DNA of 62,381 nt, the filler included, from Dugesia japonica (taxonomy: Eukaryota): NCBI GenBank assembly GCA_001938525.1. It is 5 parts of 5 records of this genome, joined end to end, with 100 filler letters (N's around TTAATTAATTAA, not from the genome) between each part and the next. Parts side by side here need not be neighbours in the genome. Positions count along the whole stretch, not along the records: positions 47,312 to 62,381 come from MQRL01281750.1; 4 more parts are not named here. One strand, 5' to 3'. A model generated the notes under the pieces. The model ran no database searches and was not told where the DNA came from. It worked only from the letters and a program-made list of their open reading frames with translations. This document shows, piece after piece, positions 1-62,381 of this stretch. Position numbers and translations under genes: made by a program. Position 1 is the stretch's first letter. Each line of letters begins with the position of its first letter.

Positions 1-429
1 AACTCTGGTTTGAACCAACAGTTGACTATTCTTACTAATTCACACATATTTATTGAAACTCCCAAATTTACGACAATTGTCAGTGACTGTAATTGTAAAG
101 TTTTTATATCATAGGGCTCAAATCATGTGGTTCCAATGGTTTCTTACAACTCATTATTCTACATTTTTCTGATTTGTAGTAAATAATCGTAAATTTATAA
201 CTTTTGACTTTAAATTGACATGGTTTGCCTTTAGGAAAGCTCATTTTTTTGTTACGTCTTGCAGCACTTCAACTGCGCAATGAATATTGGTTATCATAAT
301 TATTGAATTAAGAGGAACATTGGGGTATTAATTTAATTGATTCGTTTAAATAAATATATAAAATGCAATAAATTATTAATAAATTAAAAACAACGAAGAT
401 AATCAAATAATAATTAAATTATTCTATTT

Positions 430-960
430 AAAAACAAATACCCTGATAGGTCTTATATTGCACAGTTGCTATGAAAATAATACATAGTTGTTATCTAAAT
501 AATACCCTTATAAAACCTATATTACATAGTTGATAAGTAAATAATACAATGTAAATATACAAATATTACACCCATAAACCCTATATTACATGGTTTCTAT
601 ATAAAAATACCTTCACAAGTCTTATATTAAACAGTTGTTATGTAAATTAAACAAAGTAACTATGCAAATTATACCCTCCTAAGCCTTATTTTACACAGTT
701 ACTATGTAAATAATACACTCATAAACCCTATAATACACTGTTATCATGTAAAAATACCTTCATATTTTTACAGTAATCTTTATTTATATATATGTAAAAA
801 ATTGTCACTATCACAAATCTTATAATGTAAATTGCTATGTAAATAATACAAGATCCCTATTCAAAGAATACACTCATAAACCCTCTTTCTTCTTTAACCC
901 TCTTCACTCTTAAACCTTACACACTCATAATACCTATTTAGATATCAAAATATTTACTTA
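430..960. repeat. Degenerate minisatellite, about 39-bp unit (AATACCCTCATAAACCCTATATTACACAGTTGTTATGTAA-like)
   Basis: About a dozen imperfect tandem copies visible by eye. Confidence 0.7.
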
Positions 961-1289
961 TAAGTCTTTTTTAGTTAGTCTTATTAGCTATATATATATG
1001 TAAATTTTTATGTTTTTATCATTTTGTATAGAAAATTGTCACTACANNNNNNNNNNNNNNNNNNNNNNNNNNNNNNNNNNNNNNNNNNNNNNNNNNNNNN
1101 NNNNNNNNNNNNNNNNNNNNNNNNNNNNNNNNNNNNNNNTACATAGAAAAATTGATTCACCAATATGTTTTATTTTGGAAATAAGCGATGAAATTTGTTT
1201 ATTTAAAATTGCAACAACTAATATGTTTTTATCATCTTGTAAAGAAAAGTTTTAATTTGAATATTTTATTATGTAACTATCACAAAAAC

Positions 1290-1840
1290 TTTTTTATTTG
1301 AATATTTTATCATGTAAATATCAGAAAGACTCCCTTCTTTGAAATGTTTTGATAGATATATTTTATCCTGTAAATATCAACGAGACTCCCCTCTTTGATG
1401 TTTTATTATATATAAAGACTGTCCAATATCTTGCAATAATATAAAAAATCAATACTATCCAATCTTTTGCATAAATAACATACATGAGTATCAAGACTTC
1501 AAAATATAAAAACTACCCCCAATGCTTTTTAATAATGAATGCAATAAGGATGCAACTCAGATGCAACTCATTTGTAACACACACACAATGAAAATCACGT
1601 GTCTAGGAATTTTAGACTGCCCCATCCCTTGCAAAATATCAAGCCTGTCCATACCAAGTAAAATATCAAGACTGCCCGATATCTTGTAATAATATAGAGA
1701 CTGCTCATGCCATGTAAAATATAGAGACTTGCCATACCATGCATAAATTTCCAGATTACTCAAAAAAAATTTAAGTTTTCCATGCAAAAATAAATTTTTG
1801 AATTTCTTGCTAAAAATGTTTGAAAAATATTTTTCCAAGT
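1290..1840 (-). repeat. Degenerate ~26-bp repeat block, inverted homolog of 14030-14380
   Basis: AAATATCAAGACTGCCC-type units; the spurious ORFs 1557-1838(-) and 14033-14365(+) align (LDILQGMGQSKI vs IDILQGIWQSKI). Confidence 0.65.
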
Positions 1841-2042
1841 TCAGCTAATGCATTTGATTTCAATGATATACGTAATTTTTCATTATTAGCTAGTGCATTC
1901 TGAGCGGTTTTCATAACAAATGAACCAATACTCCCTATTGTTCGCAACCACATACTGTTTTCTTAGAAAGTAAAGCAATTCTCCACCTGCTTGACTAATA
2001 CTATACATTGAAAAAAAATATCAGAATTCATTATTTAGTTTT

Positions 2043-2351
2043 CTAAAATGTAAAGTTATGTAAATGGGTTTTTGAATCCTTTGGAAACTTTATTAATTTT
2101 CCGCTATCATCGCGTATTTTAATTTCTATATTGTTTATACATGATATTGCAATAGGTAAATACATTGGATTCTCGACTATTATTTGTACTATGTTATCAG
2201 TTTCATGCTTTCCTATCCAAACCGATTTCAACAAAGGTATACTAACATCTCCTACAATTATAGGTTCAACATGACTACTATAGATGAACATTTGCTGATG
2301 TAACTTAATCATGTTTGGATTTTTATCACCTTGTATTACACCATTCTTCAT
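2043..2351 (-). pseudogene. Maverick/Polinton minor capsid (penton) C-terminal remnant
   Basis: MFIYSSHVEPIIVGDVSIPLLKSV...NPMYLPI...NNIEIKIRDDSGKLIKF is the typical Polinton penton C-terminus; 5' part decayed. Confidence 0.75.
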
Positions 2352-4275
2352 ATTTGCAAGTGAATAATGTTTCTTTTCTCATCCTAATGTTCTTGACAAG
2401 ACTTTATCAAATGTAACAGTTTTGATATAATATTTTAAAGACAATTGAAATAAATTATTTGCTTTGAGAGAAATCGTATTAAATAGTTCAGAACCGCTTT
2501 CTGTTAAATCTTTATTTATTTGCTGTATTAAATAACTTTTTCTCGTATTTTTGAAAAAATTACCGAATTATTTGAATAGTTTACCGATTTATTTAAATTT
2601 TCAAATTTTTGAATAATTTTATAAGAAGTTTCATCGAGAAGGTTGATTTTAGATGATTTGGTTCAATAATTTCTCGGATTAGTCTGTTTGGTTATAATCT
2701 TTTACTGAAATTAGTGGGAAATAGACGAATTTGTTTAAATAATTAAAATAATTAAAATTTTTGTGGGAATCGGAGAGAACATTCAAAATTTTTGTTGAGA
2801 TTTTACATCAATCAATGGAGATTATTTTTCACATATATAAATATTTTTCGAAAAACTTGTAATCAACATGTTTATTAGATAGAAAATCTTTTGCTGATCA
2901 TAATAGTTGTAGTTAAAAATCTCCAAAGTTTATCCGCAATGAAATTAATAGGGTTTTGTTGTGAAAAATCTCAAACTTCAGAGTTTAGCGCTCAGACCTC
3001 TGTGCGCAGATAACAGCTATTGACTCAAATTTGATATTATTTAACTCAAGATAAAAAAGTAACTGGATAAATTTAAAATATCGTCTTGGGAAAAATGCTT
3101 TTTAACGAAAATATACAGATGTCTTCTTGAATTTGGTAACTTTTTTCCGAAAATTTCAAAAGTAACTCAAATTTTATGGGATTTATACTATTCGATTGAA
3201 AATTTTACAGTGAGTACGAATAAAACGCTTATAAATCAACAAACCTTATACATAAAAAGTTATATAAAAAAAAAAACAAGTACCTCATCTAATATAATTC
3301 AAATTAATTTAATTTAATTTAAATAATTTAATTTTTAAAAAATTTCAATAAGAATGTTCTAGATTCAATTGTTTCAACTTATCAATGTATTTAATTAATA
3401 CACANGGTTCTAAAACTTATATAAAGTGAATCTTTAATTCAATATTCATTATTTCAATATGAAGATGATTGAAACTCTTACCAAGGAAAATTCTTCTACA
3501 TTAGTATTCAAGTGTGAAAAACCAAGAAATTACTTCAAACATGAGATGTTTTTCTTTAAGAGAACAACCAATGATACTTTTAAAGTAGTATTTGATTTGC
3601 TAGTTACTTTATTAATAGATTTTTATTTAGGATCTTGTTAAAGTGAAACCTTATTTTTATGATTTATACATATATGAAATCAGTGAGAATGATCAAGACT
3701 CTTAATGAACTATTCGTAAGAATCAATGAACGCATGAAAATTGAAGATGCAACATTTATTAAATCTAANNNNNNNNNNNNNNNNNNNNNNNNNNNNNNNN
3801 NNNNNNNNNNNNNNNNNNGAAGATGCAACATTTATTAAATCTAAAGAAAATAATGTTCAAGAAAGTAAATCAAAGATCGCAGTTGAAATTATTGGATTCA
3901 AGAAATTAGAAGAAATAGTAAAACCAATATGGAAAGTTAAATCAACTCAAAAGATTGAATGAAAATTTATTGAATAAATATTAGTATAAATAAACGACTT
4001 ATCTTATTAATTTCCAATTTGTTAATTTTATTGCTTTTATAAATCAAAACAAGTTTAAAACAGTAAAATTTATCTAATTCAATCCCATATTACTCGATGT
4101 ACCATTGATTGTTCTGTATGACATTTGGCAACTGAAATTATAATATTAAAATAGATTATTAAAGCAACAAATATTACTTAAAGTATTCGGATCTCTTTCC
4201 ATTTTGCATTCATGTTACTGTCTTAATGTAATTGATAATTGCGATATAAAAATAACCATAATTAATGGTCTTGAT

Positions 4276-4693
4276 GACAATTAGAGTAAGAGATTGGAAA
4301 CTGGTGATATGATCGTTGTTGATGATCTGTATCAAGAAGCTAATAAGGAAAAAAACCTTAATTATTTATTCACAAAAGTATCAAGACATTGTGGTGTTAC
4401 TGTAAAATTCATTACACAAAATCTATTCCATCAAGGTGGTGATCATAGAACTCGTAATTTTAATGCACAGTTCTTGGCTATATTTAAAAATCCAAGAAAT
4501 CAAACGGTTGTTGATTTTCTAGCACGACAAGCGTATCCAAATAATTGATAATTTCTATTGGATTCATTTAAAGATGCAACAGTAATGCCTCATGGATATA
4601 TATTTCTGGATTTTACTCATCAATGTCCTGATGATATTAGAGTTCGAACTAATATTTTCAATCTAAATGGTGTTACAGTCTATAAACAATAAA
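4276..4693 (+). pseudogene. Maverick/Polinton A32/FtsK-like packaging ATPase remnant
   Basis: Walker B IVVDDL, LFTKVSRH, ITQNLF, FKNPR; continues past stops as DAT..PHGYIFLDF...PDDIRVRTNIF. Confidence 0.85.
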
Positions 4694-4941
4694 AATAAAA
4701 TTGATTATTTTCTTACAAAAATATTTAAATTTTCTAAAGTTTTAGTAGATCCTCATACAATTAAACCGGGTAACAATCACATGACAAATCAATATGAATA
4801 TAATAGTCATTTTCATTTTCGATCTGATTCATTTTGTCTGAATAAGAGAGCTCTGTTAATACCAGAATTATAATTACACGTATGTACATTGCATATTTAT
4901 TGTCATCATGACTTACACTATTACACGGGTTTGAAATTAGT

Positions 4942-6320
4942 TTAACAAGTCATTACCCCCGGTGCCTGATAGGATCTAGGCACATATGTGGGTAATCCGT
5001 TTAATATCGCCCCCAGTGGTAATCCTTCGTAATTTGGTGGGGCTATTGGTAGGTGTTGTCTTTTCCCATTCCGACTGTGTTTCTTTCGTTTCGGTTTTGC
5101 TTGCTTACAGAATTGTACATTTAGTGTGATTAATACCAGTATAGCTATTGATACACTTCCTATTATTATTATGTGGTCAGTTCCATTTTTGGTTGGTTTA
5201 GTGGTAGTGATTGGTTCCTTTATTGTAGTAAGCCCACCCCATATCATCATATGATCTTCCTTTGGCTGGTAATTCCTCAGGTTTATCATTAAATTGTTTA
5301 AGAAGTTTGCTCTTTTTGTTTCTTTTTTCTTGTTGGCCAACGTAGTCTGTTTTTTAGTTTCCGTTGTAATTGTGGTTTTTTTCTGTGGTAGTTGTAGTAC
5401 TTATTTTAACCTTTGGTTTAGTAATGTTCAGTTTTATTCTTATATCCCGATTTATAACTGTGGTAAATTCTATTTCCCACATTTCTAGTCCAAAACTGCC
5501 CATGTTCGCTCCTTGTTTCTGTAATGCATTTTCTTTGAATCCTGATATTTCCTCATTATAACACCATCCCCATTAAGCGAGTGAATAGTATTTCTGTGCC
5601 GTTAACTGTTCCTTTTTCTCGACCTTCCTGCCAATGAGAACCCCATTTCCCAAACGTATATTCTGTTATTGAGTGGAATCCTTTTCCCCGGTTAATGGCT
5701 ATACTTTTTTGTTCCCTGAACACCCGTTTCTTATCCGTGGCTTCCTTGACTATATTTTTCCAAAATTGGATATGGAATAGACATTCATTCTGTTTGCAGA
5801 TTTTCACGCTCTCTTCTCCCTTCCGTTCCGATGTCCATCCCTTTTGTTGCAGGTTTTCTATTACTTAGTAAATTAGGAGATTACGTGCGTGATGCATCTC
5901 AAAATTTATTTGGTGTTCATAATTGCCATGATCTCTTTTACGTTTCCCGTTAAATTCTTGTGCTGAATACATCCATCAATCCTTCATGTTGAAATGCATT
6001 GTTTGACCTTCCACTGGTGCTTTTCCTTTATACCATAAACTTGCTGTCTACCCGTACCACGACAATAATATTCGATTTTCCTTAGTTCCTTCAATGGTAG
6101 GTTTTAGCAATATCAACTGATGTCCATATCATTTGAAAACTTTTATTTCACGCCTTTGTCCGTCTGTGTTCATTGTTTGAATGGTGGTTTTGCGGTCGTT
6201 GACATAAACCCTATGTTCCGTTAATATTAACTCATTGGTCCAACAATCTTGACATTTAATTCCCTTCATCAGTATTATTAAAATAGTGATTATAACTTGT
6301 CCATTAGACATTCTATTCTG
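4942..6320 (-). pseudogene. Env-like type I membrane protein, disrupted
   Basis: Signal-like QVIITILIILMKGIKC near 6290, fragments 6129-6446 and 5556-5807, Thr-rich stalk, TM IIIIGSVSIAILVLITL, basic stop-transfer, tail with PPNY. Confidence 0.5.
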
Positions 6321-7044
6321 GTTTGGGGTCCGTATTTGTTGAATTGCCATCGTTGGAAGAGTCAATCCTAACAATATTATCCCCATGTTTCCATATATCA
6401 TAATCGATGTTGGACACCCTTTCCCCATATTTCTGATGAGTTTCATGGTTAAACAAATTAATATGCCATAGTCCTAATTTGTGTTGATTACTGCCCATAA
6501 AAACAGAGATATTTTGACTATTATTTCTACTGTAATCCCGTTCTGGTTTTTTTGTGGTAACCCGTTTTCTGATTTTCTTGGTTCTGTTTAATCTACTCTA
6601 TCTTGTACTAATAGCATTTTCATTTTTCCCGCCCTTCCAGGCGTTATTCCAATTAATTTTCCCTCTTTTTTTCCATTCCATCCCATTGACCCTGAAATGC
6701 TTCTCTCAATTTCACTTGTTTTTGTAACCTTTCCTGAAGATTCGTGATAATGATTAGTTTCGACTTCCTTCGAGCCAATTTATCTGATTGTATGTTTAGT
6801 GACGTCATATTTTTAGCTTGTGTTTACTTTGAATAGTTGGTTCGACCATGCCCCATGGTAATCGGATCTCCAATGGTTCATATACTCTAATCCAGTTCCA
6901 TTGTACTAACATATGGTGAAACATTTGAATGGATGTTAGTAATTCTTTGCTGTAAATATCTGTGCATGGCCTGCACAATTTTTTTATGTTAGATTGCCGA
7001 ATAGGGACTTAAGTTGGTATTTTATTTCGGAATTCATCACAGTC

Positions 7045-7362
7045 TTACCTGGACCAATTTTCTGGTTTGGATAACCATGCTCTTTGATTGTAAATGGCCT
7101 TTAGTGCGTTTTTTAATACTATTTGTGTTTGTCTGATACATTGCAAGCAATTCTCCTCCAATTGCCGTGCTGACAGCGGACAAGTTAGATGGCAAATGTG
7201 ATTACAACTTTCTTCGGATCTTGGTGTGCGGCTCCCTTGGCATGTGATTGTATAGCATGTAGTGGCATTCATAGCTTCAATTGCCAGTGGTCGACGTATT
7301 TGGTTATCTAAACCAAAAGATACAACTTTATTTGTCTTGTGAAATAGTGACTGATTTATCAT
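7045..7362 (-). CDS. Accessory ORF fragment, second copy of a Cys-rich domain
   Basis: ESCNHICHLTCPLSARQLEENCLQCIRQTQIVLK resembles the domain in ORF 7817-8716. Confidence 0.5.
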   Translation of the reverse strand: MINQSLFHKTNKVVSFGLDNQIRRPLAIEAMNATTCYTITCQGSRTPRSEESCNHICHLTCPLSARQLEENCLQCIRQTQIVLKNALKAIYNQRAWLSKPENWSR

Positions 7363-7810
7363 TAGTCATAAATAATTTTGTCTGGTCTTGAGATAGACGA
7401 TTAATATTAGGTCTCTTAGCTATTTTAGGCATTACTGACGTATCTGAACAATTCAATTCCCTGGCGGCCAGTGCAATATTTCCAGTGTCCATGCTTTCCT
7501 TGCCGATTTTAGTATGAAACTCCTGATGTAAAGACAAGCTATCTTTCATTTTCCTTTCTTTTCTTTGTTTGTCTGCATATTTTAATGCGCCATCTTCCAA
7601 TAACCTCGTTATTTTCTGCAACTCTGTTTCTATCTTTTCATCGTCTTTTGGTTGCATGTCTGTTTTTAGTTCTGAAATTACATCTTTCTCCGTTAGTTCC
7701 CCTTCCCAATCTTCTTCATACTCAGCGTCCTCGCTGAGACTTCTTTTCCTTAATAATGATTCTAAACCACTCCATGGCGGGGGGTCAACTGGTTGAGACC
7801 ATAATATCAA
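7328..7810 (-). CDS. Charged accessory ORF of the Gypsy element, unknown function
   Basis: 160-aa open frame, same strand as pol. Confidence 0.45.
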   Translation of the reverse strand: MILWSQPVDPPPWSGLESLLRKRSLSEDAEYEEDWEGELTEKDVISELKTDMQPKDDEKIETELQKITRLLEDGALKYADKQRKERKMKDSLSLHQEFHTKIGKESMDTGNIALAARELNCSDTSVMPKIAKRPNINRLSQDQTKLFMTNDKSVTISQDK

Positions 7811-7816
7811 CCAGTC

Positions 7817-8716
7817 TCATACTTTTAATATCGTATTGAAATTTTCAATAGCTCGAGTGAGAGTTTCATTATAAATACTGACACAACGTTCGGATAGAGT
7901 GTGTAAGTCATCGGGTGTCAGTGGCGCGTGAATTGTCAACTTATCATGCATTTTCCTACAACGTCTTCTACTGAGTTCGTCTTGTTGTAACAACGCAAGT
8001 CTGCGACTAGCAATGTCCCGCAATGTTGATTTCAAAATTGATTGCAATTTCCGTATGCATGCAAGGCAACTTGCCTCGATTAGAGTTGGCGAGATTGGGC
8101 AGGTTATCCGACCAAAGTGGGCACAACAGTTTTCTGGTACCGGTGTCTGTGCTCCTGGTGGAATTATAGGATATATTGTCGTGGTACCCAATGCTTTACC
8201 TCGACGGCTTAACTGACTTAATACGAATACTGAGATTGCTGGTTTCCCGAGTATCATCATAGCTTGTTGTGATCGTAATGGGTAACTATGCGATATATTT
8301 AATTCCAAGTTTTCCAACTTACGTGGTCTACCGGGCCCTCTATGTTCCGTCGCAGTGCGCGCAGTACTTGTGGTTGGCGCAATTTCTTTCGTCATTGCTG
8401 CCTTTTTGCATAGGTTAGCGTGGTATATTTTTAGTTTCTCTAATAGGTTCCCTCTCCTTCGAACTTTGAGATTGGTTTCAGTTACTTCGATTACTTCATA
8501 TGGTCCTTGCCATGGTCTTTTTAATTTCAATGTAGTGCCAACACAAATATCTGGTAAATTGATCAATACCATGTCGCCTTTCTTAAATGATTGTTGTATT
8601 GCCGTTCTGTCGTGCAAATCCTTATAGCTCTCNTGGTAAAATCCTACATTCTCATCAGCCTGTGCCTGTTTCAGCCCATCGAAATTTCGATCCTCGGCTA
8701 AAATGAAGTATACCAT
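7817..8716 (-). CDS. Gypsy integrase N-terminal edge and C-terminal GPY/F domain fused to a Cys-rich extension
   Basis: FKKGDMVLI..KLKRPWQGPYEVIEV; AT-hook-like RGPGRPRK; integrase core probably hidden at the single N at 8633. Confidence 0.75.
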   Translation of the reverse strand: MVYFILAEDRNFDGLKQAQADENVGFYXESYKDLHDRTAIQQSFKKGDMVLINLPDICVGTTLKLKRPWQGPYEVIEVTETNLKVRRRGNLLEKLKIYHANLCKKAAMTKEIAPTTSTARTATEHRGPGRPRKLENLELNISHSYPLRSQQAMMILGKPAISVFVLSQLSRRGKALGTTTIYPIIPPGAQTPVPENCCAHFGRITCPISPTLIEASCLACIRKLQSILKSTLRDIASRRLALLQQDELSRRRCRKMHDKLTIHAPLTPDDLHTLSERCVSIYNETLTRAIENFNTILKV

Positions 8717-8821
8717 ACCTACTTTTTTCTCTAATAGTTCACGTAATGTGAATATTTCCGTATCTTCCGGGATACTTTCTGTGGCTTTTGATCCACCAAT
8801 TCTCGACAGACAATCGGCATT

Positions 8822-9280
8822 TTAGTTGGCTTTGTCTGTTTTAAATTTTAATAGAGGACAATAATCCTGCATTGCTAATTGCCATTTTGCCATTCTATTC
8901 CATCGTAATGGTTTCTGAGCCATGAAAGTGATTGGTAAGTGATCTGTATAAATTAGTACCTCGTGCCTATGTATCAATGATCGGAAATGTTTAGTGGCTT
9001 TTACTATTGCCATGATTTCTCGTTCGGTTGTGCTGTAATTTAGTTCACCTCCTTGGAATTTCTTGCTGAAATAAGCGATCACTCTCTCTCTTCCCTGTTC
9101 ATCCAATTGGCTTAATACGGCACCCATCGCGTATCCACTAGCGTCAGTGGCTAATATGGATGATTTCTTGAAATCTAGATGCACCAGAATTGGTGCAGTT
9201 AATAATTTGTCCCGTAATGTCTCAAATGATTGTTGTTGTTCCGGTATCTTGTTTGACCAATTCTTGCATCGGTTTTGCAA
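8822..9280 (-). pseudogene. pol: Gypsy RNase H
   Basis: LATDASGYAMGAVLSQ, NYSTTEREIMAIV, YTDHLP; followed by stop then NADCLSR. Confidence 0.92.
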
Positions 9281-9363
9281 TTTTAGCGAAATCCTTAATG
9301 AATTTGCGATAATAGTTTACTAGGCTGAGAAATTCTTGTATTTGAGTACACAATTTGGCGGCG

Positions 9364-10070
9364 CTAGATTTCGAATTTTTTCAGTATTCGTGGATCAGGT
9401 TCTTTTCCTTTGTCCAATATCAAATGTCCGAGATACGTTACCTTATTCTTAGTCCATTCACACTTGGTAGGTTTAACTTTCAAGTTCCATTTTCGTAAAC
9501 GGATAAACACACAACGTAAATCATTGAGGTGTCTTTCAAATGTTGATGAATAAATCAATAGATCGTCAAAATAGGCCATAAATTGAGAGATACCGTGAGT
9601 TACATAATTCATGATTCGTTGAAAAGAGGCTGGTGCATTAGTAAGCCCGAATGGCATACGAANNNNNNNNNNNNNNNNNNNNNNNNTGGAAAAAGCTGTT
9701 TTTTCTCTGTCTTCTGGTTTGATTTGTATCTGCCAATACCCGCTTCGCAAATCCAATGTGGTGAATATTTTGGCGTTACATAGTAATTGCAACAACTTAT
9801 TGATGTATGGTAGTGGATACGTATCTTTTTTGTTTGTGCATTTAACCTTCTGTAATCGATACAGAATAGCTGTATCTTATCGCTTTCTTATCCACTAACA
9901 CCACTGACGATTACCATGGTAAGCAGCTAGGTTCTAAATTTCTGATTTTCACTAATTTAGCTGTTTCTTTGTTGGCAAACTCCTTTTTCTCCCCCTTCAT
10001 GGCATATGGTTTCTGTTTGCTCGGGGTTTCATCCGTTAGTGGAATTGTGTGCATTGTAGCTGTGCACATA
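9364..10070 (-). pseudogene. pol: Gypsy reverse transcriptase (frameshifted)
   Basis: LDLRSGYWQI, MPFGLTNAPASFQR, YFDD, VTYLGH. Confidence 0.95.
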
Positions 10071-10245
10071 CCTAGCTCTTCATCAGTCCATGCAAAAATA
10101 TCTCTAAATTCCNNNNNNNNNNNNNNNNNNNNNNNNTGATCATCCGATAAAGTTTCTGTCTCTAATTTAAATGTTCTATCGATTAGTGGTTCGGCGATTA
10201 TTGCCTCTATCTCGTTGAGTTCTGGTTCGATGATAGTTAGTGTAC

Positions 10246-10830
10246 CTATTCTAGAATTTGTTTGATCGTAATATCTTTTTCAGTGAAGTTAACAAAGCTA
10301 ACTGGTACTTCTCCACTTTTGTTGACTGTGGTTATTCCTCCTGCTGTAGGTAACTCATACTGTTGTGCAAATCCGTCATACGGTTCAAAATAACAATCTC
10401 CTACGTTTGCACTTTTGGTACTGACTACACAATATACTTGGCATCTACTAGGTACCAAAATCTCTTCTGTAGTGAATACTTCATGATCTTTAACGTGGGT
10501 ATACCCCTCCAAGGATTGCAACTGTAATGTGGAGAAGTTTAATATGCCATTCTTCATCAAATTTGGGAGAATGTCCGTACCCAAAATGCACTGTCCAGCC
10601 ATTTCAACTATTATCATTTTGTGTTTGATTTTGTTGTCTTGATATTCTACTTCACAGGCTAATTCCCCAAAAATTTTAAGACTGCTTCCGTTTGCCACAT
10701 CCGCCGTAGTGTTAGTGGGTATTATGTTTTATATTCTGTTATTGCGATTTCCTCTATTGATAACAACGAGATCGTTGCTCCTGTGTCTAGCAATGCTGTT
10801 GTAGGTCTCCCATTGATTTTAACTATAATT
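10246..10830 (-). pseudogene. pol: Gypsy aspartic protease plus downstream spacer domain
   Basis: ALLDTGATISL near 10770-10800; ANGSSLKIFG and CILGTDIL. Confidence 0.85.
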
Positions 10831-12324
10831 CATAATACGGGTCCACCGTTGAGACTTGCGCATACTACCTACGAAGGGTCACGATTGGGGTTAAGTTGGT
10901 TTTTGTTTTTCCACCTTGGTTCTCGTTCTTGAAGTCTTATCCAATCGTCTCTTATTATGGTGGGCGTGACAATCTTGGTTGGAGTTATTTTGCTCACCTC
11001 TGCCTTATGAGAGTCGTGGTTGTTGGTTGGAAATAGGTTGATTCCATTGCTGTGGTCGTTTCTGTTTGGTTATTATTCTAGTTTTCTGATACCCTACCGG
11101 CGCATATTTGCGATCATGATTTTCGATCGCAGACCGCACTTGTAATGTCTTACCGCTAGGGGCGATAGAAAATTATTTTCAAATAACCAATCAAAAATCA
11201 AGGTTAAAAATTGACAAATCAAATTAGTGCGGTCATGTTGATTTATCTACCTACTGAAATCAATATTTAAATTTAAAAATACTTAAATGACATATGCCAA
11301 CAAGTCACTACAAAATACATAAAAAAANNNNNNNNNNNNNNTGACTTGAAATTTATTTATTTTTTGTAATTTAACAGAAATATTTGATAGTCAAAAAGTA
11401 AATCTATGAAGAGTGGCGCGTTGTTCATCCTGTACTAAATGAAACAAGAACTTTGATTTATTTAAAGTTTATACTTTTTTTATCTTGGATGGATTTTAAG
11501 AAAGCAAATATTGGTTGCTTACAGGAAAATGAATAGTTTTATAGAAAATTTTAAAAAATATTTATTCAAATTACTAGTTTATTTTCCATGNNNNNNTAAT
11601 AATTGGGAAGAAATAATGTGAAAATAATCCGTATCACAACTTTCTTTATGCTTTTAAATATTGAACTATTATGTTTCTGGATTACATTTGTATAAAATAA
11701 ATAGAGTCTGTTTGAGTTATATGATCAAAGATAGATAAAAATATAATAAAGATTCTTAAATGTCACGGAAAAATTCAAGAAACCAATAATAAACAAGTTG
11801 CTCATTATAGCATAATATATACGGTATAGCTCATCTGTTGAACTGATTAAAACTTTTCCAATAATAGAATTGAAATAAAGATTCATATCAACCTCATTCG
11901 GATACACTCAATAATTTTCATTTCGTAAATGCAATAAACAAATATGTTGGGGAAAATGAAAACAAAAACCAACCTTGAATTTAAATAAGCACGCACACAT
12001 ATGTACAAAAATACAAGTATAACACACAAAACAAAACATACAAATCAATATTCGATTAACAATCCAAAAAATCAATATCCAGATCAAGCAATGTTTAATC
12101 GGACAATATTCAATCAGTCTGCAATTATGAACTATTGACAATTATTAGTACTGAGAATTTTATGATGAATTTATTGACGTTATTATTTTTATTTGGATTT
12201 TTTCAATGTAAATTCATTGTTATTATTTTATTGACGTTATTATTTTATTTGAACTTTTCCATGTGGGTATTTATTCACACTTAAAATAATTCACACTCAA
12301 ATTTATTAAGAAATTGATCAATAA

Positions 12325-12744
12325 TTACCAGTCATCAGGGTCGTTAGGGTCATATTCGTTATCAAAAATATCATCATAATCATTATAAGTTTCGCGATCG
12401 TCATAATCGTCATAATCATCATAATCGTCATAATAAAAATCAACATTTCTTTGTGTATTGATGTAATTGCTTGCTTCTGGTTTGTTTTGTATATTTTGAT
12501 TTGATTGTGAACTTGTTTCAGATTTAATTGTAGATACTTGAGATTCATTGAATGTATTTATTTTGGTTTCATTTTTAGGACTTTTGTTCTTTTTAGGTTT
12601 AGATTTTACTTTAGTCTTTACGGTTTTATTTGATTTTGATTGAGTAAGAGAAATATCGATCTTTGTCTCTTTCAAAATGGAAGGTATATTAGTTGATGAC
12701 AAATCTGACTTTATGTTCAATTTAGGTGATTCGAAGAAATTCAT
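12325..12744 (-). CDS. Orphan ORF, Lys-rich middle and acidic (DDY)n tail
   Basis: 139-aa ATG ORF, low complexity. Confidence 0.35.
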   Translation of the reverse strand: MNFFESPKLNIKSDLSSTNIPSILKETKIDISLTQSKSNKTVKTKVKSKPKKNKSPKNETKINTFNESQVSTIKSETSSQSNQNIQNKPEASNYINTQRNVDFYYDDYDDYDDYDDRETYNDYDDIFDNEYDPNDPDDW

Positions 12745-12789
12745 CTAATTAAAATATTATTATTATTATTACTATTATTAGATAGATTT

Positions 12790-12962
12790 TATTAGTTAAA
12801 TTCAAATCTTAACTTTCCAAAGTTTTCAATTATTATCACAAGTTTTTTGACTAAAGTAAATAAACATGAAGAATAAACCATTGTATTCAAACAAATTATC
12901 TTAGAAATTTAATTTTAATTTTCATTAAGGTATTTTAAAAATATCGATTTTAATTTTACAAC
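12790..12962. repeat. ~170-bp direct repeat, copy 1 (copy 2 at 14743-14918)
   Basis: ATTAGTTAAATTC...ATTATTATCACAAGT...CATGAAGAATAA...TATTCAAACAAAT shared. Confidence 0.8.
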
Positions 12963-13957
12963 ATAGTTATAAGTTGGTAGATAGTAGCGCATTACCAACT
13001 TTTTAAGTAGTTATCGCGCACCACCTAACACTAAGTGGGGGCACAACAACTGCTTACAACTGTGACCATATTTTTGTGATGGTTTTCTTTTTCTATGATT
13101 TTTGGGATCAAAATTTTTTAAGATCAGATTTTTTTTTGATCCTGGAAGTGTGTGTGTATTTTAAAATTTGTGTGCTTGGGTTACTAAGGGGTTTTTTAAA
13201 AAATAGGTCAAGTTGAGTTTGTGTGTGTGAGAGTGTGTATTTGAAAGAACGAATTTGGACTCGAGAAAGAGCTGGAGATCTTGGAAATAATTTTTCTGAA
13301 GCTTTTAAAATTTAGTTGTGGTTGGACAAAAATTCGATATTTACATTGTCTAAAGGACTTATGAGATTGGATGGATGGTTTTTCCTAGAAGGGTAGTGAC
13401 GCACTGGCACAGTAGTATGAGTTATCGTGGCGTGTTTTTGGGAGGCTGTAGGTTTGTACGGTGTAGTTGGATTTTGTTGATTGATTGGTTGTTGGATAGG
13501 TAATATGATGGAGAAGATATTGTATGTCGAATGTGTTTTGATTTTTTATTTTAAGGGCTTTAATTTAATTGGTTGATATTTGTAAGTAGTATAAGTGTGT
13601 TTAAAAAAGTTTTCGGGAGGGGGAAAGTGGTATGGGTGGAAAGAGAATTAATTATTAGATTTCTTAAGATTTATTTGAATTTTTCGGTTGGGAGTGTGTG
13701 ACGTCATAATGTTTCGAAATCTTTTTTTTGGTTAAAATGCTGTATTTTGCAAATAAAGAAAACAACACATCATGAGTTTTCGAGGGTAAGCTTTATTAAT
13801 AGCTGAGTAGTGAGTAAGATAAATAGCGCAGCGCAGTATAAAGAAATGAGGGGGGCCTCGGTAATATATAACGCGTAATTGCGTAAAATATTTTAAAAAT
13901 AATTAAATAAGTGATAAAATAACAATTTTTTTTAATTTTAATTAACAAATAAATTAA

Positions 13958-14067
13958 GCGGGAAATTCAGATTTCAAAAAAATTTTGGCGGGAAATTAAA
14001 AAAATTTTTAGCGGGAAATTTAAAAACATTTTTTGCGGGAAATTAAAAAAATATTTTTTGGCGGGGC
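13958..14067. promoter_or_regulatory. Tandem array of E2F-like sites (four GCGGGAAA plus one variant), with CRE TGACGTCA at 13699-13706
   Basis: GCGGGAAA at about 23-30 bp spacing; function inferred only. Confidence 0.45.
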
Positions 14068-14742
14068 AATTTTTAATTTAATTAAACTTAATTTAATTTC
14101 TTTTGAAAAGACTTTATATTTCTGTATGAGATGGGGTGAGTCTCTATATTTTTCATGGTATGAGGCGGTCTTGATATTTTACATGGGATGGGGCAGAATT
14201 GATATTTTGCAAGGGATATGGCAGTCTAAAATTCATATTCAAGTGATTTTCAATGTATGTTTGTTGCATCTGAGTTGCATGCCTATTTTATTAATTAAAA
14301 TATCAATAAAAATTCCCAGTAACGTGGTTTTCAGTGAACGTGTGCCGCATTTTTGTTGCATCTGAGTTTCATGACTATTGCATTTATTTAAAAAATTTAA
14401 AATGACGGTTATTTTGAGTTTATAAATACAATTTAAGTCCTCTTAGTTTCATTTATGAGCCATTAAATTTTCTTTCAATCCTTTAATCTTCTTCTTGTAT
14501 ATATTTATATGCTCCCCATTCCTTTGATAATTTAGAGCTTCCTCCTAATCTTTAATCATTTTTGATGGCCTAAAGAAAGCCTCTCTGAATCTTTCTTCAA
14601 ATCCAAATGGCTTTTCTTTATTTCGCATAAATCACAAAATTTTGTCGTTTTCAGAATAGAATTTTCGATATCATCGCAAATTTTGAATATTCCATGGTGC
14701 ACTGCTTCCTTTAGCAAATCCAATGATGCGTTAATCGCCATA

Positions 14743-14918
14743 TTAGTTAAATTCGAAACCTCATAAGTTTCGATAAGTTTTTAATTATTATCACAAGTCT
14801 TTTGATTAAAGTATAAAAAGATGAAGAATAATCCATAGTATTCAAACAAATAATGTGAGAAATTTAACTTTAATTTTAAATTAATGTTTTTAAAATATCG
14901 ATTTTTATACTTAACATA
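14743..14918. repeat. ~170-bp direct repeat, copy 2
   Basis: Homologous to 12790-12962. Confidence 0.8.
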
Positions 14919-17900
14919 TATTTTTAAATATCTTTTAACATAATTTCTTAAAATAATTTTATACTTTTATAATTTTGCCCAATATAATACATATATAAAT
15001 TATTTAAATTAATCTGCATTTTAAAATGTTTTATATTTTAAAAATCTGTTTTTACTTTTTAAAATAATATTTGAATATTTCCAAAAATAAATTTCCCAGA
15101 TATGTATAATCCATGAACCACTCTTAAAGATATAAAAAGTAAGTAATCTTAAAATTATAGTGTTAGGAAATGTAGCTGAAACTCTTTAATCACATACCTT
15201 CCTTTCTATGACAGTAAACCATAGTCCTACAAAACACCATATAAAGTTAAAATTGGTTAAATCAATCAAAAAGTTAAATCCTGAAGAAGACAAGTCGAAA
15301 ATTTAGTCGAAACTAGCAACAACTAAAAATATAAAAAAAACAACATTTTGATCGAAATTTGTAATTTAATGAAACCATAAAGTCATTAAAAAATCCTCTC
15401 TATTTTAACACCGCTCATATACAACGATTTTTATAGATTGCAGTGATATTTTTTTACAAAATTATCGTCTCAATCGAAAATTAAGCCATCTTTTGATTTT
15501 CACCGAGTTCATCTTTTGGTAGTGAGGTACAATAAGCTGAAGACTTATCAAATAAATTAAATCTTATATGTTATAAATAGAAAATATATTTCTTTGCTAT
15601 GTTAGATCATTGAATTTTATTTTTCATACTGTTAAAGTAAAAATTAGCAAATAAAAGAACTAATTTGATGAAAAATCTCGGTGACACCGACCAAGAAATC
15701 CCAAAACACAAAAATGTGTTGGGATTTATATTGATTGAGTAACGGCAACGAGAGGCTAAGACTCGGGTCAAATGAAAATTCGTAATCCAAAGTATGCAAA
15801 ATAGGCATGTCTTTCATGTATTTCAACATAATTTATGCAACATAAAAGTATTTTAACGTTTTTCATAATTTCTTTAATATAAATTTTATATATTTACAAT
15901 TTTTAAGTAGATAATTTATTCATTTTTTAAATCTAAGTTTCAAAATTATATGGCGAATATCTCGAATATCGCGAATACTTATATGTCAAACATGATAGCC
16001 ATATCCGTCATTTTATTACCATTCTAATGATATCAAGTTTGATAGAAAAAATGTTATTAAAAATTCATTAAAATATTTAAGAGTTCTTTGTTTTACGATT
16101 TTCTCCAATTTTTCGTTACCAATCAGTTTCAAGTCCATATGATAAAAATTGGATGCTGGACAAGGTTTTTATAATTAAATATTTTATATTTTGATAATTC
16201 ATTACCAATATGTCATATTAAAATTCTGAGATGGCAGTAATATTTATCAACCTTTTGCAAGTCAAACGATACTACGTTTGTCATCATAGCATGTATTTAC
16301 TCGTTTTAATTGTTGTTTTAATATTGATGAATATCAACGTGTGGCATGCTGACATGTCCGCCTACTCTCCTGTTCTTCATTTTTCGTCATGAATGAAGCA
16401 TTTTTTGCCATAAATCCTAAGGACAATAATAAATGGTTTTCGATTCTTGTCTCGATGATGGAGGTTTTAAGTAAAACCCTTGGAACGGTCCAGCGTAGAT
16501 CTAAATATTTTGTTTTATCGATAACTACGTTAGGAAAACACATGTATTTCAAATATTTTAAGTGATATGTATTTTTTTAAAATAAAAGCTTCCATCGAAA
16601 TTTTTGTTTTTTTATTGATATTTGATAACAATTCGATATTTCGATCTTGTCTTCGTCAGGAATTGACTTTTTTAATTTATTCAAGATTTATGTTTATAAT
16701 AGTAAATAATTTTTGAAATAATTTATTTTTATTAAATTTTAATTGGTTAATTTTAATGTATTTTACTTTTAATTCTCTATTAAATGATATGAAAAACGTG
16801 ATGACTGTAATGTAAACTTTAACTTTTAAATTTTCTATCTAAATCTGAAGAAAAACAAACCTTTATAACACTTCATCAACAGGAGAGGAGTACTTATGTG
16901 ACGCAAATATTTTTCGATGAATCAATAAATAGGCAGTTTGTGATGCTGATTCCAATTCTGCTGTTTTTGTATAAATTATTATTTCATTATAATTATAAAT
17001 ATTATCATTATAGTGACTCAATGCACCACACCCTTTCCAGCGAGAATGAAGTATTTTACAGCGAAGGTAATATATATATATATATATATATATTAGGCAT
17101 TATATAGACAATTTTTAATTTCCGTATAAACGATACTAAGATGGAGTTGATTCAATCAAGACGAGTTTTTAATCTTAAATCATTAATAACTTTTTACCGC
17201 CACGCTTGATTGATCCAGGAACTCCCCCACAAGATCTGTCACGTTTTTACGCATCCAACAATACCGTATGGGTGAGGAAAGTCAATACGTAAAATTAGTN
17301 NNNNNNNNNNNNNNNNNNNNNNNNNNNNNNNNNNNNNNNNNNNNNNNNNTATATATATATATATTAGGCATTATATAGACAATTTTTAATTTCCGTATAA
17401 ACGATACTAAGATCGAGTTGATTCAATCGGGACGAGTTTTTAATCTTAAATCATTAATAACTTTTTACCGCCACGCTTGATTGATCCAGGAACTCTCCCA
17501 CAAGATCTGTCACGTTTTTACGCATCCAACAATACCGTATGGGTGAGGAAAGTCAATACGTAAAATTAGTCAAATTACAATCAAGTATACTGAACCAGAT
17601 CACAGATCAAACCACCAAATTTCTAAACCACTTTGTCGGCGGGGTGGGGGCAATAGTTTACTACCCCACTATTTAACTATTTACTATCAGGCCATAAGAA
17701 GATCCTACATAACAAAATTAATTGCTCGGATAGGTCCCCAACAGTATATTTATTAGATTATTAATTTTCATTAATTAATTTAAATCACATTATAATTATT
17801 TTTGCCTGAAAGAATCTTTNNNNNNNNNNNNNNNAATATTTCAATTAAAAATAATCAATATAAATAATCAATATCAACGAAATCTCACCGGAATTTGAAT

Positions 17901-18029
17901 ATTAATTTGATCAGATGTTGAAGATATTTGTCTCACCAAATCTTGCAAAATATTCTTAATTCTAACATTTTCTTCATTTTGATTTTCTAGTATTCCCCGA
18001 AGATTTGCAATTTCTTTATTTTGCATTTC

Positions 18030-18129
18030 NNNNNNNNNNNNNNNNNNNNNNNNNNNNNNNNNNNNNNNNNNNNTTAATTAATTAANNNNNNNNNNNNNNN
18101 NNNNNNNNNNNNNNNNNNNNNNNNNNNNN
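18030..18129. other. Artificial scaffold linker N44-TTAATTAATTAA-N44
   Basis: Identical 100-nt six-frame-stop spacer occurs four times. Confidence 0.95.
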
Positions 18130-19366
18130 CGATTCAAGACTTAAAACAGAAATCTTCGCTAATTATAAAACACCGCGACAATGTTATGTTTGATGTCTCC
18201 AATAGCCTAGAAAGAATAATATTGCCAAGTTGCTTCAGATTTGTAGAATTCCAGAGATTACACAACTTCTCACACCCCGGGGATAATAACTCTATAAAGA
18301 TGGTCAAACAACGATATGTGTGGCCCAACATAAAATCAGGCATAAGGAGATGAACAAGAGAATGTCTTAAATCCCAAAAAGCAAAATATCTAGACACACA
18401 AAATCAACCTTAGGATCACTACCAAATTTGGGAAGATTTAAAGTCCTACACGTTGACATTGTGGGTCCTTTGCCAAACGTAATGGCTAAAAAATATTTAT
18501 TTACTATACTCGACAGGCACACATCGTAGACGGAAGCAGTACCGTTGNNNNNNNNNNNNNNNNNNNNNNNNNNNNNNNNNNNNNNNNNNNNNNNNNNNNN
18601 NNNNNNNNNNNNNNNNNAAATACTGATCACAGATCAAGGGAAGCAATTTACATCATCATCATTTCAAGAAATGTGTAATAAAAATGGTATTAATCACAGG
18701 ACTACAACAGCATATCATTCATAATGTAATGGAAAAGTTGAGCGATTTCACAGATCCTAGAAAAACGCACTCAGAGCGCACTGCATTAATGCCGAGAAAA
18801 CGTGGTGCAAAGACCTTCCGAAGGTAATGCTGGGATAACGTAATTCAACATTTTTAGATAATGATGTTTCACCAGCTCACATGGTGTTTGGTTCAAAGAT
18901 CCAATTCCAGGAGACCTGAAAATCAGCATTCATTTTGACGAACTATCACCAGAAGAAGTAGAAAAAGAAATAGTAATGAACGATAATCAACATCGACCAA
19001 GGAGACCGAAATACAAGACTTTCTTTCCTATTGAATTATACGACTGCAANNNNNNNNNNTTAAGAAATGAAAACCCGAGAAGTTTACAGTACCCATATGA
19101 TGGTCCATTCGAAGCGATGGACCAAAGTGCAGATATGAAAATCTTCAAAATCAAGATCAATGGCGAAGATAAAAATGTTTCTGTAGATCTCTTGAAGCCA
19201 ACAATCAATCATATTGAAATTACTCCATAATTATGGTGGGGGGCAGTGTTGCGTGACAAAATATCTTTTGTTTGAATAAACTAATTGTAATAGAAAATAA
19301 ACATTTGAAATTCAAATCTTGCTGTTTATCGTTTTGTCAAAATGCAGAATAATTTGGAACACAACA
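18130..19366 (+). mobile_element. Gypsy 3' remnant: integrase pseudogene, PPT and short 3' LTR (19247-19366)
   Basis: SHPG, YVWPNI, LHVDIVGPLP, ITDQGKQF, NGKVERFHR, PYDGPF; PPT GGTGGGGGGCAG then TGTTGCGT...ACACAACA. Confidence 0.85.
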
Positions 19367-20249
19367 ATAAGTATTAATGAGTAAACTCTGGTGAGTCACT
19401 GTTTGTTATTAGAAAGCAATAATAAGATTAACTTGAATTGATGACAATCCCCATTACCACCATTTACCAAGTTTTAATGATTGTACGGTTGATAAAATCC
19501 TAATGATAATCTCTAATTGATTCCAATGATTCTAAGAGTACTAGTGGCCGAGTTAAAGATGTGGGTAGTCGATGATTAATCATAGTAATACGGATAAGGA
19601 ATTATAACACTGAGGGTTCCAAATTATAAACCCAGAACCTTAGGATAAAGACGAGTTGGCGCCGCCCAAACCGCATGACCCCACAATAACCCTAATTACG
19701 TATTAACAAAAATAGATCTAAATTCAATTAGGAACCTCTTAATAACATGTTAAAATATCAATTATCAAACGATCATAGAAATAAAGATACGAATGATCAG
19801 TTATAGACACAGAATGTAAAACCCTGTCACCATCAACATTACCGAATAAACACATAAACTTAACGAGTATCATGAAGTACGAACCCGAACCAAAGGAATG
19901 CGAGCATGCACTCGAACTAGGAATTACGAGTCACGGGCTCCATTCCATTTTAGACATCAGATTAAATTCTTCATGGGTTTTACTAGGCCAGATCACCCTA
20001 GAAATAACTTAAATCTTAATAACTTAATACTTTTCAATGAAATGTATAAATTTTGAAAGTAATTAACTTGGTGTCTATTGAGTCTTAAAGAAATATTAGC
20101 ATAATATACATTATATAGACAGTATTTTTATTCCAACAGACCCATATCATTAAGCCCACAAAAAACGTAAAAATCAATAACTGCACAGCACGATCGAGTG
20201 CACTTTCACATTTACACACACATAAAAAAACACCATCTTTACCTAAACA

Positions 20250-20483
20250 ACTTTAATTTACACACAGCAACTTTCCAAACACACAAACTTTAAAAATCAA
20301 AATCCCTCCCAACCCCGCACCCAGGATCAAATTTTCATGATCCAATCAAAACCTTTATGATCCCAAAAATGTTTTTAAAAAAATCCATGACAAAACATAC
20401 CAAAACTGACACAATTATATGTTTTTTGCGAGGGGTGGGAGAAAGAAAATAAAAATGTGCCAGTGCAGCACTATCTATCTACT
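20250..20483 (-). repeat. Possible Polinton-type terminal fragment ending CTATCTATCTACT, related to 12976-13150
   Basis: Reverse complement starts AGTAGATAG; shares TTTTTGGGATCA and TTTGATCCTGG blocks with the 13.1-kb region. Confidence 0.4.
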
Positions 20484-22149
20484 GAGGTCCACAATATTGT
20501 CAGCAATCAAAGCTATCTCATCAGTATACATAAGTGTTTGAATTTCAGTTGTTTCAATCATATACAAAAAAATATTTGATGATAAAATTGCTTGAAGTAC
20601 AGATCAATTTTAAAAACTAAGAGAACCACTGAAATAGGGCATCCTTGTTTCACTCCTTATTTAATTGGGATACCTGAAGTCAAGAATGATTGAGTACCTA
20701 AATAGAGAAGTCTTATTATATTGACAAAATCTTTATGAATTCCGAATGATGTAACATCAATTGTCGATGGTTTATTTTATTACATAATATGTAAAATGCC
20801 ATGAAATTGATTACAAGATAAGCCATGTTACATCCACTGTCATATAAGTATTAGTTTCGTAATATTTTATTTCTCAATTTATCCACTTTAATTTATTTCC
20901 ATAATTTAATACCTTATTTATATGGAACTATACGTATTTATCACGCCGCGATAATCAAAGCCACCCTACTGAGATCGTCTCAAGGAGAACTTTCCAATTT
21001 GTAATGTTTTTCTGAATGTCCTCCTTCAGTGGTGTTTAAATTTTAATTTATACGCTTTTATATGTATTTTTTCAATTATTTCATGATTTCTATCCATTCC
21101 ATATAAATGATGTAATGTATTCGGCTCCAAAGGTATACTGGGATAAAATTAAACAATATACNNNNNNNNNNNNNNNNNNNNNNNNNNNNNNNNNNNNNNN
21201 NNNNNNNNNNNNNNNNNNNNNNNNNNNNNNNNNNNNNNNNNNNNNNNNNNNNNNNNNNNNAGTTAATTAATAAAATAGATTCATTATCAGGGTGACCGTA
21301 AAATTGAACTAAAAATACCATTTTAGACTTAATTATCACAATATTTTGACTTTCATTTGATTTTATTATTATTAAAAACTAGATCAGAATGAAATTAATG
21401 ACGTATGGATTCAAATTAATTGTATTCCTAGTCAGTGCTAACATATAAACAGCAAACTAAATATTAACAAGTGAAGTCATTCTGGATTACACCAAGATCT
21501 CATATAAAACGGTAATATCGTTCCATAAAACGTCGTATAATAAAAATCTCTATTATACGAGGTTTGAAGTTCATACAAAATTGGGGTTACAATTAAAAAT
21601 CGAAATTAGTTAATATCCTTTATTTTTTAATAAAAAACATATACAATTACGTATTTATTGAAAAAAACTTTAATAACATATAATAGAACATTCATTCATC
21701 ATCGATATCACTTAAAATTCTATATGTAAATGAGATCAGTAAAAACAAATTTTAATCGAAGCTTTTATTTTAACTGAATTCAAAAAATATTTTTACTTTA
21801 CATATATCTTTAATTGTTTTTAAACCTAGCTTCATAAAATAATTTTAATACTTTTATAATTTTGACTAATATTATATATAGAAATTATTTTAATAATTTG
21901 TATTTAAAAAATGTTTTATACTTGAAAAATTTGTTTTTTTAATTTTTTTAGAATAATATTTGAATGTTTCAACAAAACAAATTTTAATATAATATAACAT
22001 TTATAAAATTAAACAATTTCCCAGATATTAAATAATCTATGAATCACTTTTACATATTTCATCAATAAATTTATGGATATTAAAATTCTTTTAAACTTTA
22101 ATAGTCACATTAATAAAATAACAATTCATGAAAGCACTGTATAATAATA

Positions 22150-22660
22150 ATGTTCATCAAAATATTTATGATCACTGAAGAATATTCACAAATTATGGAT
22201 AGCTATCTTCCATTGTTTCAATTTCGAATATTGTATGCCATTATTCGTATGTTAAAATCATATCAGAAAATAGAAAGAATCATCGGACTAAGTATTTAAA
22301 TTATAGATTTAAAACGTAATTACAAAAACTAAAAATCTAAAATAAAGGAAAACTTACGAAAGTTGTACAATTGATGTCAGTTGAAAGAACACAGACTGAT
22401 TATTATTTCAGTGTTATAAACAGTCTGCTATTCAAAGAACTTTGAAACTAATAATAAATGTAATTGACAAATTAAATTAAAAAATAAATACTTACACTTA
22501 CTTTCCAATACTCAACAATACTTTAAACAATATTTATAGAATTTAATAGTTTCATTTTGAGTAAATATAATTTCAAAAAATTATTTTCCTTTTCAAATAT
22601 TAAAAACAATAATTTCTTTCTGCAAATACAAAAAGTTAATCTGAAATGTAAACAAAAACA
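22150..22660 (-). other. Possible host gene exons separated by ~50-nt GTAAGT...AG introns
   Basis: Minus-strand donors near 22357 and 22495; product not recognised. Confidence 0.25.
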
Positions 22661-24149
22661 ATAATTAGAAATTAAATAATAAATCTTTAATTAGAGAGAC
22701 GAAAATCTTGGATTTTCTTCAGTTATTTTTACGAAAACAACAAAAATAAAAAAATATTCTTTCCAATTTTTACAAACAAATATTTGAAAAATACAACAAA
22801 GAAATTTTTAAAAATGTTCTATTGATAAAATTTTATTCTTATTCGGTATTTATATTTGTGCAAAGAAGTAAATAAATTACTGAAAACTTTAATAAATGAT
22901 TGATTGATAAAGATATTTTTACAATTTTTAAAACAAAGCACTATATTCCATTCATCGATTAAAGAAAATCCAGATTCAGAATTATCTGAATTAATTATTG
23001 TCTTAATCACTTAATTATTTTGACTTTAGTATTCAAGAAATTGGATTCCATATTCAAAATTTTCAGATTTTTATTTTCTACTACTGATTTTCTGCTTCTG
23101 ATTTATTATCTACTGCATTTTGGCAGATTTTTTAAGATCACTATTAAGTTTTGTTCCTGCACATTAGTAGAATAGTTACGAGTTTATCGAACGAATTAAA
23201 ATTTATGACTGGAAGAACGTTGATGAATTTGGTTCATTGGATGTAAAAAATCTAAATGGACCATTTCCCATTGAAGGACCTAAAAATCATTGATATTTTA
23301 AGTGATTTCTTTGAATGTTGCAAAGAACTTACAGATATTCCAGAAATCATCCAAAATGATTACAAATTTCTTATCAATTTGTGTCTTTTCTCTGATAGCA
23401 TTTTTATCGGTGAACAAAAATGTGGTAAGGCAATGAGTAAGAATTTGTCTGTTATTTTTATGAACTTCATTGAAAGTAAAATAATTCTCAAAGATAAAAA
23501 AATACGACTATATTTTCTTTGTTACTTATTCTCCTTTAGAGAATATTTTAGAATTAGCTAATAGTATATTAAATATAACGCCAAGTTCACTTTAGAGAAT
23601 TCAATTGAATTTCAGATTCCTTTTCTGGACACCTTTATCCGAAACCTGGTGAAATATTAACTACCCAATTATATATGAAACCATTTCATAGTTTACACAT
23701 ATTACGTAGAGAAGTAATACTTTGTATTATTTAATTATTATCAAGCAATTATACTGAATATAAGATGGCTAAAATTATAATTCTTAATTTTTTTATTTTT
23801 AAACATTTTTTCAAATANNNNNNNNNNNNNNNNNNNNNNNNNNNNNNNNNNNNNNNNNNNNNNNNNNAAAAAATTGTTTTATATAATAATATTTTTAAAA
23901 ACCTATTAAAATTGAAATAAAAAAAGTTTTTCAAATATTTTAAAATTTTTAAAATTTAAAATATATTAAAAATTTTTAAGAAAACCTATAAAATAATAAA
24001 ATAATCAAATTATTTGGAAAATTATGAAAATATAAAATTAAAAAAACTTATAAAACTAAATAATTTAATAAATAACATAAAAATTTATAAAAATTCAAAA
24101 ATTTAAAATTTTTTTAATCAATTTAGTCGTAAAGGCTGTCTGTAAATCA

Positions 24150-24619
24150 ATGCTTGGATTTTGAAATTTGATCATTAATGTTTGATACAGCACTCTCTGC
24201 AAATAATTTTTAAATTGTTTAGACAAAATTTAAAATTTGAAATTTTAACATTTGCATTACAATCACTTTTATTTTTATTTTTATACTCAGCAATATTACT
24301 ACAACCAACATAACTATTATGCTTTCAAACCCTTGTACAAGAGATGACGAGCAGTCTATACAATATTAGTGGCATCACACCAATTACATTTAAATTGATA
24401 AACAAGGTTAGAATACAAACTAATTGGTGTATGGGATTTATTAACAAAGCTATTAACAATCTTATGTGAAGTAGAAACAATTTTCAATAAAGGAAGATCT
24501 TTAGCAGCTTTCAGAATCAAATTCTTAAACTTTTTAAAACCTTCAGAAAAATGAATCGATAAAACAAATGGCCCAATACAGTTTGACAAAGTGTTATCAG
24601 GTTCAGTATTATTCAACAC
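24150..24619 (-). mobile_element. Penelope-like retroelement GIY-YIG endonuclease remnant
   Basis: NLVYQFKCNWCDAT..TARHL; RT-like FTLE..IPFLD fragment nearby on + at about 23585-23640. Confidence 0.65.
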
Positions 24620-24759
24620 AATTTCAATATTTTTATCGAAATCAATATTATTAGCATTTAATCAATATTATCAATTGACAGCAAAATCAACGAATTTAAA
24701 AATTTTCAATAAATTTAATTTATATGTTTATTTTAATTACTATGATTATTATAAACCAC

Positions 24760-25380
24760 ATTGATTTTGTTTTATCCACTTTGATCAATATTTCTTCATT
24801 TATCTACCTATGAAGTGTGGAGATTTAGCGTGTTCATAATGTTTTCCATGTTAAATGATGCTTTTTCTTGTGCAATATTATGCTTGTGTTTAAAGTGTTT
24901 TAAGACTTCACTTTCTTTCTGTTTGAGATGTTAATTAATTCTTGGTGCTGTATGTTTCTCCTATATATGTATCCTTACATAAGGTGAATTTTATTTTGTA
25001 AGTGAGATTTTTCTTATTGCATATTTCTTTACCATCACAAATGCATTTGGGACTACAATTGGTTTCTGTAATTGGATACCCAAAGATGATTGCGTTTTGA
25101 ATATAACTCTTGGAATGTGTTTGAGTTTTGAATTTGTTTTATTATAAATTGCATGATTTGGCTACATTTCTCATTAATAAAAGGTAATTTAATTATTGTG
25201 TTTCTCTTTTGTATGATTTTATTAAATTTTGTATTCGAGGATAAATACTTAGAAACAAGTTTATTTGGATAGGCATAATTTAGGAATTTACTTTGAATCC
25301 AACTGAGGGAAATCAATTTCATTTCTTCATCTGAAGATAGTCTTTTTGCTCCACTTCTTTCACCCTTGATTATTCCAATT
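24760..25380 (-). mobile_element. Second Penelope-like GIY-YIG remnant
   Basis: IIKLPFINEK..., CICDGKEICNKKNLTYKIKFTLCKDTYIGET. Confidence 0.7.
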
Positions 25381-26614
25381 TTCTAAATAAACTCATATTA
25401 ATTTTATTATTAAATATACATACGTGGAAGATCATTTTATGAAAAACAAAACTGTCGGCACTGTTTAACTGAAAATGAATCTTTATCACATGTTTTTCAA
25501 AAATGCAAAATGAATCAGGTAATAGCAACTGACTGACATAAAGCTTACCTTGATATTACTGTCAGCAAACCTAAAACCTCAAATGCTATTCTTGAGGTCA
25601 ATAGAATAAATAAATATATTTCGGATTCTAGGGAAAGAGTGGATATTACAATAACTAATGTTGAAAAAAGATGATATATTTAATTGATGTCAAATGCCTA
25701 ATAGACTCTGAAAAGAATTTTGAAGACTGTAACAAAAGAAATTTAGAAAAATATGATCTACTAAAAATAAAGTGAAAATAGCGAAACTTGACTTTAAAGT
25801 AGAATTACATACTTGCATAATTGGATCACTTGGCTAAATTCCAACCACAACCATTCAAATTCTGGAAAAGATTATCGAAAACAAAAACATANNNNNNNNN
25901 NNNNNNNNNNNNNNNNNNNNNNNNNNNNNNNNNNNNNNNNNAGAAATATGGAAGTTCCACAAAACTGGTATTAGAAACAACAAAATAAATTCCAATATTG
26001 AAGATTAGTACATAAAGAATTGAAGAAACGTGTGTAAGTTCCATGCAGAACCAAAGACAAGACTGTTGGTATATTCAAACTTGTTATATTCAATAAATTT
26101 TATATATAGTATCTCTATACCTAATAATATTTCTATACCTAATAGTATCTCTGTGATGAAAAGTTAAAACATATATTGAGTCTAAATTAAACTTAAATTT
26201 ATATTAAATTTTATTAAAAGGTGAATATAAATTTAATCTATTAGCATTAATTAATGTGCTAAAATAATAATAGAATGAGTGAAAATGTATGACTTATCAA
26301 AATTGTTGGTTTGATAAGGTTACAATTTACTGCTGTTAATTACTGTGATTCAAAGTGATTGTTATTTTTATTGCCGGGTAATATTTTCTATTGATTACTA
26401 GACTGTTATTTTAGAAACGACAATTATTTATTTATTTTGGAATTTTCAATTAGTGTGAATTTTGTTAATTTAGTAATAACTTGTCTTCAGTTAATATTAT
26501 TGTTTAATAATATTTGATTGATTGTGTTTGATTGGTAATAATATATGTTGGGGTGAAACACCAGATCAAGACAAATATAATGGCGTAGGTAGACACGAAA
26601 TTTGAAAGATCTAC

Positions 26615-26714
26615 NNNNNNNNNNNNNNNNNNNNNNNNNNNNNNNNNNNNNNNNNNNNTTAATTAATTAANNNNNNNNNNNNNNNNNNNNNNNNNNNNNN
26701 NNNNNNNNNNNNNN
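26615..26714. other. Artificial scaffold linker
   Basis: N44-TTAATTAATTAA-N44. Confidence 0.95.
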
Positions 26715-26716
26715 AA

Positions 26717-26872
26717 ATAATCGAAAGACCATCTGTAACAATTTATTCTAAAATTAATACAAAGTACATTGATAGTTTAAAATTTAACATTGTATTTGAA
26801 AATTTTAACACAATAGATTTTAACCAAGAAATGATTTCTATTTTAGTTCATTTAAGAAAGTATCGTTTGTGA
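26717..26872 (+). CDS. Minor capsid (penton) 3' end, element C
   Basis: IIERPSVTIYSKINT...FENFNTIDFNQEMISILVHLRK aligns with the C-terminus of 51656-52381. Confidence 0.8.
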   Translation: MIERPSVTIYSKINTKYIDSLKFNIVFENFNTIDFNQEMISILVHLRKYRL

Positions 26873-26955
26873 TATTTTACATTTTACACAAAACATTTTA
26901 CATTTTACACAAAACATTTTACATTTTACATTTTACACAAAACATTTTACATTTA
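26873..26955. repeat. Intergenic tandem repeat of TTTTACA/CAAAACA units
   Basis: Direct reading. Confidence 0.8.
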
Positions 26956-26959
26956 AGAA

Positions 26960-37590: not shown

Positions 37591-38376
37591 TGTTAGGTTA
37601 CTATGGTTTTTTATCTTAAGACGAATTGCTATACTGATCGACGTTTCTTTTCATTCTCATGTTTATCTTTTCTGTCTGGGGTATGATACCTAGTAACCAG
37701 AGAAATTTGCGTTGCTTTCGCTAGCAACGCGATCCCCCATTCTCGAGTTCAGCGGGACATATTCATCTTTATTATTATTTGTCTTTCTCTCATTGTTAAC
37801 CTTTACCATAATTAAAGATCTCTTTCATTTATCATAAGCATAAAACCATTTATCACTGTAATCTGTCATAATACACTCACAATCATATTTCATCTCTTTC
37901 GTAATTCGTTTTATCACCATTTTTACAAAAATTTTATCTCTATCATAACTTATAATCTTTATCGTAATTTATCTCATAACTCGTCACATCTTTAACACAA
38001 TTTGATTCATCTTTAATATACTCATCTCATACCTATCATAACTAAATCATCTCAACTCTATCACAAATCATCTCATACCTATCATAGCTAAATCATCAAA
38101 TTTTTGTCATAAATCATTTCATATTTATCATAACTAAATCATCTCATCTTTATCACAAATCATTTCATATTTATCATAACTAAATCATCTCATCTTTGAG
38201 TGAACGATCTCGTATCTCTGAATCTTTGAGCACTGATGCCCATCATTGCCAGCGTGGCTAGTCAATGATGACCATCGTCTCAGTCTTTCGTTTGTATAAT
38301 TTTATAATAATTAAATAATAAACTATAAATTACTTTGTTCGTGATTCTTTTGTATAGAGATAAATTTAATGCAACA
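37591..38376 (+). mobile_element. Probable solo LTR with internal ~41-bp tandem repeats (38020-38195)
   Basis: TGTT...AACA ends, flanks ACTTG/ACTTA (imperfect 5-bp TSD), AATAAA near the 3' end. Confidence 0.45.
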
Positions 38377-40028
38377 ACTTATAACTTTTAACTATAAGTT
38401 GATAAGCATGAACTAAAATAATTCTTTTTAAGAGTTAATAGTATTGTTAAGAGTTTTTTAGAGTTATATTGTAAATTATGTAACTCCTTTTATATCAATT
38501 TTTTTAATCGTCAATATTGACGTTTCAAGTAGGCACCACACTTCAGTTTTATAGAGAATCATTCAATCGTGCGGTGCTCACTCGCATATTAGTTTGCGAT
38601 GAATACATTTAGTCATGTATTTATTTTCATTTTAAACTCGTTTCCACATACAAAATTGTTTTATACATCTGAGTACCGGTGCTGAATCGGCCTCATAGAT
38701 TTTCTCTATATTTCTGCTTTTCTACACAAAGTGCAGTGCTTCAGTGCTTACCCGACACATATAATTTCTAATAAAATTTCTTGTGGTGACGTACATGGTT
38801 TCAATAACATCTGTGCTTATTGAACCGTCGCAAATCACTTTAAAAAATAATAATATTTAACTTTTAAAATAATAAATTTGGAAACTTTGCTTTCCAATTA
38901 TAAATACAAATAATTACAGGAAAGAATATAAATAATTTTAATATAATATATAATTCTGATTTAAATTTTTATTTCCTTTCATTAAATATAAATTTTATTT
39001 TAAAATTCTATTTCTTTCTCTANNNNNNNNNNNNNNNNNNNNNNNATAATAAATTTAATAATATTTATTGAAAATAATAATATTCTATACCATAATTATT
39101 TTAATATTTTATTCTACTAATATGATTTCTCTTAATTATATTATAATAATTCTATTAACGTTTTTTTAACTATAATAACAATACAGACTTATTTTATACC
39201 TGGTTTCTGGTAATTCCATTTGATTTTAAAATCTTCAAATAAAATACTTTTGTTTTAATCATGATTTCTTAAATTGATTATTTTATTATATTTAGTCATT
39301 ATTTCTTTATAATTATACTATTATATCATTTATATAACTATATATAATAATATACAATTCTTTTGTTCGCTTTTCTTACATCGTTTCTCGTACTTCATTT
39401 ATTTTCTTCCTTTGATATTTTATTTTATCAATCATATCTTCTTGAATTAATTAATCCTTTAAACATTCATATTTCTTATAACTTCAACTTCAGCTTTAAT
39501 TATAACTTTATTTAACTTCTCGTTTATTTTAACATTTATTCGCTTGATCAATTGATTTGTCTAATTTCATATTAATTCACGGATGATTTAATCGTATTTA
39601 TTCTTTCTGCATTATTTCATTTTCTATTCTGATTTTAATATCATTTCGTTGTATTTCAAAATTTTTTTCTCATGATTTTCTCAGTTTACTAAGGGCTACC
39701 TTTTTCTAACTGGGCTGTTTTCAGTGAGAAAAACTTGTGCGAATTGCTTAACTATAGGTGCTACCTACCTATCATTTTTTGAANNNNNNNNNNNNNNNNN
39801 NNNNNNNNNNNNNNNNNNNNNNNNNNNNNNNNNNNNNNNNNNNNNCATTTATTTTATTTTGTACTTAATTCTAATTATTTTTAATTTATTATTTTAAAGT
39901 TTTAATATTTAATGTAGCTATTTATAGTATTTTTAATCTTTACCTTTTAATTATAATATTTCGTCCTTTAAGTACTAAAACAAAACTAAAATCTTTTTAT
40001 CCCTAAATATTGAACTATACTTATTTAA

Positions 40029-40454
40029 CACGCCGCGACAAAACAAAGCAATCTTGCAAGCTAGAAAATTCTACCCAGGTTTAATCATGTCCTGGTTCGA
40101 CCAGCGTAAAGCTGTCAAACAAAACAAAAAGAGAAGAAATAAGAAAGCGCAAGGAAATAGAGGGAAAGTTTAAAAACCCTAATTGAAATCTTCCACATCA
40201 GACCATCTGGCTCTACTCACATTGAATCTCTTCATACTCAAGAGTGCCAGCCTGTCTATTGTGGAAACTTCAATTCCTACTCGACCAGGCTATGCATTTC
40301 ATGTTCGAGACAAGAGCAAATTTTCTTATCACATTAAAGCGTAGCCCAACCTGTTTTAGCACTGCTTCATTTTCAACACACCATGATCCCAGACATCGTC
40401 ATGGAGAACTTTCAAATTTGAAAGGTTTTCTGAAGGTCCTCCTTCAGTGGTGTG
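40029..40454. repeat. Dispersed repeat (CACGCC...GGTGTG); internally deleted copy at 20942-21036
   Basis: Shared CACGCCGCGA and GGAGAACTTTC...TCCTCCTTCAGTGGTGT blocks. Confidence 0.55.
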
Positions 40455-42929
40455 TATTTATTTATTTAAATAGATTGTTATTGATTTAGAATAAAATCAG
40501 CATGTGACTGCTATCAGTCATTAAACACACACACATTTATATATAGTCCTAATTCTAATAAATGAATTTCCAAAACTTATACTAATATCAAATAAAAAAT
40601 TGTTTATTGTAAAAATAGTTTTAAATTTCTATTTACCAACAAAAAATAATAATATCAATTTTTATGATTTTTTTAATTAGATTTTTTAAAGTTAATAAAA
40701 TGTGATTTTTATCAACGCATTGAAATCAATTTTTATTTCAAAAAATAAATGGAAAAANNAATGGAAAAATATCTGAAAACAGAAAATAATTTGAAATAGA
40801 TTTTAATTCGAGCGAACAAAAATTTCAATAGATGAAAAATCAAAAAAAAATTAACTGTAGGGGAAGAAAAAGAAAGAAAATAATGAATAATATATAGATT
40901 GGAGAGAGAAAGTAATTTGAAAAAATGTACAGAAAATACTATTAGAAATGATGAAAAGAAATTCCAAATTCCACGAATGTAATACCAAAATAAATATTAA
41001 TTTCAAGCAACTGTAATAATGAAAAAATGATTATTTCTATTCGATAATAGTAATTAACAGTTAGTTTCTGTTTTGTTTACATTTGCTATTGAATACGGAA
41101 ATAAAATCATTTTTATAAAATAGAAATGTATTTTTAAAATAACTGTACAAATTAAAAATTAAATCTAGTTTTCATTAAATAGATTAATTTATAAAAGTTT
41201 ACTATTTACAGGATACAAAATGAAAAAGCAGCTTGCCAAAGTTATTAGTCACATATAAATGATGATGTGGCTTTTCGATCCGACATGAATTGATAAATCG
41301 ATTATCATTCAATCAGGACAATTTGAACAACAATTTTAAATAATTAATTGCTTTCATTTTCAACTGTTAATTTACTTTTACTACTATTATTATTATTNNN
41401 NNTTATTATTATTATTGATAATTATTATTGTCAGAATTGTTGCTTCTTAAATTTAACGAATTTATTGTCTAAAATCAATTTCCGAAATTTATATATTTTT
41501 AAAAAATTCACACAAACAAAATACAATATTACAATATTAAAACAACACATTCTATTGAGGATTTTGTCATATTATTATTATTATCATTATTATTATTTTT
41601 ATTGTCATTCATTAGTTGCAAATAATTGTGAATTTAGACAATTAGAAAGGTCATCAACAAAATTCCAAACAAGAATAATGGAAATTCGAGAAGAATATCA
41701 TATTAAATTTATTATCTGTACTTAAAAAGAATCGCGACTGGTTTATTTGACGACCTTTAGAAAACTTTAAATTAATTTAATTAAGCTAAATTTTTTTTAT
41801 AATTTCAATTATTGATAAAATAATTCTTATTTTTGTATTTTTTTAGGCTTTTGAATTCCAAAATAAACCAAAAATTTTACAAAAACAAATTCAAATTGTG
41901 GTGTTATGATTCTGGAAATGATGTATAACATGTGAAAATGAAACAAAATTACATCAATATTGTATTATGACATAAACGTATTGATGAAATAATTGGTTTT
42001 AGGTTACGTATTAATCTTATTTATGAAGCTATGTTGTGTGAAATTTTGTTCAATCTTATAAATCAGTCTAACCAAGTTTAAATTGAAAGTCATTTGTAGT
42101 TATAGTAATAATTATATAGTAATATAACCACTGAACCCTATGAAACAAATACAACAAATACCACCTATTAAGTACTATAAATTCATCAAAAATATTATAT
42201 TCGATGAATTTTAGTGCAATTAATTAATTTTAAATAGTTTTAGAAAAATTGATGGAAATTTAATAAATCTTAATCAAATTTGTCTATATTTTAATCACAG
42301 GTTTATACATTTTAATGAAATTACTTATGAACTCAGTATATTTTTATTAACATTTTCTGTAAATCTAAAGAAATTTTATAAATTCATGCTATCGAAAAAA
42401 AATTTAGAAAATTACAAACTATTGTCTTAATATATAAAAGCTGGTGACAATTTACACATAGTTTGTCACAATTCATATATAGGTAATCACAATTTATGGA
42501 CAAGTGGTTACAAAGCGTTTGTAGGATGCTAAAATTTACAAACACATAGTTACAAGTTCAATTCAAATGCTATAAAAAATGTATGGAACGAAACTTTCAA
42601 TTTAAAAATGAATAAAGTTATAAACAGTTCATTGTTTTTATTTAAATAATAATGAATTTAGAAAGAGGTCTTTCGATTTTTACAACATTGATAAACGTTC
42701 CAACTATGATGAGAATGAAAATGTCACAGTTATTTCCATCAATTGTTAGAGACAATTTACTCGATATTATTGTTACCACTTATTAAACATTGAGACAATA
42801 GTTTGTAATTTTCTATGTCTAAATTTTATTAAATTAAATTAAATTTTTAAAAAATGTCTTTAGATTTACAGAAAATATTAATAAAAATATACTAAGGGGA
42901 ACAATAAAGTTAAGATTCAAACGATTAAG

Positions 42930-44460
42930 AATGCTTTAGTTCAAGAATGGTCTTCGAAACTTCGTTCGTTTCTTGTCGTTTCATAAAAGATGATACAAAG
43001 ATAGCAGCTAATTTATATGAAGCAACTTCAGGTTGCAACAAACCGTTAGGATCATGCAGAAAATTTTCAATGCATTAAAAGACAAATAATGTAATGCTCC
43101 TGTATTATAATATCCCAGCAAAGATAGGATGTTCGATTTAGACACTGACGCTAGTTTTAAACTATCGTCACAGTCTTTAGTCAATGTAAAAAGGAAAAAT
43201 AAGGGCTAATAGCGTATGAATCCAGACATTTGATAGTTCGGGGAAAATGGTACTATGTGACAATGAAAGAACTATTAGGTATACACAAATTTGTGCACAA
43301 ATTCAAACAATATCTGTATGAAAATAAATTTCTAGTAAGAACAGACCACAAAGCGTTTTGTGTTTTAAAACAACACAAAAAAACCAAGTCCAGAATTCCA
43401 GACATGGATATCAAATGGGGAGAGTATGATTTTGAACTCAAGTATTGAAAAGGCAAAGAGCACAACAATGTCGATTGTTGTCGAGGCTAAAGGAGAGTTT
43501 ATGTTCACAATGGAGCATTAAACACATAGACGCAAAAAGCGAGCGTGAAACATATCAATGGANTTAATCATAAAACCGATATAATTACAATGATTCTATA
43601 AACTCAGATTCAAGAATACAAAGCTGTGTAACATCATTGCAAAAATAGGGTTTAGTGACTAAAAACAATGAACAAGAAAGCTACTGAAATAAACTGAAGC
43701 ATTATTTAAAAATAGTGGATGATCTGTTAGTTTTGAACAGAGGAAATAATTTTTTGTTTGTGGTTCTGACAAGCATAGTTGATAAAGTGATAAAGGAAAT
43801 TCGTGAAGATTTATGCCATGTTAGAAAAAGTTATTTTTATACGTACAAGATGGTTTTCTGGCCAGGGATAAATAAATGCAAGATGTATGACAAAAAGAAA
43901 GTAGTGCAAAGTCGAAGAAAACAAAAACTTATATCGTGGGAAGCTAAAATATTTAAGAACAAACCGTAGTGGTTATATCTCATATGGAACAAAGCAAGTC
44001 TGGAAAGAAATATAAAGTAGTAATTATTGATCGTTTTAGCAAACTAGTCAGCTTATTTGCAGTTTCAAAAATGGATGAAGAGACAGTTTTCATGATAATT
44101 TTGAACAAATGGATACACCATTTGGTAAACCAAAATCCATTCTGATTGACAAAGGTAAAAAGTTTGAAAATCAAGTGATTGCAAAAAACTAGGAAAATTT
44201 GGAATTGTGCAGGAATTTAGTTCTCTGTATCGACACCAGTCGAAGAGTTTGTTAGAACGGGTGATCCGAACAGTGAGAGACATGATTAAAATAGCAAAAA
44301 AGGGAAATGTAATGAGGAACATACGGATACATTATTACTGAGAGTAGAATTTAGTATTAATGTAACAAATTAAGGTTATATTTTATATTTAATAAATATT
44401 CTAAGCACTTAGTTATTCTTCAAGTGTGATAGAGGACAAGGAGATTGTAATGGTGTAAAT
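42930..44460 (+). mobile_element. Highly decayed Gypsy pol (RNase H-integrase) remnant
   Basis: LDTDAS, VRTDHKA, FWPG, IIDRFSK, FGKPKSILIDKG, ERVIRT; purine tract then TGTAA near 44445. Confidence 0.8.
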
Positions 44461-46073
44461 TTTGTAATTTATGTTTTTATTATTGTCAATAGTTTTATTT
44501 ATTGAACGTTTTAATTTTATAAATCGTGTTATTATTATTATTAATTATTATTATAATTATTATTATTGATACAAATATTGGAACGCCCAATAAAACACAA
44601 GCTTCTTTGAGCCAGAAAATTATCTTCAAAATTATGTGTTTTTGAGGGTCAGCTAAAAGCTATAAAAGAAACAACAGAAAAAAATAAAAAAATTGGGTAC
44701 AAGGCGCAAGCTATATTAAAGGAATCGTCGTTTATGACTTATAGCTATTGCATCGCAGTTCAGAAGGTACAAGATACACTCCATGCCCTGCTATTGCAAC
44801 TGAACCTGGTAACAAAAGTATGACTCTACAATCAACCAAAAAGTGAAAAGAATAGTTGGTAAACTTTAAAACAATCTACTATGCACCAAAAAAGAAGTAG
44901 TAGAAGCATTGAACATACAAACATGTATTTAAATAGCTAGCAAAAGCACATACAGAAACCGCTGCATAATTAATTTTTCTAATTTGCCGTGTAATTAAAG
45001 TAGTTATGTAAACTTACTAAGTGAAACTTTATTGATAACAAGTTTAATTGGGTTGGTTAGTAATGTGTAGTTTTCTGCTTCACTCAAAAAACCGATTAAA
45101 AATTTATCTAATATTTTTGTGAAAATTTCAACTATACTTATTGTTGTTTTTAATCCATAATTAACAGCGTTATAATTTTAACTATTTTTATTGACTATGA
45201 ATATAACGCTATATAACACTACTCCTTATTAGTTAATTTTTGAGATTCCAAAATTTGTGGAATTCGATTGGCTGTCTTCAAAACTCAATTTAAAAAAAGT
45301 TATTTGCAAATGTTGCCTTAAATAGAAATTTTCTTTTTCTACTGTTTTAAATTTCTCATGAAATTAATAAATTATTTTGATTTGAATGATTTATCTAATT
45401 TATAATAAATTAATTGTTTTTTTGCGCGAATACTTAAATAGAAATAAAAGAAAATTCCATTTGTTAACATTTATTATAAATCAGATGAAGAAACTAATCA
45501 AATCGTATGAAGAAAGCAATCAAGCTGACTCTAAACGAACTGAGTACTGAACCGTTTTTATTGAACTGATTTTGTTTTATGTAATAAATGTTCCATTATG
45601 ATGTGTTTGGAATTTTCTTTAGTTATTTACTAATATTTTATGTTATTATTAATATTACCGGGCGATGTTAACATTAATATTGCTCGGGATACAATAATGT
45701 TAATGTTAAAATTGCCGAGAGGTGACTCATGTTAACATTATTCAAAGTAATTCACTTATCTATCTAAATAGTTTGGTTAATTTAAACAAAAATAATCTTT
45801 TCCATCGGTTTTCTATAAACCATTTCATAATAAGCATTAATTTAACCTTATTTAAAGAAAAAATCAATAATTTTGATTAATTTAAACAGAAATTTATAAA
45901 CATCTGTCAATTTAAATAAAAAATCATTAATTTCACTTAGTTTAAATCGAAAAGATCATGACATAAAATTGATTTTGCAATAGAGATTGTTGAAGAAGAA
46001 AAAAATTCTAATCTTAAGTTTGATATTTCTAAACTTGTTGACAATAAAACCTCATTCTTCAAAAATATAATTA

Positions 46074-47211
46074 CAGTAAAGCTTTCTACAACTCGACACT
46101 TCTACAACGCGTTTTCGCAATAGCTCGATTTATAAATTACGGCAATTTTTCTCATAACGCGAGTTTTTTTCCTACAACGCAATTTAAAAAAATCTCAGTG
46201 TATAAATACAAAAATGTGTGTTTATTTTGCAGTTGTGGTAACTTTAGGATGAAAAGAAATTTTATTATATGTACATATTTTATTTTCTATGCATGTGTAT
46301 GTTGAAACAGGTGTTCTTTTTGTTTTAATTCTGTTTTCTCTATTATCCAACATTTAATAGTATGTACATAGACGGTTTTGATATAAGTGATGAACCTACA
46401 AATACAATGAACAATTACTTTTTTCGTAAGTTTAGTCTTGGTGTTGAATGGAAAAGAACCATACACAAAAATTTCAATATAGTTTCAGTGATAATTAAAA
46501 AAGTAAGTTAGAAATTGGTTCAGAAATATTTTTTAAATAAATCAATTATAATATAATTATATATAATTTAAATTTATAGGAAANNNNNNNNNNNNNNNNN
46601 NNNNNNNNNNNNNNNNNNNNNNNNNNNNNNNNNTAAGTGATGAACCTACAAATACAATGAACAATTAATTTTTCGTAAGTTTAGTCTTGGTGTAGAATGG
46701 AACAGAAACAAACACAAAAATTACAATATTGTTCCAGTGATAATTAAAAAGGTAAGCAAGAAATTGGTTAAATATTTTTTTATAAATCAATTATAATATA
46801 ATTATATATAATTTAAATTTATAGGAAAAAAATCATTATACCATTCAAAATGTCGAATGAATAAAAAAATCCGAAAATTTATTTCACTTCAAACCAAAAT
46901 TCAAATTTTGGATAGGCTTAAAAATCAAGAGAAGACTNNNNNNNNNNNNNNNNNNNNNNNNNNNNNNNNNNNNNNNNNNNNNNNNNNNNNNNNNNNNNNN
47001 NNNNNNNNNNNNNNNNNNNNNGCATCTGGATCATCTGTGCTTGCCAAAATTACTGCTCGTCCGAGAACAAATATAATGGAAAAAATGGAACAAGCCCTTA
47101 TAGTGTATGGGTAGAAAATATGACAAAAAACGGTTGCCTTTAAACGAAAATATGCTCAAAGAAAAAGCTTTAAAAATATTTAAATGTTTAAAAGAAATGG
47201 GAGAATCGTCA
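46074..47211 (+). mobile_element. Tigger/pogo DNA transposon 5' part
   Basis: TA-CAGT start; CENP-B-type HTH KRKFISLQTKIQILDRL-like, MEKMEQALIVW, MLKEKALKIF. Confidence 0.8.
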
Positions 47212-47311
47212 NNNNNNNNNNNNNNNNNNNNNNNNNNNNNNNNNNNNNNNNNNNNTTAATTAATTAANNNNNNNNNNNNNNNNNNNNNNNNNNNNNNNNN
47301 NNNNNNNNNNN
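47212..47311. other. Artificial scaffold linker
   Basis: N44-TTAATTAATTAA-N44. Confidence 0.95.
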
Positions 47312-49191
47312 AAAGGAATTAAATTACTTATTTTATTGGGACATTTCTTACACAATTCGGTAAAAACAAAATGATTATCAAATTTTGAAGCATTGTGAGC
47401 ATAAACTGGAACAAAATACTTTTTAGGTCTTTCATATTTCTTGTTGCATTCTTGATGACAATATCCTTGAAAATCTCCAATCCAAGGATTAATTGATTTG
47501 TATCCAGTGAACTGGATATCATCATCTAAATTTAAATTACAATAATAACATTTTTCTTCAGCTAGTTGATCAAATACATTTTCATCTAGTTGAATCTTTT
47601 CAGATTTAAATCTATTTTCAATCAAGTTTTCAAAAATATTATTAAATTTAAATAACCAATCAATAAATTTAGAAATACAATCTATTCCTTTAAAACATTG
47701 ATAGATATTTTTCACTTTTGGATGTCTACTTACTAGATATAATCCTAAACAAAATGGAATCAATTCACAAGTCTCTGAATGTTTAAAAGTTTCAATATCA
47801 AAGTAAATAGCAAAAGGATTCCAGTTTTTCATGTAAAATTTATTAAACTTGTATGTTTTGTCATTGGTAAATTTTATATCTGAAGATTTTTGTTTTAAAC
47901 ACAACTTTTGATGATTAATTAATGATTCTTTATTTCTTTTCCAAGTCATACAATTGATGTATAATTCTTGAGTGTGATTTGCTTTTAATTTTATCTTGTT
48001 TAGATTTTGAATTAAAATGTAGTGCTCTCCTTGGGAGTGTTTATTCAAAAAGAGCAAATTACATTTATTATGTAAATGAGAAGGATTAGTATCAAAGTGA
48101 GAACTATAAAGTTTTTGAATTCTAGGTTCCCAATTCTTTGACTTGAGAACTTGAAAAACATTAACTTTAAAGTTGTTTAATTTCTCAAACTTGGGTAAAT
48201 CTTTAATATTCATTGGCATTGTAATACCTTCCCAATTTAGAAAGTTGTCATTAATATTATTATATGAAAAAACTGAATCTCCTAGTTTAATATCAAGATG
48301 AGCCATTATACAATATTTAAAACAATTAAAATCATTCTTTGGATTTTTAATGTTTAAAATTCCTGGAATATTATTCCATTCACTAGGTAAAGGAGAATAA
48401 CCTTGACCAGCTAATGACTCATAATCTGAAAGTTCAATAGTAAAAGAATTAAACTTTTCAAAAGACCATCCTGATCCTTGAGTTTCAGTTGTAAAAATAT
48501 CTTCTGATAATTGATCCAACATGTTGTTGATTACTAGATTAATTTGACTAGGCATTGTTATTTTTTCAGAATGAACATCATAATCTTATATCCAATTTTG
48601 AGCATTACAACTATTATCACCAGAAAAGTCTTTTGTATAAGTAGTTGAACATGTTATTGAAACTGCAACCTTTTGAAATTTATTTAAAAACAAATTAACC
48701 ATTTCCTTTATTTCAAAAGAATAATCTTTTAATAGATTAAAATTAATTCTATAATTAAATTGATAAATATTTTCAATAGCAGGTTATGGCTCATTTTTGT
48801 AAATGTTAAAGTTTCTCTTTAATTTAATCATTGTTTCTTGGCAAGTTTCAATTTCATAATCTGGATAATCTTTGAATAATTTTCTTAGAGATGAATCTGA
48901 ATCTGAATCCTCTGACTCTGACTCTGAATTATTCCAACTAGTTGGTTCCAAATCAGCTACTTTCATGACATGATTACGACCTTGTAAATGTCTATTATAA
49001 TTAACCAAATTATTAAAATTAATATTACAAATATGACATCTTCGCCAAACATTTCCTAACCTACTTTGTTCAACTTTTCTTAAAAGAGGTTTTCCTCTAA
49101 GATGAGTTTCTAGATGAGTAAAACTTTTAAAATATTGATTACACAATTCACAAAATTTTTCAGTTAACTGAAAAATATTAGCTTGTGTCAT
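47312..49191 (-). pseudogene. polB: Protein-primed DNA polymerase B, 5' half (two zinc fingers, TP/OTU-like region, exonuclease); two in-frame TAA
   Basis: ORFs 48784-49191 and 47312-48555 are in one frame; QGSGW, NIKN..D..CFKYCI, YFDIET, VYAHNASKFDNHF. Confidence 0.88.
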
Positions 49192-49361
49192 TTTATATAG
49201 AAGTAATTTGGTCTTGTTTTGGTTTTATATTTTTATATTTTTATATTTCCAACTCGAGTTAACTGGAACTGATTCAACAATTTGGGAAAAGTTTGAGCCA
49301 ACTCTTGAAGTTGAATTTGAATATCATTTTGAAGATTGTTAGCAACATTCTTATCTTGTTC

Positions 49362-49910
49362 TTAAACAAGAAGTTGAAGTTGATTTTTTAGACTATTAAT
49401 TATATCTTTTGAAGTTTTAATTTCTTCATTACTCAATTCATTATCTTCCAAAGCTTTTACATGAAAGATGAATAATTTATTTTTAGTTTCTTCCAATAGT
49501 TTAATTTTTGCTGTATATTTAATTATTCTATTTTTAATTAAACCAACACGTAATGAGCCATGAGCTATTGAATAAATTATTGGAATTCCAGTTATTATTC
49601 CTGTTGCTAATATTGAAATAGTAAAAGATAGAGTAGTCATTAAAATTATACTACCAGAAGCAATTCCTACTATTGTAGATATTCCAACATCAGTAAATCT
49701 TATTCCATTATCAAATCTAGACCATCTTTTTAATAAATTATTGTAATGTTTTAATTTTTCATTAACCCATTCCAAATCACTTGTAAAATCTCTAATTCTT
49801 GTTCTATTTAATTTATTTTTCCAATCTTGTATAGTTTCACCAGTTGTCTGAGTTTCCCAACCATTGGACAAATCAGGATAAAGTTTTTCAGCTTGCTGAT
49901 CAACACTCAT
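49362..49910 (-). CDS. Conserved Polinton protein with two hydrophobic helices
   Basis: Homolog of 29188-29763. Confidence 0.8.
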   Translation of the reverse strand: MSVDQQAEKLYPDLSNGWETQTTGETIQDWKNKLNRTRIRDFTSDLEWVNEKLKHYNNLLKRWSRFDNGIRFTDVGISTIVGIASGSIILMTTLSFTISILATGIITGIPIIYSIAHGSLRVGLIKNRIIKYTAKIKLLEETKNKLFIFHVKALEDNELSNEEIKTSKDIINSLKNQLQLLV

Positions 49911-50172
49911 TTTTAAATAATTTATTTTGGATCAAGTTTTATTTTTTAAAATCAAGTTTTATTTTTTAAAATCAAGTTTTAATTATATAATTGATTATCG
50001 AGTTTAATTTCCAGACTAGTTAAATAAACACCCTTGGAAATGTATATTGAAAAAGAAGATCACTTGAAATTAGTTTGAACTACTTCTTTTGATTTTATAC
50101 CAAAAAAAGCTATAGTTGAATCTATTTTTAAATTAAAGGTTTTAAAAATCACTGGAACTGAATGGGCTTTTA

Positions 50173-51201
50173 TTAAAATTTCAATATTAGTTTCTTTTCC
50201 ATTATTTGGGTTATGACAAAAACAAAAAAAATTATTAAATTTTCTTTTTCTTCTAATAATTCAAAATTTAATTTTAATCTATCCAAGAGATGATAATAAT
50301 TATTTCCAAACAATTGTTCAATTTTTCCCTTTCTTACAATTTCCAATTTTTTTATTCTATCTACCCCAATACATGGTAAATCATTTACAATTAATGATGA
50401 AGATAACATAAAAATTATATTTTTATATTTTTTTAGAGGTGGTCCAAACTCTTTAACTTGTTCATTAAAAAATGGAATATATGGAAAATAATTATTTAGA
50501 AATTTCTTCAAGTGATTTAATTTATCTTGTGAATAAAGTTTCTTTTCATCTCTTTGTTTAGTCAAATCATCTAAATATATTTTAATTTCATCTAGTTTTT
50601 CAGATGTTAATACTAGATATATTTTTGTTAAATCTTCTTTTAATTTGGGTAAAGGATCATTTTGAGATTGCAAGTAAAAATCAAATTCATATTTTAATTT
50701 ATCAACTTGTTGTTTCAACTTGTTACATTTTTCTTTACCACAATTACTTGTTAATTTTTCAACTTGTTTCTTTAAATTTTCAACTTGTTTCTTTAAATTT
50801 TCAACTTGATTCTTTAAATCATTTACTTGATTCTCAATATGACTCTTGTTTTGTTTTAAGTCATTAAGTATAATTAACATTTCACTTTTTATTTTTATAA
50901 ATTCTTTTTTACTTTCACTCAAGTTTAATTTATTACTTTCCATCAAAGTTTCAATTGTTACTTGTTGTCTTGTAATTTTATTTTCCAACTTGTTGGCCAA
51001 GTTAGTTATTTCAGTTTGAATAAATTTCTTGTCATCATATTTACTATTTTTAATTTCTTCTTCATGTTCATGTATTTTTAATTTGATATTAATTTTACTT
51101 TCTACTTTTCCATCAAATGCTTCAAGTATTTGAGAAGTATTTTTATTTTCAAGAGTTTCACCAAATCTATTCATTATTACATTTGAAAAGCTATGAGTCA
51201 T
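50173..51201 (-). CDS. Putative fibre/spike-like coiled-coil protein
   Basis: MNRFGETL; heptads QVNDLKN-QVENLKK-QVENLKK-QVEKL; NY.PY and IVRKG shared with 27406-29127. Confidence 0.55.
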   Translation of the reverse strand: MTHSFSNVIMNRFGETLENKNTSQILEAFDGKVESKINIKLKIHEHEEEIKNSKYDDKKFIQTEITNLANKLENKITRQQVTIETLMESNKLNLSESKKEFIKIKSEMLIILNDLKQNKSHIENQVNDLKNQVENLKKQVENLKKQVEKLTSNCGKEKCNKLKQQVDKLKYEFDFYLQSQNDPLPKLKEDLTKIYLVLTSEKLDEIKIYLDDLTKQRDEKKLYSQDKLNHLKKFLNNYFPYIPFFNEQVKEFGPPLKKYKNIIFMLSSSLIVNDLPCIGVDRIKKLEIVRKGKIEQLFGNNYYHLLDRLKLNFELLEEKENLIIFFVFVITQIMEKKLILKF

Positions 51202-51646
51202 ATTTAATCATTTCTTTTTTTAACAGGTGTTTAAATGTTTTTTTTAATTCTTTTATTACATCATTAAATGGAACATTGTTGACTATTGAATAAATAAAAT
51301 AAATACACAAGATTCCACATATTCTTGTTCCCCAAGGTTGAACTTGAACTTGATTCCATTTAATAACATTTTCTTTACCAGTTGACTGGACACAATCTAT
51401 TGGAGGTAAACCATAAGAATCAAAATAATATCCAGGAATATATGCAACCCAATGAGAACCTTTTTGTTTTGTATTTTGATAATTAATAATCCAATTTCCT
51501 TTTTCCAAGTTGGAAAACTCATTACTCATTACAACATTAACATCTAGTTGTAAAAATTTAGCAATTTTCATTAAATCAAAATTAGTCATTGTTGATATTC
51601 CAAATGTTTTTAAAAAGTCTAATACTGTCCACATTTTCTTAACCAA
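51191..51646 (-). CDS. Adenain-like (C5) maturation cysteine protease
   Basis: GSHWVAY, YFDSYGLPP, QVQ.....CGILCIYF (His-Asp-Gln-Cys intact). Confidence 0.93.
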   Translation of the reverse strand: MVKKMWTVLDFLKTFGISTMTNFDLMKIAKFLQLDVNVVMSNEFSNLEKGNWIINYQNTKQKGSHWVAYIPGYYFDSYGLPPIDCVQSTGKENVIKWNQVQVQPWGTRICGILCIYFIYSIVNNVPFNDVIKELKKTFKHLLKKEMIKYDS

Positions 51647-51655
51647 CTAGTTGGA

Positions 51656-52381
51656 TTAACTACTTTGTCTTAGATGTAATAGTATACTTATTTTTTCACC
51701 ATCAAAATCTATAGTATTAAAATTTTCATCAACTATATTTAATTTTATCCTAGACAAGAAATTTGTATTTACTCTACAATATATTGGATTTGCTGGTCTA
51801 TCAGTAATTCTATAACCATATGGAACTGTTCCCATAGGAAGACTATGTAATAAATTATATTCTTTATTATTTAAATAATTACCTTGAAGAATGTTACAAA
51901 TAATATTAATTGTATTTACATCAATAATATTTATTTTATTTTGTGAAATCCAATTACTTGACTTGTTAATTTTATAACCTATAGTCAAAGCCTCATATCC
52001 TAAAATTGAATGAAAAAATGAAGTATTATCAAATTCAAGTAATAAATCTTTTAGTTTATCTTCTTCAGTCTGGTTGGGAGGAGTATACAAAGTCATTATT
52101 GCTTTCCCTGTAGAAACATCAAATGTTAATAGTATTCCAGTTCCTGACTGACCAGTTCCAGTTAATTTTTCTGCAATCTGTTTAATTTCATATGCTCCTG
52201 GTGTTGTTTTTTCAACATTATTAATTTTATATTTATTATTTTTAGTATTAATATTTAAAATCATGTTTGAAGTTGTAAACCAAATTAAAGCAATTTCCCA
52301 TCTTCCTTGTAATTCTAAACTTGTTGATAAAGTTGTTTCTAATTCACCGTCTTTTCCAAATATTAAAAATTGATGAGACAT
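51656..52381 (-). CDS. Minor capsid protein (penton)
   Basis: LQGRWEIAL, PGAYEI, INIICNILQG, VPYGYRITDRP..PIY, IDFDGE. Confidence 0.88.
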   Translation of the reverse strand: MSHQFLIFGKDGELETTLSTSLELQGRWEIALIWFTTSNMILNINTKNNKYKINNVEKTTPGAYEIKQIAEKLTGTGQSGTGILLTFDVSTGKAIMTLYTPPNQTEEDKLKDLLLEFDNTSFFHSILGYEALTIGYKINKSSNWISQNKINIIDVNTINIICNILQGNYLNNKEYNLLHSLPMGTVPYGYRITDRPANPIYCRVNTNFLSRIKLNIVDENFNTIDFDGEKISILLHLRQSS

Positions 52382-52400
52382 TATTTTTACCTTGTTAGTT

Positions 52401-53219
52401 TTAATCTAAATATTTTTCCACCAACCTATAATATTTATTTTGATTTATAATTTTTGATTCAAGTAGTTGATTAATTATATTTTTAAATTCATCTTCAAGA
52501 TTATCATGTCCTGCTTTAATAGCTGAAGTAATCTTTACAAATTCTTCAAGTAATTTTATTGGGTTAATTGATAAACCTTCACCAATTTTCTTGGTATTAT
52601 CAATTTCTTTATATTCTGGTGGTGTTTTTATTTTTTTAAATTCTTCATCAAATATTCCTCTTTTTTTACAAGCTTTAATATAATTACTAGAATGAGGAAT
52701 ATTTAAACCAAAGTCTTTTAAATAAATACTTTTGGCTTGTTCATCATTAGAACCATATCCAAACATTAAATTTAATACTTCTTGATTAAAAGGAATTTCT
52801 TTATCATCTGTAACAAAAAATTTCTTTATCTCTCCATCTCTTAATTTTTGTTTTAAATAAATCATAACAGAACCTATATTAAAAGAATTAAAAGTATTAT
52901 CATTATCATCATAAACAATATAAGGTTTTAAAGTATTAGATAAATCATATTTATTTGTAATTTTTATATCTTCTTTTTTAATTTTAAATCTATCATCTTT
53001 TATATCTTCATCTTTTATATTATCATCTTTTATATTAACATCTTTTATATCTTCATCTTTTTGTTGAATACCTTGAAGATTACCTTGAAGATTAAATGGT
53101 CCAACCCAATCAATTGGAACCTGGAAACTAACTTGTTGAAGAATTAAATTATTATATTTTTCTTGAGCTTTAATTTGTTTCTTTAAACGTTTTATTCTAT
53201 CTTGTATCCATGTATCCAT
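52401..53219 (-). CDS. Conserved Polinton protein, probable virion core component
   Basis: KIGEGL followed by NP.KL......SAIKAGH...EF..II..L. Confidence 0.7.
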   Translation of the reverse strand: MDTWIQDRIKRLKKQIKAQEKYNNLILQQVSFQVPIDWVGPFNLQGNLQGIQQKDEDIKDVNIKDDNIKDEDIKDDRFKIKKEDIKITNKYDLSNTLKPYIVYDDNDNTFNSFNIGSVMIYLKQKLRDGEIKKFFVTDDKEIPFNQEVLNLMFGYGSNDEQAKSIYLKDFGLNIPHSSNYIKACKKRGIFDEEFKKIKTPPEYKEIDNTKKIGEGLSINPIKLLEEFVKITSAIKAGHDNLEDEFKNIINQLLESKIINQNKYYRLVEKYLD

Positions 53220-53231
53220 TTTATAAAAAAC

Positions 53232-53783
53232 TTATTTTCCTTGATAGGGCTGGAAATATAATCCTTCACCAGATGGAATAATTTCTATTCCTTGTTTAAA
53301 TTTCTTGTGTCCAAGTAGTTGAGGCTTTCCTATAACAGATTTTACATATTTATGAATAGCTGTTCCTTGATAGGGATTTAAATATATTCCTTGTCCATCT
53401 ACTACTGGTTGTTTTGCTTTATTTAATTGAATATCTAATAATTCATTTCTTTTACCCACATTAACTGCTTCTCGAGAATTACTAACCACCTTTGCAATTC
53501 CCGCGGCTGTTCCAGCCGCTGTTCCAACTGCACCTAATCCTGCTAAAATTCCTGGTATTAAAGCTAATAATGGAAATATTCCACCTTCTGTCGTCTTCAC
53601 TCCAGAGAAATGTTTCTCTTTTAATATTTCTTTAGTCTTTTTACCTATCCAATAATTTTTACCATTTATTTTTATTGATTTACACTTGTTACTATTTATC
53701 AATTCTAGTAATTCCTTTTCTGTTGTGTTTGTTAATATGTTAGTAGTCATTTTATTAACTAAATTATTTTGCTTTCCTATCAC
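53232..53783 (-). CDS. Adenovirus pX-like core/membrane-active protein
   Basis: EGGIFPLLALIPGILAGLGA resembles pX GG-hydrophobic motif; repeated GxG-hydrophobic-Y..PYQG. Confidence 0.65.
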   Translation of the reverse strand: MIGKQNNLVNKMTTNILTNTTEKELLELINSNKCKSIKINGKNYWIGKKTKEILKEKHFSGVKTTEGGIFPLLALIPGILAGLGAVGTAAGTAAGIAKVVSNSREAVNVGKRNELLDIQLNKAKQPVVDGQGIYLNPYQGTAIHKYVKSVIGKPQLLGHKKFKQGIEIIPSGEGLYFQPYQGK

Positions 53784-53794
53784 TATGCTCTAGA

Positions 53795-54589
53795 TTAAAA
53801 TAAATTATCCATCAACATTTCCTTTTCCTTGTCTAGATAAAAATAATTGTATTTTGTTTTCCAATGATGATTAGTTTCAAAATCATATTCTTCTTTATTA
53901 TTAAAAATATTACTAAAAAGATCATGATAAACATTATCCTTTTCTCTTTTACCTAATTTGAAAAATACAAAACAATTACTATTATTTCTTATGGAATTTT
54001 TATCCAAGTCATAATAAGTTTGAGATATATAAATTACATTACAATTATTATGTCTCCCTCTAGTGAAATAACTTTTTTGAACTTGTTGATTCTTTTCATT
54101 TACAACATCATCAAATATAATTAAATTTTTCTTATTGTTTGGTAACTTATCACATGGTACAATTTCTGATGCTTTACTAGAAATTGTAATATTTATTCCA
54201 GCTTCCACTTCTTGGATATTAGGTTGATTAAGAAGTTGACAATACCAATAAATAATTTCTTGTGGAGTTAAATCTTTGCCAACTAGTTGGGATATTCTAT
54301 CTTGCATCTCATCTGAAAAAATATTCATTAAATCTTGTTTAGAAAGTCCTTGACTAAATCCATGGTTTAATAATTGAATTTCAAATTGTGATATTGTTGT
54401 TGAAAATAAAATTAAATTATTATAATCTATAAAACCTGGAGTTAGTAACATTTTTAGTAATAATACATTTTTTCCACAACCAGAAGAACCAATAATTAAA
54501 CATCTAAATTGTGGTGGAAATATTTCATGTTTAAACTTGCTAGAATTATTTTTCCATATTGGTAAGATTCCAGTCAACTGCCCAGTCAT
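53795..54589 (-). CDS. A32/FtsK-like genome packaging ATPase
   Basis: GSSGCGKN, LIIFDD, FTRGRHNN, ISQTY, IRNN. Confidence 0.93.
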   Translation of the reverse strand: MTGQLTGILPIWKNNSSKFKHEIFPPQFRCLIIGSSGCGKNVLLLKMLLTPGFIDYNNLILFSTTISQFEIQLLNHGFSQGLSKQDLMNIFSDEMQDRISQLVGKDLTPQEIIYWYCQLLNQPNIQEVEAGINITISSKASEIVPCDKLPNNKKNLIIFDDVVNEKNQQVQKSYFTRGRHNNCNVIYISQTYYDLDKNSIRNNSNCFVFFKLGKREKDNVYHDLFSNIFNNKEEYDFETNHHWKTKYNYFYLDKEKEMLMDNLF

Positions 54590-55969
54590 TTTTTACCCAA
54601 ATTAGTTAACTGGAGTTCATTAGCATAAAATCTACCAAGTACTTTATTTCCTTCTTCATTTTGTATTCCAAAAGTTAATACTCCATCCCATGGTTGAGAT
54701 GTATTATTTTCTCTATAAATTTTGTATATTATATAAATCTTTTCAGTCCAATTTGTTGTATATCCCTTTTCAAATTTATTTTTAAATCTAAAAATTCTAA
54801 CTCTATCTCCTATTTTCAATTTCTTTTGTTTGTTAACAAAGTCTTTTCCAACTAGTTGATTAGTGTTATTCCTTTTAATAGTTTTATTATATAAGAGGTT
54901 AGGAGAATCACTAGCTTCTTTTGGAGTAATATTAATTGAACTATGAATTGTATTATTATAATCTTCAACTATAGATGTTAACAATTCTTTATTCCATTTT
55001 TGATTTCCTTGTCTTGTAAATTTTGTATAATTTTCTTTTAAATGTTCTAATTACTCGTTCAACAAAAACAGCTTTACCTTGAACTTCAGTCTCTAAAGAT
55101 GTAGAATATAAATTTATATTATTCTCTATACAAAATTCCTTAAAAACTTTATTATAAAATTCTTTACCATGGTCAACCCATAAATTATTAGGAATACGAT
55201 TACTTGTTTCTATTATATTTTCAAATCCATCTTTTACTTCTTTTCCAGTTTTATTATCAAGTATTTCTAAAAATAAAAATCTAGTATACAAATCTACTAC
55301 CATTAAAACACTAGTTAACTGTTTTTGATTTGGTTTCCAACCACTTAACTGGAAACCTTTAGGATTCCCTAAAAACATTAAATCTGCTGACCATGTTTCA
55401 TATTTAAAGAATATTTTTACTTTGAGAAATTTTTTATTTTTATTAAAAGGTTTATGTAATTCATCCTCTATTCCAGAACCAAGTATTATTTTTCCCTTCA
55501 TAGCCAACTTTACTATTCCTCTTTGAATTATTTCACTAGTAGTTGGATTTTCAATATTATTTAAATCATGTATTAAATTAACATCTGCTAAATGTCTATC
55601 TCTTAAATCTTCTGAAGTGTAAGCAATATCATGTTTTAGAGCACAAGCATCAACTTGATTAATTGGTTCTTCACCAGGTAAAGGAACAAGAATTCCTTCG
55701 TCATTGTTTTCTAATCTTAAATCTAATCTTGTTCCTGGCCCAGTATAATTATGTCCAAACAAGTGTCTTTCTCCTGGATACTTTTCAGTTGTAAATGGTT
55801 TTAAAATTGTACTTGTTAATTTAGAAGATTGAAGGTCTCCTCCCTTTTCAAGATCTCCTCTGGTTTGAGCTTCATGATACTTTTTTGAACATATTCCAAA
55901 ATGTCTTTTTCTATTTGACTTGGTTAAATATCTATTACATATAGTACACAATTCTTTTTCTAGAGGCAT
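54586..55969 (-). CDS. Zinc finger-PLA2-rve integrase fusion, one frameshift near 55020
   Basis: CTIC..H...C; NYTGPGT..DACALKHDIAY; WSADL, WVDHGKEFYN, VERVIRT; C-terminus YNNTIHS..IGDRVRI..FEKGY..NWT in 54586-54984. Confidence 0.92.
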
Positions 55970-55993
55970 TTTTTATTCCAATTAATTTTGATC

Positions 55994-57295
55994 TTAACTG
56001 GGAATTCCTCTTGTATTAAAATTTTTAACATCTTGTCCTTTAATATTTTCTACAAACATTACTTTTCCATTTGATATTTTTAATTCTACATGTTTCTCTT
56101 GAAGTATTAACCAATATAAATTACCAGTCATTTCACTATCTTTTGTTACATGACAAGTTAAATCTACATTATTTATAGTTAATTTTTCATCTTGAGCAGA
56201 ACAATCAAAACAAAATATTGGATAGAAACTTGACCAATCTTTAATACTTAACTGTGGTTTGATTAAGAATGCATTACACATGTCAATATACATTTGATAT
56301 GGAAACATTACATTATTATTTTTTAAATCAAACTCTTCTCGAGTATTTGGATAATAAACATTATTTAATTGTAATTGAATAGTTTTTAAATAATAATTAA
56401 ATGTTTGATCTACTTCTACTGGAGGATTTGCATTATTTCTTACTTTTTTAGTTATAGTTTGTTTTATTGTAAATAAATTATTATTATTTTTATATGAATT
56501 GGTATTATATTTAAATCCAATAATTACAAATCTAGGTCTATATAGTAAGTTACCCATTTTAATTGAAAAACTAGTTCTAGTTGTTAATGAACAATTACCC
56601 ATTTCCCTTTCCAAAAATGAAGATTGAATACTTTTACCTGATGATAATCTATCCAAATAACTCAATTCACTTTTTGGTGATAAAGTCCATTCTGGAATGT
56701 GTAATTCTAGTGTATCAATTTGAATTTCAACTTTATCTTCTGTAGTTCCAAAGAATATTTTTTCATTCATTATTTCTCTATTGCAATCCAATTGAATAAA
56801 TGTATTGAATAATAATCTATTATAATTTTGTAAAAACCCAAACAGATTTCTTAGAGGATAATAACCTTCATATTTTGTTGAATGTAATTCTTGTCTTTTA
56901 ACAAAACTTTCTTTTATCGAATTTGGAATCCATCCATATGCTGAACAAGATTTTTCATTTGCTTTGTCTATTAAAATTAAATTAATCATTGTAGAAGCTA
57001 CATCTGGAAATGTAATTGATTCAATATAAGTTGATCCTATTTTTAATCTCATTTGTGAAAATAAAGCTGGAAAGAAATCATTTTCTAGTGTTGTTGTTGC
57101 TATAGGATTCTTAAAAGAAATTTTAAAATACATTTTTCCATTACCAATATCTAATGGATTAGTATTTTGTAAAGATTGAAATGAAATGTCTCCATTTTTA
57201 TTTAAATTTACTATCGATCCAGCCGTTGGTGAAATTTTCAACAAATCGTTTTTAGTTTGTAAATGTGTAAAGTTTATATTAAAATCTAGATCCAT
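55994..57295 (-). CDS. Major capsid protein (double jelly-roll, hexon-like)
   Basis: 433-aa intact ORF; LFSQMRLKIG..IE, PLRNLFGF, PRFVIIGF, LNNVYYP, PIFCFDCS. Confidence 0.88.
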   Translation of the reverse strand: MDLDFNINFTHLQTKNDLLKISPTAGSIVNLNKNGDISFQSLQNTNPLDIGNGKMYFKISFKNPIATTTLENDFFPALFSQMRLKIGSTYIESITFPDVASTMINLILIDKANEKSCSAYGWIPNSIKESFVKRQELHSTKYEGYYPLRNLFGFLQNYNRLLFNTFIQLDCNREIMNEKIFFGTTEDKVEIQIDTLELHIPEWTLSPKSELSYLDRLSSGKSIQSSFLEREMGNCSLTTRTSFSIKMGNLLYRPRFVIIGFKYNTNSYKNNNNLFTIKQTITKKVRNNANPPVEVDQTFNYYLKTIQLQLNNVYYPNTREEFDLKNNNVMFPYQMYIDMCNAFLIKPQLSIKDWSSFYPIFCFDCSAQDEKLTINNVDLTCHVTKDSEMTGNLYWLILQEKHVELKISNGKVMFVENIKGQDVKNFNTRGIPS

Positions 57296-57318
57296 TTATT
57301 TGAAAGATATTTTTGTCC

Positions 57319-57999
57319 TTAGTTATATTTCTCAACATTCTCCTTTGAAGGTTTTATTTCTATTGAATTTTTATTACTTGGTTCTCCATAAACACGAGTA
57401 GCTTCTGTTAACATTCCTGGTTTTGGTAATCGTGTCTTTTTTCCTGGTTTTAGGTTGGAATGTTTTTCCACCAATTCCAAATGTGCATTTACAATATCTT
57501 GTGTTCTCATGAATGAATGTTTATCCTTGCTAATTATAGTGGTTTTAATCCCTGATAAGACTACAACTTTTGGTTTTAATGTTTCATTATATTTTTTTCT
57601 CAATTCATTATGTTCATCACGCTCTTTTTGTAATTCCATCATTGCATTTTCATACATTTCTAATACTTCACTATACCGTGATGTTAAATCAGTATATAAT
57701 AATTCAAGACATCCCGATCTTGTTTGAGAAGTCATTACAATACTAAATAAAGCTTTAAATAATTTCTCTTCTTCTTCTGATGAACTTTTTATTTTTTTCA
57801 ATATATCTTGTAATATCAACATTTTATTTTCCACGAAAGCTTTTGTTATTGGTATATTACTAAAATTTGCTAAATCACTTGTAGTAAAACTATTAATATT
57901 TTCAACATCTCTTATTGTTTCATATAAAGTTGACATTGTTAAAGAAAATTCTTGTGCTAATTCTGGAGATAATTTTTTTACTATTTCTTTACTACCCAT
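57319..57999 (-). CDS. Hypothetical protein, homolog of 36347-36946
   Basis: 226-aa ORF conserved between A and C. Confidence 0.8.
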   Translation of the reverse strand: MGSKEIVKKLSPELAQEFSLTMSTLYETIRDVENINSFTTSDLANFSNIPITKAFVENKMLILQDILKKIKSSSEEEEKLFKALFSIVMTSQTRSGCLELLYTDLTSRYSEVLEMYENAMMELQKERDEHNELRKKYNETLKPKVVVLSGIKTTIISKDKHSFMRTQDIVNAHLELVEKHSNLKPGKKTRLPKPGMLTEATRVYGEPSNKNSIEIKPSKENVEKYN

Positions 58000-58059
58000 T
58001 TTCTATAGATAAAATTTAAGATTTCGAAAACCCTTGTCTGTTATACTAAGAGAAAAAAA

Positions 58060-58190
58060 TGAATTATGGAATATGGTACAGATTACAGTATGGATTATGG
58101 ATTACAGTATGGATTATGGATTTCAGCATGGATTACAGTACGGATTACAGTACGGTAAACGGTACGGTAAACGGTACGGTAAACGGTATT
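58060..58190. repeat. Tandem repeats (TGGATTACAGTA and ACGGTAA/ACGGT) between divergent genes, followed by TATATAAA
   Basis: Direct reading. Confidence 0.8.
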
Positions 58191-58205
58191 TTTTTCTGTA
58201 TATAA

Positions 58206-58622
58206 ATGACTCATACATTAGAAGATATCAACAAAAAATTACTAGACTATGATTTTGTAAATAACTCTGTTTCAAAATTTGCTAAAGATAATTTAGTAAA
58301 TGAAAAAACAATAAGAAAATACTTGAAACTTTTTAATATTCCTTATAATAAGAAACAAAGAAATATAATTCAAAATAGAACTGTAAGTGGAAAATTTACA
58401 TTTACTTCATTTTTAGAATCTCTTAAAGTTGAAGAAACCCCAACTACTTTAGAAAAGAAAAAGAAAAAACATAAACATAGACTTAAAGAAGAAAATATTC
58501 AACCTCCTTTTTACTCCAATCAAAATATAAATTATATTAAACCTAAACCAGAGAAAATTTCTTTCCATGAAAATAAAAATGGATTTTTTAAACATTGTGA
58601 TGATGTTATGAATCTTAAATAA
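58206..58622 (+). CDS. Small basic HTH-like protein
   Basis: SVSKFAKDNLVNEKTIRKYLK; homolog in element C. Confidence 0.65.
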   Translation: MTHTLEDINKKLLDYDFVNNSVSKFAKDNLVNEKTIRKYLKLFNIPYNKKQRNIIQNRTVSGKFTFTSFLESLKVEETPTTLEKKKKKHKHRLKEENIQPPFYSNQNINYIKPKPEKISFHENKNGFFKHCDDVMNLK

Positions 58623-58639
58623 AAAAACAATATCATCTT

Positions 58640-58883
58640 TCATCTTTTACTATCACTTTTACTATCACTTTTACTTTTACTATCACTTTTACTATCACTT
58701 TTACTATCACTTTTACTATCACTTTTACTCATTTAACTGGTTTTTTATCTATTTAACTAAAAATCTAAATTTACTATTTTTCCCTTTACCTAGGAAGTTT
58801 TTTTTTTCCTTTATCTAGGAAGTTTTTTTTTTAAATTTTGGGGTGGGGGGTGGGTGTGTCTATCGCGCCATTATACATCTACT
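58640..58883. repeat. Putative right terminal inverted repeat with 12-bp subterminal array (TTTTACTATCAC)n
   Basis: Tandem array, G-tract, terminal CTACT; partner TIR not in the window. Confidence 0.7.
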
Positions 58884-61800
58884 TACGTAAAATAAAATTA
58901 AAAAGTAATCATGTTCAAGAGTTGTGCATAAACTGTATGACTTGGAAAAGAAATAAACAATCATTAATTAATCATCAAAATTTGTGCTTCAAATATAAAT
59001 CAGCTGAAATAAAATTTAGTAATACCGACACATACAAGTTTTCCAAATTTTTCACCAAAAACATGAATCCTTTTGTAATTTACTTTGACATTGAAAATTT
59101 TCGTTCTATAACCAATGAATTAATTCCCTTTTGTTTAGGGTTTTATTTAGTAAGCAATCATCCAAAAGTAAATAACATTTACCAATGTTTCAAAGGATTA
59201 AATTGTATTTCTAAATTTATTGATTGGTTATTAAAGTTTAATGACATTTTTGAATCTATAATTCTAGATAGATTTATTTCAGATGACTACTCTGAGGACT
59301 CTGAGTTGGAAACCTCTAAAAAATGTTATTATTGTTCTAATAATCTTGAGGACTCTGAAGAAAAAGTTTCACAGAGTATTAATCCTTGGACTGGTGAATT
59401 CCGCGGTTATTGTCACAAAGAATGTAAAAAGAAACATGAAAACCCTAAAAAGTATTTTATTCCAGTTTACGCACACAACGCTTCCAAATTTGATAATCAT
59501 TTTGTTTTTACCGAATTGTGTAAGAAATGTCCCAATAAAATAAGTAATTTAATTCCTTTAAATACTGACGTCTACATTTCATTTTCAGTTGATAGATTAA
59601 GGTTTCTTGATTCATTAAGAATGCGTAGTGGACATACAGTAGAATTAATGGGTCAAGATTTAGCCAAAAGTAAAATTCATCCTCATTTAAGTAGTTTTTC
59701 ATTAGTTCCTTGTAAAGGCTTCTATCCATATGATTTTGTAAGTGGAAAAGATTATCAAGAAGTAGAAACTAAACTATTAAATTATACACCAAACATTAAT
59801 CATTTTTTCAATTCATTAAAACAAACACAAATGACTGAAACTGATTACAATAAATTTTTAACCGACTACTCACAATTTCCCAATCTAATGAAATACACAA
59901 TGCACTATTTAAAACTTGACGTATTAATTCTAGCCGACTTTTTCGAGAATTTCCGACAAGTATCCATGACAAAAAATGAAATTGATCCAACCTATTGTTA
60001 AAGCGCACCAGGTCTTACATGGGAAATTGGAATGAAAAAGACACAAGTTGAATTAATTCTTCCAAATCCTAGTAATTACGACATGTATCTAACTATTGAG
60101 CAAGGTATTCGAGGAGGATATTCTGGTTTGTGTGGAAATCATCATGTAATAGCTGACAAGGAACACACAATCAAATGCCTTGATCAAAATAGTTTGTATT
60201 CAGCTTGTATGACTGAACGATTGCCTTGGGTTAAAATGTGGTGGTCAGATAATAAAACTTATAAACCTACAACTGATGAATTTAAAATCATTGATGGTGA
60301 AAAAGTTTATGTTGATTACATTTATACAGTGGATTTAATTTATCCTGAAAGTATAAAAGAAAAAACCAAATATTATCCCTTGGCAGTTGACAAACAACCA
60401 GTTGAATATAATGAATTGAGTAATTACCAAAAAGATTTACTAAACAAGACAGAAAAAAGGCAAAGTAAATATTCTAAACTAATAATGAATCAGAAAAATA
60501 AATACAAGTACGTTGTAATGGGTAAAGTTCTAGACTTTTATCTAGAACAAGGAATGATACTCAAAACTATTGTTGAGTTTATAACATGCAAAACACACAT
60601 GCAAAACATAACATAACACACAGAAAATATCAAAGCAGATCCTCAAATTCAAATCCCAAAGAAAGTAATCGAGCTCAGTATTATGGTACAAATTCAATTC
60701 AAATGCAAACCCCAAGCATATCAATTTATTATTTGACATTATTAATTGAATCAAACATTTATCTTGTTTAACTGAATCATTAAATCAAACATTTATCTTG
60801 TTTAACTGAATCATTAATAATTCATGAATTAAACAGTGTAGTTGATTTTATTTTAATTCATTGAATTTATTTTATTTTGTAGTTTGAATTTATTTTTATT
60901 TTTATTTTTATTTTTATTTTGTATTTTGAATTTATATTTTTATAGTAAAATATTTGGACATTTTGAATTATTTTTATTTTATTGTAAAAAATTTTTGAAA
61001 AGAACAATTAAATTTGGAAAGAAATAATAAAAAATTTTATAAATGTAAAAAATTATTTTGAGAATTTTATTGCAGGTGTATTAAGCCTACCTGTGTGAGA
61101 TTAGTATAAATACTAATCAGTTTTAGTGTAAGAGCAGACATTTAAATTACAGAAGGCTCCGAACTCTAAGTGNNNNNNNNNNNNNNNNNNNNNNNNNNNN
61201 NNNNNNNNNNTATAAGGATACGCTGTATATTTATATTCCAAAAATAATAAAAGTATTTTAAAAGGTGTGTTATATTATTCATTTATATAAGGAACTACAC
61301 ATATTACCATATCTATAATTTTCTGTAAAATATTGCAATTATATATTATTGTATCAACATACACATAGAGAATTTAACACCCGTAAAATCTTTATATATA
61401 TTTTTTTCGAACCATAAAATCTTTTTGTTGAGTAGTAATACCCAACACTATACACAGTAAAATAATTGTTCCTACAAAATATTGGCTCAAGGATTACATT
61501 GAAACTAATATTAATAGTAGAAATGAAGCAAAAGCTAATAATGATACATTTGGTGATGCTTTCTTTAAACTATTAAATAATGGTTTTTACGGAAAGACAT
61601 TGGAAAATGTTAGGAATCGAGAGAATTTATTCTTGGCAAAAAGTAAAAAGGAAATTAAAAATCAAGTTTCCAAACCAGGATATAAATCTTCAACCATTAT
61701 TAATGAAGAAGTTGCTTTGATGTAAAGTTTCAAATCTTCAATAATGTATAACAAGTCTCCTTATATTGTTTTCTTTGTATTGGAATACGCAAAACTAATC

Positions 61801-62282
61801 ATGTATAAATTTGTTTATCATGATATTGAAAGACTAATCCCCCAACAATACAAAATCCATTACAGTGATACTGATTCATTAATGATGGAATTTATTCATC
61901 CAGGACAATCATGGGATGAATTCACTGAAAAAAGTAAAATTAAATATTTATTTGGAAAGAATCTCTTTCAAATGAAGGATGAGTTTCCCAATGAAGTAAT
62001 TACTGAAGGTTTTTTCATTAAAGCTAAATCATATTGCCTTTTAAAAGAAAAACTCCACACCAAGCACAAGGGTTTAAGTAAAACTAATAAATTAACTAGT
62101 GAACAATATCGTAGTGTTTGTACAATAATGAAACAATAACTGGCATTAATTATTCTATTAATTCAAAAATTCATGTTGTTAAGCAAACAGAACAAGTTAA
62201 AAAAGCATTGACTCCCTTTGATGATAAACGATTTATTTTAAGAGATGGAATAACTGCACTTCCATATGGATATTTTTCATAA
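58884..62282 (+). pseudogene. polB: polB of a second Polinton (B): 5'-truncated by element A, interrupted by a solo LTR, two stops and a frameshift
   Basis: YFDIE, HNASKFD, KGFYPY, YLKLDVLILADFFENFR, IRGG, DQNSLY, KLLNNGFYGKT, YSDTDS, DDKR..LPYGY. Confidence 0.92.
60571..61447 (+). mobile_element. Solo LTR inserted in polB B
   Basis: TGTTG...CAACA ends, 4-bp TSD CTAT, TATAAATA plus TCAGTT and AATAAA; removal restores the frame (LKTI-HSKI). Confidence 0.88.
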
Positions 62283-62381
62283 TTAAATTATTATTATCAT
62301 TATTATCATTGTTGGGTTGCTAGGCTTTTTGATGTTATTTTATTTCTGATTAATTCGATCTTTGATTTTTAAATTGCTTTT

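Follow-up and report, generated by a model that had tools for sequence, protein, structure and literature searches.

Parvovirus-type PLA2 and integrase in one reading frame in two Dugesia japonica Polintons, with candidate processing sites on both sides of the PLA2 domain

Why should a parvovirus-type PLA2 and an rve integrase share a reading frame in a Polinton? The question is raised by two elements, copies A and C, in 62,381 nucleotides of Dugesia japonica DNA (assembly GCA_001938525.1; this whole stretch is the window, and all coordinates refer to it). The window consists of separate scaffolds joined by N44-TTAATTAATTAA-N44 spacers at 18030, 26615, 37028 and 47212, and since these joins are artificial, distances across them are meaningless. 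Copy C occupies the scaffold at 26715–37027, and copy A a different one that runs from 47312 to the end of the window.

In each copy Pfam places PF08398 (PLA2) and PF00665 (rve) in one frame, with all four domain scores above the curated cut-offs and no other Pfam domain in either fused ORF. The ORF of copy A runs from 55969 to 54992 on the minus strand (326 aa; PF08398 at residues 69–143, PF00665 at residues 191–287) and that of copy C from 34016 to 32876, also on the minus strand (380 aa). The parts of the two fusions are as follows.

55874–55948, minus strand: copy A, zinc-finger-like N-terminal segment, residues 8–32, absent from copy C
55838–55843, minus strand: copy A, GG ahead of DLQ, candidate N-side processing site (motif comparison)
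55478–55837, minus strand: copy A, parvovirus VP1u-type PLA2 domain (PF08398, E=1.1e-8)
55733–55747 and 55619–55633, minus strand: copy A, PLA2 Ca loop and HDxxY
55472–55489, minus strand: copy A, candidate protease site at the junction (IILGSG), 2 residues ahead of the integrase start
54992–55465, minus strand: copy A, first part of the rve integrase with the D-D-E motifs, frame lost near the end (PF00665, E=6e-9)
54586–55050, minus strand: copy A, C-terminal half of the integrase in another frame, without a PF00385 match
33972–33977, minus strand: copy C, GG ahead of DLQ
33624–33971, minus strand: copy C, PLA2 domain (PF08398, E=3e-7), a high-confidence domain in the structure model
33555–33635, minus strand: copy C, junction IMIGQG with a charged 21-residue linker
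32876–33554, minus strand: copy C, rve integrase, open to an N gap (PF00665, E=1.4e-10)

The PLA2 motifs, the upstream GGDL and the linker glycines described in the sequence-only reading are present in both copies: YTGPG, HDIAY, HLAD, GGDL and ILGSG begin at residues 75, 113, 126, 43 and 162 (to 166) of copy A, and YTGSG, HDISY, HIAD, GGDL and MIGQG at residues 46, 80, 93, 14 and 129 (to 133) of copy C. That reading also placed PLA2 and rve in one frame, which Pfam bears out for both copies, but the frame of copy A breaks late in the integrase. Its span of 54586–55969 is consequently not one reading frame but two ORFs, with a shift between about 55050 and 54992, downstream of the three catalytic residues (WSAD 193, WVD 264, VER 303). 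A single intact ORF in copy A is excluded, as the end of the integrase sits in the other frame; full-length relatives read straight through the same point, which makes a programmed frameshift unlikely. Copy C has a single N at 33649 and remains open into an N gap at 32873, which hides its C-terminus. With further lesions in the copy C protease and the copy A polymerase, both elements appear from their sequence to be decayed or imperfectly assembled copies.

The PLA2 domains of A and C are 74% identical over 119 codons (dN 0.21, dS 0.77, dN/dS about 0.27) and the integrase cores 53% identical over 121 codons (dN/dS about 0.6), PLA2 being the better conserved; dS is likely too low in this AT-rich DNA, and the mis-framed integrase C-half and capsid rows are disregarded. 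Such codon conservation, together with an architecture that recurs in dozens of database proteins, argues that the fusion is beyond chance.

The segment ahead of the GG is more variable. It reads as the claimed C2HC finger in copy A, but relatives have C-x2-C-x11-H-x5-H, and a C2H2-like finger is found in only 13/86 PLA2–integrase fusions. A DUF5679 zinc ribbon is an alternative leader before GG-PLA2 (P0087, P0145, P0169, P0233 and many stand-alone PLA2s) and in one case directly precedes an integrase. Two matrin-type C2H2 fingers, which resemble in kind the finger that some fusions carry, are found in a small protein encoded on copy A's scaffold (PF12874, E=2e-12; 48784–49224, minus strand).

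Structure models are consistent with two folded enzymes in one chain. The copy C model has a mean pLDDT of 86.6, with disorder confined to residues 1–15 and to residues 134–141 (pLDDT under 50), directly after the junction, and its integrase best matches the foamy virus, STLV and MELD virus integrases. The copy A PLA2 model (pLDDT 80.7) matches entomopoxvirus, densovirus and parvovirus PLA2 domains. Against solved structures its top match is a middling one to rice PLA2 (Z 7.7, rmsd 3.7, 90 aligned), with no parvoviral chain among the matches listed, and a sequence search of solved structures with the PLA2 gave nothing significant (best E 0.097). The downstream [ACS]D is present in 82/86 fusions. 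Taken together, YxGxG, HDxxY, the downstream Asp and the modelled fold identify a parvovirus-type PLA2, a predicted phospholipase.

Is the fusion peculiar to these two copies? The sequence-only reading called for a search for PLA2+rve architectures elsewhere, and they prove recurrent. With the integrase half as query, both domains occur in 57 of the best 120 of 716 relatives, the other 63 having no annotated PLA2; with the PLA2 half, both occur in 10/36 matches. At 50% identity, 33 of the best 150 representatives score on both profiles, one of them in reversed order. The ESM Atlas offers, as leads only, three two-domain clusters of 184, 111 and 72 members (scores 0.82–0.85), one auto-named for both domains. 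At the DNA level, 65 loci were fetched, of which five contained both PLA2 and integrase; the fusion is seen in one of these (L032), and in the other four (L011, L014, L033, L038) PLA2 is a separate gene about 4–8 kb from the integrase. Host range rests on a few named records: four Lottia gigantea gene models, the nearest named relatives, continue past PLA2 and include the opening residues of the integrase, and one model from Oculina patagonica carries the fusion but may be a gene-calling join. Several Polinton-like contigs (L003, L011, L014, L022, L026, L031, L032, L033, L038) are binned in bacterial MAGs and are probably eukaryotic contamination. On these database sequences, the PLA2–integrase fusion is real and widespread in Polintons.

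It is also apparently undescribed. Full-text literature searches gave no description of a PLA2–integrase or protease–integrase fusion, though Repbase, supplements and subscription papers could mention one. Neither type is described in the available portions of PMC3671162, PMC4061559, 10.64898/2026.06.19.733378, PMC11161782, PMC11296320, PMC12220804, 10.1101/2023.08.22.554363, PMC11071296, PMC11131425, PMC8097293 and 10.1101/341131. Below, 'in part' marks a source that was available in portions, to which the statement is limited.

Copies A and C fall inside a clade of 70 integrases, 67 of which have PLA2 or a PLA2 tail (support 98 in a 58-row subset). None of the 70 has a chromodomain, compared with 72/101 unfused integrases; this absence counts as one clade trait and not as independent events. 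PF00385 (chromodomain) is absent from the C-terminal integrase piece of copy A, and the end of copy C is inside the gap. Other PLA2–integrase fusions fall outside this clade, and a single clade of all fusions is rejected (AU test, p=0.00012, 25 versus 33 rows; the 58 rows were hand-picked from 235, and the test is blind to repeated gain versus loss), so there were either several gains or several losses. In a PLA2 tree, midpoint-rooted and with biased sampling, stand-alone clades are interleaved with fused ones.

What might such a chain do? In mavirus, the virion includes an rve integrase together with a predicted hydrolase of the alpha/beta type, which has a candidate GK↓G site (the arrow marking the cut); capsid protein is cleaved by the viral protease at GG↓X and GY↓G (PMC6048507, in part). 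Packaging of Polinton PLA2 has already been proposed (PMC4642659, in part). This precedent for a packaged integrase and for cleavage at glycines supports our preferred reading, held with modest confidence, that the fusion is a virion precursor that enters the particle by way of its PLA2 part and is cleaved by the protease of the element itself, which would free a PLA2 for endosome escape and an integrase for insertion. Starting from the architecture, the intact catalytic motifs, the two folds and the conserved glycine motifs seen here, we infer the timing, packaging, cleavage and activity of the precursor. Its layout would be an optional basic or zinc-finger leader, GG, PLA2, G-x-G or GG, and integrase. 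It would be made late, together with the flanking capsid and ATPase genes, and packaged via PLA2; at maturation the cysteine protease would cut ahead of PLA2 and behind it, at GG↓X or Gx↓G sites of the mavirus type; on entry the free PLA2 would breach the endosome, and the free integrase would accompany the genome and insert it with no need for new gene expression. With both enzymes in one chain, their ratio would be set at 1:1 and loading of the integrase assured.

Two other readings, both unlikely in our estimate, have to be weighed: (i) the protein stays uncleaved, so that PLA2 is tethered to the genome through the integrase and acts on the endosomal or nuclear membrane beside the incoming DNA, the glycine motif being simply the inherited end of the PLA2 domain; and (ii) cleavage takes place, but the fusion exists for the sake of genome economy and co-expression, and the integrase, freed in the producer cell, acts there or stays out of the particle, so that none reaches the next cell. 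At the junction, GG or G-x-G is present in 79/86 fusions, compared with 345/17,200 (2%) length-matched integrase windows and 5,451/17,200 (32%) shuffled junctions. This enrichment over both controls supports the precursor reading, and the seven fusions without the motif weaken it. A mavirus-type GG↓X or GX↓G pattern (after PMC6048507, in part) fits the same 79/86. The strict adenain motif, (MIL)xGxG or (MIL)xGG (after 10.1101/341131, in part), fits only 9/85, A and C included, and is rejected as a family-wide rule, a result that weakens the precursor reading and favors an uncleaved protein. Lysine occupies P4 in 44/85 junctions; a count of lysine at P6 is circular because the search pattern required it.

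Local structure points both ways. The disorder directly after the motif in copy C would suit cleavage there. In both models, however, a helix ends at the junction glycine, and many linkers have just 2 residues; this may limit protease access and is more easily reconciled with an uncleaved chain, as is the absence of a chromodomain from all 70 members of the A/C clade, whose integrases may have gained another localization device.

Unfused relatives are informative about both ends of PLA2. The stand-alone set comprises 79 proteins (89 new ones minus the Lottia models and those without HDxxY), 39 of which keep the glycine and have no integrase start. In 16 of these 39 the C-terminus lies 1–3 residues past the conserved glycine, five ending exactly at G-x-stop. 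On the N side, GG lies 0–3 residues before the D-hydrophobic start of the domain in 93/154 PLA2 proteins, and a start Met falls within 3 residues of that D in 11/154. Both glycine motifs therefore coincide with natural ends of unfused relatives, and at the C side G-x-stop is the end that a cut would leave, in support of the precursor reading. As the junction motif is the usual end of an unfused PLA2, it also predates the fusion, which weakens that reading, lends weight to an uncleaved protein, and leaves room for the motif to be a docking or structural element. The stand-alone proteins come without DNA context, and the argument is further weakened in that some may be truncated or interrupted fusions. 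Against the motif as a mere domain end stand the second GG on the N side and the PLA2 ORFs of L011 and L033, which stop before the glycine, so the fold does not need it. By these comparisons the glycine motifs flanking PLA2 behave like processing sites and are candidate cut sites.

The strongest argument comes from other partners. Among 238 classed proteins, ten carry an adenain-like protease N-terminal to the integrase (P0058, P0091, P0101, P0111, P0121, P0127, P0140, P0162, P0187, P0231), and all ten have a GG/G-x-G junction; 7/8 junctions of the first type fit the strict (M/I/L)xGxG / (M/I/L)xGG form. Peptidase_C5 support is weak (E 0.0004–0.02 in 4/6 scanned proteins), with the catalytic motifs visible. 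In the integrase tree these fusions fall into two distinct parts, both supported; an ESM Atlas cluster of 60 belongs to one type. In P0232 the order is reversed (integrase, chromodomain, G-x-G, PLA2), and the protein ends one residue past the conserved glycine. That unrelated partners share a junction motif leads us to read it as a probable processing site and to suggest that the integrase is attached to virion proteins. An uncleaved protein, with the motif inherited from PLA2, would not be expected to have counterparts with the same junction on a protease or in reverse order.

The second reading is harder to separate from the precursor reading, since every sequence feature that speaks for cleavage fits it equally. 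Fusion and fission also look frequent, given the interleaved PLA2 clades and the rejected single fusion clade, and 63 of the best 120 close integrase relatives have no annotated PLA2. What tells against mere co-expression is that both partners are inferred virion proteins, and that the unfused PLA2 lies about 4–8 kb from the integrase in 4/5 loci, so that the fusion is not a simple read-through of neighbors. In addition, proteases of the same class work inside particles, and mavirus packages an integrase that is not fused (PMC6048507, in part).

In both elements the order is capsid, fusion, ATPase; beyond the ATPase, copy A has genes for a core-type protein (185 aa), a 276-aa protein, what is probably a penton (so labeled from position) and a protease. 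The mapped neighbors are listed below.

55994–57295, minus strand: copy A, PF21738-matching protein (E=2.6e-20)
53795–54592, minus strand: copy A, A32-like packaging ATPase, immediately following the fusion (PF04665, E=1.9e-8)
53232–53789, minus strand: copy A, core-type protein encoded separately (185 aa; GG, three G-x-G motifs)
51191–51634, minus strand: copy A, cysteine protease, candidate processing enzyme, catalytic columns kept
26957–27383, plus strand: copy C, cysteine protease, broken over two reading frames

Pieces of copy C match the PF21738 protein of copy A, and PF04665 is found in both. The 185-aa protein resembles the tail joined to PLA2 in other elements and has matches in L033 and L038; its similarity to the PLA2 tail of L014 is a short, weak G-x-G-(I/L)-Y-x-x-P-Y match (E=0.006). 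Motifs of the GG/G-x-G type occur in the 276-aa protein as well as in the 185-aa one, and in the protease alignment columns H, D, Q and C are invariant in 9/9 rows, copy A included, which together support the precursor reading; Peptidase_C5 (PF00770) matches 8/9 rows, copy A's own protease being the one without a match. The same reading is weakened by the broken copy C protease and copy A integrase, and by coral polintoviruses, in which integrase expression clusters apart from the capsid genes (PMC11131425, in part).

Other features of the two scaffolds help to place the elements. Four copy A ORFs at 58835–62139 carry KxxxNxxYG and DTDS, candidate motifs of a protein-primed PolB; two of these pieces were scanned without a Pfam match, and the copy C scaffold has no PolB. 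An inverted repeat of polymerase-region coding DNA (47312–47997 and 58889–59559, 81–90% alike) flanks the copy A gene block as two polymerase 5′ halves facing outwards, and may represent a second element or an inverted duplication. Terminal inverted repeats with a 6-bp target duplication were not found in the 25 longest of 150 inverted pairs; the scaffolds end inside the elements. Copies A (49362–49931, minus strand) and C (29179–29763, plus strand) share a protein of 189/194 aa that contains a long hydrophobic stretch and has no significant Pfam match. In copy C, internal duplications around N gaps, in a 573-aa ORF and the capsid gene (27406–29127, 34787–35977), are probably assembly artefacts. 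Elsewhere in the window, 7045–10728 (minus strand) holds decayed LTR-retrotransposon pol pieces, with ORFs that are presumably protease-, RT- and RNase H-like.

Separate translation of the integrase from an internal start or spliced transcript, or an assembly or gene-calling artefact, is very improbable: a Met lies between glycine and integrase start in 26/85 fusions, gene callers set starts inside the PLA2 tail in several proteins and the window is a gapped draft with frame breaks, but 59/85 fusions lack one, the spacing between the first junction glycine and the integrase start takes 33 different values (3 to 75 residues) with no stop and no loss of frame, and the architecture appears in 57 of the best 120 matches, from several sources, in the L032 DNA and in the Atlas clusters of 184, 111 and 72.

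Polinton particles were unobserved as of PMC8097293 (in part). Attachment of the integrase to inferred virion proteins through a predicted cut site bears on how Polintons integrate in a new cell, and the sites would define the specificity of the Polinton protease. In practical terms, many 'integrase' annotations conceal a second enzyme. A more tentative extension, which we hold to be somewhat short of probable, is that Polintons repeatedly evolved Gag-Pol-like polyproteins in which virion proteins serve as integrase-loading tags released by protease at a glycine motif; several integrase lineages would use PLA2 as the tag, two the maturation protease, and one a PLA2 placed behind the integrase. 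On that extension, pre-packaged integrase would be a general and selected trait of Polinton particles, and the fusions would provide a sequence-level argument for the existence of such particles.

Retroviral integrase is made in the Gag-Pol precursor and released by the viral protease. The integrase fold is shared with the Polinton fusions, and the further resemblance is functional only: Gag, aspartic protease, RT and the HHCC domain are absent here, the protease is a cysteine protease, and the carrier would be an entry enzyme or a protease. Parvovirus VP1u has the same Ca loop, His-Asp dyad and fold, with PLA2 likewise carried on a larger virion protein, but there it is joined to a capsid protein and in A and C to an integrase.

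Mavirus is likewise a DJR virus with a packaged integrase (MV02), a hydrolase found in two fragments (MV13) and a protease (MVP), but these are separate products and the hydrolase has an alpha/beta fold, whereas PLA2 and integrase form one chain here (PMC6048507, in part). Since mavirus packages its integrase, pre-made integrase in a DNA virus particle is already established. This limits the surprise: the retrovirus-like delivery of integrase by a DNA virus put forward in the sequence-only reading is plausible and gains from the convergent fusions, but loses its claim to novelty. In adintoviruses, virion-protein fusions have likewise been suggested (Hexon-Adenain), but as hypothetical frameshift products without integrase, and the adintovirus integrase has a C-terminal chromodomain, unlike the A/C clade (0/70 rows) (PMC11071296, in part).

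PLA2 itself is already known among the accessory genes of group 2 (Alpha) Polintons (PMC8502044, in part) and as a separate ORF in Sf Mavericks (PMC5803895, in part). The PLA2X of Alpha adintoviruses and group 2 Polintons has the same parvovirus-type PLA2, belongs to the virion module and has a proposed entry role, but it bears a pX-like C-terminal domain and stands apart from the integrase (PMC8502044, in part). Copies A and C have the integrase in the place of that domain, and in copy A the pX-like protein is a separate ORF.

Follow-up and report, generated by a model that had tools for sequence, protein, structure and literature searches.

Mavericks/Polintons of vertebrates, in the part of the survey available (PMC8097293), carry a protein-primed polymerase (pPolB), a retroviral-type (rve) integrase, an A32 ATPase and a double-jelly-roll (DJR) capsid, have the end motif 5'-(AGT)2//(ACT)2-3', and show mutational decay at 96% of their loci. 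Mavericks nested in each other are described from Trichomonas in the available passage of PMC12289875, and the available text on Halocafeteria seosinensis (10.64898/2026.07.28.741278) places five PLVs and nine virophages within other viral elements, with host TEs inside them. The portions available of PMC12220804 and 10.1101/2025.02.07.637071 describe retrotransposons that lie nested within PLVs or polintons; the word 'nested' is absent from 10.1101/2023.08.22.554363, PMC11131425 and PMC10120064. Nested Mavericks and nested PLVs/virophages are, in short, already published.

The locus described here lies in a stretch of 62,381 nucleotides from Dugesia japonica (GCA_001938525.1), referred to below as the window, which consists of five scaffolds, has a GC content of 25% and is 39% Polinton DNA. 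On its last scaffold, which runs from 47312 to the window end, one Polinton (element A) stops against the polymerase gene (polB B) of another (element B). The arrangement probably arose by untargeted insertion of A into an integrated, related element B, both of which have decayed since. Element A resembles the vertebrate elements, as described in the text available, in its pPolB, rve integrase, A32 ATPase, DJR capsid, (AGT)2-like end motif and mutational decay; it differs from them in having the motif form AGTAGA, in being available at one end only and in carrying all its core genes on one strand. The Trichomonas case is likewise a Maverick in a Maverick, but host and gene set differ, and the passage available gives neither junction detail nor a test of targeting. 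The layered pattern of Halocafeteria seosinensis is also alike, although protist PLVs and virophages are the partners there and two closely related Polintons here. Adintoviruses with PLA2-like genes, in the part of PMC8502044 available, have a PLA2-like domain, an integrase and a hexon-like capsid in common with A; there, PLA2X is a gene of its own, whereas here the integrase carries the domain at its N-terminus, as a fusion. The same fusion is seen in a third Polinton of the window (element C) and in the metagenome loci L001 (5188-6513) and L003 (1559-2353).

Gene content and decay of the two elements

Inward from 58883, the genes of element A run from orf138 (plus) to minus-strand orf227, capsid, integrase and ATPase; inside the ATPase come four further virion-type genes and two accessory ORFs, then a zinc-finger-led polymerase that leaves the scaffold (Table 1). 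Judged from sequence similarity, A carries the protein-primed PolB, rve integrase, A32-like ATPase and DJR capsid of a Polinton/Maverick, and its genes are shared by the metagenome relatives L001 and L004. The best ESM Atlas match of the capsid is a DJR cluster, and its 15 relatives are 37-49% identical. The N-terminal polymerase piece matches the L004 polymerase (tblastn, E 1.8e-11), which in turn matches PF03175 (E 1.2e-10); the piece itself gave no direct Pfam match, its catalytic half lying beyond the scaffold edge. No match in Pfam or PDB was found for the protease-like and minor-capsid-like genes; the L004 protease is weakly similar to Peptidase_C5 (E 0.046), and the L001 homologue of orf185 has a pX-like match (PF05829, E 9e-4). 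The lesions of A are two in-frame stops in the polymerase (48784-48786 and 48586-48588) and a frameshift near 55029 in the integrase, where two frames are needed against the L001 integrase, giving three in about 7851 bases.

Table 1. Positions of the features of the junction scaffold and of the linkers in the window
Feature	Position	Strand	Description
Artificial linkers between scaffolds	18030, 26615, 37028, 47212		
Linker	47212..47311		44 N + TTAATTAATTAA + 44 N; element A continues beyond the scaffold edge here, other end absent
Element A polymerase, N-terminal part	47312..49191	-	C2H2 zinc fingers, then pPolB N-terminal region; cut by scaffold end
Element A accessory and virion genes	49362..53789	-	orf189, orf344, protease-like, minor-capsid-like, orf276, orf185; homologues in element C, L001, L004
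Protease-like gene, element A	51191-51646	-	homologues in L004 and L001
Minor-capsid-like gene, element A	51656-52405	-	homologues in L004 and L001
Packaging ATPase (A32-like), element A	53795..54592	-	PF04665 E 1.9e-8
Integrase with N-terminal PLA2-like domain, element A	54586..55972	-	PF00665 (rve) E 6e-9; PF08398 E 1.1e-8
DJR major capsid protein, element A	55994..57295	-	433 aa, open frame; PF21738 E 2.6e-20
Terminal genes of element A	57319..58622		orf138 on plus (58206-58622), orf227 on minus; element C has homologues of both
Probable terminal region of A	58631..58883	-	12-bp and 25-bp tandem arrays, GC-rich tip, end motif 58878-58883
TACGTA in polB B codons L-R-K	58884..58889	+	palindromic; candidate right-hand copy of 6-bp TSD
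polB B, first surviving piece	58884..60570	+	5'-truncated at A's end; PF03175 E 4.9e-6
Bases identical to inverted scaffold start 47312-47385	59486..59559	+	74 bases; rest of polA/polB pair 78% identical
Second insertion in polB B	60571..61447		877 bases; TGTTG...CAACA ends; 4-bp direct repeat CTAT at 60567-60570 and 61448-61451
polB B, C-terminal piece	61448..62282	+	PF03175 E 1.3e-5; natural end 62280-62282

Within the window, element B is a polymerase piece alone, and the window stops 99 bases past its stop codon. Two of the three pieces scanned match PF03175, and the gene is colinear with the L004 polymerase down to the C-terminus at 62282; B carries a protein-primed PolB of the Polinton/Maverick kind. 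Compared with the polymerase of A (polA), it is 70% identical over 230 amino acids (tblastn, E 5.5e-102) and 78% identical at the DNA level, and over 225 codons dS is 0.67 and dN 0.22 (ratio 0.33). This amount of divergence points to two separately evolved working lineages. A fold-back or allele of polA was considered as an origin of polB B and rejected on the 78% identity and the dN/dS of 0.33.

The gene has been interrupted a second time, by an insertion that contains an assembly gap (61173-61210, 38 N) which may conceal an internal region, and that has no other copy in the window. From its TG..CA ends we take it to be of LTR type, either a solo LTR or a collapsed element. Given the clean 4-bp duplication around it, polB B appears to be a gene that collects insertions. 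Besides the truncation, four lesions are counted in the 2518 coding bases of B: this insertion, one frameshift that falls somewhere from about 62085 to 62139, and two in-frame stops (59999-60001 and 61723-61725). The difference in lesion density between B and A has P=0.064 when the insertion is counted and P=0.158 without it, and the observations lean towards B having been older, or already dead, when A arrived. Since both elements carry lesions, B may have died before or after that arrival.

Other mobile DNA is present in the window. Element C occupies a scaffold of its own (26715-37027), with minor capsid, protease and accessory genes on the plus strand and ATPase, PLA2-integrase and capsid on the minus strand; its core genes are 40-59% identical to those of A at the amino acid level, stretches of it are duplicated beside gaps, and no polymerase or terminus was seen in it. 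Decayed LTR-retrotransposon pol-like frames, with protease, RT, RNase H and integrase motifs recognised by eye, lie at 7300-10730 and about 43000-44300. Inverted-repeat pairs, possibly DNA-transposon ends, are found at 42332-42896 (79-92% identity) and 1527-1821/14024-14395 (74-83% identity). A search of 57900-62381 against Rfam returned zero matches.

The junction at 58883/58884

The terminus of element A, ...TACATCTACT, finishes at 58883. Its end hexamer (58878-58883) agrees with the vertebrate motif at five of six positions, at the one end available; matches of at least five of six occupy 0.6% of window positions, and one lies within 3 bases of 3.8% of positions. The last 54 bases are 46% GC, compared with 23-27% on either side, and the tandem arrays lie directly inside this tip. 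A search of the window with up to three mismatches found the 18-base terminus once only. Relatives of the capsid were sought among viral contigs (0 of 16 and 0 of 150 candidates) and in metagenomes (16 of 491 candidates); no terminus-like match was found in these loci, of which seven were inspected for end motifs and all 16 were compared by blastn with the terminal 900 bases of A. The 17 IMG/VR matches to the terminal 16-mer were set aside as chance, given that only 4-8 of the next 24 bases agree and that none carries Polinton genes.

On the far side of the terminus the sequence changes abruptly. Protein homology of B to the polymerase of A begins at codon 58883-58885 on the opposite strand, and in register with polA 44 of the 60 bases after the junction are identical but only 16 of the 60 before it, where 15.7 are expected by chance. 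The terminus is for this reason not degenerate polymerase sequence. The earlier note had placed the end of A at 58883 with TACGTA following at once, and had polymerase homology starting at the junction codon in opposite orientation; both are borne out. That homology goes from chance to 73% exactly at the end motif of A counts in favour of nesting, as does the second insertion, a sign that this gene collects insertions. Against nesting are the failure to find the left junction with its duplication or a second copy of the terminus, the incomplete end motif, the lack of a bridging contig, and the fact that the assembler met sequence common to the polymerases of A and B.

The read data were consulted as assembled contigs. 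Part of 56500-60560 is present in six of the 12 runs listed (shares 0.08-0.23; three samples), all matches being short contigs. In four runs, 32 of 1773 pieces were listed; none of those listed crosses the junction, and four of them are exact matches, two on A's side and two on B's, at depth 3.5-4.5. Exact matches on both sides indicate that the sequences of A and B are real and do not imply that they are adjacent. The alignment over 58810-58935, also in four runs, gave nine records from a filtered source. None of the nine crosses the junction and 58810-58882 is uncovered in all four runs, which, the records being filtered, neither supports nor refutes it. One contig, in three of the four runs, fits both 58541 and 58894 with 38 other letters between; this is probably a low-complexity match.

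All nine records match B (at least 90%) from 58883 (one record), 58886 (four) or 58888 (four), with loose letters before that point which, judged by eye, are like the stretch upstream in polA and unlike the terminus of A. Related copies would thus carry this stretch within a polymerase gene that runs on. Since their contigs agree with B from 58883-58888 onwards, the hexamer is likely to be target DNA, as a target site duplication would need, and TACGTA is likely to represent B's own polymerase codons. Only three of its six bases agree with polA when that gene is taken alone.

Given that the scaffolds are short and gap-rich, with stretches duplicated beside gaps, it is conceivable that the junction is an assembly chimera, in which a contig ending in the terminus of A was joined to a contig of some polymerase copy. 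Such copies are numerous, no contig bridges the join, and the scaffold edge carries 74 bases shared between the two polymerases. However, this is quite unlikely for two reasons: first, neither a gap nor a shared repeat is present at the junction, the scaffold being without a gap from 47312 to 61172 (the first is at 61173) and the longest string common to the last 20 bases of A and the 40 bases upstream in polA being five (P 0.54); and second, there is no reason why a false join should coincide with an end motif, given how rarely one lies so near by chance.

At its other end, element A runs off the scaffold at 47312. Neither polA nor the complete L004 polymerase, used as tblastn queries, found a 5' half of polB B within the window, and the left junction (polB 5' half, hexamer and A terminus) was recovered from neither the window, the read contigs, with contig cover absent there, nor the protein databases. 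None of 69 candidates passed as the predicted truncated 5' polymerase protein; the databases seem to be without close relatives of A's family (best capsid 49%), so this null search carries no weight. In a rival account, A went into B or its neighbourhood, and the 5' part of B up to the terminus of A was removed afterwards, by a deletion or by a one-ended integrase event. In that case the hexamer would be no TSD and B's 5' half would be absent from A's other end. Both elements are old enough to have gathered several lesions, and the window contains neither that half nor any other gene of B. This account is unlikely, given that it requires a second event that stopped precisely at the terminus, whereas the scaffold end at 47312 simply accounts for the missing half.

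In the preferred reading, untargeted nested insertion, the retroviral-type integrase of A would have inserted A, unaimed, into a copy of B that was resident in the genome by then, and its staggered cut would have duplicated the hexamer. The 5' half of B would have been left at A's other end, beyond the edge of the scaffold. A and B would then both have decayed, with B additionally gaining the LTR-type insertion, and B would have been one of many related copies, a neutral landing site.

The identical patch at the scaffold edge

When inverted, the 74 bases that open the scaffold recur without a mismatch in polB B; the next-longest identical run in the polA/polB pair is 31. Summed depth is greater around this patch than anywhere else in the region, which suggests a conserved or converted patch where the assembler stopped, and this is the simplest reading of it. 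There is a small chance that the downstream halves of the polymerases were swapped, or that inverted copies have been homogenised. The perfect match at the edge implies that the assembler met sequence common to the polymerases of A and B; the patch lies some 600 bases from the junction and has no bearing on it.

The contrast between 74 and 31 raises a further possibility, that A together with a captured half of B forms a composite element, in which homogenisation is turning the inverted copies of the polymerase into long, gene-containing terminal repeats. Butterfly polintons, in the part of 10.1101/2025.02.07.637071 available, do have gene-containing TIRs of 2 kb. The exact-match contig at 59766-59915, however, has a depth of 4.5, close to the 3.9-4.4 of A's unique region and not double (a weak comparison across different runs), the C-terminal half of B is broken, and the top summed depth on the patch fits a conserved sequence and an assembler stop. 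A composite element has hardly any probability.

Targeting and the meaning of the probable nested insertion

Since the gene struck is an essential one of a relative, it could be proposed that A's family prefers resident Polintons, or their polymerase genes, and so knocks out competitors. A precedent exists in another class: in the part of PMC8547959 available, EMALEs harbour 91% of type 1 Ngaro retrotransposons. Ngaro is a tyrosine-recombinase retrotransposon whose targeting was shown by a tally of dozens of sites; here there is a single site, and sequence-specific integration was, according to the same available text, not found for the related EMALEs. In such elements, moreover, no gene is longer than the polymerase (1403 aa in L004), and an unrelated LTR-type element has inserted into the same gene. 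Across polB B the summed depth rises to 1000-2000, compared with about 4 for the exact-match contigs, which suggests many targets, although summed contig depth is no measure of copy number. The many related polymerase copies in the reads would thus form a large target for chance insertion. A preference of the family for resident Polintons is, on this evidence, very improbable. Equally improbable is the more specific proposal that the integrase of A is steered to a palindromic site in the polymerase gene of resident Polintons, as intra-family warfare by targeted integration.

The earlier note had read the locus as nested integration disabling a sibling, possibly targeted. Nesting is the likely reading, given the switch in homology at the end motif; the insertion may or may not have done the disabling, given the other lesions of both elements, and the suggestion of targeting finds no support in one site, with an LTR-type element in the same gene and related polymerase copies abundant. 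No paper describing targeted Polinton-into-Polinton insertion was found in the literature searched, which included few subscription papers and excluded supplements, where such junctions could be listed.

Taken as an untargeted nested insertion, the locus is a small, clean instance of an already published pattern. The junction also supplies the probable terminus of an uncharacterised Polinton family, whose nearest database relatives have less than 50% capsid identity. The locus would be of wider importance only if a genome-wide tally showed that A's family seeks out other Polintons, since endogenous DNA viruses would then be competing in a new way.
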